The translations under genes were made by a program, and so were the position numbers. A stretch of DNA of 64,000 nucleotides from Nitrospirota bacterium (GTDB taxonomy: Bacteria; Nitrospirota; UBA9217), in assembly GCA_963790205.1 (NCBI GenBank), contig CAWBNQ010000010.1:64001-128000 (forward strand), given 5' to 3'. Below, in pieces: positions 1 through 64,000 of the stretch (the first letter of the stretch is position 1; every line of letters begins with the position of its first letter). Below the pieces are notes generated by a model. That model was not told the DNA's origin, ran no database searches, and was given only the letters and a program-made list of their open reading frames with translations.

Positions 1-239
1 CGTTCTACACTAGTAGGTGTGGGTCGGATTGCCAGAATAAGAAAGTGGCCATACCCATCCAAATACGCATTCAGGAAATAATTGATAGGCGTGGTGGGGA
101 CGAATTTGCGGAACACCGCTTGGATCAAGCACGCTGAAGATTCAAGGAAGGTGGTATGGCTGACACCAAGGGCGAGAAAGGAAATGAGGTTGAACTTTGC
201 TTAATAAGGGACAGGTTGAAGAGACTGCCCTGAAAATTA

Positions 240-812
240 TCACAAACTGCCGCATTTTTCCTTGTAAATCAACTTCAGGCGTCCTTCGGGTTTATCGTTC
301 ATAACCTCAAGCATTATGCATCCGCTGGGCGTGCTCCAGATATCAAGTCTCTGGTAAAACGATATTTCCTCAGGTTTTGCTGATTTCGACGGCGTCCCGA
401 ACTCCGAGACCAAGACATTGAGAAACTCTTTGTAAGTGTCCAAAAGGTTATCGCGCGTTTTTAATTGGTTTTGTTCAATCTTGCCTTCAAATGTAATTTC
501 GACCTCGTAAAGTTGTGAACTGATAAATCTTAAAATCGTTTCTTTTATCGGAGGCGTGAAAAGGTCATCCTTCCTGGCGATCCCGAACCCCCTGGAGAAA
601 TCAACGCCCTGGAATTCTTTTATCCTGTTGCAGAAGTAATAGTCTCCTTCTTTGCCAACCGCGAAATAAGGCCCGCACTTATCCTTAGCATTTTCAGGTG
701 TCATTCTCCAATATAGGCCGGCATATCCGGTAATGTCCTTCTTTTCTCTCGCACCCGCAGATTGGCCGAAAAAAAAGGCACAAGACAAGATAATGGCAAT
801 TAAATATTTCAT
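240..812 (-). CDS. Secreted hypothetical protein (possible BLIP/SmpA-like alpha-beta fold)
   Basis: Signal peptide MKYLIAIILSCAFFFGQSAGA after an AGGAG RBS. Motifs GLYWRMTPE and EFGTP. Lower GC than neighbouring genes. Confidence 0.6.
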   Translation of the reverse strand: MKYLIAIILSCAFFFGQSAGAREKKDITGYAGLYWRMTPENAKDKCGPYFAVGKEGDYYFCNRIKEFQGVDFSRGFGIARKDDLFTPPIKETILRFISSQLYEVEITFEGKIEQNQLKTRDNLLDTYKEFLNVLVSEFGTPSKSAKPEEISFYQRLDIWSTPSGCIMLEVMNDKPEGRLKLIYKEKCGSL

Positions 813-968
813 GCTCTCCTCGTTTGATGTTCCCATAATACTCATTCTCTGAACTCTTGTCTATATAATCATTGCTGCTTTTGAGTTGAAGTATGAATGT
901 TCCTGAATGACGCAACTACCGCAAAGTTCAGGATGAAGTTTACAGTCGCTAACACCAGCCACTTTTTT

Positions 969-2528
969 TCATGTCAGCAGCAGCTGGTTCTCTTTCGACC
1001 TGCTCTCCCCCACATTCGACACGTAGATCGCCGGCCTGCCGAGCACCGGGCATTTGGCCTCGCAGATGCCGCAGCCGATGCAGAGTTCGAGGTCCACGTG
1101 GGGCTGCTTTACGGTTGTGACCTTTCCCTGCCGGTCGCGCACCCGGACTTCCTCGAACCAGATGGCCTTCTTCGAGGTGGGGCAGACCTCTTCGCACATG
1201 ATGCACGGCCGGGCCTGCGCCCAGGGGAGGCACCTTCCCTTGTCGATCATGGCAAGGCCTATCCTGACCTTCGCCTTTTCTTCGAGGCTCAGCCGCTTGA
1301 TCGCGCCCGTGGGGCAGACCTGGCCGCAGAGCGTGCAGCGATACTCGCAGTACCCGATGCGCGGCACGAGCATGGGCGACCAGATCCCCTCGACGCCGGC
1401 CTCGAACAGCGTGGGCTGGAGCCCGTTCGTGGTGCAGACCTTCATGCACTCGCCGCATTTCACGCAGCGTTTGAGAAACTCCTTCTCTTCAAGCGCTCCC
1501 GGAGGACGCAATAGCACCGGGTCCTGGGCGCCCGCTTTCGCGATCGGGACCGCGCGCAGGAGCGGCACGGTGACGACGCCGGTGACGAAGGAAGCGATAA
1601 CGCGCCTTCTGCCCAGGTCCATGGCCGCGGTCCCCGTCTTTCGTTTGAACTCGAAGCTGACGGCATTCTGCGGGCAGATATCGTCGCAGTTCCTGCACCC
1701 GAGACATTCCGTATCGCGCCAGTGTTCTTTGACGTCAGGCTGGGCATTTCCCTGGCATGCGGTCGCACAGACGCCGCAGGAGGTGCAGTCTTCGCTCACC
1801 GACCGCTTCAGGAATGAAAAGCGGGAGAGGATGCCGAGGAACGCTCCGAGCGGACAGAGATATTTGCACCAGAACCTCTTCTCGATGAAGTTCAGCCCCA
1901 GGACAATGAAAAAGAGCGTACCGATGAGCACGCTCTGATTGTACGATGACTGCTCAAAGGTGAGCACGGTCTTTTTGAGGACCGTATACAAGGGCTCGGT
2001 GACAGCGGCGATGCCCGCCGGATTTACGCTGTATATCGTGTCGAAGAGGGAGCGGACGCCGTAATTGAAGAGTGGAAAGCCGCTGATCGAGAGCGACCGG
2101 ATGAGGAGCGAGAGCGGGTCCATGACCCCCACGGGCTGGAGCGTGAACAGGGCCGAGGCCATGATGGCGATAAGGAGATAATACTTTACGCGGTACCATT
2201 TTTCGTACATCCCCACAGGCCGTTTTTTCCTGATCGAGCCTGCAAGGGTATTGAGCGTGCCCAGGGGGCAGGCCCAGCCGCAGAACACCCGGCCGAAGAG
2301 GATGGTGATGACGATCGTGACAAGGGAGAAATAGAACGCCTTTGCCGCTGCGTGGGCAGCGAGGAGAGTTGTAACCAGGATGAGGGGGTCGAAGTCGAGA
2401 AAGAGCCGCGCCGGATAGCCAAGCTCGTCGTTACCCTTGGACTCGGTCTGGATGAACAGAAAGAGGAAAAGGAGCAGGAAGAGGCCCTGGACAAGCCTGC
2501 GTGTATTTTGGATAGTGAATAAACGCAT
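969..2528 (-). CDS. Membrane 4Fe-4S polyferredoxin (NapH/MauN + MauM/NapG-like fusion)
   Basis: TM helices, GRVFCGWACPLG and RFWCKYLCPLG motifs, multiple CxxCxxCxxxCP, and LRPPGAL...FLKRCVKCGEC. Confidence 0.85.
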   Translation of the reverse strand: MRLFTIQNTRRLVQGLFLLLFLFLFIQTESKGNDELGYPARLFLDFDPLILVTTLLAAHAAAKAFYFSLVTIVITILFGRVFCGWACPLGTLNTLAGSIRKKRPVGMYEKWYRVKYYLLIAIMASALFTLQPVGVMDPLSLLIRSLSISGFPLFNYGVRSLFDTIYSVNPAGIAAVTEPLYTVLKKTVLTFEQSSYNQSVLIGTLFFIVLGLNFIEKRFWCKYLCPLGAFLGILSRFSFLKRSVSEDCTSCGVCATACQGNAQPDVKEHWRDTECLGCRNCDDICPQNAVSFEFKRKTGTAAMDLGRRRVIASFVTGVVTVPLLRAVPIAKAGAQDPVLLRPPGALEEKEFLKRCVKCGECMKVCTTNGLQPTLFEAGVEGIWSPMLVPRIGYCEYRCTLCGQVCPTGAIKRLSLEEKAKVRIGLAMIDKGRCLPWAQARPCIMCEEVCPTSKKAIWFEEVRVRDRQGKVTTVKQPHVDLELCIGCGICEAKCPVLGRPAIYVSNVGESRSKENQLLLT

Positions 2529-2556
2529 TTTCTAAGCCTCAATGCCTATCGATCTT

Positions 2557-2928
2557 TCATCCTCCCACCTCGCGGGGGAGGACCGAGGTGGGGGGCAGGT
2601 CGCTGCATGCTTCTCTTATTTTTTCCAGCACACCAGCAATGTTCATCAGAATATCATTATTCCAGAATCGCAATATCATAAAACCCTGCTTTTTCAAGTA
2701 TTCATCGCGAATGCGATCTGTATCACTTCCGCTATGCTGTCCGCCGTCAGCCTCTATAATAAGTCTCTTTTCGAAGCAAACGAAATCAACAATGTAGTGG
2801 TCTATCGGAACCTGTCGCCTGAACCGCAGGCCCCCCATCTGGTTCAGCCGAATGTGTTTCCATAAAAAGCGTTCTGCCTCCGTGGGATTTTTTCTCAGCA
2901 CCCTTGCCCTTGCAGTCAGTCGAGGCAA
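2557..2928 (-). CDS. DUF559 (Vsr-like) endonuclease domain protein
   Basis: ARVLRKNPTEAERFLW, FRRQVPIDHYIVDF, IIEADGGQH, ILRFWNNDI. Confidence 0.9.
   Translation of the reverse strand: MPRLTARARVLRKNPTEAERFLWKHIRLNQMGGLRFRRQVPIDHYIVDFVCFEKRLIIEADGGQHSGSDTDRIRDEYLKKQGFMILRFWNNDILMNIAGVLEKIREACSDLPPTSVLPREVGG
2561..2595. repeat. GC-rich palindromic repeat at the DUF559 3' end
   Basis: cctcccacctcgcgggggaggaccgaggtgggggg. Roughly an inverted relative of 2938-2974. Confidence 0.6.
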
Positions 2929-2937
2929 TTCTTGCTA

Positions 2938-2974
2938 CCCCCACCCTACCCCTCCCCCGTTACAGGGGGAGGGA
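2938..2974. repeat. GC-rich palindromic repeat at the DUF559 5' side
   Basis: cccccaccctacccctcccccgttacagggggaggga, with hairpin cctccccc/gggggagg. Confidence 0.65.
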
Positions 2975-3000
2975 ATGCCGTCACAAGTTGTACGGGTCAG

Positions 3001-3903
3001 CTACGCCTGTACCTTCTTTATCCTCAGTTTATTCAAGTCCATCTGCCCGAGCCCCCTTTTGTGCGCAAGCGTCACATACCCGAGGTCGCTCCCCTTCATG
3101 CCGAAGAGCGTCGCCCCGTAGGAGTCGATCGCGACCGGATCGACGCCCACGATGACCGTATCCAGCTTTTTCACGTCCGCGAGGCTCCCTCCCTGCGGGC
3201 CGTTGGCCGTCAGGATGCGCACGGCGTCGAGGATCGTGAGCGTGGGTTTGATCTTCGTGGAAAGGTCCACGAGGCTCTCATCCAGCTTCTGGTGGATCTG
3301 GCGGCGCGACCCGCCCATCACGCCCATCCAGTTCTTCATGGACATGGTGAGCTTTGCAAGGCCATGGTGCTTTGCGATCGGGATATTGATCACCTTGTCG
3401 GCTTCAAAGACCTCGGTATACAGCGGCCAGGACTTGAGCGCCGAGCCGTTGATGTCCATGTCCTTGAACTTCCGGTCGTCCGCGTAATCCACGTTCGCGC
3501 CCAGCGCGCCGGCCGCAGCGGCGATCCCGCTCTGGACAAAGCACCGCCGCGGATCGTTCACCGGCCGGTCGAAGACCCTGACCTTTTTGGCACCCGCCTC
3601 GAAGCAGAGCTTGACGACCGCCGCGACAACCTCGGGGTTCGTGTTCCCCGCCTGCTCCGGCGTCCGGTCCCAGCCGATGTTCGGTTTAATGACCACCACG
3701 TCGCCGCGGGAAATGAACTTCCTGATGCCGCCCATGGCGTCAAGAGCGGCCTTCACGATCAGTTCGGGAGAGGCTCCGTGCGCGACCACGAGGTCCGGCC
3801 GCATTGCCCGCTCGGCCGCTTCGGCAAGCGCGTCCAGCCCTCCGGGCATCGACAACCCCGCGCCCGTAAGCGCGGCAAGCTTCAGGAACTTTCTGCGATC
3901 CAT
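3001..3903 (-). CDS. Tat-exported DUF362 domain protein
   Basis: MDRRKFLK Tat signal, VVIKPNIGW, NIPIAKHH, TMSMKNWMG. Confidence 0.9.
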   Translation of the reverse strand: MDRRKFLKLAALTGAGLSMPGGLDALAEAAERAMRPDLVVAHGASPELIVKAALDAMGGIRKFISRGDVVVIKPNIGWDRTPEQAGNTNPEVVAAVVKLCFEAGAKKVRVFDRPVNDPRRCFVQSGIAAAAGALGANVDYADDRKFKDMDINGSALKSWPLYTEVFEADKVINIPIAKHHGLAKLTMSMKNWMGVMGGSRRQIHQKLDESLVDLSTKIKPTLTILDAVRILTANGPQGGSLADVKKLDTVIVGVDPVAIDSYGATLFGMKGSDLGYVTLAHKRGLGQMDLNKLRIKKVQA

Positions 3904-3906
3904 GGG

Positions 3907-5277
3907 TCACCTCACCTTTCCCCTCGCGAGCGACGCGAAGATGCCGGCGAAACAGAGAACGGCAAAAAGGGAGAACGCGGTCCGCACGCTCTTCAAAAAG
4001 AGCGGATAATTTTCCGGCGTGATGCGCGCGCTCCCGATATGCACCGAGAAGATGAGCATGGCGATGCCCATGGAGAGCATCTGGCCGGTGAGCCGCATGG
4101 TCCCGAGCGTAGCCGAACCGATGCCGTAGAACCGTTTGTCGATGGAGCTCATGACCGCGTTCGTGTTCGGCGACGAGAAAAGGGCGAACCCGAACCCGAG
4201 CAGCACGAGACCGGACACGATGGACCCGGGGTGCGTGTCCGCGTTCAGGAAGGTGAAGAGAAAAAGCCCGACCGCCGCGAACGCCATGCCGATGGACGCA
4301 ACGACCCTCGGTTCTATTTTATCAGAAAGCTTGCCCGCGGAAGGCGAAAAGATGACCATGACCAGGGGCTGCGCAACGAGGACCAGGCCTGCGTGCTGGG
4401 GGGTAAATCCCTTGATATATTGCAGATAGAGGCTCAGGAGAAATCCCACGGCAAAGGTGGCGCTGTAGTTGATCAGGGCGGCGAGATTGGAGAAGGTAAA
4501 AGCGGCGTTCCCGATGAACAGGTCCATGTTGAGCAGCGGGCTTTCGGCCTTCCTTTCCCACGCGATGAAGAGGGCCGCTCCGCCGATGCCGATGAGGATC
4601 AGCCATGCGCCCGCTTGCGCAGGCAGGCGCGAGAGCCCCTCCATGAGCGCCACCAGGGTGACCCCGTAGATCACGGAGCCGGCGCGATCGAACTTCTCGC
4701 CCCGCGAACCCGCCCACTCTCCCTGCAGTTTGGTCAGGAGCAGATAGATCACGAGCAGTCCGATCGGGATGTTCACGAGAAAGATGCTCCGCCACCCGAA
4801 CTGATGGGTCAAAAACCCGCCGAGAAAGGGGCCGAGCGACAGGCCGAGATACACGGCGGCCACATTGATCCCGAGCACTCTTCCCCGCTCGCCCGGAGGG
4901 AACACGGACGTAACGATCGCCATGCCCGTGCCGAAGATCATGGCCCCTCCGACCCCTTCAAGCACGCGGAACGCGATGAGCAGCGACGCGGTCGGGGAAA
5001 AGGCCAGGAGCAGGGCCGCCAGCGTGTAAAGCGAGATGCCGTAGAGGAATATCCTCTTCCGTCCGTAGATGTCGGCGATCCTGCCGAAGGGCACGAGGAA
5101 CACGGCGGCCGCGAGCAGATAGGCCGTGGGGATCCAGCTCAAGGCCACGGCGCTCATGTTGAATTCCCGGCCGATGGCGGGAAGCGCGATATTGATCGAC
5201 GATACCATGAAGGGAGTGAGGAACGCGGCGAGAACGGCGATCAGGAGGGCCGAGCGTTTTAGAGCATTATCATTCAT
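3907..5277 (-). CDS. MFS transporter (DHA2/EmrB-like)
   Basis: About 14 TM segments, GRIADIYGRKR motif A, WRSIFLVNIPIG. Confidence 0.9.
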   Translation of the reverse strand: MNDNALKRSALLIAVLAAFLTPFMVSSINIALPAIGREFNMSAVALSWIPTAYLLAAAVFLVPFGRIADIYGRKRIFLYGISLYTLAALLLAFSPTASLLIAFRVLEGVGGAMIFGTGMAIVTSVFPPGERGRVLGINVAAVYLGLSLGPFLGGFLTHQFGWRSIFLVNIPIGLLVIYLLLTKLQGEWAGSRGEKFDRAGSVIYGVTLVALMEGLSRLPAQAGAWLILIGIGGAALFIAWERKAESPLLNMDLFIGNAAFTFSNLAALINYSATFAVGFLLSLYLQYIKGFTPQHAGLVLVAQPLVMVIFSPSAGKLSDKIEPRVVASIGMAFAAVGLFLFTFLNADTHPGSIVSGLVLLGFGFALFSSPNTNAVMSSIDKRFYGIGSATLGTMRLTGQMLSMGIAMLIFSVHIGSARITPENYPLFLKSVRTAFSLFAVLCFAGIFASLARGKVR

Positions 5278-5304
5278 GAACTCTGTCCTGCCCGGCAGGC
5301 GCTC

Positions 5305-5523
5305 CTATCTGAACTTCCCGATGAGATAGAGGATGAGGCTGATGATGATACTGATGATGATGCTCGTGGCCAGCGGAAAATAGAAGGTGAAATTATCTTT
5401 TTTGATGAGAATATCGCCGGGGAGCTTCCCCGGGAACGGCGTTTTCTGGAACAAGAGCAGAACGAGGCCGACCACGATGAGCACGACCCCGATCAGGATT
5501 ATCGCTTTGGCCGTCTCACCCAT
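5305..5523 (-). CDS. DUF2905 family small membrane protein
   Basis: GKLPGDI...FTFYFPLATSIIIS. Confidence 0.85.
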   Translation of the reverse strand: MGETAKAIILIGVVLIVVGLVLLLFQKTPFPGKLPGDILIKKDNFTFYFPLATSIIISIIISLILYLIGKFR

Positions 5524-5530
5524 AGCGGTC

Positions 5531-6373
5531 CTATTCGGAGAAAAAGTCGAGGATCCTGCCCAGGGTCGCGCGCATCTCCTTGCGCGGGACGATCATGTCG
5601 ATCATGCCGTGATCGAGCAGGAACTCCGCCCGCTGGAACCCCGCGGGAAGCTGTTGCTTGATCGTCTGTTCGATCACGCGGGGGCCTGCAAACCCGATAA
5701 GGCTCTTGGGTTCCGCCACGATAAGGTCCCCGAGCATGGCGAAACTCGCCGTGACCCCGCCGAAGGTCGGATCGGTGAGCACCGAGATGAAGGGAAGCCC
5801 GGCCTCGCCCAGCCGCGCAACGGCCGCCGAGGTCTTGGCCATCTGCATGAGGGAAAGGATCCCCTCCTGCATCCGAGCCCCGCCCGAGGAAGCCACCGAC
5901 ACGAAGGGCGTCCTCTTCTCCAGCGCCCGCTCCACGGCCCGGGCGATCTTCTCGCCCACGACCGAACCCATGCTGCCGCCCATAAAGTTGAAGTCCATGA
6001 TGACGAGCGAAACAGGTCTTCCGCCGATCTTGGCCTCGCCGGAGATGACCGCGTCCTTGAGACCGGTCTTTTTGCGGCTGCTCTTGAGCTTGTCCTTGTA
6101 GTCCTTGAACCCAAGAAAATCCTTGGGCGAGAGACCATCCTCAACCTCAAGAAAGCTCCCTTCGTCCACCAGGTAGGGCAGCCGCTCCGACGCCGTGATG
6201 CGGAAATGGTAGTCGCACTTGGGACAGACCTTGAAGTTCTTGTCTACCTCTTTGCGATAGATGATCTCTTTGCAATTGTCGCACTTGACCCACAATCCCT
6301 CGGGTATCTTGACCTTCTTGGGCGGGGCCTCGGGAGCGGCGCTTTCGGGCCGTTCTTTCTTAAACCAAGCCAT
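5531..6373 (-). CDS. accD: Acetyl-CoA carboxylase carboxyltransferase beta subunit
   Basis: LWVKCDNC...CPKC zinc finger, [34 protein letters not shown]. Confidence 0.97.
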
Positions 6374-6389
6374 GACTCTCCTCTACAAC

Positions 6390-6521
6390 AAGCGCCAAAT
6401 CTCAAGCATCAAATCTCAAATAATGTTCAAAATAACAATGACCGAAATTCAAAACTGTTTTGGATATTGAAATTTGGCATTTGGAGCTTATTGGTAATTT
6501 GGATTTTGCTCTTTAGAGCTT
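6390..6521. repeat. AT-rich inverted element built of ~7-nt repeats
   Basis: caaatctcaagcatcaaatctcaaa ... ttggatattgaaatttggcatttggagcttattggtaatttggattttg. Confidence 0.6.
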
Positions 6522-7287
6522 AAAAATGATACGTCTTCCCCTCCTGGAGGATCTTCACGTTCTTCCTGCCGAGGGCCTTGAGTTCGCTGAGCACTTTCCT
6601 TTTATGGACCGGCTTTACATGATAGACATAGATCGGCACGTCATTGCCGATCTTTGCCTTGGCAAGATCGTTGTGGAGCTGGCCCGGCGTAAAGTGACCG
6701 CTCAGGTGGGCGATCATATCGAGGCTGTTCGGGAACGAAGTGTCCACGATGATTGCCTTGAGATTCTTTACCTTGGCCGCCTCCTTCCAGAGGCCCTCAT
6801 TCGGCCCGGTATCGGCGCTATAAAGGAGGGAAGCTTTCCCGTCATTCACGATGAAACCGACGGCGGGGACGGGGTGGTTCATGGGGATAGTCTTTACCTT
6901 CAGCCCGGCGATGCTCACCGTAGCGCCTATCGCCATCGGTTTATACGTCAGCACCGGATTTTTGGCATTCGGAATCTTGGTAAAGTCCGGCCAGATGATG
7001 TCGTTCATCAGGTGTTTTTTTATTGCATCGATCACCGCGGGGATTGCCCGGATATTCACCGGTTTTTTGATGCGGCCGATGATGTTGTCCGCCAGAAACA
7101 AGACCGATTTGATATGGTCAAGGTGCGTATGACTGATAAAAATATCGGTGATCCTGCTCTGCGCTTCGATGCTCAGCGCCGCCGTGATGGTGCCCGCGTC
7201 GAGCATCAGAACGTCGTTGACGAGAAAACCCGGAGGCATATGGCCGATCGTCTCCGAACCGGAGCATCCCAGTATCCTTACCTTCAT
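6520..7287 (-). CDS. Class II (metallo-beta-lactamase fold) 3',5'-cyclic nucleotide phosphodiesterase
   Basis: ILGCSGS, LDAGT, SHTHLDHI, DTSFPN, SGHFTP, YHVKP. Lies next to an adenylate cyclase. Confidence 0.85.
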   Translation of the reverse strand: MKVRILGCSGSETIGHMPPGFLVNDVLMLDAGTITAALSIEAQSRITDIFISHTHLDHIKSVLFLADNIIGRIKKPVNIRAIPAVIDAIKKHLMNDIIWPDFTKIPNAKNPVLTYKPMAIGATVSIAGLKVKTIPMNHPVPAVGFIVNDGKASLLYSADTGPNEGLWKEAAKVKNLKAIIVDTSFPNSLDMIAHLSGHFTPGQLHNDLAKAKIGNDVPIYVYHVKPVHKRKVLSELKALGRKNVKILQEGKTYHF

Positions 7288-7311
7288 TCACCCTCCTTCA
7301 TATGCGGAACA

Positions 7312-7427
7312 TTCTAATATCGAAGTCCCTCCTACCAAACAAAACCAGTATTCGAAAATCAAAAAAGTTTTGATTTACCTCTTTTTGAATTTATTCAGAG
7401 TTTAGAAATTCGTATTTAGGATTTGAG
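7312..7427. repeat. AT-rich heptad-type inverted element
   Basis: tctaatatcgaa...ttcgaaaatc ... tttagaaattcgtatttaggattt. Confidence 0.45.
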
Positions 7428-7428
7428 A

Positions 7429-9327
7429 TCATCCCTTCACCCCGACCAGATCATAGACCACGACCGGAAGCTGCTTGCCTTTTACCGTCACCGCACCCAG
7501 CTCTTTAACCTCTACGATATGCTCTACCTTCGCATACGTATATTCCGATATGATGATATGATTATTGTATTGTCTTGTCAAGCTTTCTAACCGCGCGCCG
7601 AGGTTCACATTGTCCCCGATCACGGTATAATCCATCTTCTTGCCCTCGGCGCCCATATTGCCCACCACCATGTCGCCGGTGTTGATCCCGATCCCGATAT
7701 CGATGGAGTATCTCCCCTCGGCAATCCACTTCGCCTGCAATTCCTTCAGCCGGGTAATCATGGCAAGGGCGCATCTGCACGCGCGTTCGGCATGATCAGG
7801 CTGGCCCACGGGGGCGCCCCAAAGCGCCATGATGGCGTCTCCCACGAACTTGTCCAGGGTCCCTTCATACTGAAATACGATCTCGGTCATGGCTCCCAGG
7901 TATTCATTCAGCAGGGAGACCACTTCTTCGGGCTGGTGTTTCTCGGAGAAGGAAGTAAAACCCCGGATGTCTGAGAAGAGGACCGTGATCTCCTTGCGAT
8001 CGCCGCCGAGCTTTGCCTTGCTGGGGTCCTTGATGAGCTCATCCACGATACGTTTGGATACGTAACTGGAGAACATTTTTCGGATATCCCGCGCGCGCCG
8101 CTCTTCGGTGAAAAAGCGGTACGCCGTCTGGCTGGTGTACCCGAAGAAGAGCGCCGAAGCGGGATACACAAGGTTGAACCAGATGCCCTTGGCCGCAAAC
8201 AGGTAGTATACCGCGCCCAGGTAGCCGATGAAAAGCGAGAGGAACAGCGCGGCGCCGGCCTTGGCCCCGAGCCGAGGGATCGTGACGCCAAGTGCGATCG
8301 CGAAGAAAAAGATGAGGAGCGTGACCGATGTCTCGGTGCGATGGATAAAATCGCCGCGCAGGATATTATCCACCACGCTCGCGTGCTTCTCGATTCCCGC
8401 CATGTTGGGCGAGAAGGGCGTAACGCGCAGGTCATAGATGCCGATGGCCGTTGCGCCGATGAGCACTATTTTATCTTTGAACGTCCCGGGCGTCGTGAGC
8501 CGGTCTAAAATGTCGGAGATCGAATACTGGGGGAACATCCCGTTCGGTCCGCGGTAGTTGATAAGCATGCGACCGTGTTCATCGGTGGGTATGGCCGTCG
8601 TGCCGAGACGGACCTCCCCCCGGTAGTCGAGGGCGAGATCTTCTTTCTTGAGCCCCCGGTACAGCCAGGCGGCCTGGAGCCCGATCGGCGCGTAAAAATC
8701 CCCCTGATAGCCGATCGCGAGCGCTTCCCACCGCAGGGTCCCGTCGGCGTCCGGGATCATGTTGATGTGCCCAAGGCTGTTGGCGACCGACGAGAAGCGC
8801 GGCAGCGTAGGCAGCACCATCTTGGCCTGGAGCGGATAGAACGGCTCGTCGGCATGCTTGATCACCGAATAGGCGGAAGGGACCAAAGATTCCAGCTTCT
8901 TGTCCGTGAAGCCCGATTCCTTGTATCCCGCCTCGGTAAAGTCGAATACCACCGGCAGGATCACGCGGCCGCTTCTCATAATGGCCCGCTGGAACAGATC
9001 GTCGGATTCCACGTTCTCGGGTTCTGTGAAAAACACGTCGAAGCAGATCACCTTCGCGCCGTCTTCCGTAAGGCGGTCCACCACCCTGCCCCAGACCGAA
9101 CGGGGCCAGGGGAAGCGCCCGAGCCTGTTGATGCTCTTCTCGTCAATGGCGGCTATCACGGTCTCGGGCCCCGGGGCAATGGGACCACGCGCCAGAAACC
9201 GCATGTCGAGCGTTTTCTGTTCCAGGATTTCGAAAAATCTGAAATTTCCCAAGTGCATGACCGCAAGGGCAAAGGCCACGATCAGCGCTATGGTGATGCC
9301 GGCCCTTTTCCCCGTTCCCCGTCTCAT
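7429..9327 (-). CDS. CHASE2-domain class III adenylate/guanylate cyclase
   Basis: CHASE2 motifs IDEKS..GRFPWPR, PDADGTLR, KDKIVLIGATA, then 3 TM, then catalytic FSDIRGFT, DKFVGDAIM, DYTVIGDNVNLGARLES. Confidence 0.95.
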   Translation of the reverse strand: MRRGTGKRAGITIALIVAFALAVMHLGNFRFFEILEQKTLDMRFLARGPIAPGPETVIAAIDEKSINRLGRFPWPRSVWGRVVDRLTEDGAKVICFDVFFTEPENVESDDLFQRAIMRSGRVILPVVFDFTEAGYKESGFTDKKLESLVPSAYSVIKHADEPFYPLQAKMVLPTLPRFSSVANSLGHINMIPDADGTLRWEALAIGYQGDFYAPIGLQAAWLYRGLKKEDLALDYRGEVRLGTTAIPTDEHGRMLINYRGPNGMFPQYSISDILDRLTTPGTFKDKIVLIGATAIGIYDLRVTPFSPNMAGIEKHASVVDNILRGDFIHRTETSVTLLIFFFAIALGVTIPRLGAKAGAALFLSLFIGYLGAVYYLFAAKGIWFNLVYPASALFFGYTSQTAYRFFTEERRARDIRKMFSSYVSKRIVDELIKDPSKAKLGGDRKEITVLFSDIRGFTSFSEKHQPEEVVSLLNEYLGAMTEIVFQYEGTLDKFVGDAIMALWGAPVGQPDHAERACRCALAMITRLKELQAKWIAEGRYSIDIGIGINTGDMVVGNMGAEGKKMDYTVIGDNVNLGARLESLTRQYNNHIIISEYTYAKVEHIVEVKELGAVTVKGKQLPVVVYDLVGVKG

Positions 9328-9445
9328 GCGAGCTCCCCGTTTCCTCTCCCGGTGCAGTTATGAGCGATGAAGTTCAGCAGTTGAGAGGTCCGTAATCTCT
9401 TCCTCATTTCCGGACCTCTCCTGTTCCCGGCTTCTCCGCGTTTCC

Positions 9446-10090
9446 CTACGTCATCTCGCCGAAGATCTCCCTCATCTCGAGATACCGTAACAGCCTGTCG
9501 ATCTGTTCCTGGCTCGATATGTGCACCGTGTCGCCGGCAAGCTCCACGATCCGGACGCTGGCCAGCTTTTCGAGAATCATCCTGGTCTGGGCGGTCTCTA
9601 TGCCGGCAATGCCGGAGAGCTCGTCGACGGTGACTGAATATTCCCCGGACTTTTTCTGCTCACGCACCTGTTTGGCGAGGATGCTTACCAGCCGGCTCGT
9701 ATTGTCCTTGATCATGAGGGCTTCCATCTGGTCGTTCGTCTCCCGCAAACGGTCGGCCAGTCGTTTAATGAACCGCACGGCGATCTCTACGTTGCCGCGG
9801 ATGAGCGCGTCGAAGGTCTTCCGGTCGATGACGAGCATCTCGCACTCCTCGATCGTTTCGGCAGATGCGGAACGGGGCTTGTCGTTCAGGATCGCCATCT
9901 CGCCGAAAAACTCGCCCTTTTCGAGCGTGGCGAGGGTCTTCTCTACGCCGCGGATGCGTTTGCTGATCTTCACTCTGCCGGACTGGATGATGTACATCTC
10001 CTCGCCCTTATCACCCTCCTGAAAAAGCACCGTGCCTGCGGGAATTTTCCTGCCGAACCGTGAAAAAAGCTGTCCCTGCATATCTGCCAT
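9446..10090 (-). CDS. Crp/Fnr-family cyclic-nucleotide-binding regulator
   Basis: LFQEGDKGEEMYII, FFGEMAILNDKPRSASA phosphate-binding cassette, C-terminal HTH-like region. Confidence 0.9.
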   Translation of the reverse strand: MADMQGQLFSRFGRKIPAGTVLFQEGDKGEEMYIIQSGRVKISKRIRGVEKTLATLEKGEFFGEMAILNDKPRSASAETIEECEMLVIDRKTFDALIRGNVEIAVRFIKRLADRLRETNDQMEALMIKDNTSRLVSILAKQVREQKKSGEYSVTVDELSGIAGIETAQTRMILEKLASVRIVELAGDTVHISSQEQIDRLLRYLEMREIFGEMT

Positions 10091-10247
10091 ATGCTCCCCC
10101 TCGTGATCGAAGTAGAATGCGGACCGGCAATATCACGCTGTCCGGGACTTCCCTGAACAGTTCAAAATCACCGCCCCTGGACAAAGGCGACATCGCCCGC
10201 TTCACCTGCCCGCTTGCATGAATCCACGAGCAGGGCATCGTATTGAC

Positions 10248-11069
10248 TCACCCTGTTTGTTCGCCATCACCCGCAAGGACACCCTGTTTCAATGCCTTGA
10301 CAAAGGCCGCAGCCTTTGAGATAAGCTCGGGAGAACCGGTATTTTCTTCGATCACTTTCACCAGCGCGCTTCCGACGATAACGCCGTCAGCGCCCCATTG
10401 CGCAACCTGCGCCGCCTGGTCCGGCGAGGAAATGCCGAACCCCACGGCAACGGGCTTGTCCGTCACTTGTTTGATCTTTTGGAGCGAACCGGCGACCGAG
10501 CTCTGGACACCGGCCCTCGCGCCCGTCACCCCGGTCAGCGAAACATAATACACAAACCCCTGGGATAGTTTGCAAATCAGCTTGATCCGCTCATCGGTGC
10601 TCGTGGGGGCAAGCAAAAAGATCGTGTCCAGGCCCGCCTTCTTTGCCAGGGGGACCAGGGTCCCCGCCTCTTCGGGCGGAAGGTCCGGCAGGATAACGCC
10701 GTCCAGGCCCGCGGCCGCGGCGTCGTTCACGAATCGTTCCTCGCCATAGTGGAAGATCAGGTTGTAGTAGGTCATAAGGATGAGGGGAATCTTGCTCTCT
10801 TTGCGGACATCGGCGACAAGCCCCAGCACATCGGCGATGCTCGTATGGTTCCTCAGCGACCGGATGGCCGCCTTCTGGATCGTGGGCCCGTCCGCCAGGG
10901 GGTCGGAAAAGGGCGCGCCGAGCTCGATCATATCACAGCCCGCTTTTTCCATCTCAAGGATGAGCGTCTTCGTCGTCGCGAGGTCCGGGTCCCCGGCCAT
11001 CACGTAGGGAATGAGCGCCGTCTCGTTCTTTTTCTTCAGCCGGTTGAAGGCATTTTTTATCCGTGACAT
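10248..11069 (-). CDS. trpA: Tryptophan synthase alpha chain
   Basis: ELGAPFSDPLADGPTIQ, VGFGIS, ADGVIVGSALV. Confidence 0.98.
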   Translation of the reverse strand: MSRIKNAFNRLKKKNETALIPYVMAGDPDLATTKTLILEMEKAGCDMIELGAPFSDPLADGPTIQKAAIRSLRNHTSIADVLGLVADVRKESKIPLILMTYYNLIFHYGEERFVNDAAAAGLDGVILPDLPPEEAGTLVPLAKKAGLDTIFLLAPTSTDERIKLICKLSQGFVYYVSLTGVTGARAGVQSSVAGSLQKIKQVTDKPVAVGFGISSPDQAAQVAQWGADGVIVGSALVKVIEENTGSPELISKAAAFVKALKQGVLAGDGEQTG

Positions 11070-11088
11070 TTTGATCCTATCTGCATTT

Positions 11089-11185
11089 CGTCATTCCCGC
11101 GAAAGCGGGAATCCAGCGGCTCTTCATAAAACAGCGGATTCCGGGTTATCATTTCTACTTCCGCATTCCGCGATCCGCACTCGCT
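11089..11185. repeat. REP-like palindrome (GTCATTCCCGCGAAAGCGGGAATCC) plus heptad tail
   Basis: cgtcattcccgcgaaagcgggaatccag ... ggattccgg ... ttccgcattccgcgatccgcact. Confidence 0.7.
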
Positions 11186-12374
11186 ACAGCTCCACGCCCT
11201 TGATCTTCGCCACCTGCATCACGTCCTTGTCCCCGCGGCCGGATAGGTTCACGATGATCACCTTGTCCTTGCCGAGCGCGGGCGCGAGTTTGAGGCAATA
11301 GGCCACGGCATGGGCGCTCTCCAACGCCGGGATGATGCCCTCAAGGCGCGAGAGGAGATCAAAAGCCTCCATGGCTTCTTCATCAATGGCGTAGGTATAT
11401 TCGATGCGGCCGGAATCGCGCAGGAAGGCATGCTCCGGACCTACTGCCGCGTAGTCGAGGCCCGCGGATACCGAGTGCGTAAGTTCGATCTGGCCCTCTT
11501 CGTCCTGGAGCACGAAGGTCTTGGTTCCCTGCAATACGCCGAGGGACCCGCCGGCAAAGCGGGCCGCGTGCTTGCCGCGCTCGATGCCGAGACCGCCCGC
11601 CTCGACGCCGTACATCTTTATGGCTGCATCATCGAGAAACTCATAGAAGAGGCCGATGGCGTTCGAGCCTCCTCCCACGCACGCCACCAGGGCGTCCGGC
11701 AGCCTGTTTTCGAGTTTCATGATCTGCTGCTTGGCCTCCCGGCCGATAACGGACTGGAAATCCCGCACCATCATGGGGAACGGATGGGGTCCGAAGGCCG
11801 TGCCCAATACGTAATGCGTATTCGCAACGTTCGCGATCCAGTCTCGCATGGCCTCATTGATGGCGTCTTTCAAGGTCTTGCTGCCGAGATCGACGGGCCG
11901 GACGATCGTGCCGAGGAGCTTCATCCGGAACACGTTCAATGACTGGCGCGCCACATCGTCAGTGCCCATGTAGACCTCGCAGTCGAGCCCGAACATGGCG
12001 GCGGCCGTTGCCGTTGCAACGCCGTGCTGGCCCGCGCCGGTCTCGGCGATCACACGGGTCTTGCCCATCCGCTTTGCAAGCAGCACCTGGGCAAGGGAGT
12101 TGTTGATCTTGTGAGCGCCCGTATGGCAGAGGTCTTCACGCTTGAGATAGATCTTCGCGCCGCCAAGATGGTCGGTGAGCCGCCTGGCGAAATAGAGGGG
12201 GGTGGGACGGCCGATGAATTCCCGGGAGTAGTATTCGAGCTCTGCCTGGAACTCCTTATCTTTCCTTGCCGCACGGTAGGAGGCTTCGAGTTCGGCGAGC
12301 GCGGGCATCAGCGTCTCGGGAGCGAACTTTCCGCCGTAGATGCCGAAATGCCCCTTTTTATCCGGCATGCTCAT
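11184..12374 (-). CDS. trpB: Tryptophan synthase beta chain
   Basis: [40 protein letters not shown]. Confidence 0.98.
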
Positions 12375-12991
12375 GGCCGCGACGCCCTCCGGACCTCGGT
12401 AATGAATTTCTTGATCTTTGCATGGTCCTTGATGCCCTTTTCCCTCTCAACGCCGCCGGCCACGTCCACGCCGTAGGGTTGGACGAGCTTTACGGCCTCG
12501 ACCACGTTTTCGGACGTAAGCCCGCCGGCCAGGATTATTCTCCCGAAGGTCTTGGCAACCACGGCCAAATGCCAGTCGAAGGTCGTGCCGGTGCCGCCCC
12601 GCACGCCGTCACGGTAGCTGTCGAGAAGCAGCGCGCTTACATGGTAATGCACCATGTGCTTGAGGCTCTCCTTGTCCTTCACCTGAAAGGCCTTGATCAC
12701 CCGGGTAGCGAAACGCTCGCAGAATTCCGGGCTCTCGTCTCCATGGAATTGAAGGACCTTGATGCCGGTGGTGAACATGATGTCCCGAATCTTTTCCTCA
12801 CGCTCGTTCACGAAGATGCCGACGGGCATGACAAAGGGAGGGAGCCGCTCGATGATCTCGGCCGCTTTGTCGGGCTCGATACAGCGGGGACTTTTCTTGT
12901 AGAAATTGAACCCCAGCGCATCCGCACCGAAATCGGCCGAGGCCAAAGCGTCGTCAAGATTGGTGATGCCGCAGATTTTGATTTTTATCAT
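12371..12991 (-). CDS. trpF: Phosphoribosylanthranilate isomerase
   Basis: [30 protein letters not shown]. Start moved to MIKIK. Confidence 0.96.
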
Positions 12992-13100
12992 AAGAAAAAC
13001 TTTTGACGCTGATGTGCACGAATGACTCTCTGATTTACGGTGATACGGCAACGCCGAACCCGTGTTAAGGATAATGGTTCAGTGCCCATCAGTGTCTCTC

Positions 13101-13880
13101 TCATTCCTTTCCTAAGAGTTCTTTTATTTTCTGTTCGATGTTCTTTTCCCGCATCAGGCTCTCGCCGACGAGGATGGCGTCCACGCCCGCCTGCCGGAGC
13201 ATGAGCACGTCGTCCCGGGTCCCGATTCCGCTCTCGCTCACGACGATGCGGTCCTCGGGGACGTCCTTCAAGAGATCGAGCGTTGTCTGCAGACTCACCG
13301 CGAATGACGACAGGTCCCGGTTATTGATGCCCACAAGCAGTGCTCCCGCCAGAAGCGATTTGTCCAGCTCCTTGTACGTATGCGATTCGACCAGCACGTC
13401 GAGACCGAGCTCCTTGGCTACACCGAGAAAGTCCTCTATCCGCCGCCGCTCAAGACAGGCCGCGATCAAAAGCATCGCATCGGCGCCGGCCGCGCGCGCC
13501 TCGAACAGCTGGTACTCGTCGATAATGAAATCCTTGCGCAGAAGCGGGACCCCGACGGCCTTCCTGATCTCGCCGAGGTGCTCAAGTTTCCCCTGAAAGT
13601 ACTTTCTCTCCGTGAGGACCGACAGGCATGACGCACCCGCCCTTCCGTAGGTCTTTGCTATCTCCACGGGATCGAAGTCTTCGCGGATCACGCCCTTTGA
13701 CGGCGACGCTTTTTTCACCTCGGCGATGAGCCCGATCTCTTCGCGTCCGGAAAGGGCTTTTCCGAAACCCCGCGTCGGTCCCGCCTCAGCTGCCCGGCTT
13801 TTTATATCGGCAAGCGGGACCCGACGTTTCGTCTCCGCAAGCTCTTCTTTTTTATACGCGATGATCTCATCTAAAATCAT
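13101..13880 (-). CDS. trpC: Indole-3-glycerol phosphate synthase
   Basis: IAEVKKASPSKG, LRKDFIID, GINNRDL, VSESGI. Start moved to MILDEI. Confidence 0.97.
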   Translation of the reverse strand: MILDEIIAYKKEELAETKRRVPLADIKSRAAEAGPTRGFGKALSGREEIGLIAEVKKASPSKGVIREDFDPVEIAKTYGRAGASCLSVLTERKYFQGKLEHLGEIRKAVGVPLLRKDFIIDEYQLFEARAAGADAMLLIAACLERRRIEDFLGVAKELGLDVLVESHTYKELDKSLLAGALLVGINNRDLSSFAVSLQTTLDLLKDVPEDRIVVSESGIGTRDDVLMLRQAGVDAILVGESLMREKNIEQKIKELLGKE

Positions 13881-13935
13881 TATTCTAAAACACTCGCCGC
13901 AAATACACGTTTTAAAATCTTCTCTTGGCGCCTTT

Positions 13936-13998
13936 GCCTGCACCCGGCGCTTTCGAGCCTGTGGCCGGTGCTTATGAGCCTGCACCCAGCGTTTATGA
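13936..13998. repeat. Three tandem imperfect 21-bp repeats
   Basis: gcctgcacccggcgctttcga / gcctgtggccggtgcttatga / gcctgcacccagcgtttatga. Confidence 0.7.
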
Positions 13999-14093
13999 GT
14001 GGAACCGCGAATACAGGCCATGCGCATGCGCGGCCTGCTCTTGCGAAGACGCGGCCATAAACAAGAGCAGGGTGTGCCTTCGTGGTAAATCCT

Positions 14094-15107
14094 TTACGGT
14101 TTATTCGTAAACGCTTTCAGCTGTTCCAGTTTTTCCAATGCCGCGCCGGAATCGATGGATTCAGTTGCCAGCCTGATGCCTTCCTGAAAATCCGAAACCC
14201 GCCCCGCGGCAACCAGTGCTGCGGCAGTGTTCATCAGAACGATGTCGCGGCGCGGGCCTTTCTCTCCCTTGAGGATCCCGGTCGTGATCGCCGCGTTGTC
14301 CTTCGCGTCGCCGCCCCGGAGGTCTTCGACTTTGCCTGCCGCAAATCCGAAATCAGCGGGGTGGATGAAATAGTCTTTCACCTTGCCGTCCCTGAATTCC
14401 GAGACCTTGGTCTTGCCTGTGATCGTGATCTCGTCGAGCCCGTCCATGCCGTGGACCACGAAGGCGTGCGCGGCACCGAGGTTCCCCAGTGCCCGTGCCA
14501 AAAGGCCGGTCAGGTCCGCGGAATAGACGCCCATGATCTGGGACGTCACTTTTGCGGGATTGGTAAGGGGCCCCAGCACGTTGAAGATGGTGCGGATGCC
14601 GATCTCCCGCCGCGGACCGATCGCGTACTTCATTGCCAGGTGCATCATCGGCGCGAAAAGGAAGCCGATGCCTACTTCGTTGATGCACGCTTCCGCGCGA
14701 AGGGAAGGAATTTCAATGTTCACGCCGAGCGCCTGGAGCACGTCGGCGCTCCCGCTCTTACTCGACACCGAACGGTTGCCGTGCTTGGCCACGGTAACGC
14801 CCGAGGCAGCCACGACAAAGGCCGCGGTCGTCGAAATGTTGAACGTATGGGCCATATCGCCGCCGGTGCCGCAGGTGTCAACCTGGTAGCGGGCATCGAG
14901 TTTGATCGGCACCGCCTTCTCGCGCATGACCCTGGCCGAACCCGTGATCTCCTCCACGGTCTCGCCCTTCATCCGGAGCGCCGTGATGTACGATGCGATC
15001 TGGGCGTCTGTGGCCTCGCCCTGCATGATCTCGCGCATTACCGCTTCGGCTTCGGCTTCGCTGAGGTTCGTTTTGGCTATGACTTTTGCGATGGCTTCTT
15101 TGATCAT
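14094..15107 (-). CDS. trpD: Anthranilate phosphoribosyltransferase
   Basis: [35 protein letters not shown]. Confidence 0.98.
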
Positions 15108-15126
15108 AGGATCCCCATAAAACTCT

Positions 15127-15277
15127 GCCGCAGAGACACGGAGACACAGAAAAATAAAAACGAAATAAATTTATTGAATTTACTGCTCAGACCACAGTCG
15201 CCAATTATAAACTTTCGCGACTTCGCGGTTCAAATCCTGCTCTTCGATTCCCTCTGTGTCCTCTGTGCCTGTGGCTA
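15127..15277. repeat. Inverted element with ~9-nt repeat arms
   Basis: gccgcagagacacggagacacaga ... ctctgtgtcctctgtgcctgtggc. Confidence 0.7.
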
Positions 15278-15292
15278 ATACGAATTTTGCTC

Positions 15293-15856
15293 TTACAGCT
15301 TCAAGAAGTTCCTGAGCAGGTCCTTGCCCACCGTGGTCAGGATCGATTCGGGATGGAACTGCACGCCCTCGACCTTGTACTGCTTGTGCCGCACGCCCAT
15401 GATCACGCCGTCGTCGGTCCAGGCCGTCACCTCGAGTACCGGCGGCAGCGTCTCACGCTTGATGATGAGCGAATGGTAGCGCGTGGCCTCGAAGGGGTTC
15501 GGGAGGCCGCTGAAGAGGGTCTTGTTATCGTGATGGATCATCGAGGTCTTGCCGTGCATCAAATAGGGAGCCCGGATCACGTCCCCGCCGAAGGCCTCGC
15601 CGATGGACTGGTGGCCGAGGCAGACGCCGAGGACCGGAATCTTTCCGGCAAAATGCCTGATCACGTCTATCGAGATCCCCGCCTCCTTGGGCGTGCACGG
15701 CCCCGGCGAGATCACGATCCGCTCGGGCCTCATCTTTTCGATCTCCGCGATGGTGATCTTGTTGTTCCGGTACACCTGCAGGCTCTGCCCCAGTTCGCCC
15801 AGATACTGGACCAGGTTGTAGGTGAAGGAATCGTAATTGTCGATCATCAATAACAT
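15293..15856 (-). CDS. trpG: Anthranilate synthase component II (glutamine amidotransferase)
   Basis: [35 protein letters not shown]. Confidence 0.95.
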
Positions 15857-15873
15857 AGAAACAAACCTCTATC

Positions 15874-15960
15874 TCTCGCAGAGGCGCAGAGAGCGCAGAG
15901 TTAAAAAAATCACTTTACAAGGCTTTACTTTTCTCCGCGTCCTCAGCGTGCTCCGCGAGA
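15874..15960. repeat. Inverted element with ~9-nt repeat arms
   Basis: tctcgcagaggcgcagagagcgcagag ... ctccgcgtcctcagcgtgctccgcgaga. Confidence 0.7.
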
Positions 15961-16019
15961 AAAATGCTTTTGCTTTTTTGACTACTCCGAACTCTGCGCT
16001 CCACTCTCCGAGCTGTTTT

Positions 16020-17504
16020 CTAATCCAATCCCTTCTCCGCCATCTCCACCGCCCGCATCATGGCCTTGGCCTTGTTCACCGTTTCCTGGTACTCGGCAGC
16101 CGGGTCGCTGTCCGCCACGACGCCGCCGCCGGCCTGGATGTATGCCACGTTGTCCTTGATCACGAGCGTGCGGATGGTGATGCAGGTGTCCATGTTGCCC
16201 GAGAAGCCGAAGTACCCGACCGCGCCGGCATAGGGCCCGCGCCGCGTGGGCTCGAGCTCGTCGATGATCTGCATGGCCCTGATCTTCGGCGCGCCCGAGA
16301 CCGTGCCCGCCGGAAAGCAGGCCCGGATCACGTCGTAGGAGTCCTTGCCGGCGGAGAGTTTGCCCCGCACGTTCGATACGATATGCATCACGTGGGAGTA
16401 GCGTTCGATCACCATGAGCTCGGAAACCTGAACGCTCCCCGGCTCGCTCACCCTGCCCACGTCGTTCCTGCCGAGGTCCACGAGCATGATATGCTCGGCC
16501 CGCTCCTTGGGATCGGCCAGAAGCTCGTCGGCAAGCGCCTTGTCCTCTTCCTCGGTCGCCCCGCGCCTGCGCGTGCCGGCGATCGGCCTGAGATCGATCC
16601 TGCCGTCCTCGAGCCTGACCATCACCTCCGGCGACGCCCCCACCACGGTCGCGTCACCGCACCGGAGAAAATACATATAGGGAGACGGGTTGATCAACCG
16701 GAGCGCCCGGTAAATTTCATAGGGCTCGACCTTGATCCCCGTCTGAAACCGCTGCGACGGCACCACCTGGAAAATATCGCCCGCCTTGATATACTCTTTG
16801 GCCTTGAGCACCGCCTGCTCGTACTGAGGCCGGGTAAAGTTCGAGGTGAGCGGCTGTTCCTTCGTCTTTTTTCGCCTCCCGCCTCCCGCCTCACGCTTCC
16901 CGGCCCCCTTCAGCTTCCTGACCAGCGCGTCGATCTTCTTCGTCGCTTCCTTATAGGAAGCCTCAACCGTCCTGCCTTTCACATGCGCGTTCGATACAAC
17001 CTTGATCCGGTGCGTGACATTGTCGAAGATCACGAGCGTGTCGGTGATCATGAAAAAGATATCGGGAAGATCGAGGCCGTTCTTTTCCCGCTCCGGCAAC
17101 TCTTCAAAAAAACGGATAACATCATAGCCCATGAATCCCACAGCCCCGCCGAAAAAGCGCGGCAGCGAAGGATCGGGAACGGGGGCGTAGGAGGACAGAA
17201 GGTCTTTTATCACTTCGAGCGGATCGCGGTCAAAGGGCAATCGTTCCTTCCTGCCGTTCCTGATGATTTCCGCGGTGCGGCCGAAGCTCTTGACGATCAC
17301 CGACGGACGGCTGCCGAGGAAGGAATAGCGCGCCCACTTCTCGCCTCCCTCCATGCTTTCGAGGAGAAAGGAATGTCGTCCGTCGTCGATTTTAAGGAAT
17401 GCCGAAACCGGGGTCTCCATGTCCGCGAGGATCTCGCGATACACCGGGATAAGATTGCCTTTTTTCGCCTTTTGCCTGAATTCCTCGAGTGAAGGCTGAA
17501 ACAT
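16020..17504 (-). CDS. trpE: Anthranilate synthase component I
   Basis: FLLES, NPSPYMY, PIAGTR, AEHIMLVDLGRND, GTVSGAPK. Confidence 0.98.
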   Translation of the reverse strand: MFQPSLEEFRQKAKKGNLIPVYREILADMETPVSAFLKIDDGRHSFLLESMEGGEKWARYSFLGSRPSVIVKSFGRTAEIIRNGRKERLPFDRDPLEVIKDLLSSYAPVPDPSLPRFFGGAVGFMGYDVIRFFEELPEREKNGLDLPDIFFMITDTLVIFDNVTHRIKVVSNAHVKGRTVEASYKEATKKIDALVRKLKGAGKREAGGGRRKKTKEQPLTSNFTRPQYEQAVLKAKEYIKAGDIFQVVPSQRFQTGIKVEPYEIYRALRLINPSPYMYFLRCGDATVVGASPEVMVRLEDGRIDLRPIAGTRRRGATEEEDKALADELLADPKERAEHIMLVDLGRNDVGRVSEPGSVQVSELMVIERYSHVMHIVSNVRGKLSAGKDSYDVIRACFPAGTVSGAPKIRAMQIIDELEPTRRGPYAGAVGYFGFSGNMDTCITIRTLVIKDNVAYIQAGGGVVADSDPAAEYQETVNKAKAMMRAVEMAEKGLD

Positions 17505-17533
17505 AAAACTCCTTAAAAATACACGGTTTTTGT

Positions 17534-17563
17534 ACTATACCAAATAGGCTGAATCACTGTCAA
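17534..17563 (-). promoter_or_regulatory. Sigma-70 promoter of the trp operon
   Basis: TTGACA-N18-TATAGT with an extended -10 TG, about 30 nt upstream of trpE. Confidence 0.7.
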
Positions 17564-17565
17564 TC

Positions 17566-17594
17566 AAAAAACCTGCCGCATGTATGCGGCAGGT
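17566..17594 (-). terminator. Intrinsic terminator after the 17686-18864 gene
   Basis: acctgccgca-tgta-tgcggcaggt hairpin followed by a T tract on the minus strand. Confidence 0.7.
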
Positions 17595-17685
17595 GCCGGA
17601 GTTTTAAGCGGTGAATATGCCGCTTCCGAGATGGGAGCAGAAGGAAGGGTGCCGTACAAGCCGGGAAAATACCATGAAGGAAGGG

Positions 17686-18864
17686 TCAAAAGATCGGCCT
17701 GTCGAACCTGGTTTTATTGTACTCGTCGATCTTTTTGACAGCAGCTTCCCGATAGGCGTCCTTGAGCGCCGGATCGGACTGTTCGAAAGTGATCAAGCCT
17801 GAGTCAAAGATACTGACGGACCGTTGTTTTGAGTCCTGCTGCCAGCGGGCCGTGATCCCGCCGGGCTGCGGGACGGTTTCGACAGGCGTTCCGTAGACCT
17901 TGATGAATCGATCAAGCTTCTGCTGTACGTCCGTGTAGACATGCATATCGGTGAACTTCGCCGTGGAAAAGGAGGCGTAATAAAGCTTTTTCTTCAGGCT
18001 GCTGTCCTTCCCGGCCCCGGCCTGGTCTCCCGTGAACTTCAGCACAATGGTGCCGAGATCCACCCCCTCAAAGGCCTGGGACTCATAATCCAGCGCCGTG
18101 AAGAAATCGTATTCTTTCGCCACATAGTCTGTAACAGCATACTGCGGGGCGGCCTCGTCACGCTCCTCATCCAGCTCGAGCCTGTTCTGATAGCGCTTCC
18201 AATAAAGCGCGGACGCTTCCTTGAGGGACATCCCCAACTTGAACTTCTGTACCGCGTCTATCCATTGATACAGCCAGCTGTTGATCTTCTTGGGACGCAG
18301 CTCCAAGCATGCCTGGACCAGCGCGTCATTGCCGAGTGTAAGCGCCAGTGTCCTCTTGTTCCCCTGCGGGGCCGTCGTCACGGCTGTTAATTTTATGCCG
18401 CCCGCCCCCTGCTCGCATTGCCCCCAGCAGAAGTCCAGCGGGTCGCCTTGAGCCCCCGAGAACAGCGGCGTGCCGTATTTGGCGACCAGTTTTTCCCTGA
18501 ATTTCGGGACGGCAAGTTCGGTCTCTTCCGTCGTAAACGATGTAGTAAGTTCCACCTTCCCGAGAATGTATCCTTTGGCGCTGCAGGTCAACAGGAGCCT
18601 GATTTCCGTCCCCGGGGAAGGGCTGTAGGCAAAAATATCGGAGAAGCCCGTTTCGTAGCCATGGACCTTTTTTTTCCATAATAATTGTTTCACCTGCCCC
18701 ACGGTCATGCCGATGCGAAAACCTTGGATATTCAGCGGAGCAGCGGTCTTTACGGTCTTTTTAGTTTTGACCGCTTTGGCGTACATCGGCTGCGCAATGC
18801 CGAGCAGTAAAACAGCGGCGAGCATAAGGGTCATGGTCGTTTTTTCTCTTTGCGGTCTTTCCAT
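17686..18864 (-). CDS. Secreted hypothetical protein with two internal repeats
   Basis: AAGGAG RBS, signal peptide ending PMYA. Repeated GFRIGMT/FKLGMS and KYGTP/VYGTP motifs. Confidence 0.6.
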   Translation of the reverse strand: MERPQREKTTMTLMLAAVLLLGIAQPMYAKAVKTKKTVKTAAPLNIQGFRIGMTVGQVKQLLWKKKVHGYETGFSDIFAYSPSPGTEIRLLLTCSAKGYILGKVELTTSFTTEETELAVPKFREKLVAKYGTPLFSGAQGDPLDFCWGQCEQGAGGIKLTAVTTAPQGNKRTLALTLGNDALVQACLELRPKKINSWLYQWIDAVQKFKLGMSLKEASALYWKRYQNRLELDEERDEAAPQYAVTDYVAKEYDFFTALDYESQAFEGVDLGTIVLKFTGDQAGAGKDSSLKKKLYYASFSTAKFTDMHVYTDVQQKLDRFIKVYGTPVETVPQPGGITARWQQDSKQRSVSIFDSGLITFEQSDPALKDAYREAAVKKIDEYNKTRFDRPIF

Positions 18865-19071
18865 TGGGGTCTCCTTTTCCTCTTTTCGATTGGCGCTTAC
18901 AGGGGGCACTAGCGTCAACTTGTCGCAACTGTTTCCCGCTGAACATTCTCCCGAAGGAAGCAGAAATCTCAGAAGATCGGAGCAGCGATTGTTGGTCCTT
19001 CCGGAACGGTCCTGATGATACCGCAAGAAAGGTTGAAGCAGAAAACTTCTTAAAAAAATAAATGTTTTTGT

Positions 19072-19101
19072 ACTGTACCAAATAGGCGGAAGGACTGTCA
19101 A
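19072..19101 (-). promoter_or_regulatory. Duplicated copy of the trp promoter upstream of the hypothetical gene
   Basis: TTGACA-N18-TACAGT, inside a ~90-bp copy of 17490-17575. Confidence 0.65.
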
Positions 19102-19202
19102 TCAAAAAACCTGTTGCCCTGATACGGGCCATCGGCCTTATCACGTGCTGATATGCATGTGCGGGGAAAGGGCTGGCAGCGGCCATGCCGCCGCGAAGAG
19201 GG

Positions 19203-22200
19203 TCACTTGATCTTGACTTTGAATGTCACGGAAAAAATTGTGCTCTGGGGGCTGGGGGCCCCGTTAAACGTGCCTGAAGGCGTGATCTGAATGTTTGTCA
19301 CATTCGAGTCATAGCCGTTGGAGTCGGCGGCCGGCGTATAGCCGTAGGACACGCCGCTGTTATTGGAGTATGTTAACGAAATCCCGGTCAGTCCGCAGAC
19401 AGGCGACGCACTGCAGGTGAACCCCATGACCGGATTGCTGCAAAGGGTAGAAACGCACATGCTCGTGTTTGTCGGAATCGGATCAGTGATCACCGTGGTA
19501 TTGGCGTCCACGGAGCCGTAGCTGCTGTTCGTCACCTGGACGGTGTAAAGTATCATCGCGCCGGGAATGGCCTTCGGATTGGTCGTTCCGTTATAGGGAT
19601 CGGAATAGGTCTGGGCCGATTTAAGGACCGAGAGACTCGGCGTAATTTTGAATGTGCCGACCCTGGAGTCCGAAATCGCGCCTTCCGTGCCCTCCCATGC
19701 ACGCACGGCCGCGGACCAATTCCCTGAGGCCGCGGGCGCTGTGGGCATGAACGCATACTCGAACGTTTTCGTCGCAGCGCCTGAGTCATTGACCAGGGGC
19801 ATAGGGACATTCATTACTTTGTTGGCGCTGGTCGGGTCTGTGATCGTGAGCGTCGGGAGGCTGACGATGTCATAGCTTCCGAAGGGGTCGCTTACCACGG
19901 CGCGTACGTAGATCGTTCCGGTCGTGAAAGACGAGAGCGCCGTCCCGCCGCCGCTTAAATAACTCGCATTATAGGCAGTGACGCTGTTTATGTTGATGAC
20001 GTTTTGTGAGGGCAGGTTGACGTACGAATTGTTCGTGCCGCTCATCGGGGACACGATTACGTTTAGAGTTCCGCCGCCGGCAGTCGTGTTTTGCACGGTG
20101 AGCGCCCAATTGGAAGCACAGGTCAGCGCTGCTCCGAGTGGCAAAGTGAATGTCTTCAGGGCTGCCGTAGTTGTGAGCGCCAGGGTCTGCGTCTGCGTGA
20201 GAGTCGTGCCTCCGCATGCAAGAGTAACAACAACCGTCCTACTTCCCGCTGCATTGCTGGCCAAATAAAGATAAACAGGCACGTTGGCGTTAATCGTGTC
20301 ATTGGACTGCAAGGCCGGGTTGAGGGTCCAGACTTGGGATTGGCCCCCTTTTGTCAAGGGAACAGTGCCTGCGAGGCCGGTCGGCTTCGTCCGTGATAAT
20401 TTATGGGTTGGAGTGGAAGTATTGTCATAGAGATACAGCGGCTTGTTGCCGCTGGCCGCGTTTACCGTGACCGTGCCGGCTGCCGGTGTCCCGCCCGTGC
20501 CCGCGGAGGGCGTGATCGTGGCGGTATTGCTGATCGTAGTGCCGTTAACAGCCGAGGAAGCGATGGTCACTGTAAATACGATGGTGACGGACCCGTTCGC
20601 GGGGACGGTGATGTTGGAGAGATTGAGATAGCCCGTTCCGTTTGTACCGCCCGTTGGCAAGGAGTTGTCGGAGCACGTCGGCTCGCTTACGATCGTGAAG
20701 TTGGTCACATTCGCGGGCATATTATCCGTTACCGTCACGCCCGTGGCATTGACGCCGGCGGTCTCTTTGAGCGTAATGGTATACTGCAGAGTGTCGCCGG
20801 GACTGGCGTTGGCCAGTGTGTTGTTAAGATCGGCAACCGCCTTGGTCGAGGTGGAGAAGTTGTTGTTCACCGCGAAGCTCACCGTGGCGCTGTTGTTGTT
20901 GGAGTTGTAGTCCGTGATCGAGCCCGGTATGACGAGGCTTGCGGTGTTGGTAAGCATACTGGGCGCGGGCGCGCTTACGGTGCCCCTGATCGTATAGGTC
21001 ACATAGCCATTTAAGGGAAGGTTGGCGGTCGTGTTGATCGTGTTCCCGCTTCCCGAGGCCGCGCCGCAGGAAGAGGTGCCGTATGTTGATGATGTTGCCG
21101 TACAGGTCCAGGTAACGCCGGTGATGACCGACGGCACGGTGTCTTGGATCCCGACACCGTTCGCCGTCACGTTGTTGGGACCGGTATTAGCCGCGATCAC
21201 GGTGTATTGGATCGTGTCACCCACAGACGCGGTCGTGGTCGAACCGCTCGTTACGTCCGTGAATGTCTTGGTAATGGCGAGGTCGATCGCGGAGGTCGTG
21301 GTCTGATTGCTCACCAGGAGGTTGCGGATCTCATGATAGTTCGTGGAGCCGCCGGTGCTGGCGGCGTATCCCATCATGAGCTGTTGGGATGTCGAGATCG
21401 CGGGGAGCGCCTGGTTCGTGATCATCTGCGTATAGACAAGCGGGGAGTTGTAGCCGAATGCGACCCAGACATTGGCAACCGGATTGGGCGCCGGGCTGAT
21501 CTGTATGCGCACCTTGCGGTAATTCACGCCGGTTTGGGACGGTCGTGGCGTACCGTTGTACCACAGTGAGCCGGGGCTGCCGGAGGTGGCGATCCAGGGG
21601 TAAGAAGTTGTGCCAGTCGTTGACCCGATGGCGCCCCCGCCGAAGCCGACCACGGAGCCGCGTATTGTCACCGTGTTGGGCTGTTGTGAAGCTCCCAGGT
21701 AGCGTCCTTCACAGCCGTAGGCAAAATTACCGAACTCATCGACGCCGATCCCCACATAGCCGCCGCTGATTCCCGCTACGCTCGGTGTAACCGGATTGCA
21801 CGCAGCAGTGGACAGCTTCTGTGCATAACCGAGGGAGCCGCCGAAGGCGCCGATATTGAAGGTACTTACCCCGGCGTCGAACAGGTAGACGCTGTAGCCG
21901 TCGGCGCCGTTCCCCCCCCAAGTGGCGTAATCGAACTCGATAAGAAGCCCTGCGCTCAGGTCAAAAGTGGTGGTGTTATAGGCAAACCCGGTCTGGTTGC
22001 CCGAAGCGCTGGTCAGCCGCAGCCATCCCTGCCCCACCGGATCGATGACGCCGTTTCCGGTCAGCAAGGCGGACGTGGGATTGCCCCCCAGGACCCAGCC
22101 CGCGCTGTTCGTGTCGGTCATCGGTGCGTTGATGATGATCGCGGCAGAAGCGCCGCCCACAAGGCCCCCTCCCAGCGCAACCAGGGCCAAGGCCAGGATA

Positions 22201-22424
22201 ATGCAGGCGGCACGCAATTCTTCTCCTACCTTGTTGAAATTGAAAAAAGGTTTCATGCGGCAGGCGCTGTCTTTTTTTCGAGGATGACTCTTCATGACGA
22301 TATAATTAAAAATGTTTATTACCGTATTCGTAATCCCGGAGTCAATGAATCCAGATCGAAAACCCCATACAACTCCGATACTGCTGCTGCCTGTATAGCA
22401 GCATATCTTTTTGAATACTATCAA
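19203..22424 (-). CDS. Secreted adhesin: L-type lectin domain, two complete DUF11 domains and a C-terminal incomplete DUF11 domain (putative pilus tip)
   Basis: GWLRLT...GADGYSVYL...GIGVDEFGN...GYAASTGGSTNYHEI lectin signature. DLAITK..GDTIQYT..DTVP DUF11. Ends FKVKIK. True start probably 22256 or 22295. Confidence 0.8.
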   Translation of the reverse strand: MIVFKKICCYTGSSSIGVVWGFRSGFIDSGITNTVINIFNYIVMKSHPRKKDSACRMKPFFNFNKVGEELRAACIILALALVALGGGLVGGASAAIIINAPMTDTNSAGWVLGGNPTSALLTGNGVIDPVGQGWLRLTSASGNQTGFAYNTTTFDLSAGLLIEFDYATWGGNGADGYSVYLFDAGVSTFNIGAFGGSLGYAQKLSTAACNPVTPSVAGISGGYVGIGVDEFGNFAYGCEGRYLGASQQPNTVTIRGSVVGFGGGAIGSTTGTTSYPWIATSGSPGSLWYNGTPRPSQTGVNYRKVRIQISPAPNPVANVWVAFGYNSPLVYTQMITNQALPAISTSQQLMMGYAASTGGSTNYHEIRNLLVSNQTTTSAIDLAITKTFTDVTSGSTTTASVGDTIQYTVIAANTGPNNVTANGVGIQDTVPSVITGVTWTCTATSSTYGTSSCGAASGSGNTINTTANLPLNGYVTYTIRGTVSAPAPSMLTNTASLVIPGSITDYNSNNNSATVSFAVNNNFSTSTKAVADLNNTLANASPGDTLQYTITLKETAGVNATGVTVTDNMPANVTNFTIVSEPTCSDNSLPTGGTNGTGYLNLSNITVPANGSVTIVFTVTIASSAVNGTTISNTATITPSAGTGGTPAAGTVTVNAASGNKPLYLYDNTSTPTHKLSRTKPTGLAGTVPLTKGGQSQVWTLNPALQSNDTINANVPVYLYLASNAAGSRTVVVTLACGGTTLTQTQTLALTTTAALKTFTLPLGAALTCASNWALTVQNTTAGGGTLNVIVSPMSGTNNSYVNLPSQNVININSVTAYNASYLSGGGTALSSFTTGTIYVRAVVSDPFGSYDIVSLPTLTITDPTSANKVMNVPMPLVNDSGAATKTFEYAFMPTAPAASGNWSAAVRAWEGTEGAISDSRVGTFKITPSLSVLKSAQTYSDPYNGTTNPKAIPGAMILYTVQVTNSSYGSVDANTTVITDPIPTNTSMCVSTLCSNPVMGFTCSASPVCGLTGISLTYSNNSGVSYGYTPAADSNGYDSNVTNIQITPSGTFNGAPSPQSTIFSVTFKVKIK

Positions 22425-22519
22425 AAAATTATTTTTTATTCAACAAAAAAACATGTATTTCCGCAGGGTTTGGATTCCACTCCCATGATCTGATCAGCGC
22501 GAAAAATCGCTTCATCATT

Positions 22520-22897
22520 TTAGTACGCTTTAAAAGCATGCCGCTCAACGGCTTCCACGAACTCGTCGGTCCTGAGCGGCTTGGACAAGTATCCGCACAT
22601 GCCGGCATCCAGGCACAGCTTTTTCCCGTCACCCTCGGCAGCCGCCGAAACAGCAATAATGGGAACGTCATGCCTTCTTACCGGAGATGCATGACTTCTT
22701 ATGATTCTCGTGGCTTCGATACCGTCCATCACGGGCATATGAACATCCATCAAGACGATGTCGAAATCCTCTTTCTCCAGTTGTTCTATTGCTTCCTTCC
22801 CGTTTTTAGCCGTCTTCACGCAGTGCCCCCGTTTTTCGAGGATCCGTGCGGTCAGCATCCGGTTGGTCAGGATATCATCTACGACAAGCACTCTCAC
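22520..22897 (-). CDS. Single-domain response regulator
   Basis: VLVVDD, LMDVHMPVMDG, YLSKP. Confidence 0.9.
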   Translation of the reverse strand: MRVLVVDDILTNRMLTARILEKRGHCVKTAKNGKEAIEQLEKEDFDIVLMDVHMPVMDGIEATRIIRSHASPVRRHDVPIIAVSAAAEGDGKKLCLDAGMCGYLSKPLRTDEFVEAVERHAFKAY

Positions 22898-23062
22898 TGG
22901 CTGCCATCTCCACGCTGCTATGAATCATACCTGTTCATGCCTGCTGCTCAGGCTGGGAAAAATACTGAAACCACAATCGCCATGGTCCGGTCCCGCACAG
23001 TCAAGTCATGAGAACTTTGCATAATGCAAAGATGGGACCTTGCTGGTTTATAATGTTTTATT

Positions 23063-23078
23063 TGCAAAAACACTGCCA
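23063..23078 (-). promoter_or_regulatory. Sigma-54 (-24/-12) promoter for the response regulator and lectin adhesin
   Basis: TGGCAGTGTTTTTGCA = GG-N10-GC. Confidence 0.75.
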
Positions 23079-23083
23079 GAAAA

Positions 23084-23096
23084 CAACTATTTGATT
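23084..23096 (-). promoter_or_regulatory. IHF binding site
   Basis: AATCAAATAGTTG matches WATCAA-N4-TTR, immediately upstream of the sigma-54 site. Confidence 0.6.
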
Positions 23097-23216
23097 ATAT
23101 GAACGTAATAGGTCGCGAATGAAGTGAATGAAGTCATCGAGGTAGGAATTATTACTGCTTACAAGGAAATATTCCCGTCCCAAGAGGTCTTGATGCTCGC
23201 AGGGGGCAACCCGCCC

Positions 23217-24557
23217 CTATTCAATGCCGTGCTCGCTCATCTTCGACCGGAGAGTTTTGACGTCAACCTGCAAAATTTCAGCGGCCCTGGCCTTGTTGCC
23301 CTTTGTCGTTTCGAGGGCCTTCCTGATGAGTTTCTTCTCGATACCGCTCACGGCTTCTCTCAGCGGCACTAAGGCGCTGTCCGCACTGGCCTCCTTTCCG
23401 CCCAGAAGAAATTCGACGTGGTCCGGCCCGATGTTCTCTCCGCCCGATAGCAGCACCGCCCTCCTGATCACATTCTTCAATTCCCTCAGGTTCCCCGGCC
23501 AGGGGTATTGCATCATGCGGTCCATGGCCTGACTGCTCATCACGGCGACCGGCATATTCAGTTCCGAGGCGGCCAATTCGCAAAATTTATTGGCGAAAAA
23601 AGGTATATCTTCGGCCCGCTCTCTCAAGGGCGGCAGCGTGATGATGAACTCGCCCAGCCGGAAAAACAGGTCCTCCCTGAATTTCCCCTCCTGCACGCTC
23701 TTCTGGAGGTCCGCATTGGTGGCGGCAATGAACCTGATGTCCAGGTTGATGATTTTTCTGCCGCCGAGGCGGCTGACCTCCCGGCTCTCCAGGACGCTCA
23801 GGAGCTTGCTCTGTACGGACAGGGGCACGTTCTCCAGGTCATCGAGGAACGCGGTGCCTTTGTCCGCGGCCTCAAAAAAACCTTTTTGGGTCTGAACAGC
23901 GCCGGTGAAGGCGCCCCTTTCATAGCCGAAAAGCTCGCCCTCGATGATGGTTTCGGGCATCGACCCCATGTCGATCTTCACGAACCCCTTGTCCGCCCGC
24001 CTGCTCATGTTGTGCAGGATCTTCGCCAGGAGCGTTTTCCCCGTGCCGGTTTCCCCCTGGATGATGACCGAGAAATCAGTCCCCGCCACCTGCTTCAGTT
24101 GCTCGGCGATCTTCTTCATGGCCGGCGCCTTACCCGCGAAGCGTTCCAGCGAGGCGTTCTCGGAGGTATGAAGCCTGGCCAGCTCACGCTCCAGCCGGTA
24201 CTTTTCCAGCGCCCTTCGCACGGTGATGATGAGTTTCCCCGGCTCCACCGGTTTCACGAGAAAATCGTATGCGCCGAGTTTCATGGTTTCCACCGCCGTC
24301 GCTGTATCTCCGCTGGCGGTCGAGATGATGACCGGTATTGACGGGTCGATCTCCTTCAATATCCGTATGGTCTCAATACCGTCCATGACGGGCATGATGA
24401 GGTCGAGGATGACGATTGCCGGCGCTTCCCGTCGAAAACGGTCCACGGCCTGGCTGCCATCGGCCGCCTCGACTACCTGCAGTCCCTCCTTTTCCAGTAT
24501 CCTGGCGAGCATGGTCCGCGTTACCTTCTCATCTTCCACAATGAGGACCTTGTCCAT
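23217..24557 (-). CDS. NtrC-family sigma-54-dependent response regulator
   Basis: REC domain, GETGTGKT, GAFTGA, FREDLFFRL, WPGNLRELKN, Fis-type HTH. Confidence 0.95.
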   Translation of the reverse strand: MDKVLIVEDEKVTRTMLARILEKEGLQVVEAADGSQAVDRFRREAPAIVILDLIMPVMDGIETIRILKEIDPSIPVIISTASGDTATAVETMKLGAYDFLVKPVEPGKLIITVRRALEKYRLERELARLHTSENASLERFAGKAPAMKKIAEQLKQVAGTDFSVIIQGETGTGKTLLAKILHNMSRRADKGFVKIDMGSMPETIIEGELFGYERGAFTGAVQTQKGFFEAADKGTAFLDDLENVPLSVQSKLLSVLESREVSRLGGRKIINLDIRFIAATNADLQKSVQEGKFREDLFFRLGEFIITLPPLRERAEDIPFFANKFCELAASELNMPVAVMSSQAMDRMMQYPWPGNLRELKNVIRRAVLLSGGENIGPDHVEFLLGGKEASADSALVPLREAVSGIEKKLIRKALETTKGNKARAAEILQVDVKTLRSKMSEHGIE

Positions 24558-24727
24558 TCCCTCGTTCCCTCCCCGCCTCCTATTGAGAATCGCGACGCAC
24601 ATGCAGACGTTTAAACTATAGCACGGTGAGCGCTTCGAGGACAACCGATTTTTTTACCAAAACCGGCCTCTTGCCAAGACCCGCAAACTTTTGTATAGTA
24701 GGAGTGCAGCAAGGGAGCATAACCACG

Positions 24728-27412
24728 ATGTTCTACCTCACGCCCTATGTCATCCAGCCCCTGTTCTCGGCCGTCGTCTGCGGAGGGCTGGCCGCTTATG
24801 CCTGGCGTCGGAGAAACGTGCCGGCGGCCGTGCCCGTCTTCGCGGCCATGCTCATCGCGGCTGTCTGGTCCCTCTGCTACGCGCTCAACACCGCCGCAAC
24901 GAGCCTCGCCCTCAAGGTGTTCTTCTATCAGGCCGCCACCACCTTCGCGGCGTTCATAGGACCTGCGACGCTTGCCTTGGCGCTGGAGATCACGGGGTTC
25001 GGACAGTGGCTGACCCGCCGCAGGCTCGCCGTGCTGTGCGCCCTCTCCGGCGTCTTCGTCCTCCTGGCATGGAGCGGGGAGCATCACGCCCTTTTCCGAT
25101 ACGGGTTCTCGCTCATCCGAAACGGCCCTCTGCTGCTGCTCGACTTCAAGCAAGGGTGGGCCTGGTATATCTATAGTGCCTACGTAAACGGCCTCATGAT
25201 CGCCGCCCTGGCCCTTTTCCTGGCGCGTGCCCTGCGCAGTCCCGCCGTGTCCCGGCCCCGTTTTTACCTTCTCTTCGTGGGAACGCTCATCCCCATGCTT
25301 GTGGAAAGCCTGAATCTCACGCCAATTGAAAAGTTCAGCATGACCACCTCAACCTTCTGGTTTACCGGCTGCTGCTACATCCTGGTCATCTTCCGGCACC
25401 GGCTGTTGGAGGTGGAGCCGGTCGCCCGCGCGGCGCTCTTCGACCAATTGGAGGAACCGATCCTTGTCTTCGACGACCAGGGCACGCTGGTGGATTGCAA
25501 CCGCGCTGCGCAGAAATTGCTCAGCCCCGGAGCCGGACTCGCGAAGCTGAGCGCCGCCGCGTTCACCCGCTTTCCGATGCTCCAGTCACTGTCGAACCGG
25601 CCCCTGATCGTAATTGATGCTTTCGTAAAAGATGCCGAGGATGATCAGCGCTACTGGAGGATAAAGTCCCTGCCGCTCACAAGGGGGCTCCTCACGGTCG
25701 GGAACCTCGTTCAGCTGTACGACATCAGCGTCCTCAAGCGGAGCGAAGAGGAACGCCGTCGGGCGCACGATGCAGCGGAGGCGGCCAACCGCGCCAAATC
25801 GGTCTTTCTTGCGAACGTGAGCCATGAGCTTCGTACACCCCTGAACGCGATCATCGGCTTTACGGACCTTGTCCTCGACACTGAGTTGACCCTGGACCAG
25901 AAGAACTGTCTCGAAACCGTCAACCATTCGGCTGTGACGCTCCTTGCCATCCTGAACGACATCATGGATTTTTCAAAGATAGAGGCCGGGAAGATGGAGC
26001 TCGAAGAGGTCGATTTCGACCTGCGACAACTGGTTCACACAGCAATAAGGACGCTCTCCCTGCAGGCAGAAAATAAGGGGCTGAAACTGGAGTATTCCAT
26101 CGACCCTGACGTTCCGACGGTCTTGACGGGGGATCCCCTGAGACTGCAGCAGATTTTGCTCAACCTTGCAGGGAACGCGATCAAGTTCACTGAACAAGGC
26201 GAAGTGAAGATATCGGTACAGACCGCGCCGTCGAACCCAGAGCTTAAATTGAGGCGTCGGACAGATCGTCCGCGTTCCTCCGTAGGGATCCTTTTTAAAG
26301 TTAGCGACACCGGCATAGGAATACCCGAGGACAAACTGCGCAGTATCTTCTCGAGTTTTACGCAGGCCGACAGCTCCATTACCAGAAGATACGGAGGCAC
26401 AGGCCTGGGACTCACCATTTCGAACCAATTGGCCGGAATGATGGGAGAAGAGCTGAGGGTTGAAAGCACGCCGGGAGAAGGAAGCGTTTTTTACTTTACC
26501 GCGCGGTTCGCCCCCGGCCGCGAAGACTTTAACCAGGCAGCGAGAGGGGACGTACCTCAAACGCCGCTGCCCCATAAAAGCATGCATGTCCTTCTGGTAG
26601 AAGATAGTGCAACCAACCGGATGCTCACGGTACGCCTGCTCGAAAAACGAGGACACCTGGTGAGAACGGCGAACAGCGGGAAAGAAGCGATAGAGTTATT
26701 GGAGAGGCAAATTTTCGATGCCGTTCTCATGGACGTCCAGATGCCGGGGATGGATGGCTGTGAGGCCGCACGGATCATCAGGGACCCCCATTCGTCCGTA
26801 CTGAGGCATGATGTCCCCATTATCGCGCTGACCGCCCATGCCATGGCCGGCGATAAGGAGCGCTGCCTTGCCGCCGGCATGAACGGATATCTATCCAAAC
26901 CGCTACGGCTTGATGAATTTATCGAGGTTGTTGAGATGCATGCGGGTCGAGGTCCCCTGTCAACCATTACGCAGGCAGCGAACACGGATGTTTCGTATGA
27001 TGCTGATCACGGCCCACCCGTGCCGGGAACACAACGTGAAACGATCGGCGGAGCAATCATCACGGGGGAAACAGACCCGCTGAAAAAAATCAAAGAAGTG
27101 CTCCTCATACAGTATGAGGGCGACGAACGGCTCGTTGAGGAACTGCTCGAAGTCTTCCGGAACGAGATACCCGGCCTCGTCCGTAGGATCCGGGACGCCG
27201 TTGAAGCACGTGATTTCGCGCATCTCGCGATGCATGCCCATGCCTGTAAGAGCGCGGTAGGAGCTGTCGGGCTCACTGCTGCGAGTGAAATCGTTTCCAC
27301 AATCGAAAACGCGGCAAAAACGGAAGACATCGAGAACGCTGCCCGTAATTATGAAAAGCTCACACGGGAATTGAAAAGTTTTAAACTTCTGGCCAGTCGC
27401 CTGATACCATGA
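24728..27412 (+). CDS. Hybrid histidine kinase (7TM sensor-PAS-HisKA-HATPase-REC-Hpt)
   Basis: N-terminal TM bundle, [30 protein letters not shown] domain, HAHACKS Hpt. Confidence 0.93.
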
Positions 27413-27685
27413 AGAACATAAAAGCCCTCTGTATGCCTGGTATTCGATCCGAGAGCTGGAAGCTCTTCCGGACCAAATGCCCGGACATGCCCGATTCAAA
27501 ACGTATTTAGCCGCAGAAGGTTTTCGCCGCGCGGGAAATTCACCGGGAGAGCCCAAGATTAGCGGTGCTCACTGTGTGCAGCAAAGATGACCTGCAGTTT
27601 TAGAAGAACTGTTTTCCAGTATTTCTTCCCCGAATAAGTGATTTTTTCCCTCATCATCACCCCATAAATAAATTTTTTTTATTTA

Positions 27686-27720
27686 AAAACAACATATTAC
27701 CATAAGGCACGCCATTTGCA
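27686..27720 (+). promoter_or_regulatory. Sigma-54 promoter with adjacent IHF-like site for the DUF11 operon
   Basis: AGGCACGCCATTTGCA at 27705-27720 (GG-N10-GC), with AAACAACATATTA just upstream. Confidence 0.75.
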
Positions 27721-27972
27721 TAACTAAGCTTAATATAAACATAACACTTTATTATTATTTTTAAAAATTTTAATGAAATTGAACAGCTTTTAAAAACCTT
27801 GATAAAAATAACGCATTAGAAAACAACAAAAAAAAGTATTGCGTAAAAAAATTAATCGTTACTATATGTAACATAAAGTATTACAAATTTTTCGTGATTT
27901 TAATACAGTTTTTATGTATAACAATAAGTTATAATTTGACTAATTTTTTTGTTATCATCGGGATTTTTTTAA

Positions 27973-29172
27973 ATGAATCAAGATGGATCTGAGAAAACCC
28001 GTTATCGTCAAATAGTTTTGACATGGGACCAGGCGCTGCTTATGGGAACGTTTAATAAAATAGTCTTGACGCTCGTGCATGGGGACGCACACACGCGTAA
28101 AAAATTGCGCGTGTTGTTTGCTGCCGTCCTCTTCATCGTGTCGTTCCTGTCCGCAATAGATGCCCATGCCGTGGGCACCCCTGTCGGAACAGTGCTCGGC
28201 AGCCAGGCCACAGCGCACTACACCATAGGCACGAGCAATTATTCCACGTTGAGCAATATGACCACCTTCAGGGTGGACGACAAGGTCTCATTTACCCTGA
28301 CAGCCAGTGATTCCGCAAACGTAACGATCCTCCCCAACAGCAGGGCATACATGACGTATGTCCTGACCAACACCGGAAACGGCCCGCATGATTTTACGCT
28401 CACTCAGGCGGTCTCGGGAATTCCCACGCTGACGCCTGCAGCAGGCCCCACGTTTTATTCTGATCAGGCCGGTACGGCCGCGCTGCCGACCGACGTGAAC
28501 GCCGGCGGCCTTCCCTACCTCAGCAGCCTGGCATCCGATGGGACCAAGACGATCTACTTGTATATAACGGCTCCCTCAACGCCAACGGACGGACAGACAG
28601 CCGATTATCTCATCACTGCCGAGGCCTACCAGCCCAATAATCTCGGCACGGTAAACCCGCCGGTGAAATCTTCAACGCAAGCCGCTGCCGATGCATCTAT
28701 CGACAAAAATGCAAATTTCACGACTCAGTATGTCGTCCTGGCTGACGGGCAGGGCAACGGCGGAGATGCGCTCAGAGACGGCAAGTACGCCGAACTCGCG
28801 AAGGACGGGAGCAACAGAACCGTGGGGTTCAAAGCGCAATCAGGGTCGGTGAACGTGGCCAAAACGGCCACAGTAACGGACGAGCTCGGCGGCAGCCAGC
28901 CCATGACCGGAGCAACGATCCATTACATTCTCGCCGTGACGGTGACCGGTTCGGGGACGGCGATGAACGTGGTGATCGCGGACCCCATCCCGTTGAACAC
29001 GACCTACACTGCCGGCACGCTCAAATTGAACGGCGTCACCCTTACTGATGCGGCGGACCCTGACGCTGGAGATGTGGGCGGAACGACACCGGGGACCGTT
29101 ACGGTAAAGCTGGGGAGTTTGACGAACGCCTCGCCGGTCCAGACCGTCACGTTCGATGTGAAGATAAATTGA
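27973..29172 (+). CDS. Secreted DUF11-type protein, putative minor pilin
   Basis: Signal ending AHA, mature N-terminus VGTPVGTVLGSQATAHY. C-terminal VAKT..GATIHY..ADPIP..FDVKIN. Paralog of 31264-32388. Confidence 0.8.
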   Translation: MNQDGSEKTRYRQIVLTWDQALLMGTFNKIVLTLVHGDAHTRKKLRVLFAAVLFIVSFLSAIDAHAVGTPVGTVLGSQATAHYTIGTSNYSTLSNMTTFRVDDKVSFTLTASDSANVTILPNSRAYMTYVLTNTGNGPHDFTLTQAVSGIPTLTPAAGPTFYSDQAGTAALPTDVNAGGLPYLSSLASDGTKTIYLYITAPSTPTDGQTADYLITAEAYQPNNLGTVNPPVKSSTQAAADASIDKNANFTTQYVVLADGQGNGGDALRDGKYAELAKDGSNRTVGFKAQSGSVNVAKTATVTDELGGSQPMTGATIHYILAVTVTGSGTAMNVVIADPIPLNTTYTAGTLKLNGVTLTDAADPDAGDVGGTTPGTVTVKLGSLTNASPVQTVTFDVKIN

Positions 29173-29354
29173 TTCTGGGGAAGCTTGATTGAGAAAAATA
29201 CGGCATGCGGGGATTTTGCAATCTCCAAAAGGAGGCGGGCCATGCGAACAGGATAATTGATACAGATGAAAAAAAACGACGATCGCGCAATCTCATGCGA
29301 AGACCTCTTTATCGAACGTCTTCGCGGCAACAATCAAGTTTGAAGGAGAATACC

Positions 29355-30476
29355 ATGAGTACAATTCGTAAATCCATGTTTCCGGCCTTGCTCCTTATCG
29401 GAGTAATGGCCGTCCTGGCGCCGCAGCACGCTCTCGCGGCGGGCACCGCGTCGGGAACAATCATCAACAACAAGGCCACCATGAACTATCAGGCCGGAGG
29501 CGTTGCCCAGACGCTCATCGAGAGCTCTCCCACGGGCAACACGACCCCCGGCGCCGGGAACGGCGCCAACACGTGGTTCTACGTTGCCAACAAGGTCAAT
29601 GTCGTGGTGACGAACACCGGCAACGCCACGGTGATTCCCGGCTCGACGAAGCAGGCGCTGGTGTTCACCATTACCAACAGCGGCAACACCCCTCAGAGTT
29701 ATGCATTAGCGGCAAACCTTGTGTCCGGCCAGACCATGAGCAATGTCGCGATCTACTTGACCAATATCGCCCCTCCCACCCAGTATAATGCCGGCGACAC
29801 TCCATACGTGGATGCAACCACCTTCGGCACTATCGCTTCGGACGCAACCTACACCGTGCTGGTCGTGGCGGACGCGCCGCTCTCATTGACCAACGGCCAG
29901 ACCGGCGTATACAATCTGATCGCGACGACCACGAATGCAGGTACCACAACCGTTACTGCGCAAACAGCCGGCGCAGCCAACCTTCAGACCAACTCTCCGC
30001 TGGATGTGGTCTTTGCCGATGCCGCCGGAACCGATGACTCCGCCCGGGACGGAAAGATGTCGGCGCGAGGGACCTACACGGTTAGCGCGCCGGTGCTGAC
30101 GGTCACCAAGACCACGGCGGTCTACTCTGATCCGTTCAATGGCACCACGAACCCGAAGGCGATCCCCGGCGCGGTCATGACCTACACGATCACGATCGCG
30201 AATGGGGCCGGCGGCGCGACCGCCACGTCAGTTTCGATCGTGGACGCCGTCCCGGCGAATACGACGTTCAAAACCACGTACGTTGACGCCTCTACCACCT
30301 GCTCAGGCGCAGACGGCATCGTGGTGGGCGCGGGGGCCGGGGTCTGCAAAACCAACACGAACGATGGGGACGGCGCGGACTACAACGTATCGAATGCAGG
30401 CGCGGTGACGGTGACAGGGCTTTCGGTCGCCGCCAGCGCCAGCGCTGTTGTCAGGTTCCAGGTTACGATCAATTAA
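29355..30476 (+). CDS. Secreted DUF11-type protein, putative shaft pilin
   Basis: AAGGAG RBS, signal ending ALA, N-terminus AGTASGTIINNKATMNY. C-terminal LTVTKT..KAIPGA..VDAVP..FQVTIN. Confidence 0.82.
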   Translation: MSTIRKSMFPALLLIGVMAVLAPQHALAAGTASGTIINNKATMNYQAGGVAQTLIESSPTGNTTPGAGNGANTWFYVANKVNVVVTNTGNATVIPGSTKQALVFTITNSGNTPQSYALAANLVSGQTMSNVAIYLTNIAPPTQYNAGDTPYVDATTFGTIASDATYTVLVVADAPLSLTNGQTGVYNLIATTTNAGTTTVTAQTAGAANLQTNSPLDVVFADAAGTDDSARDGKMSARGTYTVSAPVLTVTKTTAVYSDPFNGTTNPKAIPGAVMTYTITIANGAGGATATSVSIVDAVPANTTFKTTYVDASTTCSGADGIVVGAGAGVCKTNTNDGDGADYNVSNAGAVTVTGLSVAASASAVVRFQVTIN

Positions 30477-30539
30477 GAGAAGCGATCATTCCATGATGGT
30501 CTAGTAAAAAACAGGAATGAAACAAAAAAGGAGGAACTC

Positions 30540-31034
30540 ATGAAAAGAACGGTAATCAGCATCTTGGTCGCGCTTTTGCTCCTTCCTGCCGCGGCACGGG
30601 CGCAGCAAAAGGGAAGCGTAGAACTTAAATCGATTGCGGAAGTTGAGGTCACGAAAACGAACGCAAAGGGCGAAAAGGAGGTGAAACGCGTTGACACGGC
30701 CAAGGCCAAGGTCGTGCCGGGCGATATGGTCATCTTTACGACGACCTACACGAACATCGGCAAGCAACCGGCGGACAAGGTCGTGATCACGAACCCCGTG
30801 CCCGAACATATGGATTACCTGGACAAGAGCGCCGAGGGCAAAGGAGCGAAAATAGACTTCTCCGTGGACAAGGGAAAGAGCTACGAAACTCCCGATAAGC
30901 TTATGGTCACGGACGCGCAGGGAAAGACGCGGAAGGCGCGGCCTGCGGATTATACAACCATCCGGTGGACCCTGATCAAACCCGTGCCGCCGGGCGGCGC
31001 AGGCAGCGTCTCCTTCAGGGCCAAGCTGCAATAA
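30540..31034 (+). CDS. Small secreted single DUF11-like domain protein (putative chaperone/accessory)
   Basis: Signal peptide, VVPGDMVIFTTTYTN..VVITNPVP..FSVD..IRWTL..VSFRAKLQ. Lys-rich. Confidence 0.75.
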   Translation: MKRTVISILVALLLLPAAARAQQKGSVELKSIAEVEVTKTNAKGEKEVKRVDTAKAKVVPGDMVIFTTTYTNIGKQPADKVVITNPVPEHMDYLDKSAEGKGAKIDFSVDKGKSYETPDKLMVTDAQGKTRKARPADYTTIRWTLIKPVPPGGAGSVSFRAKLQ

Positions 31035-31263
31035 AGCAGGAAATGACGTACCGTCCCGGTCACGTGGATCGGGAATGAATCAACAGAGATAATTTCGGGC
31101 ACATTGGTTGAAAAATTTTAACAAGGAGGCAATTCGTGTGAAAGGATAATCAGAGGGGAAGCATCACAAAAGAAAGTTAATAATTATGAAACGCATCTAC
31201 GGACTACGGTCCGAACAGGCACATAAAACCATATAAAACGCAGCAGAACGTAAAGGAGAAAAA

Positions 31264-32388
31264 ATGAAGACAGTAACGAAAAACATAGCATTGGCGCTGC
31301 TCCTCATCGGAGCGATGGCAATGCTGGCGCCGCAAACGGCCCTGGCGCTCGGCACCGCCGCAGGCACCCCGATAACCAACAACGCCGCCGTTAACTATAG
31401 CGTGAACGGCACGGGTCAGCCCCAGGTAAATGCCTCAGCAACCTTCAAGGTTGACGACAAGGTCAGCTTCACGTTGACTGCCCAGGATTCCGCGAACGTG
31501 ACGATCTCCCCCAGCGGCGCAGCATACCAGACCTATGTGTTGACCAATACCGGCAACGGCCCTCATGACTTTACCCTCGGTCCGGTAGTAATAGGCGGCA
31601 ATACCCTTGCGCCTGCCACGGGGCCCACCTTGTATTCCACGAATACGGGTACGGGCGGCACGCAGTTGCCTATCGATGGAACCGCCACTCTTCCGTACAT
31701 CAGCAATCTGGCGTCCGACGCGACAAGGACGGTCTATATGTACATAACCGCGTCAGCAACGCCCACTGATGGACAGTTTGCCGACTATACGGTTACCGCC
31801 ACGGCATACCAGCCCGGTAATCTCGGGAACCCGACCCCCGTCAAATCCTCAGTGCAAGCAGCAACGGATGCGACCGTTGACAAGAATTTAAATCTTAACG
31901 GTCAGGTATATGTCGTCCTGGCGGACGGACAGGGCAACGGCGGAGATGGGCTCAGGGACGGCCTGTATGCCGTCATCGCGAAAAGCGGCGGCGGCTCCAC
32001 CGTGGGCTTCCTTGTTTCGTCAGCCAATATTGCCGTCAATAAAACGGCCGCTCTCTACAGCGACCCTCTCGACGGCGTCTACAACGCTGTAACGAACAAG
32101 GCGCCGAAGGCCATTCCCGGCGCGTACATGATCTATACCCTGACCGTAACGAACAGCGGCACAGCCCCAACCAGCGCTCTCTCGATATCCGACACGCTGC
32201 CGGCGAGCCTGAGCTTTATCACTTATAACGACGGTGCGACCCCCTGCTCCAGCGGCCAGGTCGTTATCAACGGGTCCTGCTCTTCCGCCGGTGTGACCAT
32301 CTCGGGCCAGAACCTGACAGTTACCGGCTTAAGCGCTGCATCAGGCGGTGGAACAGCAATCGTCAAGTACATGGTGACCATAAACTGA
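31264..32388 (+). CDS. Secreted DUF11-type protein, putative shaft pilin
   Basis: Signal ending ALA, N-terminus LGTAAGTPITNNAAVNY. C-terminal IAVNKT..KAIPGA..SDTLP..YMVTIN. Confidence 0.82.
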   Translation: MKTVTKNIALALLLIGAMAMLAPQTALALGTAAGTPITNNAAVNYSVNGTGQPQVNASATFKVDDKVSFTLTAQDSANVTISPSGAAYQTYVLTNTGNGPHDFTLGPVVIGGNTLAPATGPTLYSTNTGTGGTQLPIDGTATLPYISNLASDATRTVYMYITASATPTDGQFADYTVTATAYQPGNLGNPTPVKSSVQAATDATVDKNLNLNGQVYVVLADGQGNGGDGLRDGLYAVIAKSGGGSTVGFLVSSANIAVNKTAALYSDPLDGVYNAVTNKAPKAIPGAYMIYTLTVTNSGTAPTSALSISDTLPASLSFITYNDGATPCSSGQVVINGSCSSAGVTISGQNLTVTGLSAASGGGTAIVKYMVTIN

Positions 32389-32434
32389 TCTCAGTCGAAA
32401 CGGCAAGAAAGAGCAAGGAAGTGAGAACGTCATT

Positions 32435-35400
32435 GTGAAAAATTTCTTCCCCATATCTGCCGCACTACGGCGCCTCTGCTTCGGCATCATTGCCGGGGCA
32501 CGCGCCCTCGTGCGCCTTTTTGCGGAAGAGCTCGAGATCAGCCGCAAAGGCGCGGAGGGACCGAGATCGTCGTCTCGGCCTTTCCGTGCCTCTGCGGCGT
32601 CTGTTTTGTCCTTTGGCCCGCGCTCACGCGCGGCATTCGCTGTTTTATGCATGTCTTTATCATTTATTCTTTTTCATTCCCCTGTCCTGTGGGCCGCCAC
32701 TCCCGCGGGAACGGTCATCAGCAACACCGCCCTGGCGAACTATACGGACGGCCCGTCGTCGGGCATCATCAGCAGGAATTCGAACACTTTTAACGTCACC
32801 ACGGTCGCGTTCCGCACACCGGCCACGATCGAGTTAATGGAGTACGCGCCAGCGTTGCCGGGCGTCCAGAGCATTCCGGTACCGGCGACAGCGTACAGCA
32901 CCAGCGGCTCGACTGCCGGGCCTTTTACGGCCCTGGGCCCTCCCCTGACTCTGAGCGGCGCGACCATCAATCTGGGAAGCCCCGTCCCGCTCGCGGACAC
33001 GGGCCTCTACCGCTCCGGAGAAGCAGTCTTTGTCCGCCTGACGGACCTAGACCAAAACACGGACCCCTCCACGGCCCAGACAGTGCTCGTGACCTTAACG
33101 GACGACCTGACCGGCGATACGGAAGTCCTCCGGCTCACGGAGACCGGGCCTAATACGGGCGTATTTACCGGTTATATCCAGACGACGGCCCAGCCCGCAG
33201 CCAATGGCAACGGACTGTTGAGCGTCTTGGATAATTCCCATATCACGGCCTCCTATGTAGACGCCGCGGATAGCACGGACAAGGCGAGCGCCAGGGCCTT
33301 GGTCAACCCGCTCTCCAAAGTGTTCAGCAGCGCTACCGGCCAACTTGTGAACGGGATCTCCATAACGCTCGTTGATGCGGCCACGAACCTGCCCGCGACG
33401 GTCTACGGCGATGATGGCGTGAGCATCTTCCCCTCGACGATCAAGACGGGTATGACCACGACGGACGGAAGCGGGAAGATCTATTCCTTCCCCAGCGGAG
33501 AGTACCAGTTCCCCTACATTCCGGCGGGCACCTACCGCCTCGCAGTGACGCCTCCGACGGGGTATAAAGCGCCGTCCACGGTCCCCACCGCAGCGCTCCA
33601 GAAACTGCCGGGCGGACCGTTCGTCATCGTTGACCCCGCTTCCCGGGGCGGTCAATTCACGGTGAGCGCCGGCTTCACGGCCCAGATCGACATCCCGGTG
33701 GATCCTGCAGGCAAGGGGCTCTTTCTGCTTAAATCCGCGGCAAATACCGACGCGGCGATCGGGGACTTTTTGCAATACCAACTGAGCGTGCAGAACACCA
33801 ATGCGACCGCGGCCGTGACGGGCGTTGTCGTGAACGACACTCTGCCCCTGGGGTTCCGCTACCGGAAAGGCTCCACCAAGATCAACCTCATTGCTGCTCC
33901 GGACCCCTCCATATCCGGCGACGGCCTTACCCTGACGTTCACGGTCGGAAGTATCCCGGCCGCGACGACGACGAACATCTCCTACGTGACGGAGATCGCC
34001 GCCGGAGCGAAAATGGGAACGGCCATCAACACCGCCGTCGCCCTGGGCAAGGGGGCGGTTTCCAATCCGGCCACGGCCTCGGTCCTGGTAAAGAACGACT
34101 TTTTCAGCGATAAGGCCTTCATCATGGGCGCCGTGCGGGTGGACGGCTGCGGAAAATCCGAGGCAGCCGAGAAGGGCGGTCTTGAAGGGGTGCGCCTCTT
34201 CATGGAAGACGGGACATACGTTGTGACCGATAAGAACGGCATGTTCCACTTCGAGGGCGTCAACCCGGGCACTCATGTCGTGCAGCTCGATCTGGACACC
34301 CTGCCGGAAAAATACGAGGTCCTGTCCTGTGAAGAAAACGACCGGTTCGCGGAAACGCCCTATTCCCAGTTTGTGGACCTCCAGGGAGGGACCCTCTGGC
34401 GCGCCGACTTCCACCTGGGCCTCAAGGCCCGGGCCGTGGGCGAGGCGGGCCTGGAACTTCGGAGCGTCTTGAAAACAGCGCAGACCGGCAGCCGCGGCAA
34501 TACGATCGAATACAGCGTTCCCCTCCGCGTGGGGTCCGTGCCGCTCCGCAACGTGCGTTTGACGGTCATGCTGCCCGAAGGTTCGACCTATCAGGCGGGG
34601 AGCAGCATGCTCAACACGGTCCCGCAGCCCGACCCGTCGAACGTGGAGAATGCTCTGACCTACCGCCTCGGGGATGTCCCCGCGGACTGGGAAGGCACAC
34701 TGCGTTTCAACGCCGCCGTCCCCTTTGCAGGGAACGCCGGCGAGCTGGCGACCAAGGCGCTCCTCATCTTCGATACCCCGCAGAAAAAGAACGAGCGGAC
34801 CCCCGTGGTGGACAACCTGCTCGTGCGGAACGTCGTGGAAGAGCGCCAGTCCGTTCCGGATGTCGTTCTGCACCCGAAGTTTGCGGTCCTGAGCGCTACC
34901 TTGAACAAGAAAGACAAGAAGGCCCTGAACCGCCTGATTAAAGATCTGAAAGAGTCAGGGGTGACACGCCTTATCGTGACGGGCCATACGGACTCCGGCA
35001 GGATCCGGGGACGGGCTGCGAAAAAATTCAAGGACAACTACGCGCTGTCCCGGGCCAGGGCCGAGACCGTGGGCCGCTACATCGCCGCGCGCCTCAAGCT
35101 CTCTCCCGAACAGGTGAACTTCATCGGAAAGGGAGCGGATGAACCCGTTGCAACGAACAAGACGGCGAAGGGACGCGCCCAGAACCGCCGCGTAGAGCTG
35201 CAGGTGGAAACCGAAAAAGTCATCGTCATGGCCGAACTGAAGAATGAAAAGGGCGCCAGCGGCGTTAAAACGGTGACAACCACGGGCCTGAGGCCGGGTG
35301 AGAAATGGACCGGACCGGAGACGAAAAAGCCCGTTCAGGACGAGAAGAAAATGCCCGAGTACACCCCTGAATGGCTCGAATCGGCGGAGCCGGGATTCGC

Positions 35401-38400
35401 GTGGCTCTGGCCCGGCGAGGGTTATTACCCGGCCATACCGGCCACGAAGATTGCCATCAAACACGACCCTGCGAAGAAGCTCAAGCTTTTCCTGAACGGA
35501 GAAGAGGTGAACGCGCTCTATCTCGACGGCACGCTCAAGCGGCAGGATGGCAAGGTCGCCGTCAGCGTCTGGCGGGGCGTGAATCTCCGGGACGGAGACA
35601 ATATTTTCGAGGCCATACAGTATGATGAAAACGGCGCCGAGGCGGGGAAACTGAAACGGGTCCTGCATTATTCCACGCCTCCGGTAAAGGCGGAGCTGGC
35701 GCCGGCGCAGTCGAAACTCGTGGCTGACGGCAAGAACCCTCCGGTCATCGCCGTCCGGCTCACGGACAAGGACGGAGCTCCCGCGCGCGAGGGGGTCATC
35801 GGCGAGTACAGCATCGATCCTCCCCGTGTTTCGCGCCAGAGCGCCGAGGACCTCCAGAAGAACCCCCTGACCGCGTCCACGAGCGATAAGTTGAAATATC
35901 AGGTGGGAGCGAACGGCATCGCCCTCATCGAACTCCAGCCCACGACGACAACCGGCGCGGCGGTGATCAAGATCCCCCTGCCGGACGGCGTCCATGAGAT
36001 CCGGGCATGGCTCACCCCGGAAAAACGCGACTGGATCCTGGTCGGCCTCGCCGATGGGACGGTCGGCTACAACGTGGTGAAAAGCAAAATGGAAAACGCG
36101 CCCTCCGGCCAGGACGACCAGATCTATAGAGACGGCCGGGTCGCGTTCTACGCCAAAGGAGCGATCAAGGGCGAGTGGCTCCTTACCATAGCCTACGACA
36201 GCGACAAGGGTGGAAATAAGGATACGAAGAGCCTCTATCAGACGATCGACCCGAACAAATACTATACCCTCTACGGCGATGCCACGGACCAGCGCGCGGA
36301 CGCGGCAAGCTCTCAGACCCTTTACGTCAAGATCGAGCGCGACCAGTTCTACGCCCTGTTCGGCGACTACGATACGGGCCTGACGGTGACCGAGCTGTCG
36401 CGGTATTCCCGCCAGTTCACGGGCCTGAAGTCGGAGCTGAAATCGGAACATTACGATTACACGCTCTACGCAAGCCAGAATACCCAGGCGTTCGTAAAGG
36501 ACGAGATCCAGGGCGACGGCACGTCCGGCCTCTACCGGCTGTCGCGGAAAAACATCATCGTCAATTCGGATTCAGTAGTCATCGAGACAAGAGACCGGTT
36601 CAGGAGTGAAGTGGTCCTCTCTTCCCAGCCGATGAGCCGCTTCGTCGATTACACCATCGATTACGACGCGGGAACCGTCTGGTTCAAGTCGCCCATATTC
36701 AACCGGGATGCCAACTTCAATCCCATTTTCATCGTCGTGCGGTATGAGTTGTTCGATACATCGGGATCTACTTATAATAATTACGGCGGACGCGGAGCGG
36801 TGCGGGTCCTGAACAACCGGCTCGAGGTCGGCGCCACGCACATCCACGAGGAACAAAACGGCGGCGCCGGAACTCTCACGGGCCTCGACACGACCGTCAA
36901 ACTGGACGACCAGACGAAGATCAAGGCCGAGATGGCGATGACGAATACCGACGAAGGCGGCGGCGCGAGCGACGGCTCCGCCTGGCTGGCGGAAGTGTCC
37001 CACCGCTCGGATAAGCTGGAGGGAAAGACATACGTGCGCGAGCAGGAACCGGGTTTCGGTCTGGGTCAGCAGAACAACAGCGAGACGGGCACCAAAAAAA
37101 CCGGCTTCGATCTTACCTACCATTTGAGCCAGTCATTCGACCTGACGAGTGACGCATTCCGTCAGGAAAACCTTACGAATAACGCGGTCAGGAACATGGC
37201 CGAGCTGCAGGGAAAGTACAGCGATAAACGCTACGAGCTTTTCAGCGGAGTGCGGTATGCGCAGGACGCGTTTGACGACGGCACAACGCAGACGTCGGAC
37301 CAGATTTTCGTCGGCGGCAGGTACCTGATGACCGAGCGCCTTTCCGTCACCTTCCGCCAGGACCAGTCGATCGGCAATGAAAATGGGAACGCCGACTTCC
37401 CGACACGGACGACCCTGGGCGCGGATTACAAGTTGACCAACAGCTCGTCGCTCTTCGCGGCCGAGGAACTGACCCATGGAGCAGAGCTGGACACGGACAC
37501 AACGCGTGTCGGACTGAGGTCGGCGCCGTGGACCGGCGGCCAGGTGAGTTCAACCGTGGAGGACCAGACCTCGGAAAACGGTGAGCGGCTCTTTTCCACC
37601 CTGGGCCTCAAGCAGACCTGGCAGGTGAGCAAACGGTGGACCGTTGACGCCGGCCTGGACCGCTCGCAAACGATCCAGCAGACGACGTCCGCGACGACCG
37701 TTGCGCCGGTGGATCAATTCAACACCAACGTGCCTCCGGCCTCGGGCGGCCCGGACTTCACCGCCCTGTCGCTCGGCGCGGGTTACAAGGCGGACAAATG
37801 GGCGTGGACGGGCCGCGTGGAAGAACGGCACTCGTCGGATGACAATAAGTTCAGCGTCCTTTCAGGCGTGAACGGAGAAGTTTCTGAAGGGCTCGGTCTT
37901 GCGGCGGGAGTGCAGGAGTTCCACTCGACATTCAATACGGGGGTCAGCACCAAGAACGATGACGTGCGTCTCGGCCTCGTTTATCGCCCGAAGAACAGCG
38001 ACTGGATCGTGCTCGACCGCCTGGATCTCCTCCGCGATGAACAAAGTAACGGTGCTTTCAACTACGACAACTGGCGCGTGGTCAACAACATGAACACGAA
38101 TTTCAAAGCTGGCCCGGACACGCAGCTTTCCCTGCAGTACGCCTGCAAATACGTGCGGGAGACCATCGATGATCTGGACTACCGGGGTTATACGGACCTC
38201 ACCGGATTGGAAGTCCGGTACGACCTGACGAAGAAATGGGACATCGGGGTGCGGGGCAGAATACTGCACTCCTGGAGTGTCGACCAGTACCACTACGGGA
38301 CCGGGCTCTCGCTGGGGTACAACTTCGTGAAAAACGTGTTGATACGCGCCGGCTATAATATCACAGGCTTCACGGACAAGGATTTCTCGAAAGCGGACTT

Positions 38401-38488
38401 CACCAGCGAAGGTCCTTTTTTCAAAATCAGCCTCAAGTTCGACCAGGTATCGGTCAGGAGCGCCGTGAAATGGATCACCGGACTGTAA
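32435..38488 (+). CDS. Giant outer-membrane protein: Ig/DUF11 domains, OmpA-like peptidoglycan-binding domain and a large C-terminal beta-barrel
   Basis: ATPAGTVISNTALANY mature N-terminus, DUF11 LLKSA..GDFLQY..NDTLP, OmpA GHTDS..LSRARA..NRRVEL, then ~800 aa of amphipathic strands. Start could be ATG 32651. Confidence 0.85.
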   Translation: MKNFFPISAALRRLCFGIIAGARALVRLFAEELEISRKGAEGPRSSSRPFRASAASVLSFGPRSRAAFAVLCMSLSFILFHSPVLWAATPAGTVISNTALANYTDGPSSGIISRNSNTFNVTTVAFRTPATIELMEYAPALPGVQSIPVPATAYSTSGSTAGPFTALGPPLTLSGATINLGSPVPLADTGLYRSGEAVFVRLTDLDQNTDPSTAQTVLVTLTDDLTGDTEVLRLTETGPNTGVFTGYIQTTAQPAANGNGLLSVLDNSHITASYVDAADSTDKASARALVNPLSKVFSSATGQLVNGISITLVDAATNLPATVYGDDGVSIFPSTIKTGMTTTDGSGKIYSFPSGEYQFPYIPAGTYRLAVTPPTGYKAPSTVPTAALQKLPGGPFVIVDPASRGGQFTVSAGFTAQIDIPVDPAGKGLFLLKSAANTDAAIGDFLQYQLSVQNTNATAAVTGVVVNDTLPLGFRYRKGSTKINLIAAPDPSISGDGLTLTFTVGSIPAATTTNISYVTEIAAGAKMGTAINTAVALGKGAVSNPATASVLVKNDFFSDKAFIMGAVRVDGCGKSEAAEKGGLEGVRLFMEDGTYVVTDKNGMFHFEGVNPGTHVVQLDLDTLPEKYEVLSCEENDRFAETPYSQFVDLQGGTLWRADFHLGLKARAVGEAGLELRSVLKTAQTGSRGNTIEYSVPLRVGSVPLRNVRLTVMLPEGSTYQAGSSMLNTVPQPDPSNVENALTYRLGDVPADWEGTLRFNAAVPFAGNAGELATKALLIFDTPQKKNERTPVVDNLLVRNVVEERQSVPDVVLHPKFAVLSATLNKKDKKALNRLIKDLKESGVTRLIVTGHTDSGRIRGRAAKKFKDNYALSRARAETVGRYIAARLKLSPEQVNFIGKGADEPVATNKTAKGRAQNRRVELQVETEKVIVMAELKNEKGASGVKTVTTTGLRPGEKWTGPETKKPVQDEKKMPEYTPEWLESAEPGFAWLWPGEGYYPAIPATKIAIKHDPAKKLKLFLNGEEVNALYLDGTLKRQDGKVAVSVWRGVNLRDGDNIFEAIQYDENGAEAGKLKRVLHYSTPPVKAELAPAQSKLVADGKNPPVIAVRLTDKDGAPAREGVIGEYSIDPPRVSRQSAEDLQKNPLTASTSDKLKYQVGANGIALIELQPTTTTGAAVIKIPLPDGVHEIRAWLTPEKRDWILVGLADGTVGYNVVKSKMENAPSGQDDQIYRDGRVAFYAKGAIKGEWLLTIAYDSDKGGNKDTKSLYQTIDPNKYYTLYGDATDQRADAASSQTLYVKIERDQFYALFGDYDTGLTVTELSRYSRQFTGLKSELKSEHYDYTLYASQNTQAFVKDEIQGDGTSGLYRLSRKNIIVNSDSVVIETRDRFRSEVVLSSQPMSRFVDYTIDYDAGTVWFKSPIFNRDANFNPIFIVVRYELFDTSGSTYNNYGGRGAVRVLNNRLEVGATHIHEEQNGGAGTLTGLDTTVKLDDQTKIKAEMAMTNTDEGGGASDGSAWLAEVSHRSDKLEGKTYVREQEPGFGLGQQNNSETGTKKTGFDLTYHLSQSFDLTSDAFRQENLTNNAVRNMAELQGKYSDKRYELFSGVRYAQDAFDDGTTQTSDQIFVGGRYLMTERLSVTFRQDQSIGNENGNADFPTRTTLGADYKLTNSSSLFAAEELTHGAELDTDTTRVGLRSAPWTGGQVSSTVEDQTSENGERLFSTLGLKQTWQVSKRWTVDAGLDRSQTIQQTTSATTVAPVDQFNTNVPPASGGPDFTALSLGAGYKADKWAWTGRVEERHSSDDNKFSVLSGVNGEVSEGLGLAAGVQEFHSTFNTGVSTKNDDVRLGLVYRPKNSDWIVLDRLDLLRDEQSNGAFNYDNWRVVNNMNTNFKAGPDTQLSLQYACKYVRETIDDLDYRGYTDLTGLEVRYDLTKKWDIGVRGRILHSWSVDQYHYGTGLSLGYNFVKNVLIRAGYNITGFTDKDFSKADFTSEGPFFKISLKFDQVSVRSAVKWITGL
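32541..32603. repeat. Palindromic ~9-nt-arm element in the leader or N-terminus of the giant gene
   Basis: gccgcaaaggcgcggaggg ... ttccgtgcctctgcggc. Same family as 15127 and 15874. Confidence 0.55.
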
Positions 38489-38555
38489 CCGTGATCGTGA
38501 AAATATGGTACTGCAACGCTATCGCAAAGCTATCAAGCACGATTACGTATGAAGT

Positions 38556-39931
38556 CACATCTGTCCAAAATAGATTTTGAATAATTGAAGGGGAAGCCTC
38601 ACTTCAGGTATAGTAGGTTTGTCGAGGACCTAACTTTACTGAAGGAGGACATCCCCGTGAACAAGTTTAGCAGTATCTTCGGACAGATTCTACAGATATT
38701 TTCGCACCAGGAGTTTTATCGTGCGGTGCGGGAGACACAGGCAGAGAAAGGCGTAAAAGGATTTGGTTGCTGGGGCCAGTTCGTGGCCATGCTATTCTGT
38801 CAGCTGGGACAAGCGCATTCGCTTCGAGAGATCTGCGGCGGATTGGCTACCTGCTTCGGCAAGCTCAAACATCTCGGGATAGATGCTGCTCCCAAGCGTT
38901 CCACCTTGGCGTATGCCAACGCGCATCGGCCATGGCAATTGTATCAGAAGGTTTTTTATCAGTTGTTGGCAAAGTGCCGAGTCCTGGCGCACGGAAAGAA
39001 GCCGTTCCGGTTTAAGAACAAGCTGTTCAGCCTCGATGCGACACTGATCGAACTCTGTGTGACCCTGTTTGACTGGGCAAAATACCGGCAGACAAAAGGA
39101 GCGGTCAAGCTTCACCTGTTATTGGATCATGAGGGATATCTTCCGGTTTTCGCTACGATGACTGAAGGGAATGTGCACGAAGTAAACATCGCGCACACGC
39201 TGAAGTTCCCCAAGGGTTCCATTTTGGCGATTGACCGCGGATATGTCGATTATGAACAATTCGCACGCTGGACGGAGACCGGGATATTCTTCGTAACGAA
39301 AGAGAAGGATAATGCCGCCTTCCGGATCATCGAAAGACGAGAGGTGCCCGAGAATCGGAACATCATCAAAGACCAGCTCATTGAGCTGACGGGCTACGAA
39401 TCGATCAAGAAGTGCCCGCATACGTTGCGACGGGTAGAGGTCTGGGACGCAGAAAATGAACGTATTATCGTTCTGTGGACGAACCATCTCACCTTTGGCG
39501 CGACGACCATAGCGAGCATTTACAAGGACCGCTGGCAGATTGAGGTATTTTTCAAGACGATCAAGCAGAATCTGAAGATCAAAACATTCGTTGGGACGAG
39601 TCGGAACGCTTTATTGGTACAGATTTGGACAGCATTAATCGCTATCCTGGTGTTGAAGTACTTGAAGTTCCGATCCACACTCGGATGGTCGTTGTCGAAT
39701 CTGGTTGCCATGCTTCGTTATAATCTCTTCACCTATAGGGATTTATGGACATGGTTGGATAATCCATTTGAAACGCCGCCTATTGTGCCATTTGCGGAGC
39801 AACTGGTAATGAGTTATCGGTAATTGGACAGCAGAATAAGGAACCTGAATCCGAGATGATGGATTTGTCTGTCTAAAAGCATTGATTGGCGGGGTGTGGA
39901 TCAGGAAATTAGATTATCTTGGACAGCAATG
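38556..39931 (+). mobile_element. IS4-family insertion sequence with a 9-bp target-site duplication
   Basis: Imperfect terminal inverted repeats cacatctgtccaaaata / tatcttggacagcaatg. GTATGAAGT at 38547-38555 and 39932-39940. Confidence 0.92.
38585..39823 (+). CDS. IS4-family DDE transposase (DUF4372-type N-terminus)
   Basis: SLREI, RSTLAYAN, LDAT, KLHL, DRGY, YKDRWQIEVFFKTIKQ. Likely GTG start near 38657. Confidence 0.95.
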   Translation: MKGKPHFRYSRFVEDLTLLKEDIPVNKFSSIFGQILQIFSHQEFYRAVRETQAEKGVKGFGCWGQFVAMLFCQLGQAHSLREICGGLATCFGKLKHLGIDAAPKRSTLAYANAHRPWQLYQKVFYQLLAKCRVLAHGKKPFRFKNKLFSLDATLIELCVTLFDWAKYRQTKGAVKLHLLLDHEGYLPVFATMTEGNVHEVNIAHTLKFPKGSILAIDRGYVDYEQFARWTETGIFFVTKEKDNAAFRIIERREVPENRNIIKDQLIELTGYESIKKCPHTLRRVEVWDAENERIIVLWTNHLTFGATTIASIYKDRWQIEVFFKTIKQNLKIKTFVGTSRNALLVQIWTALIAILVLKYLKFRSTLGWSLSNLVAMLRYNLFTYRDLWTWLDNPFETPPIVPFAEQLVMSYR

Positions 39932-40134
39932 GTATGAAGTAAACAATGGAAGGCCACTGCAATGGGAAAACGGGCGGGACCGGCATCGCAACGCGCAGAC
40001 CTGCTTCCCATTCCGGCCTTGCCCTCACCCGTCCGCTGACAGGCATCGTTGCAGTCCTTTGTTTCAAAATTGCGGTTACTGCGATGGAACATTCAGTGAA
40101 CTTGTCAGATTCGGAACGATTTCGTGAACGACGT

Positions 40135-41766
40135 ATGAAAAAAAAGGCCTTCATTTTGATCATGGCAGCAGCGCTCCTTGCGGGTTACGCCGGGAAAGCG
40201 CAATCAGGGACCGAACAACCTGCCGAACTCGACAGGAAGATCGCGGATCTTGCCGCGCAGATCGCTGCATTGCCCGCTCTGGCGCGAGGCGGCAAGATCG
40301 CCGTGTTTCCCATTTTAGAGCGACAGGACGGCGCTATGGACCCTTTTGGAATGTATGTCTCCAGGCGCATTATCGCACGCCTCGAAACGAGGGGCAGATT
40401 CGCCGTGGTGGAGAGCGGCCTGCTCATCAAGCTGCTCGATGAGCGCAAGGTCGGAATGCCCGGCGTGATGGATGATGATGCGGCGCGGAAAGCGGGTAAA
40501 GCCCTTGGCGTCGTGACCGCCGTGACAGGCGCCTACGCCTGTTCCGATTCGCGCGTCAGGATCAGCGTTCGGGTCCTTTCCGCGGAGGGCGGGCCGGGTA
40601 TCGCAACGATCGAGACGATCATCAGCAGGACCAGGGAAGTGGATCAGCTTTTGGCCGTGAAGGGGCCGATCGAACGCCGCTTAGAGCAACCTTCAGCGCA
40701 GAAAGAAACAATCAAAGGCGCTACGATGGTCCCCGTCTCGCTCGGGGATGGGAGCTTTTCGACCGTGACCGGCATCCTGCCTCCCAAGTACCGGGGCTGC
40801 ACCGTCCCTCTGCTCGATCAAAAACCCGCCGGCATTGTCCGCGAGCCCGACTACCGGGGATCGATTCGAAAGTACGGAACCATGAAGCTGGGCACCACCG
40901 GGAAGAACACCTTCCTGTTCGCCCTCGACATAACTCCCGGCGGATACGCGGCGCTCTATTTCGATAAGAACCAGAACGGCGATCTCGCCGACGACGGGCC
41001 GATCGCGAACCAGGGGAAGAGCGGGACCTACTTTGCAGGCGCGCTGACCTTGCCCTTCAGCAGCATCATGGACAAGGTGAACTTTTCTGAGTACCGCGGA
41101 TGGTTTTGGGTCGATGCGGTGTCGTGGAGCCGGAATCGCATGTGCTACTTCAGTACTACGCAGCTCAAAGGCGAGGCGACCATCGAGAGCATGCCTTACC
41201 TGGTCTACGTCGTCGATTCCCGCGAGAACGATGCCGATTATACGAACGATGGGATATACATCGATTTGAACCAGGACAAAAGGATCGACGTTAAGACCGA
41301 GTATGTTCCGCCGGACGGCGCGGCAGTTATCAACGGCAAGAATTACTCCTTCAGGATATCCAGGGAAGCGGGGAGCAGGCGAGTGCTCTTCCAGGACCCG
41401 GCCGTCGGCCCGGGAGATGCGGCAAAAATCTTGAAAGTCACCCTTGTTCACGAGACCGAGCAGTGTCTCGTGCTTGATGTCGAATATTACCTGTCCGAAA
41501 AATTCCCGGGGAGAGCCATCGTCGGCGTCTATCCCGATATGCCGTATTGGACCGTTGACGCCACACGGGCGTATCCGGGCAGGCATACGGTCAGCATCAA
41601 GGTGGACCTGCATTTTGACGCCAAGGGAAAAATGAAGACGGTGAAATCCTCGACCCTGAGGTTTCAGATCGACGAGTACCAGGATTACAGTTATAAAGGC
41701 GAGATCTTTCGAAGGATCGTGCCGTTTGAGAAGCAGTGGAAAAGGCTTTCGGGAAACCTTCTGTGA
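40135..41766 (+). CDS. Secreted multidomain protein with an N-terminal FlgO/CsgG-like domain
   Basis: Signal peptide, KIAVFP..GRFAVVE..LLDE..GKALGV..VTG, then DKNQNGDLADD and DLNQD Ca-binding-like loops. Confidence 0.6.
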   Translation: MKKKAFILIMAAALLAGYAGKAQSGTEQPAELDRKIADLAAQIAALPALARGGKIAVFPILERQDGAMDPFGMYVSRRIIARLETRGRFAVVESGLLIKLLDERKVGMPGVMDDDAARKAGKALGVVTAVTGAYACSDSRVRISVRVLSAEGGPGIATIETIISRTREVDQLLAVKGPIERRLEQPSAQKETIKGATMVPVSLGDGSFSTVTGILPPKYRGCTVPLLDQKPAGIVREPDYRGSIRKYGTMKLGTTGKNTFLFALDITPGGYAALYFDKNQNGDLADDGPIANQGKSGTYFAGALTLPFSSIMDKVNFSEYRGWFWVDAVSWSRNRMCYFSTTQLKGEATIESMPYLVYVVDSRENDADYTNDGIYIDLNQDKRIDVKTEYVPPDGAAVINGKNYSFRISREAGSRRVLFQDPAVGPGDAAKILKVTLVHETEQCLVLDVEYYLSEKFPGRAIVGVYPDMPYWTVDATRAYPGRHTVSIKVDLHFDAKGKMKTVKSSTLRFQIDEYQDYSYKGEIFRRIVPFEKQWKRLSGNLL

Positions 41767-41805
41767 CGTTGTTTCTCATCATGTTTTTTGCATCAACCTT
41801 GCTGT

Positions 41806-41978
41806 AACTCCCCCTTCACCCGCCTCCGGGGGAGAGGAGAATAGTCACGTGTCGCGCCATGTCCTCTTTTCCCCCTTGGGGAGAAGACCGGAGTGAGGGG
41901 GAGAGGAGGTTTTCTCTTGGCAGCAACGTACCCCGCAAAAGACATTACCGTGCTCGAAGGGCTGGAGCCGGTCCGCAG
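41806..41978 (+). repeat. Inverted diverged copy of the gyrB/parE leader and first 20 codons
   Basis: Reverse complement of ~43977-44152, near-identical over the coding part. Confidence 0.92.
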
Positions 41979-42021
41979 CGCCGTGAAATGGATCACCGGA
42001 CTGTAGCCGTGATCGTGAAAA
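41971..42021 (+). repeat. Direct copy of the 3' end of the giant OM gene
   Basis: agcgccgtgaaatggatcaccggactgta(g/a)ccgtgatcgtgaaaa matches 38459-38503. Confidence 0.92.
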
Positions 42022-42141
42022 GAAAAGACAGGCCAGCGGGCCTGCCTTTATGACGTTCCGTCCGTTTTCCTTCCTTAGTCCGTTCCGTACCATGAATCAA
42101 GCGGGCCCCCCTGGTTCAGGGCCAGCCGCGCTCCGCACGGA

Positions 42142-44037
42142 TCAGATATCCAACTCCGCGAACTCCGCCCGTTCCTTGATGAACGAGAACCGGGCCTTGG
42201 GGTCCTTGCCCATAAGCCGCTCGAACACATCGCCCGTGGCCTTATGGTCCACGACCTGCACTTTCATGAGCGACCGGGTCCTGGGATTCATGGTGGTCTC
42301 CTTGAGCGTTTCGGGGTTCATTTCGCCGAGGCCCTTAAAACGCCCAACCTCGTATTTTCTGCCGTTCAACTTCGCCAGGATCTTCTCTTTTTCCATCTCA
42401 TCCATTGCGTAAAATACTTCTTTCCCTGCCTCGATCTTGTACAGCGGCGGCATGGCCAGGTGTACATGCCCTTTGTTGATCAGCTCCGGCATGTACCGGT
42501 AGATAAAGGTGAGAAGCAGCACGCTGATGTGCGCGCCGTCCACGTCCGCGTCGGTCATCAGGATCACGCGGTTATAGCGGAGCTTGTTGAGGTCGAAGTG
42601 CGCGCCCACGCCGCAGCCGAGCGTGGCCAGGAGGTTCTTGATCTCGTTGTTCGCCTGGATCTTCTCGAGGGAAGCCACCTGTTCCACGTTCAGGATCTTC
42701 CCACGGAGCGAGAGCACGGCCTGGGTCTTCCGGTCCCGGGCCATCTTTGCCGAACCGCCCGCCGAGTCGCCTTCAACGATGAAGAGCTCGGTGTCTTCCA
42801 CCTTGTTCGAGGAGCAGTCCGCAAGCTTGCCCGGCAGGTTCAGCTTCAGGGACGACAGCTTCCTCGTCACGTTCTCCTTGGCCGCGCGGGAGGCGAGCCG
42901 CGCCTCCGCGGCCAGAAGCACGCGTTTCACGACCGCTTCGGACATGGTGGGGTTCGCGAGCAAATAGGCCTCGCAGGCGTTCTTGACCGAAGCCTCGATG
43001 GGAGACGAGATCTCGGGGTTATTGAGCTTCTCCTTGGTCTGGCCCTGGAACTGGGGGTTCTTCACGAGCACGCTCACGATGCCGTAGAGCCCTTCGTACA
43101 CGTCCTCGGGCGCGATGGCCTTGATGTTCTTGGGGACCAGGTTCTTGCGCTCGGCATAGGCGCGGACGGCCTTGGTAAGCCCTCCCCTGACCGCAAGCTC
43201 GTGCGTGCCGCCGTCGGAAGTGTTGATGGAGTTTGCGTAGGAGTGGATCTCGGTGTCCGTCGCGAGGGTCCAGTGCATTGCGCACTCGATCTTGAAATCG
43301 TCCTCTTTCTCGAAATAAAAGGGATCGGGATTGACGACCGTCGTGCCCGAGACGATCCGCTTGATGTAGTCCTGGATGCCGTTGTCGTACTTGAACGCGA
43401 TCGGCTTCTCCCCGTCGCGGGGGTTCTCGATCGTGATCTTGAGGCCCTTGTTCAGAAAGGCCTTGCTCTCGGAGACATCGAGGATGTTCTTGTAATTGAA
43501 GCCTGTCTTTGAGAAGATGTCCGGGTCGGGCCGAAAATAGATCTGCGTGCCGTGCGCCTTGGTCGGCTTGCCCTTTTTGAGGTTCCCCTTGGGTTTGCCG
43601 CGCGAGAATTCCTGGGTCCACTCGTAGCCGTCGCGCCAGACCGTGGCAATGAAGACCTCTGAAAGGGCATTCACCACCGAAGCGCCCACGCCGTGGAGCC
43701 CTCCGGAAGACTTATACGCCGTATGGTCGAACTTCCCCCCGGCGTGCAGGGTGCAGAGGATCGTCTCGATGGCGGGCCGCTTTGTTTTCGGGTGGATGTC
43801 AACAGGGATACCGCGGCCGTTATCGATCACCGTTACGCCGCCGTCTTTTTCAAGCCTGAGGGTTATGGCCGTGCAATATCCGTTGAGCGCCTCGTCCACG
43901 GCGTTATCGAGGGTCTCCCATACAAGGTGGTGAAGTCCGCGCACGTCCGTCGAGCCGATGTACATGGCCGGCCGCTTGCGGACCGGCTCCAGCCCTTCGA
44001 GCACGGTAATGTCTTTTGCGGTATACGTTGCTGCCAA
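42142..44037 (-). CDS. Type IIA topoisomerase subunit B (GyrB/ParE family)
   Basis: LEGLEPVRKRPAMYIG, DNAVDE, LHAGGKF, GGLHGVG, VEGDSAGG, LRGKILN, MTDADVDG, RFKGLGEM. TTG start after GGAGG. Confidence 0.95.
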   Translation of the reverse strand: MAATYTAKDITVLEGLEPVRKRPAMYIGSTDVRGLHHLVWETLDNAVDEALNGYCTAITLRLEKDGGVTVIDNGRGIPVDIHPKTKRPAIETILCTLHAGGKFDHTAYKSSGGLHGVGASVVNALSEVFIATVWRDGYEWTQEFSRGKPKGNLKKGKPTKAHGTQIYFRPDPDIFSKTGFNYKNILDVSESKAFLNKGLKITIENPRDGEKPIAFKYDNGIQDYIKRIVSGTTVVNPDPFYFEKEDDFKIECAMHWTLATDTEIHSYANSINTSDGGTHELAVRGGLTKAVRAYAERKNLVPKNIKAIAPEDVYEGLYGIVSVLVKNPQFQGQTKEKLNNPEISSPIEASVKNACEAYLLANPTMSEAVVKRVLLAAEARLASRAAKENVTRKLSSLKLNLPGKLADCSSNKVEDTELFIVEGDSAGGSAKMARDRKTQAVLSLRGKILNVEQVASLEKIQANNEIKNLLATLGCGVGAHFDLNKLRYNRVILMTDADVDGAHISVLLLTFIYRYMPELINKGHVHLAMPPLYKIEAGKEVFYAMDEMEKEKILAKLNGRKYEVGRFKGLGEMNPETLKETTMNPRTRSLMKVQVVDHKATGDVFERLMGKDPKARFSFIKERAEFAELDI

Positions 44038-44178
44038 AAGAAAACCTCCTGTCCCCCTCATTCCGGTCTTCTCCCGGGAAGAAAAGAGGAAACGGCGCTA
44101 CACGTGATTATTTTCCCTTTCCTCTTGGGGAGAGGTCAGGCGAGGAGGGGTTGTCGATAGGGACCCTTATCGGTGCAG

Positions 44179-44207
44179 ATTATAAATCATGAGGAACGAT
44201 AAAGCAA
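44179..44207 (-). promoter_or_regulatory. Sigma-70 promoter of the topoisomerase B gene
   Basis: TTGCTT-N17-TATAAT. Confidence 0.65.
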
Positions 44208-44240
44208 TATGAAGTTTTTGCAACGGATTACCCTGCATAT

Positions 44241-44293
44241 TATTGATGCCAAGGGACATTTCTATTTTGGCTTGCCATATTGATGCCAAGGGA
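44241..44293. repeat. 16-bp direct repeat in a divergent promoter region
   Basis: tattgatgccaaggga at 44241-44256 and 44278-44293. Confidence 0.75.
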
Positions 44294-44345
44294 TTGATTT
44301 CCGGCAAAACTTCGGTTACACTTTAGTAAGTATGAGGAAGCGTAC

Positions 44346-46104
44346 GTGGACGATATCAAAAAGAAAAAAGAGCAATTGGTCGCCGAGGTAAGGACCCTCC
44401 GGAGGCGTGCCGCCGAACTCGAGAGCGCAGCCGCCGGGCATGCTGGCGCCGCGACGCCGTGCGAAAGCGAGCAGCGCTACCGCCATCTGTTCGACGCGGC
44501 GCGGGACGGCATCGTGCTGGTGGAGGCTGATACCGGCTATATCATCGACATCAACCCCTCCTTCCTCGCCATGGCCGGCTATACGCGTAACGAACTGATG
44601 GGGAGTAAACTCTGGCAAATCGAGCCGTTTCAGAACACCGATGCTATCCAGGTCATGTTCAAGGAACTTCGGAACCAGGACCATATTTATTATGACGACC
44701 TGCCTCTGGATACAAGGAAGGGGAGCCGCATTCCCGTGGAGATCGTCGGGAGCGCGCACACGATCGGAGACCGGAAAATTCTGCAATACACCATCCGCGA
44801 CATCGGCAAGCGCAAGGCGATGGAAGAGGAGTTGTGGAAAACCGAGTCGCGGTTCAGGATCCTCTTCCAAAAAGCCGCGATCGGAATCGCCATGGTCGAC
44901 GCGGTGGGTGTCATCATTGAGTGTAATCCGGCGCTTGAGAAGATGCTCGGTTACAACGAAAAGGAGATGACCGGCAGGCACTTCACCGATTTCACCCACA
45001 AGGAAGACCTGCAGTCGGATACCGCGTGGTTCGAGGAGCTGCTCGCGCAGAAACGCGACAACTACCAGATGGCGATTCGCTGCCTGAGAAAAGACGGGGC
45101 CGTTGCCTGGGGGCTGCTCGCCGTCTCCCTGATCCGCAACAATAAAAACGAGCCCCTGTACGCCATCCGCATGATCGAGGACATCACCGACCGCAAACGG
45201 GCCGAGGAGGTCCGTCATCAAATCGCGCCATTTCTACCTGTCACTCATCGACGAGCTGCCGAACCCCATCCGGCGCACCGACGTCGATGCGCAGGCCGAT
45301 TACTTCAACAAGGCCTGGCTCGAATTCACCGGGCGGTCCCTCAGCCAGGAAATCGGAAACGCATGGGGCGAGGGGGTCCATGCCGAAGACCGCGACCGGC
45401 TCATGAAGACCCATTCCGACTCTTTCGAACATCGTGCTCCGTACGTGACGGAATACAGGCTCCGGGACCGCAACGGCGAGTACCGCTGGATGGTGGAATA
45501 CGGGAGACCGATCAAGGACCTCGACGGAAGTTTCAGCGGCTATATCAGCTCGTGCTATGATGTGCAGGACCGGAAGACCTTCGAAGAGAAGCTCCATTCC
45601 CTCTCTATGACCGATGATCTCACCGGCCTCCTGAATCGGCGCGGTTTTTTCTCCCTCGCCCAGCAGCAGCTCAAGGTGGCGAACCGGACCAAAAGAGGGT
45701 TCCTCCTCCTCTATGTGGACCTCGACGGGCTGAAAAAGATCAATGATACGCTCGGCCATCCCGAAGGCGATCAGGCGCTGGTCGAGACCGCGTCCATCCT
45801 CAGGGAAATATTCCGTGAATCGGACATCATCGGCCGCCTCGGCGGGGACGAATTCGCGGTCCTCGCGCTGGAACGAACAAGAGACGTCAAAGAGGAGGAG
45901 CGGGCGATCCTCAGGCGCATACAGGAAGGCGTTGAGGGCAGGAATGCGCTGCCGGACCGTCGCCGCACCCTGTCGCTCAGCGCGGGGATAAACACCTACG
46001 ATCCGGAAAGGCCCTGCTCCCTCGACGAGTTTATCTCGCACGTGGATTCCATCATGTACGAGGAAAAGAAATCAAAGTACCGGTCTCAGAAACGGGGCCC
46101 ATGA
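44346..46104 (+). pseudogene. PAS-PAS-PAS-GGDEF diguanylate cyclase with a +1 frameshift near 45210
   Basis: Removing one G from gaggaggtcc joins RKRAEE to SVIKSRHFYLSLIDELPNPI. RESD..GGDEF is intact downstream. Confidence 0.8.
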
Positions 46105-46247
46105 CCCTCTTTCGCAATCCGGGAGGAGTTCCCGTCTCTGTTCCAAAATATCCCGCGCTGTTCCCTTCATGCCGTACCCGGAAATCCAGTCCCTTCCTTC
46201 CTCCCGAAGTACCTCGCGGTTTTATCTGCCGAATTACAACAGCGTGT

Positions 46248-47435
46248 TCAGAACATCGGCGTGGGCACCGCCCCCCACCCGCTTCCGTGCGGAAGATCTT
46301 GAATGTCCAGAAGCCGGAGGTTGTGCACGTCCACGTCGACCATGAACTGCGGCACGCGCAGGGCATTGATCGAGAAGCGGCCTGACGGAGTATTCACCTC
46401 CGCACCCTCCAGGGAAATGAAGATCAGCCGCCTGACCGCTCCGTCTCCCGGCACTGCGCCGGCATCGTGAGGTACCATGCCGTGCAGGGCGTGATGCCCC
46501 CCGCGCAAATGCCCGAAAGGGTTGAAGACCCAGTCCGCGATCATGCCGATCGTACGGTGCTGCTCAAAGAGTTTCCAGTCCCCTCCGGTGTCGGCGATCA
46601 TGCCCTGCATGACATAGTCCCGGGGGATAAAGTAGACGAGATACCGTTTATTCTCCTGCATTCGTTCACGCACTTCCTTCATCTCCAGGATACCGGCCAT
46701 ACGGTGGTCCATCTTGAATCCGTCCTCCGGCAGGATGGCCAGGGCCGTTACGTTTTTTGCGTTTGTCCAGAGGGTGAGGTGATGGACCGTGTACGCCCTG
46801 AGGAGAAACGCCCCGGCGATGACAACACCGGTAAAAACAAGAAAGAGCAGGGCCTTCCCGAAACGCGATGACGGGACCAGCGTTTGCTCGATCCCTTTCA
46901 GCAGGAACATACCCGTTCTGTTCATATAAGCCTGATACGTCTCAGCGTGCGCCTTGAGCATGCGCCGCTCTTCGTCTTTAGCCAGGAAATAATAGACGAG
47001 CGCCATGAGAAGCCACAGTACGATGGTCAAGAACCTCGGCCAGAGTACGGCGAGGCCCAGACCCGCGGTCTCGAGCGCGAGATATTGAGGGTGCCGGATT
47101 CGGGAATAGAGGCCCGAAAGTACAGCTCCCCTTTTCCTGAATTTGGCGGTATATATTTGGCCGGCGCAGATAAGGAAGATCGTCATGCCCAGGACGAACA
47201 GAATTGATCCCATGATCCGCACGGACTGAAGGAACGGGTCCTGCGGCAGGACCAGGTGAGGCAGGAAAAAAGCGCTGAGCCATCTCGTTGTGGAATTGCC
47301 TGCGAGCGTGAGCAGCACGGGGTTGAAGACCGAGTAGAAGAACCCTGCAAAGGGGCTGATCATGATGAGCACTTCAAAGGCAATGATAAAGTAAAGAACA
47401 AGCGCGCTCCCGAGGAGCGTCTTCTTCGTATTCAT
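46248..47435 (-). CDS. Isoprenylcysteine carboxyl methyltransferase/PEMT-like membrane protein
   Basis: GLYSRIRHPQY, EERRML...YQAY..RTGMF. Confidence 0.75.
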   Translation of the reverse strand: MNTKKTLLGSALVLYFIIAFEVLIMISPFAGFFYSVFNPVLLTLAGNSTTRWLSAFFLPHLVLPQDPFLQSVRIMGSILFVLGMTIFLICAGQIYTAKFRKRGAVLSGLYSRIRHPQYLALETAGLGLAVLWPRFLTIVLWLLMALVYYFLAKDEERRMLKAHAETYQAYMNRTGMFLLKGIEQTLVPSSRFGKALLFLVFTGVVIAGAFLLRAYTVHHLTLWTNAKNVTALAILPEDGFKMDHRMAGILEMKEVRERMQENKRYLVYFIPRDYVMQGMIADTGGDWKLFEQHRTIGMIADWVFNPFGHLRGGHHALHGMVPHDAGAVPGDGAVRRLIFISLEGAEVNTPSGRFSINALRVPQFMVDVDVHNLRLLDIQDLPHGSGWGAVPTPMF

Positions 47436-47489
47436 AGGCACCTCCCTTACAAGTATAACGCATAAAAACAACCACTCTCGCCGTCGTAC

Positions 47490-47625
47490 CCTTGCGGGGA
47501 GCGAAGCGGTCCTGAGCGCAGCGAAGGACCTCGGCGCATATTCCTCACTGCGCTCGGGACAGGCTCCGCAATCTCAGCCTCAATAAACGAGATTGTCGCG
47601 CCCCCGCCGGGCGCCTGCAACGACC
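47490..47625. repeat. Nested REP-like palindromes
   Basis: Outer ttgcggggagcgaagcg...gcaatctc...gagattg...gcaacgac with inner gtcctgagcgcagcgaagga...ctgcgctcgggac. Confidence 0.6.
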
Positions 47626-47849
47626 GCATAGTAATTATGCCATTATCGTGATTTTTGTGATGGGCACGGGAAGCAGGCTTGAGAGCAGGCGCCTTTATTG
47701 CTTCAAAATTGCCGGCCCTTTATGACGGGCATCATAGCTCTTCTGTTCCCAACGCGAATATAGTATAGTATTGGAACGTCACAAAGGACTCGCCGGTCAC
47801 TGCTGCGCCTGACCGCGCGTATACTATCAAACCTGTACAGGATGGTCCC

Positions 47850-49073
47850 ATGGGAAAAGCCTTGTTTTTTTCAGCTCTGAAGGGAGGTCGCCCGGCATCA
47901 ACGACGCTGCCTCTCCTCGCTCTTCTCTTGTTTTCAGCAGCCTGCGCGCCCCGGCGTGCGCCGTCGGTAACTGAAACAGCCCTGCACTACAGCCCTGTCA
48001 GGATAGCATACGACGTTCCCGCGAGACCAGGCAGCCTGGCGTGGTCGCCTGATGGAAAACGCCTGGCATTCATCGGCAAGACGCTGACCGTCTACGATAC
48101 GGGATCCGGCGAAAAAAAGTCCTTTTCAATCGATAACCCTTACTATACGGCATGGGCGCCCGACAATACCCTCTACGTCCTGTCCCGCGACAGGGCGGGC
48201 AACGGCATTTTGTGTTCGCTTGAGGGGAAGGATTTTGCGATCAGGCCCATTTCCCTCGCTTATGATGCCGACGCGATCTACCCGACCGCTGACGGGAAAA
48301 GCCTGATCATCCTGTCCACAACGATGAAAAGTCTTTCCTTTGGAACGACGATCAGCAGCGCCGTTGTTCTTCGGAACGTGGCAACGGACAGGTCGAAAAC
48401 CGTTTACCGCTCCACGAGAACCTATATGATGAAAAATCCGGACGCCGCTCTCTGGACGGCGTGGATGCATGCGGGCCCGAGCCCGCTCGATGATGCAATG
48501 CTGGTCATGGAGCACGTCAAGCCGCCGGAAGTCGCATTCTACACAAAAGTGAACAGTATCGATCTTGCGACAGGAGAGCTTTCGGAAATGTCCGATCCGA
48601 ACACGAAGAGGACCTATCTCTCAGCGAGCTGGTCTCCTGACGGAAAACGGGCCGTGATGACCGACGGCAACGGCCGTATCGAGGTCCGGGACCGGCTGGG
48701 CAAAGGTATTGTTATCGACTGGTCGCTCACCGGCATTTACCCGTCATGGGACCCCAGGGGAAGCAGGATCTATTCCGGCGGTTGCCTCATCGATTCCGAC
48801 GGAAAGAACAGGGAAACCTTGATTGCCAACGCCGCCGGAAGCATCGCACAATGGTCCCCGGACGGCGCCACGCTGGCGGTCGCGACGGGCGAGGAACTCC
48901 TGCTGTTTCGGGATATTCCCGCGTCTTACGTCTTGCCCGACCGGCCGCTCGACAAGGCCTTGTCCGAAAAGCTGTTTTTGCTGAAAGATCTTTTGGCAGA
49001 GGGCGTCATCTCTCCCCGGGAGTATACTGAAAGACGCAACAACCTTATCGGGAAGCCGGAGGAAGGGAAATGA
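47850..49073 (+). CDS. Lipoprotein with a TolB/WD40-like beta-propeller and C-terminal SHOCT-like domain
   Basis: FSAAC lipobox-like sequence, repeated WSPDG, LLAEGVISPREY. Confidence 0.75.
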   Translation: MGKALFFSALKGGRPASTTLPLLALLLFSAACAPRRAPSVTETALHYSPVRIAYDVPARPGSLAWSPDGKRLAFIGKTLTVYDTGSGEKKSFSIDNPYYTAWAPDNTLYVLSRDRAGNGILCSLEGKDFAIRPISLAYDADAIYPTADGKSLIILSTTMKSLSFGTTISSAVVLRNVATDRSKTVYRSTRTYMMKNPDAALWTAWMHAGPSPLDDAMLVMEHVKPPEVAFYTKVNSIDLATGELSEMSDPNTKRTYLSASWSPDGKRAVMTDGNGRIEVRDRLGKGIVIDWSLTGIYPSWDPRGSRIYSGGCLIDSDGKNRETLIANAAGSIAQWSPDGATLAVATGEELLLFRDIPASYVLPDRPLDKALSEKLFLLKDLLAEGVISPREYTERRNNLIGKPEEGK

Positions 49074-50383
49074 GACGACTCTGCATGCCAGCGGTTCTGC
49101 TTTTCATCATGACCGCGCTTGCGGCCGCCGCTCTTGCCGGCGACGCCTGTCTTGAATGCCACGAGAAAAAGACGCCCGGCATCGTTCGTTACTGGCGGAA
49201 GAGCGCGCATTTTCAAAAGAAGGTGGGTTGCATTGACTGTCATGGCGACAATACCGGGGCCAACCATAAAAGGATCGTGGTCGTTGACGCTGCAAAGTGC
49301 GGCGGATGCCACAAGGCGGAACTTGCAGACCACAGGGACAGCAAACACAGTGCCGGTCTCAAGGCCGGAAGCGGGTGCACGAGAAACCAGAAAAAAACAG
49401 ACGAGCAGCAAAAGAGCTGCGCCCTCTGCCATAAGCCGGACTCTGCCGAACCGCTCGCAAAAATCGATTGCGCCATGTTCCTCGCCCAGAGCCCGGAGAT
49501 GCGGCGCCAGGGATGCACCGCCTGCCACCTGGTCGAGACCCGGTGCGACACCTGTCATACGAAGCACGGCACCGACCTCGCGTTCGCGCGCGACCCCGGC
49601 ACCTGCGGTACCTGCCACATGGGCCCGGACCATCCGCAGGAAGAGATGTGGGAGACCTCCCGCCACGGCGTTCTGTACAAGCAGGCGGGAAAAGAGCTCT
49701 CGCCTTCCTGCGTCACGTGCCACATGCGGGCCGGCTCGCATAACGTCAGCAGGGGCATCAGTTCAGGCTTGCCAAAGGAAGCCCCGGGAAGGAGGAAGGA
49801 GGAGCGCGACTTCATGCTCACCATCTGTTCGGAATGCCATACCCGGGATTTCTCCGCGAGAAACCTGGCTGACGCGGACCGGGTCGAAGAGCAGAGCGCC
49901 CTGATGGTGGAAGAGGCAAGGCAGATCATCGAGGGGCTCCAGAAGGACGGGCTCCTTTCGCCCTCTCCCCGGGAACGGCCGGCCCATCCCCTCTTCGGCA
50001 GGACGCTCGTCCTCGACTCGCAGATGCTGTATGAGAATCTTTCATCTGTCGAAGCGCTGTTCTTCAAAATGAAAAAGTTCTACGCGCCTACCTCGTACAA
50101 AGGCGCCTTTCACCAAAACCCGGACTACGCCCATTGGTATGGGAACGCCCCTCTGAAGCTCACCCTCTCGGAGATAAAGAGCGAAGCGGCGCTGCTGCGC
50201 AGGGTGGACGCTCTCGGAAAGCGGCTCGACAACCTCGGGGCCGGGGCCGGGGAGGGAAGCGCGGGGTTCGAGGAGGTAAAAAGGAAGCTCCGGGAGCTGA
50301 ACGAGCAACGGCTCAAGGCAGAGATATCCGAGCAGGAATATCAGAAGAGAAAGAACATCATCCTCGATGAAAAGGGACTGTAG
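49070..50383 (+). CDS. HAO-family-like multiheme cytochrome c (9 CxxCH) with a SHOCT-like tail
   Basis: CGTCHMGPDHPQ..W..SRHG, GAFHQNPDYAHWYG, EISEQEYQKRK. Confidence 0.85.
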   Translation: MRRLCMPAVLLFIMTALAAAALAGDACLECHEKKTPGIVRYWRKSAHFQKKVGCIDCHGDNTGANHKRIVVVDAAKCGGCHKAELADHRDSKHSAGLKAGSGCTRNQKKTDEQQKSCALCHKPDSAEPLAKIDCAMFLAQSPEMRRQGCTACHLVETRCDTCHTKHGTDLAFARDPGTCGTCHMGPDHPQEEMWETSRHGVLYKQAGKELSPSCVTCHMRAGSHNVSRGISSGLPKEAPGRRKEERDFMLTICSECHTRDFSARNLADADRVEEQSALMVEEARQIIEGLQKDGLLSPSPRERPAHPLFGRTLVLDSQMLYENLSSVEALFFKMKKFYAPTSYKGAFHQNPDYAHWYGNAPLKLTLSEIKSEAALLRRVDALGKRLDNLGAGAGEGSAGFEEVKRKLRELNEQRLKAEISEQEYQKRKNIILDEKGL

Positions 50384-50436
50384 CGTTCTTTAGCAGCCTG
50401 CGCTCCGCATTCCGAATTCCATCTTTCCTCATATCT

Positions 50437-51588
50437 TCATATCTTCTCAATCATCTTTCTGAAGTATCGGCAGTTCTCGACAAGGTCAGGGCCGTGCTTG
50501 AAGAGCCCGCCGCCGATGAGGAATATCAGGTCCTGGCCGTAGGTTTCGAGCATCTCCGGCACCCGATCGAGGCTCATGCCTCCGCCCGGCGCGGGGAAGA
50601 TCGGTTTTAACTGTCCCAGGGGAATACTCGTTTCTTCGGCGATGTCCATGCACTCCTCGCGGCTAAAGGAAAAGCGTCCGCCGAAGTTCGGGAAAATGGT
50701 CGCGTCCGCGCCGCCGATACGGGCCAGCTGTCCGAAGATGACCCCGTGGGAAATACCGCTCCTGCCCGTCACGAAACTCCCCTGAAGAGCGGGGTGCGTC
50801 AGGATCGGGAGCGCAACGCTGTCATCGTCTGCCAGTTCGCGCATGAGGTCGAACCCGACGATCCCCGGCGCGACCATGAGGCCGCCGGTGCCGGCCTCTT
50901 TCGCGAACCTGGCCCGCTCCATCACGTCCTTGTGAGGGGCCGTAATGTTGGCGACATAGATGCTCCGGCCGCCTGTTTCCCTGTTCGCCCGGTCCACCGC
51001 CTCGGCGCAGCGCTTGACCCGCTCCTCAAAAGGAGAGCAGCACTGGTCCGTGAGCCCATGGTCGTCCTTGACCATGTCCATGCCGCCCAGGGCGAACTGG
51101 TACGCAAGGTCCGCAAGCTCCCGGCAGGACAGCCCCATAGGCTTTATTGCCGTGCACAAAAGCGGCCGCTTCGGGATCCTGAGCAGTTTTCTGATCCCTT
51201 CTCTGCCGAAGCGCGGGCCTTTAAAATGTCGGAGCAGCGACTCCGGAAGGTCGAGATGTTCCACGCGGATGCCGGGTTTGATGCTGCTGTTGCCGAACAC
51301 GACATTCAGGAACTGGGGCAGCTCGCCCGCCGCAATCTCTATTGCGTAGCTGATGATCGCCTTGAAACTTTCCCGATCAAACCGCTCAAACAGTTCGATC
51401 CGTCCGAACACCTGGTCCCTGATGATGCCCTCCGGCACCTCGTCAGCAGGAAACTCCACGGTCTGCTCGATGCAGATGTCCCCGGCCTTGGCCCGGGCCT
51501 CCTGTTCGCCGCCGTAGATGCGGTACGTGACGGAGAAGCGGTCCCCGGAAAAGAGGGAGGCTGGTGTGCAGGTTTGCCGTATGATCAT
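50437..51588 (-). CDS. RuBisCO-like protein (form IV)
   Basis: CIEQT, FGNSS, FKGPRFG..GIR, KPMGL, GGMDMVKDDH, PAPGGG, GGG. Confidence 0.9.
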   Translation of the reverse strand: MIIRQTCTPASLFSGDRFSVTYRIYGGEQEARAKAGDICIEQTVEFPADEVPEGIIRDQVFGRIELFERFDRESFKAIISYAIEIAAGELPQFLNVVFGNSSIKPGIRVEHLDLPESLLRHFKGPRFGREGIRKLLRIPKRPLLCTAIKPMGLSCRELADLAYQFALGGMDMVKDDHGLTDQCCSPFEERVKRCAEAVDRANRETGGRSIYVANITAPHKDVMERARFAKEAGTGGLMVAPGIVGFDLMRELADDDSVALPILTHPALQGSFVTGRSGISHGVIFGQLARIGGADATIFPNFGGRFSFSREECMDIAEETSIPLGQLKPIFPAPGGGMSLDRVPEMLETYGQDLIFLIGGGLFKHGPDLVENCRYFRKMIEKI

Positions 51589-51682
51589 AAATAAAAAGAT
51601 GCTTCTAATCCGGTAACAGCCGGTATTTCCGGCGACAGTACAATAATTGCGGGCGAAAAGCAAGGCTGAACAGAATGCGGCG

Positions 51683-52198
51683 TTAATAGATCAACGCGCC
51701 CGCCACACCTGCGCCGAGTATTATAAGCGTCGGTTCTCCTTTCATGAACACAAGCAGAGCAAAACTGCCGGCGGCTATGAGGCCTGTGGAGGCATCAACG
51801 ATGGACGCCCTGCCCAGGGTTATCGCAACAGCGGCGAGAAGTCCGATCACGGCAGGCCGGATGCCTTGGAAGCCCGCCTTCACGATCCATGAGTTTTTAA
51901 ACTTCAAATAGTAGTGACTGGCAAGCGTTACGAGGATGATCGAGGGCAGGTACGAGAAGACAGCCGCGCCGAGCGCGCCCCACAGCCCGAATATCCGGTA
52001 ACCGATGAACACGTTCATGATCGTAAGCGGTCCGGGAGTGACCTGCCCTATGGCGATGCTGTCGATAAACTCCTTGTTGCCGAGCCAGTGATAATGGTCA
52101 ACGACCTCCCGCTGAAGGAGCGGCAGCATCACATAGCCGCCGCCGATGGTAAACAGGTTGATGTAAAAGATCGTCCAGAAAAACCTAAGAATTTCCAT
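51683..52198 (-). CDS. Short-chain chromate transporter subunit
   Basis: TIGGGY, GQVTPGP, LPS. Confidence 0.9.
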   Translation of the reverse strand: MEILRFFWTIFYINLFTIGGGYVMLPLLQREVVDHYHWLGNKEFIDSIAIGQVTPGPLTIMNVFIGYRIFGLWGALGAAVFSYLPSIILVTLASHYYLKFKNSWIVKAGFQGIRPAVIGLLAAVAITLGRASIVDASTGLIAAGSFALLVFMKGEPTLIILGAGVAGALIY

Positions 52199-52745
52199 TT
52201 TTTTGATCTCCTCTGAACATGAGCAGTCCTGCAACGCCTGCGGCGACGATCAGCCCGATCGGGTTGAGCCTGAACACGGCGAGACACAGGAAGGCGACGA
52301 TGGCGATCACTATGCTTCTATATTCCTTCAGAAGTTTCCTGGCCATGTTATAAACAACCGATGCTATGAGACCGACAACGGCCGCACCGACCCCTTTCAG
52401 CACGGCTTTGAGCAATGCGATCTCCTGGTACTTGATATACAGAAAGGAAATGATCAGCACGAGGACAAAGGATGGCAGGACCTGGCCGAGAACGGTGGCA
52501 AGCGCTCCCCTCAACTTGTTCAGCGTGTAGCCGATGAATATGCCCGTATTGACGATGGGCGCGCCGGGCGTCAGTTGGCCCATGACCACGCTCTCGGCGA
52601 ATTCTTCATGGCTGAGCCACTTCCTTTTCTCCACGAGTTCCCGTTCAAAAAAGGCAAGCATCGAATAGACGCCGCCGAACGCGAAGGTGCCGATTTTGAG
52701 AAAAACCTTTAATATGTTTTTTACGGACGCGTCTCTGACCTTCAT
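52185..52745 (-). CDS. Short-chain chromate transporter subunit
   Basis: FLKIGTFAFGG, GQLTPGAP. Confidence 0.9.
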   Translation of the reverse strand: MKVRDASVKNILKVFLKIGTFAFGGVYSMLAFFERELVEKRKWLSHEEFAESVVMGQLTPGAPIVNTGIFIGYTLNKLRGALATVLGQVLPSFVLVLIISFLYIKYQEIALLKAVLKGVGAAVVGLIASVVYNMARKLLKEYRSIVIAIVAFLCLAVFRLNPIGLIVAAGVAGLLMFRGDQKNGNS

Positions 52746-52767
52746 AACCGCTTCTCCGATCAGGAAT

Positions 52768-53214
52768 TTATCGATCTTTTACCTTGCCTCGTTCGCCATG
52801 GACGCCGAGACCGCCTTTTTCAAACTCCTTCCGGATCACCCGGTAGAACTCCTTCTTTTGCTCCGGGCTGAGTAGTTCTTTTTCCTGGAGAATGTGGTCG
52901 ATCACTTCCCGCTCAAGCTTTGTCTGAAGGCCCGAGATCTCATTGCTTTTTTCCGCGATCGTCTTCATATCCAAGGACTCGGCAAAAAGGAGGTCGTTCA
53001 ACTGGAGCCTCTTTTGACGAAGCGACTGCCGGATTTCTTCTACTTTCGGCAGGAAATCCCCGCGTATATCCTCGACCTGTCGCTTCTGCTCATTGGTCAG
53101 GGCGATTAGGTCAAGATAGCCTCTGATGGGCTTTTGGCGCATTCTTGCGATCAGCCTGACGGCGAGCTGAATAATGATGATTGCGGAAAGCAGAATCAGG
53201 AAAATATCTTTCAA
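52768..53214 (-). CDS. Spy/CpxP/ZraP-like periplasmic helical protein
   Basis: N-terminal TM, LTNEQ and LSPEQ (LTxxQ) motifs. Confidence 0.8.
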   Translation of the reverse strand: MKDIFLILLSAIIIIQLAVRLIARMRQKPIRGYLDLIALTNEQKRQVEDIRGDFLPKVEEIRQSLRQKRLQLNDLLFAESLDMKTIAEKSNEISGLQTKLEREVIDHILQEKELLSPEQKKEFYRVIRKEFEKGGLGVHGERGKVKDR

Positions 53215-53639
53215 TTGCCGCCTCCTTGTATGGCAGTAAGGTAAACAGCCGCGAATGATCCTGGAGGAGAGTCGTCAAACGTGCGCAGATAGCCGCGCGA
53301 AGAAAGGTTCTTCCCGCCGGCAGCTCCGTATCCATCAGGGGCAAAGACAAAGAGCACCGCACTGCGCACAAAGGAAATAGCGGGATTGAGGAAGAGTTTG
53401 TTCCAGAAGGAGTGTCGCGGGATGACAGCGGCCTTATTGACGGTACTCTGTACAAAGGCCGGTGAAGGCGTCTCTTCGGGGATGGCCCCAAATAATATGC
53501 CGAGCTGATGAACAATTTCAGCCTCCCGTGCGCAGGAGGTACAGGTCTTTAGATGCTCCTCCATAAGTAAACGCTCTTCCGAGGAAAGTTCGTTGTCTAT
53601 AAATGCCGATAACTTATCTTTACAGTAGTCGCAGTTCAT
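53211..53639 (-). CDS. zf-HC2 anti-sigma factor
   Basis: MNC..LSAFIDNELS..EEHLKTCTSC. Confidence 0.88.
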   Translation of the reverse strand: MNCDYCKDKLSAFIDNELSSEERLLMEEHLKTCTSCAREAEIVHQLGILFGAIPEETPSPAFVQSTVNKAAVIPRHSFWNKLFLNPAISFVRSAVLFVFAPDGYGAAGGKNLSSRGYLRTFDDSPPGSFAAVYLTAIQGGGN

Positions 53640-53650
53640 TCTATATGTTT

Positions 53651-53676
53651 AAACACGGAGCTCAGGGAAAACCTTC
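53651..53676 (-). promoter_or_regulatory. Putative ECF-sigma promoter (also at 54641-54666 and 58862-58887)
   Basis: GAA-N16-CGTGT, with the same spacing in all three copies. Confidence 0.5.
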
Positions 53677-53694
53677 GGCAGTTCGAAAATATTT

Positions 53695-53762
53695 TTAGAG
53701 AAAGGGGGAAGGTGATTTTTTCAGGCTTTGGCGAGCCCGCTGGAGCAGGGATTCGACGGCGG
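53695..53762 (-). repeat. Copy of the ECF sigma gene 3' end
   Basis: Encodes PAVESLLQRARQSLKKSPSPFL*. Confidence 0.88.
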
Positions 53763-53797
53763 GCACGAAGCGGAACAAGGGGATGGAGTTGAGCTGT

Positions 53798-54106
53798 TCA
53801 AAGCACATCCCAAGGCTTGGGCTCCAACCGCCCCATGTCGCGTCCACCGTGGATAACCGTAAGAACCAGGATGCGGTCCGGCTCAACGCGGTATATGATC
53901 CGATAATTCTGGAAGAGCAATTCACGGATGACGTCGTCTTCAGCTTCGGGAACGGCCCTTCCGATGCGGGGATGGTCAGGCAGGGTTTCGGCAGCCTCGA
54001 TGATCCGGGCGACAAATTGGGCCGCGTAATAAGCGGAATCCTTCGCGATATAGTCCCTGATGCTTTCAAGATCGAGAACCGCAGGCTCGGTCCATTCGAG
54101 CTTCAT
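53798..54106 (-). CDS. RelE/ParE-family toxin
   Basis: WTEPAVLDLESIRDYI..P.IGR.VPE..YRIIYRV..VIHG.RD. Confidence 0.9.
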   Translation of the reverse strand: MKLEWTEPAVLDLESIRDYIAKDSAYYAAQFVARIIEAAETLPDHPRIGRAVPEAEDDVIRELLFQNYRIIYRVEPDRILVLTVIHGGRDMGRLEPKPWDVL

Positions 54107-54291
54107 TTGGTGAGCAGCCTCTTTTTTGCCTCCTCATGGGAAACAACGCGGCCCTCGTCAGCGGCCGTGAGACCAGCGGCGATCTTTTTCTTCACGTACA
54201 ACTCGTACATGATGTCGTCCCAGGTGGCCGTGTCAGGCAGCTTCTCGATCAGCTTTTTTGCTTCTTCTTTAATAAGGTTCATGGTTTTCAT
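54103..54291 (-). CDS. Putative antitoxin of the RelE/ParE toxin
   Basis: Small gene overlapping the toxin start by 4 nt. LPDTATWDDIMYELYV..GRVVSHEEAK. Confidence 0.8.
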   Translation of the reverse strand: MKTMNLIKEEAKKLIEKLPDTATWDDIMYELYVKKKIAAGLTAADEGRVVSHEEAKKRLLTK

Positions 54292-54335
54292 CTCCCGGCC
54301 TCTGCCCAATTGCATCTTGGTCTGAGTGCATTATA

Positions 54336-54470
54336 TCATTTCGCCGAAGTCTCAACAATCCTTATCTCATTTTCCGTCAAGCCGTACAACGCATACCCCA
54401 ACTGGTTAAGCTGCCGGACAACCGCGTCGGTCCGGCGCTAAAAAACGTTCTTTTCGTGGTCGATCTCGGC
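54336..54470 (-). pseudogene. C-terminal remnant of an Eco57I/type IIG-like restriction-modification enzyme
   Basis: Translates as AEIDHEKNVF*RRTDAVVRQLNQLGYALYGLTENEIRIVETSAK*. Confidence 0.6.
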
Positions 54471-54521
54471 TGATGATAAATCCCCCCGACGCAATTTCAA
54501 CAACAACGTCTCGGAATCGTC

Positions 54522-54629
54522 TCAGGAGATGCACATCTGAAGATGCCCCTCCATCAGCAAACGCTCCTCCGGGGAAAGTTCGTTGTCGATAAATGCCGAT
54601 AACTTATCTTTACAGTAGTCGCAGTTCAT
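54522..54629 (-). pseudogene. Truncated duplicate of the anti-sigma 5' end
   Basis: MNCDYCKDKLSAFIDNELSPEERLLMEGHLQMCIS*. ~54550-54690 nearly matches ~53560-53700. Confidence 0.9.
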
Positions 54630-54683
54630 TCTATATGTTTAAACACGGATCTCAGGGAAAACCTTCGGTAGGGCGAAAATATT

Positions 54684-54816
54684 TTTAAAGGGAGGAGAAA
54701 GCGACTTTTTCAGGTTTTGGCGCATTGCGGGGCAGAATCCCAAGCACCTGGACATTGTAGATAGGGGGTCAGCTGTTTTTTCAGGCTTTGGCGAGCCCGC
54801 TGGATCAGGGATTCGT
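54684..54816 (-). repeat. Two further copies of the ECF sigma gene 3' end
   Basis: 54756-54816 encodes ESLIQRARQSLKKQLTPYL. 54684-54723 encodes RQNLKKSLSP. Confidence 0.85.
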
Positions 54817-55078
54817 TTGCGGGAACAAAGTGGAACAGCGTGGAGCGGAGTGCGCGGAACCGAGCGGGGCGGCGGAGCGCTATTCAAGAGCCCACATGAA
54901 ATAACAAAAAATGAGACGCGCACCCGCATTCTACTCCCTTGCGATAATCCAGGTTTCGGTGGAGGTAGGTCGTCTTTGGCCTGCCCCCCCCCCCCGAATA
55001 TTGTACGAGATGGAGAGTTGGACTTTTAGGTTAATTTTATGCTTTTCTGATGGTCATCTTTTTATATAGTATTTACCT

Positions 55079-56146
55079 TCAGAATGAATAACGCACGCCT
55101 ATAGAAGCCGTGTAACGCGGTGCGAGTTGAATCCCATTGACATCCTGATAAACGGGCACTTGAACGAAGCCGTATGCCGAGACCTGCCGGCTGACCGACG
55201 CACTGATGCCGGGGCTGATATACAGCAATGTTCCACCGGTATTGCTTTGATCAGCGTTTGCTCCCTCATCATGCACAACGTTCCTAAGGTTAAGCTGAAG
55301 CAGGGGGGCAAAACCGGAAAAGCCCGCATAGCGCAAACCCACGTTCACGTTGAGACCTTCGCCTGGCTTGTACTGATTTCTTGAGTCCAGCGCTTTCTGA
55401 TAGATCGCCTGGGTGAAGTAATCCCAGTTTTGATTCAAGGCATCGGAATAATAAGCGCCCAGTATCGCATCGGTTGTACCGGTGCCCGGTTGCAAACCAC
55501 GGTCAATCGACACCGGACCGGGCGCGGTCGGGTCGGTCGATACTCCCTTTTCCATGAAACTGCCGGTCGGGAGCTTCACCCCGTAAAGAATGCCGAAGTT
55601 GCACTGGTGCGTAAATCCCTGATACCGGCCTATTACCTTTACGTCGCCGACGCTGGAAGTATGCGAATTGTACTGCCCCCCGCCGTCCCCCGGGGTGATC
55701 CCATCCGATGCGGTCCCGAGTGTGCTATGGTTTCGATTGATCCACGGTACTTGAACATTAACACCCCATTCGCGGCTGTTGCTGTAGTCGATGCCCATGG
55801 TCAGATAATTGTTCACCGTGTATTTCTCGACTTCCGCGGGATTCCCGTTTTCCACTACTTTGCCGGCGTCCGTTGGAGAAATCGTTCCATGTCCGCTCCG
55901 CAGCTGGTTCTGGTCCAGATAGTCGTAGCGAAGATCAAGCTTGATGCCCGGCGTGTAAGAAACGGGAGACTGCATATTTTCCCAATCGGAACTCAAGGAA
56001 CAACCGCAGCTGGCGCAAGCCATGGCATCCATTGAGTTCATGAGAACGATGACTACAGTCAGGCCAAGCGCGGCTGCGGTTTTAAGCGTTTGACGGATGA
56101 ATTTCTTCTGTACGACCGGATGCGCGAAAACTTTTTTTGTTCGCAT
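55079..56146 (-). CDS. Outer-membrane beta-barrel protein with an N-terminal CASCGC motif
   Basis: Signal then MACASCGCSL, GVKLPTG, QPGTGTTD, C-terminal GVRYSF beta-signal. Confidence 0.7.
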   Translation of the reverse strand: MRTKKVFAHPVVQKKFIRQTLKTAAALGLTVVIVLMNSMDAMACASCGCSLSSDWENMQSPVSYTPGIKLDLRYDYLDQNQLRSGHGTISPTDAGKVVENGNPAEVEKYTVNNYLTMGIDYSNSREWGVNVQVPWINRNHSTLGTASDGITPGDGGGQYNSHTSSVGDVKVIGRYQGFTHQCNFGILYGVKLPTGSFMEKGVSTDPTAPGPVSIDRGLQPGTGTTDAILGAYYSDALNQNWDYFTQAIYQKALDSRNQYKPGEGLNVNVGLRYAGFSGFAPLLQLNLRNVVHDEGANADQSNTGGTLLYISPGISASVSRQVSAYGFVQVPVYQDVNGIQLAPRYTASIGVRYSF

Positions 56147-56169
56147 GGTGAGACCTCCTCGTCAAGTAA

Positions 56170-56661
56170 TTATTGCTGTTTCAGCAACTCAACAATTTCT
56201 TGTTCGTACATCTGCAGAAATTCCCTGCCGAACCCCATATGCACATATCGGATAACTCCGTCTTTACCGATGATGAATGCCGTGGGCAAAGTTCTAAAGT
56301 TATATTCTCTTCTGATGACGCTCTTTTTGTCGATAAGGACCGTAAACGCAACCGGGACCTTTTGGAGAAATTCAGCAACGAGTTTTTCGGAGGGATCGAT
56401 AGATATTCCGATTACTTCAAGTCCGTCACTGCTATATTTCCTGTAAAGTGCGTCCAGTGAGGGGAATTCTTCTTGGCAGGGATCGCACCAGGGCGCCCAG
56501 AAGTCAAGGAACACGACCTTGCCCCTGAACTGCTTCAAGGTGACTGCTTTGCCGTTCACCTCTGCGAGACTGAAGTCCGGCGCCGAGGTTCCGACCTGTC
56601 CGGCATTTGCAAGAACGGGCAGGGCGAGCGCCAGCAATAGTGATAGTATGATGATTTTCAC
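56170..56661 (-). CDS. TlpA/ResA-family thiol-disulfide oxidoreductase
   Basis: APDFSL, DFWAPWCDPC, LPTAFII. Confidence 0.9.
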   Translation of the reverse strand: MKIIILSLLLALALPVLANAGQVGTSAPDFSLAEVNGKAVTLKQFRGKVVFLDFWAPWCDPCQEEFPSLDALYRKYSSDGLEVIGISIDPSEKLVAEFLQKVPVAFTVLIDKKSVIRREYNFRTLPTAFIIGKDGVIRYVHMGFGREFLQMYEQEIVELLKQQ

Positions 56662-56852
56662 TGGCTGAGCTCCTGTCTTGTATTCAAGAGGCACCGCTGC
56701 TCGCAGGATAATAAACAAGCTTTTGCAAGCTTGCTCATTTTAGTGCTGATCTTAAACCGCATATATGGTACTCTCCAGAAACTCATTAAATTTCCTTTTA
56801 CATTTTTAAACGTAACTACAATGATGTTCAGGGCTGTATTAAATCAAACCTT

Positions 56853-57026
56853 CTATTCTTTCTGATCTATCGCCGCGTCCTGTCCTTCTTTCAGCGCCTT
56901 TTTAAAGGACCTGATGCCTTTTCCGAGCCCTTCCCCGAGTTGGGGAAGCTTGCCCGGGCCGAAAACAATTAAAACGATCACGAGAATGACAATAAGGTGC
57001 AGGGGCTGAAACAAACCTTCGAACAT
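56853..57026 (-). CDS. tatA: Twin-arginine translocase TatA/E subunit
   Basis: [26 protein letters not shown]. Confidence 0.9.
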
Positions 57027-57089
57027 TATTTCCACCACATGATACTGATTTTATGGAGCGGAAGGGTTTCCCCTTCCGCTCGCTCCTGT

Positions 57090-57887
57090 TTACTTTTCCA
57101 AAGACTCGTAGGTCTCTCTCGGCGACGGCGGGTTCTGGCCGTGGCAGTCCGAGCAGTTGTTCTGAGAGGTAATGCCGTTCGCGATAACATTGTAGAGCGG
57201 CTTGTGTTTCGGTTTATACGACCCGGTATCATGGTACTCGTTCAGCATCCCGGCCGCTTCCATAGCAACGTTTGCTGCCATGCGGGCGCACCGCTCCTGC
57301 CGCTCATTCGTCAGGAAGCCGACTCCTTCCGCCCGCATCCACTTCCCAACGGAAATATGGCAAATGGGGGTCCCGGACATGGTCATATGCTTGATCGGGG
57401 CCTTCTGCACCTTTGCCGGCGTGAAGCTCGGCAGGTCCGTATACGAATAATAAAAAGCAAGGTCATTGGTCATTGCTTCGGCTACGTCGGTGTCCTTGGT
57501 CACGAGACCGATGATTACTCCCGCGCCGGGCATGGTGCCGCACAGCGTGCCCCAGCCCGCGAACCCGCCGTGCGCCCATCGGTAGGCATCAATCGGAAAA
57601 TCATTCCATCCGGCCGCGCCCTTCTTCTTCAGGTTCTCGGCAAAACCGGCAATGACCGAGGACGTGCACCATCTCTTGAAGTAGTTATCATATGTTATTT
57701 GGCCTACTTCGCGCGGGTCCAGCTTTGCATACTTGAATACCGCCGCTCCCGTGTTTTCGTAAGCATCAGATTTTTTTACCGCGCTGAGGACTGCCATGGA
57801 TGCTATCGCAGCGCCTGCCGCGATCTTTCCGCCGGTGATCAGCATATCTCTTCTGGAAAGTTCATTTTTCGTTTCCGTGCTATTCAT
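57090..57887 (-). CDS. Tat-exported C-GCAxxG-C-C family protein (split-Soret cytochrome c-like)
   Basis: SRRDML Tat motif, GWGTLCG, PICHISVGKW, ERCAR, C-terminal CSDCH. Confidence 0.75.
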   Translation of the reverse strand: MNSTETKNELSRRDMLITGGKIAAGAAIASMAVLSAVKKSDAYENTGAAVFKYAKLDPREVGQITYDNYFKRWCTSSVIAGFAENLKKKGAAGWNDFPIDAYRWAHGGFAGWGTLCGTMPGAGVIIGLVTKDTDVAEAMTNDLAFYYSYTDLPSFTPAKVQKAPIKHMTMSGTPICHISVGKWMRAEGVGFLTNERQERCARMAANVAMEAAGMLNEYHDTGSYKPKHKPLYNVIANGITSQNNCSDCHGQNPPSPRETYESLEK

Positions 57888-58183
57888 GATATAGCCTCCT
57901 GCCACGTGAGATTATTCAATGCGTTGCAGCATTGAAGATTGATTTGCCGTGCACAATTGAAAAATACGAATTTCACCATCGGGAGTCGAAAAAACGACTC
58001 GGCTTCGATCACATCATCATGTGCGAGCATGAGATCGCGGATATGCCGAAGCGGAGCCGAGCTTAAAGGGGAGGAATGTCCGTAACGGACAATCCGTGCG
58101 CAGACGTACGCACGCACGTATGCCTGCGCTGTTATGAAATTAAAAGCTCTCGACTTCGGTTTTTGTGATGAGAGGGCTGCTGA

Positions 58184-58468
58184 TCAGGCTTTAGGGGGAC
58201 GTTCGTCTTGAAAAATGATGACTGAAGGTTTAAAAAGGGGATTCGCGATTTCAGCAACTTTGTTCAATGCTAACGGAAGAGGACGGCATGCACATTCGTT
58301 TATACAGGGCATATCGCCGTTCGAGGAAAGGGCCGGCGTTGTCGAGTGGCAAACGTCGAGGGCACCGATTGCCGCCATCGCGCCGTGATCAGACAGAAAA
58401 GGCAACGAGGGTGGAACAGCGATACTGAGGGCGATTGCCGTAAGAACGATTAATGCTTGCCATTTCAT
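58184..58468 (-). CDS. Small Cys/His-containing membrane-targeted protein, DUF2946-like
   Basis: Hydrophobic N-terminus, VCH, CINECAC, C-terminal ERPPKA. Confidence 0.5.
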   Translation of the reverse strand: MKWQALIVLTAIALSIAVPPSLPFLSDHGAMAAIGALDVCHSTTPALSSNGDMPCINECACRPLPLALNKVAEIANPLFKPSVIIFQDERPPKA

Positions 58469-58759
58469 GGTTGCAACAGAATACATAGAAACGAAGAGCG
58501 AAGTCAAGCTATAATTCTAAATTTAGATTCATTATCCATCTTCCGTTTCATGCTCTATTCTTGCATTCTCATCATCCAAGCTCTTTCCCCGTCGCCATGG
58601 TGAGTTTATCGTGTTTGACTCTTGATATAGACCCTTGCAAGTTCCCTTTGCCTAATTCGTGAACCCATGATTGCAATAAGCATGGATGGTGCCGCGAGAG
58701 ACGGTAAAAAAGATGCATATACTTGATCCGCCTTCTTGGACTTTGACGTTAGCCGGTTT

Positions 58760-58836
58760 TGTGCGATATCAGAAATAGGGGGTCAGTTGTTTTTTCAGGC
58801 TTTGACGCGCCCGCTGGATCAGGGATTCGACCGCGG
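58760..58836 (-). repeat. Copy of the ECF sigma gene 3' end
   Basis: Encodes PAVESLIQRARQSLKKQLTPYF*. Matches 59791-59866. Confidence 0.9.
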
Positions 58837-58974
58837 GATTGGAGGGGAGCGGGCTTCTTACTTACACGGAGCAGAGCGAACCATTTCATGTGCTGCAATA
58901 TGCCTTGCAGCATCGAACATCATGCTGATACAGTTCACCAGGGCCAGACCTGTGAAGATCTATCCCGGGGACCG

Positions 58975-59352
58975 CTATTCGTAAAACTCGCCGCGCTCAA
59001 ACATAGGGTAATGCTTCTTGTTCATTGTCCAGAGTTTGAAAACGTTCACTTTCGCGGCCGCTCCGACGAGGGCGTCCGCCATGGTCACCGAATGCGACTT
59101 GCCGTAGGTGTGAAGAAACTCGCCCGCGAGTTTCCCCATCCTCCTGTCGATATCAAGGATATTCAACGCATCGATAAACGTCTCCAGCTTGACTTTCTCT
59201 TTGGGCCGCATTCCGGAATATAATTCCGCCACCTGCACCGGCGTGATAAAGACATGCCCGTTTGTCTCAAGGAGGGTGTTTTTAAAGCGTTCCACGAGGG
59301 CCTGGTCCTGCCTCAGTATCCAGATGAGAATATCGGTGTCGGCCACTACCAT
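58975..59352 (-). CDS. VapC/PIN-domain toxin
   Basis: VVADTDILI, AELYSG, MADALVGAAA, LWTMNKKHY. Confidence 0.9.
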   Translation of the reverse strand: MVVADTDILIWILRQDQALVERFKNTLLETNGHVFITPVQVAELYSGMRPKEKVKLETFIDALNILDIDRRMGKLAGEFLHTYGKSHSVTMADALVGAAAKVNVFKLWTMNKKHYPMFERGEFYE

Positions 59353-59582
59353 GCCTTCCGGTCCCTTCGCGCGGCGCGGATGAACCCGTCAACGTCAAAT
59401 TGCCTGTCCCTCCAAAGGCCGCTTACGCTGTCCGTCGCCCTGAGCATCTTTTCCACCCTGCTGCTCAGCTTTTTTTGCACGCTCTCCCGGATGATTTCCG
59501 ATATAGAGAGGCCTTTGAGTCTGCTTTCCTTTTTCAAGTTCCCGTAGGTCTTGTCATCGATATAGATTTGGGTGCGTTTCAT
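59346..59582 (-). CDS. CopG/RHH antitoxin (VapB-like)
   Basis: MKRTQIYID..SISEIIRE..GLWRDR. Overlaps the PIN gene start. Confidence 0.85.
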   Translation of the reverse strand: MKRTQIYIDDKTYGNLKKESRLKGLSISEIIRESVQKKLSSRVEKMLRATDSVSGLWRDRQFDVDGFIRAARRDRKAW

Positions 59583-59799
59583 GTTCCGCCTCCGGTATGA
59601 TGTATATATACATTATACTAAAAATATTATTCAAAGGCAACCGAAACCTTATTATTGATGCGTTTTCCATGACGGTGAATGAGGATCCTGGTCATGCTAT
59701 GCCTTGCTGATCATCTCCACCAGTTCATCGTGCTTCTTTTCCGATATCTTCTTTCCCGGCAGGGTCCGGAACAGGATCGGCAGGCTTGTTTATGCGATG

Positions 59800-60360
59800 T
59801 CAAAGATAGGGGCTCAATTGTTTTTTCAGGTTTTGGCGTGCCCGCTGGATCAGGGAGTCCACCGCGGACGCGGAGATGCCCATTATCCTGCTGATCTCTT
59901 CGTAAGAGAACTCGTTGTATTGCCTTAAAAGTATTGCTATCCTCTGATTTCCCGGGAGGTTTTGGATTGCCTTGCGAACCGCTGCGCTCAGTTCCGAATT
60001 TTGAGCCGCTTTTTGGGGCGAGAAGGCCTCAGGAGCCGTGATGGGATATTCCTGCTCATGCAGGTCTGACAGATCGACAAGCTTCGGATTGTTCTTATTG
60101 TCCCTGAGTTCATTCAAGCACAGGTTCGTGGCTATGGTAAAAAGCCAGGTTTTGAATTTTGCCTGCGGCTTATAGTCCTTTGCAGCCTTGAATACCCGCA
60201 GAAATACTTCCTGGGCAATATCCTCCGCCGAATCCCTGTCTCCCGTAAACCGTGCGATAAAACTTATTAAAGGTTTATGATGGAGTTCAACGATGGTCCG
60301 GAATGCCGCCAGGTCCCCCCCGGCAACGTCTGTCATTATTTTTGCTTCAGGTTCCTTCAT
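59800..60360 (-). CDS. ECF RNA polymerase sigma factor
   Basis: AEDIAQEVFL, FKTWLFTIATN, LPGNQR, SYEEIS..AVDSLIQRAR. Confidence 0.93.
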   Translation of the reverse strand: MKEPEAKIMTDVAGGDLAAFRTIVELHHKPLISFIARFTGDRDSAEDIAQEVFLRVFKAAKDYKPQAKFKTWLFTIATNLCLNELRDNKNNPKLVDLSDLHEQEYPITAPEAFSPQKAAQNSELSAAVRKAIQNLPGNQRIAILLRQYNEFSYEEISRIMGISASAVDSLIQRARQNLKKQLSPYL

Positions 60361-60415
60361 CTGCGGGTAATTCTGCCTTAAAAGGAGCAATGAAGCAAGT
60401 GGTTTGATCACGCAC

Positions 60416-60450
60416 AAAAAAGGGCGGGATTTATTGCCTCCCGCCCTTCT
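60416..60450 (-). terminator. Intrinsic terminator
   Basis: aagggcggga...tcccgccctt hairpin with a T tract on the minus strand. Confidence 0.65.
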
Positions 60451-60467
60451 CATTACAATTCAATAAA

Positions 60468-61280
60468 TTACTTTTTAACCATCGGCGCTGTCGGAATGTT
60501 TGTCCCGTGGCATTCAGTGCAATCCTGCTGCGCCGTGATCCCCATATCTCTGACAGGCGCCCAATTCGCCTTTGAAACATACTTGCCGTCCTTCCAGTCG
60601 TTCAAATGCTGCACAAGCTGGTAGGCAACGCTCGCTGCGACCCTGGCGCACCGGTCTTTCCGTTCCGGACTGACAAAAGCATAGCCGGATGCTTTCATCC
60701 ATTTGCCGACCGATACATGGCAGAGAGGCGACTGGCTTGTAGTCTGTATGATCTTTGTTTTCTGTTTCGGCTCCTTGGGGAGGTACACGGGAAGCGGCGT
60801 GTTGGAATACCAGTCCATTGTTTCAGACCCGATTAAAGCTCCATTTTCACAATCCGGTCCTGCGATCCGCGGGCCGATAATAACATTGCTGACTATATTT
60901 GCGCCCGCATTGGAGCCGCAGATCGTGCCCCATCCCGCCATGCCGCCTTCGAGAAAAACAAAAGCGTCGCTCGGAAACGACTTGTAGGGCTCGCCCACTT
61001 TTTCACGGAGCTGGCTGAACACGCTGTTGATGACCGCCGCGCCGCAGAAGACCCGATACCATTCGTTATATGCGATATCAGCGGTCTTTTCGGGGTCGAG
61101 TTTTACATAGGGCCAGGGCCACTTTTCCGTCGTGCCGCCAACAGCTTCGGCTTTGGATGTAAAACCGGGAAATGCAGATGCCAGTGCCGTGATGCCTGCG
61201 ACTCCGGCAGCGCATTTCCCCGCGTTAATGAGAAGACCTCTTCTGGTTATTGCCATACCGGACTTTTTTTCCCCTTCCAT
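60468..61280 (-). CDS. Tat-exported C-GCAxxG-C-C family protein (split-Soret cytochrome c-like), paralog of 57090-57887
   Basis: TRRGLL, GWGTICG, PLCHVSVGKW, DRCAR, CTECH. Confidence 0.75.
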   Translation of the reverse strand: MEGEKKSGMAITRRGLLINAGKCAAGVAGITALASAFPGFTSKAEAVGGTTEKWPWPYVKLDPEKTADIAYNEWYRVFCGAAVINSVFSQLREKVGEPYKSFPSDAFVFLEGGMAGWGTICGSNAGANIVSNVIIGPRIAGPDCENGALIGSETMDWYSNTPLPVYLPKEPKQKTKIIQTTSQSPLCHVSVGKWMKASGYAFVSPERKDRCARVAASVAYQLVQHLNDWKDGKYVSKANWAPVRDMGITAQQDCTECHGTNIPTAPMVKK

Positions 61281-61339
61281 GTTTTCCTCCTCGATATCTG
61301 GATTTGAGTTTCTATTCGGTGCTTGAACTCTTCATATGA

Positions 61340-62026
61340 TCATGGATTTTTGTCAAGCCGGCCGTCCTTCAAGTGGTAAACACGGTCAAACCCCTCGATC
61401 ATCCGTACGTCATGCGTCACCACGATGACCGCCGACTGGTTCTCCCTCGCGATCTTCTTCAACAGCTCCATTACCCTCTTCCCCCTGCCGGTGTCGAGGG
61501 AGGCCGTCGGCTCGTCGGCGAGGATCAGTTTCGCCTTGTTCGCCAGCGCGCGCGCGATGGCAACGCGTTGTTGTTCGCCGCCGGAAAGACGCGCCGGCAG
61601 GTAGTCCGCACGGTCCGCGATCTCCATGTATTCCAGAAGCTCCATAACCCGGCGGTCCGCTTCTTCTTTTTTCATGTCCACCAGGCTCAAAGGGAAGAAC
61701 ACGTTCTGCCGGGCGCTCAGGAAGGGGATGAGGTTGTGAGACTGGAAGATAAAGCCTATTTTTTCACGGCGCAGGCGGCGGATGTCCGGAGCAGGCCCCC
61801 CATTCTTGAGGAATATGTCCCGGCCGTCAAAAACGATCCTCCCTCCCGTCGGGTCCAGGATCAGACTGATGCAAAGAAGGAGGGTGGTCTTGCCCGACCC
61901 GCTCGGTCCCAGGAGCGCCACAAGCTCGCCCTGCGAAACAGACAGATTGATGTCTTCGAGCGCCCTGACCTCGAGGTGCCCGGACCCGAAAATCTTGGAC
62001 AGGCCTTCGACTTTGAGAATCTCCAC
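61340..62026 (-). CDS. ABC transporter ATP-binding protein (LolD/MacB-type)
   Basis: [31 protein letters not shown]. Confidence 0.95.
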
Positions 62027-63225
62027 TAATCGCCTCCCAAAGCCATGGCGGGTTCGGTCCGCAGCGCATGCAAAAGCCCCAGGGTACTGGCAAGGATCCC
62101 CCCCGCGAAAGCCACGATGAACGTGAGAAGGTCGTCGCCCGGCACCCTCAGGATGGTCCTCGGGAACATCTGGTAGGTGTTCTGGATCAGGAGCCAGGCG
62201 AACAGGAAGGCGCTCACCGTCAGAAGGAGCGATTGTTCCATGATCATGCGGATGATCACTGAATTCGGGGCGCCGATGAGTTTCATTACGGCAATACTGC
62301 GGATTTTCTCCATGGTAAAGGTATAGACAACCAGGGAAATAATAACGACGGAAATGATCAGGAGGAGGGTCCTGAACAGCAGAAGCTGCTTGGTCATGCT
62401 GGCCAGCCGCCCCTTGAGCATCAGTTCGATCTCTTCCTGAGTGGTAAATGCGGAGAGGTACTGCCAGTGCTCGATCCGGCGCCCTATACCGGCACGATCA
62501 GCCCCGGGTTTTAATCGGACCAGGATGGCATTGATAATGTGGGTGTCGGGCCGCAAGAGCGTGAGCAATTTTCCGGCCTGGCTTGGCGATAAGGAGCTCT
62601 GCCCGGCAAGGGCACTGACCGACCGTTCCTGCTGGCTGCGCACCTCTTCGTTGTCTCTTTGATAAAGCACTTCCTGGGCGTCGGGCAGGGAGAGATACAC
62701 CAATGCTTCTCCATCCGAAGAGACGGCCTCTTTGGTCAGCCCTACCACCGTATAGGTATGCAGACCCAGAGGGATCCTGTCTCCGATATGCGCTCCCAGC
62801 TTGGCATGAGCGACCATCTCGTAATGGGCCTGCTGGATGCCTCTGCCTGCAAAAATCTTCTGTGGCCCGCCGAGTCCGCCGAAGACATCATATCCGACGA
62901 TGCTGAAATGCCGGCTTATTCCCGCTATCGGCCTTTCCACGGTATAGTAGATAAAAGGACTCGCCTTCTCCACGCCGGGGATAGCCGTGATGCTGTAATG
63001 GTAAAATTCCGGAAGGGTGGACTGCTCGTTAAAGGGCCCGCCCCGGTATCGTTCCACGACCCACAGATCGGGACTGGTAGCATTGATCAGGGCCAGGCCC
63101 TCGAAGATGTTTCCCCGATAGAGGCCGTTCATGGCCAGGACGATGGTGAACAGCAGGCCCACGCCCACGATAGTGGCAATGAACCGCACTTTATGAAGCT
63201 TCAGGTCATGTATTGCTAAATCCAT
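62026..63225 (-). CDS. ABC transporter permease (FtsX/MacB-type)
   Basis: One TM, periplasmic domain, three TM. SIAVMKLIGA. Confidence 0.9.
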   Translation of the reverse strand: MDLAIHDLKLHKVRFIATIVGVGLLFTIVLAMNGLYRGNIFEGLALINATSPDLWVVERYRGGPFNEQSTLPEFYHYSITAIPGVEKASPFIYYTVERPIAGISRHFSIVGYDVFGGLGGPQKIFAGRGIQQAHYEMVAHAKLGAHIGDRIPLGLHTYTVVGLTKEAVSSDGEALVYLSLPDAQEVLYQRDNEEVRSQQERSVSALAGQSSLSPSQAGKLLTLLRPDTHIINAILVRLKPGADRAGIGRRIEHWQYLSAFTTQEEIELMLKGRLASMTKQLLLFRTLLLIISVVIISLVVYTFTMEKIRSIAVMKLIGAPNSVIIRMIMEQSLLLTVSAFLFAWLLIQNTYQMFPRTILRVPGDDLLTFIVAFAGGILASTLGLLHALRTEPAMALGGD

Positions 63226-63286
63226 AATCTCCTTCGATGTCCGGCTTCGATGCCGTGCTCCGGGTGGAATTCATTATCCGCCGTCA

Positions 63287-64000
63287 TTACCGGTACTGTT
63301 TCTCCATGCCCGACTTGATCTCGGGTTTTATTTTTCTGCCCGGCTCGATTCCTGCCGGATTGATGATTACCCTGTCTCCTTCTTTGATCCCCTCCAAAAC
63401 AGCGACCCGTTGTCCGTCCTGCAGCCCGGTAACGACGGGGCGGAACCCGGTTATACCGTCGGAAATCACCATCACTCCTTTGGCTCCGTTCCGCTCCGTT
63501 ACGGCGGACAAGGGCACAACAGGAGCGGTCTGAATGCCCGTATCAATATCAACCTCGGTTTCTTCGCCGATGACCAGGGGGGCGGGAAGAGTGTCGAACA
63601 GCACATCCACCTCCAGTTCACGCGTCACGCTGTCCGCTTCCCTGTTGAGGCGCGTGACTGCTCCGGGGAAAACCCGCCCTGAGCGCAGCGTGATTACGGC
63701 TTTCTGTCCCTCGTGCAATTGGGCTATCTTGGTCTCGTCGATCCATGAGGCCGCCCAGATCTGGTAATTCACCATTTGAAAAATGGGCGCGCCGGGAGAC
63801 ACGGTATCACCCGCTTCCGCCTTGCGCACGATGATGATGCCGTCCATGGGGGCCACAATGCGCGCATAACCGGAGAGCGCTTCAGCCGCATGAGTTTCCG
63901 ACTCCGCCTGGCTTACAGCCGATTCCATGGCATTCACGGCTGCCTGCTGAGCGGCGACATCGCTCTCTGCCACGCCAAGAGCGTTCTTCGTAGTGTCGAA
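63287..64000 (-). CDS. Efflux periplasmic adaptor (HlyD/MacA-type), 5' end outside the window
   Basis: Coiled coil, IVAPMDGII, VPLSAV, GIKEGDRVI. Confidence 0.88.
   Translation of the reverse strand, partial: FDTTKNALGVAESDVAAQQAAVNAMESAVSQAESETHAAEALSGYARIVAPMDGIIIVRKAEAGDTVSPGAPIFQMVNYQIWAASWIDETKIAQLHEGQKAVITLRSGRVFPGAVTRLNREADSVTRELEVDVLFDTLPAPLVIGEETEVDIDTGIQTAPVVPLSAVTERNGAKGVMVISDGITGFRPVVTGLQDGQRVAVLEGIKEGDRVIINPAGIEPGRKIKPEIKSGMEKQYR

Follow-up and report, generated by a model that had tools for sequence, protein, structure and literature searches.

A predicted giant outer-membrane barrel protein that may anchor and export a hitherto undescribed pilus in a Nitrospirota bacterium

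We analysed a window of 64,000 nucleotides from a Nitrospirota bacterium (assembly GCA_963790205.1, contig CAWBNQ010000010.1, positions 64,001 to 128,000 of the forward strand). It holds the gene for a large multidomain protein, here termed the base protein, preceded by genes for pilin-like subunits and a small DUF11 protein; the gene for a tip-adhesin candidate is, in this genome, inverted and set apart from the operon. The features, in window coordinates, are as follows.

19203..22424, minus strand: tip-adhesin candidate, 1073 aa, with DUF11 repeats, a C-terminal acceptor (Lys935, Asp981) and no donor
27973..29172, plus strand: pilin-like subunit A, with donor and acceptor
29205..30476, plus strand: pilin-like subunit B, with donor and acceptor
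30540..31034, plus strand: small DUF11 protein of 164 aa, acceptor only, which lacks the Lys and mostly has Asn in place of the catalytic Asp
31264..32388, plus strand: pilin-like subunit C, 374 aa, with donor hairpin (Asn39), middle domain and truncated acceptor (Lys260, Asp310)
32435..38488, plus strand: base-protein gene (donor hairpin, Ig stalk, periplasmic module and predicted giant outer-membrane barrel)
32696..32809, plus strand: N-terminal donor hairpin, residues 88-125, after a probable signal-peptide cut
32813..34429, plus strand: stalk of four beta-sandwich domains, residues 127-665 (Pfam and structure model)
34880..35188, plus strand: predicted OmpA-like peptidoglycan-binding domain, residues 816-918 (PF00691)
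35357..36019, plus strand: two Ig-like domains preceding the barrel, residues 975-1195 (motifs and model)
36035..38440, plus strand: predicted transmembrane beta-barrel of 36-38 strands (AlphaFold model and coevolution)
36485..36754, plus strand: inserted small beta domain with VDYTIDYDAGTV, residues 1351-1440, common to SprA

The base-protein gene is a single uninterrupted frame of 2017 aa when counted from the first GTG, and this frame, like every motif quoted from it in the first-pass annotation, was confirmed in the sequence. The database call opens instead at Met73 (32651; P0151, 1945 aa), and which of the two is the true start is uncertain. In a strain that is ~99% identical, two overlapping contig pieces span the gene, and among the indels listed against that strain one falls inside the gene, an in-frame loss of 3 nt; the gene is therefore not an assembly artefact. 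A promoter scan at the locus gave nothing usable, and a single-sequence scan of a genome-contig collection gave no match.

The donor hairpin carries Asn97 as its predicted isopeptide partner (Asn is kept in 60 of 62 base donors) and matches the pilin donors at 97% by HHalign. The donor strand originally annotated thus survives as an element predicted to bind pilin, but as a two-strand hairpin (~95-119) rather than a single strand. The annotated Ig/DUF11 stalk is borne out by a DUF11 match above the Pfam cut-off at 432-536 (27.9 bits) and by four modelled beta-sandwich domains. One of these, at ~426-553, is an intact DUF11/CLIPPER domain that aligns with 9IFR (Z 14.5, rmsd 2.2, 114 aligned); as modelled it has a CnaA-like fold, with a Lys433, Asp468 and Asn532 triad conserved in 67/67, 67/67 and 65/67 proteins, respectively. 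The match of an SdrD_B-like stalk domain at 573-620 lies below the Pfam cut-off. Farther along, a degenerate DUF11-like domain holds the OmpA-like domain within one of its hairpins. The OmpA-like domain exceeds the PF00691 cut-off (55.5 bits, E 7.7e-15), carries GHTD at 850-853 and LSxxRA at 871-876, and aligns with 3TD3 (Z 16.5, rmsd 2.2, 120 aligned). The domain on which the peptidoglycan tether proposed earlier would depend is present in this protein but missing from part of the family (present in 72 of 113 homologs, and in 53 of 66 full-length ones); such a tether is optional. The two Ig-like domains before the barrel are likely periplasmic; the second has the invasin/Big_1-like motif already noticed (ADGK at 1097, IAVRLTDKDG at 1105), at which Pfam matches are weak (Invasin_D3, E 0.013; Big_1, E 0.12) and the model is an all-beta Ig domain. 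Foldseek of the multi-domain N-terminal half returned nothing informative.

At the level of sequence, one CLIPPER domain proves to be split into acceptors, carried by adhesin, pilins and small protein, and donors, carried by pilins and base protein. A strict donor regex matched 44/67 base proteins and 58/83 pilins, with 0/39 adhesins and 0/68 small proteins, while acceptor ends were found in 80/83 pilins, 65/68 small proteins, 32/39 adhesins and 0/67 base proteins. The isopeptide residues are near-invariant (pilin Lys 81/83, Asp 83/83, donor Asn 75/83). Short donor profiles compared with the intact DUF11 end were not significant (E 0.01-0.03).

Modelling predicts that the pilin encoded upstream has its truncated DUF11/CLIPPER domain completed by the N-terminal hairpin of the base protein. 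The modelled complex of base hairpin and pilin C scored 0.69, against 0.00 for the best of 3 controls, and passed a mark attained by 116 of 157 solved pairs and 2 of 215 mismatched pairs. Contacts agree between runs to at least 95%, with a partner pLDDT of 86, and the interface spans fragment residues 9-33, with pilin Lys260 and Asp310 contacting residues 12-13, beside Asn97. This pass may stem from resemblance to the whole CLIPPER domain solved in 9IFR, and split-domain halves tend to pass.

Across 59 loci the small protein is present in 57, close pilins in 43 and the adhesin in 33, with one to three distinct pilin genes per locus. The small protein is a candidate non-covalent donor-capping chaperone. 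In the tip-adhesin candidate an L-type lectin domain is weakly matched (E 1.9e-5, below cut-off). The tails of split adhesins were considered as degenerate OmpA domains and set aside as a lead only (HHalign 4.8% and E 0.008 for the best of 8 domains, without Pfam support). The family comprises 3385 protein clusters at E 0.001, carried by Nitrospirota, Desulfobacterota-type deltaproteobacteria, Pseudomonadota and cyanobacteria, with Geomonas sp. Red32 and Geomobilimonas luticola among the cultured carriers; the operon is conserved across many phyla, and within this phylum the system is patchy (55/301 genomes). At distant loci a giant DUF11 adhesin gene lies directly before a signal-peptide-bearing barrel gene (L046, L047, L050, L170) or is fused with it (L048), so the barrel accompanies Ig-chain cargo even where donor pilins went undetected. 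No paper found in a literature search describes the pilus or the system.

AlphaFold modelled residues 1181-2017 as one barrel of 36 membrane-type strands (pLDDT 81.7, pTM 0.81), or 38 if residues 1699-1731 make a hairpin, two likely strands being missing from the model in that region, where pLDDT falls below 50 (fragment residues 518-536). In direct coupling analysis (DCA) of 357 sequences, 31 of 38 neighbouring strand pairs exceeded the 95th percentile of non-neighbours and the other 7 remained within noise; the signal for barrel closure is weak (3.7, ranking second for the last strand and fifth for the first). Model and coevolution thus uphold the unusually large barrel first suggested, which is predicted to be among the largest known outer-membrane barrels; SprA is called the largest known in the available text of 10.64898/2026.03.07.710327. 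The C-alpha diameter, calculated geometrically, is 64-70 Å; the formula gives 43-46 Å for a barrel of 24 strands. Two separate barrels were rejected: porins fit as arcs only (rmsd 9-15), and small barrels align across the first and last strands.

Residues 1181-2017 matched no Pfam family, and no relative of the barrel came up when PDB sequences were searched with phmmer and HMMs. Foldseek placed SlpA (30 strands) at the top, yet with TM 0.26 and rmsd 20, and SprA at rank 14-45 (TM 0.15-0.20, rmsd 30-34); SprA was absent from the best 50 matches of each of two VIA structure runs, which excludes nothing. FimD topped the second VIA run (Z 16.8, rmsd 7.8, 341 aligned), covering part of the barrel only (rmsd 7.8-16.7). 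Usher kinship, prompted by this match, was rejected when profile comparison gave nothing above control level, with no Pfam match to ushers (PF00577) and HHalign of at most 2.9% against 14 ushers.

The motif VDYTIDYDAGTV, at residue 1404, had been placed within the amphipathic strands; it lies instead in a ~90-aa domain inserted between barrel strands 7 and 8. Its likeness to SprA was well seen and extends to the whole domain, which aligns with SprA over 96 columns (HHalign 94-95%, E 1.4e-7); the DY-x-I-D-Y-x-x-G motif occurs in 29/31 SprA proteins, 316/357 family members and 0/14 ushers. The SprA model TIGR04189 (cut-off 200 bits) gives 10.2 bits (E 0.073) on the insert alone and no match to residues 1181-2017. 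Strands before the insert align colinearly with SprA, weakly (E 0.02-0.14). Control windows did better, at up to E 0.0027; kinship of the barrel wall with SprA was therefore set aside, and the insert alone counts. Usher, PapD (PF00345), SprA (TIGR04189) and PorV (PF19572) were not found in the 98% complete genome; PF00345 was positive in 2 controls, TIGR04189 in 61/61 genomes of another phylum, and PF19572 in the two genomes used as positive controls as well as in a named control. Judged by its sequence, the protein is neither SprA nor an usher. The insert is a candidate plug or cap element. It also resembles phage tail and neck domains in VIA (8CK1, Z 8.5, rmsd 2.8; 8HQO, Z 8.4, rmsd 1.6; 7RFV, Z 7.9) and hence may be a mobile module; tblastn of the insert against phages gave no match.

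A predicted giant barrel as tail and a hairpin predicted to plug into fibre subunits make the base protein a likely pilus anchor and possibly an export pore, and we think it moderately probable that it anchors a hitherto undescribed pilus in the outer membrane and serves as its export platform. Subunits would cross the inner membrane by their signal peptides, the small Lys-less protein would reversibly cap donors, and the adhesin would exit first, with pilins joining at the base. The 36-38-strand barrel would pass folded subunits, on circumstantial grounds, and a Lys-Asn isopeptide bond would form at each joint. Finally the donor of the base protein, whose fit is predicted by the model, would complete the last pilin, close the chain and lock the fibre to the cell; the stalk would finish threaded through the barrel lumen, and the OmpA/Ig module would remain periplasmic as an optional cell-wall tether. 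Against this model, a donor tethered beside the pore might immediately stop the fibre from growing if nothing masked it, and further subunits may not fit through a lumen already occupied by the protein's own stalk.

That the base protein primes assembly, as first proposed, is not established: it is donor-only and the tip adhesin acceptor-only, and by analogy with type 1 pili, which grow at the base and whose base-end subunit joins last and terminates assembly (available text of PMC12122975), anchoring or termination fits at least as well. We consider priming unlikely. The stalk would be displayed first, its donor would capture the first pilin, and later pilins would exit the barrel and add distally until the adhesin caps the fibre. 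Anatomy and predicted hairpin-pilin complex would be identical, an acceptor-like capping protein that shields donors suits growth at an exposed donor, and a barrel of the calculated diameter might hold stalk and passing subunit side by side; released subunits would, however, have to find the tip, and the type 1 order runs the other way.

Still more doubtful is an anchor-only role or a short fixed stalk, in which the barrel would only display its own stalk while pilins and adhesin use another route (e.g. type II secretion) and attach themselves outside the cell, possibly a single time each. In favour of this, the case for subunit passage is circumstantial, and the one to three pilin genes at each locus could point to a short chain of defined length. 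On the other side, 36-38 strands far exceed an anchor's need, the barrel is paired with separately encoded giant adhesins at the four distant loci, and ORF surveys, limited to homologs of the cluster's own proteins, revealed no other conserved transporter neighbour. An SlpA/OmpM-like envelope tether or solute porin, its N-terminal part all periplasmic and linking outer membrane to cell wall, is suggested by the OmpA domain and the poor SlpA lead in Foldseek, and is made highly improbable by the lectin-like tip protein, the patchy distribution, the optional OmpA domain and isopeptide residues typical of surface proteins (available text of 10.1101/2025.04.25.650565).

Beyond the anchor and export platform, we advance tentatively, as somewhat less probable than not, an unnamed widespread secretion and assembly system in which a single polypeptide would serve as pore, as terminator and as tether to the cell wall. 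A barrel distantly related to SprA, working without PorV, would extrude a pilus that cross-links itself: its subunits would join through autocatalytic isopeptide bonds, with an acceptor that has lost catalysis as chaperone. If true, this would be a new pilus class and a folded-protein export route in two-membrane bacteria, with a barrel that equals or exceeds the largest solved one; SprA would have a relative beyond type 9 secretion, so that the origin of this pore could be tested. For protein ligation, the split CLIPPER pairs offer natural candidates for tags and catchers.

Among known systems, SprA/Sov (TIGR04189; 6H3I, 8GL6) has a single-chain barrel of ~36 strands (36 in the model here, or 38 if the unmodelled hairpin counts) and shares the inserted domain, after which the chain re-enters the barrel. 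SprA has ~2100-2400 aa versus 800 aa here, which leaves no room for its large cap, and the present barrel carries in the same chain an Ig stalk, a donor hairpin and an OmpA domain; PorV was not found. Autotransporters and invasins (type V) have a 12-strand translocator barrel, and were rejected on the at least 36 strands and the lack of a family match on residues 1181-2017.

Chaperone-usher pili (FimD/PapC usher, FimH tip, FimI terminator) likewise have an outer-membrane barrel into which a domain is inserted close to the start, an acceptor-only tip, and incomplete Ig subunits that are completed when they receive the N-terminus of a neighbour (here predicted). The usher, however, has 24 strands against 36-38 here. 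In the present system the donor is two-stranded, the fold CLIPPER and the lock predicted to be covalent; the terminal donor is fused to the barrel, and the helper resembles an acceptor rather than a PapD donor. According to the available text of PMC12122975, folded subunits travel through ~36-44 Å in FimD.

CLIPPER/DUF11 fibrillar adhesins (PF01345; 9IFR) have the same fold and Lys-Asp-Asn triad, but their published bond is intra-domain whereas here the domain is split between chains, and the available text of 10.1101/2025.04.25.650565 describes no barrel or polymer; that of PMC10787695 mentions DUF11 for archaeal proteins only. The archaeal thread (PMC9715654) and Clostridium BsaA (10.1101/2024.11.04.621531), so far as their available texts go, share donor-strand complementation and intermolecular isopeptide bonds with the system predicted here, but in different folds, in organisms without an outer membrane and with no barrel platform.

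The product of 32435-38488 (+), here called the base protein, is well supported by computation as a predicted giant barrel with a donor-hairpin anchor. As the first-pass annotation had it, the frame is open over 2017 aa (from the first GTG), and all quoted motifs are present. Pfam places three domains in the protein and finds no family match for residues 1181-2017:

Residues 432-536, DUF11
Residues 573-620, SdrD_B-like domain
Residues 816-918, OmpA domain

Contigs of a ~99% identical strain (sequencing run X1) cover 22199-36356 and 36327-38546. Nitrospirota is the label on close relatives and thus probably the phylum of the host as well. The barrel family comprises 3385 clusters at E 0.001 and 1391 at 1e-30, and occurs in 55/301 genomes of the host phylum and in 26 plasmid records from Alpha-, Beta- and Gammaproteobacteria and cyanobacteria. 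Some genomes, such as G042 (contigs C1, C9, C11), have up to three barrel paralogs that differ in architecture; at one locus (L054) a second cluster lies downstream, and at three others (L025, L073, L128) base-gene copies are fragmented or frameshifted, through decay or assembly errors. Ahead of the signal peptide (32435-32695) lies a long basic leader; measured from the earliest start codon in frame, its median length over 59 homologs is ~68 aa. This leader could be a lengthened signal peptide or an artefact of how starts are called. An IS4-family element (38547-39931) starts 58 nt past the stop codon; contigs of runs X1, X2 and X4 connect 38546 directly to 39932, with 9 ambiguous letters, so the element inserted recently and probably duplicated 9 bp of its target. 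At 49070-50383 an ORF rich in CxxCH motifs looks, by inspection, multiheme cytochrome-like.

Three pilin-like genes and one small DUF11 gene lie upstream of the base gene. The adhesin gene (1073 aa, tip candidate) is here inverted and another 5.5 kb away; in relatives it is usually first in the operon. In the stretch 19203-27412, between adhesin and pilins, are:

23217-24644, minus strand, sigma-54 response regulator
24626-27412, plus strand, 7TM hybrid kinase

Regulator-like ORFs stand ahead of the cluster at L042 and L090 too. Across the 59 loci with 3 kb or more of upstream sequence, the small gene is found in 57, close pilins in 43 and the adhesin in 33; most of the 16 without close pilins have, by eye, divergent pilin-like ORFs.

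Pilin C-termini correspond to the first three quarters of an intact DUF11, ending ahead of its Asn strand (HHalign, 97.5%), and the N-termini of pilins and base protein are similar (97.1%). The residue counts leave out L034, which duplicates L053, six distantly related loci (L045-L050) and any ORF whose length fell beyond fixed limits. Pilins keep Lys in 81/83, Asp in 83/83 and the donor Asn in 75/83; Asn97 of the base protein is kept in 60/62, and the adhesin residues in 37/39 (Lys) and 36/39 (Asp). The small protein (164 aa, acceptor-only) has Ser or others at the Lys position, and Asn at the Asp position in 47/68. Base-protein residues 87-292 folded by ESMFold2 with residues 64-374 of pilin C, the 374-aa subunit encoded directly upstream, scored 0.69 (best of three controls, 0.00), on a scale whose mark is attained by 116/157 solved and 2/215 mismatched pairs. 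At least 95% of contacts agree between runs, partner pLDDT is 86, and pilin C strands 258-260 and 306-310 are predicted to pair with the base hairpin; the score may stem from likeness to a solved intact domain.

The N-terminal model (pLDDT 87.4, pTM 0.42) is a chain of beta-sandwiches that opens with a free hairpin and runs through a stalk of four domains and a degenerate DUF11, into which OmpA is inserted, to a pair of Ig domains. Against the CLIPPER isopeptide domain (PDB 9IFR) the internal DUF11 scores Z 14.5, and it keeps the triad (Lys433 67/67, Asp468 67/67, Asn532 65/67). OmpA was detected in 72/113 homologs and in 53/66 full-length ones; an Acinetobacter locus encodes it as its own gene.

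Residues 1181-2017 (the fragment, numbered from 1) were modelled with AlphaFold2 from an alignment of 92 sequences (pLDDT 81.7, pTM 0.81). The model has 36 membrane-type strands, 7 ahead of a small inserted domain (residues 1351-1440) and 29 behind; since fragment 519-551 is unmodelled yet two-strand-like in sequence, we give the total as 36-38, a prediction that supports the unusually large barrel first proposed. In mean-field DCA (357 sequences, 271 effective at 80%), with 780 non-neighbouring strand pairs as background, 31/38 neighbouring pairs score above the 95th percentile of that background. Barrel closure, at 3.7, falls between its 95th and 99th percentiles. The C-alpha diameter predicted from geometry is 64-70 A. 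The structure comparison proposed in the annotation gave barrel-type matches, though generic throughout: SlpA and MtrB match in Foldseek (TM <=0.27), porins match as arcs, and FimD aligns over 341 residues (Z 16.8, rmsd 7.8). Barrels of >26 strands are excluded in 10.64898/2026.03.07.710327. No description of the system was found in the literature covered, most subscription journals lying outside it; the supplements of 10.1101/2025.04.25.650565 could include such proteins.

The inserted domain carries DY-x-I-D-Y-x-x-G, likened in the first pass to a motif of the type 9 translocon SprA. It is present in 29/31 SprA proteins (above the TIGR04189 cut-off, from a single phylum other than Bacteroidota, some partial), 316/357 family members and 0/14 ushers. 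By HHalign the family profile matches 26 SprA segments at 94% (E 1.4e-7) over 96 columns spanning the insert and next strands. The likeness noted in the first pass is thus right and, at profile level, reflects a whole domain common to both, but SprA membership did not hold: against TIGR04189 the base protein falls far below the family cut-off, and HHalign matches the strands ahead of the insert to SprA no more strongly than control windows. As a lead, ESM Atlas places residues 1290-1480 in a SprA_N cluster at 0.88; structure search finds the fold of the insert in phage tail proteins too. A third family, of ~1150-aa barrels, is matched in 81/81 genomes of the SprA-set phylum. HHalign aligns it with the base-protein family at 97.8% (E 6.8e-13) over 164 columns, strands 4-7 among them, and with SprA over the insert (96.8%). 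Judged by sequence, it bridges the two, and it could be a type 9 component that has so far escaped recognition; in one example (L138:3609-7088, G301:C19) a PorV gene lies ~7 kb away in the genome. DCA couples parts of the insert to a conserved loop each (fragment 211-214 with 367-375, 223-227 with 92-94), a pattern that would fit a latched plug or cap.

Circumstantial evidence makes the barrel a likely candidate pore: its size, the failure to find usher, PapD, SprA or PorV in its own genome, and split forms. At L046, L047, L050 and L170 a 1500-3500-aa DUF11 adhesin gene lies directly ahead of a separate barrel gene, and at L048 the two are one fused gene; split-form adhesins end with a DUF11-SdrD_B module as in the base protein. 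Behind SdrD_B the adhesins of these five loci have a common conserved ~95-aa tail, weakly OmpA-fold-like, a candidate periplasmic retention domain. If the hairpin is displayed, the chain itself would cross the lumen, because OmpA must stay periplasmic.

The base protein is donor only, and the adhesin acceptor only. That the base protein primes assembly with its own donor strand, as the annotation held, is compatible with the sequence, and the donor hairpin itself is predicted, but analogy makes priming the less likely role and favours a terminator. We prefer growth that would proceed tip-first, the base donor closing the chain, much as in type 1 pili, where, according to PMC12122975, FimI joins last and anchors the rod.
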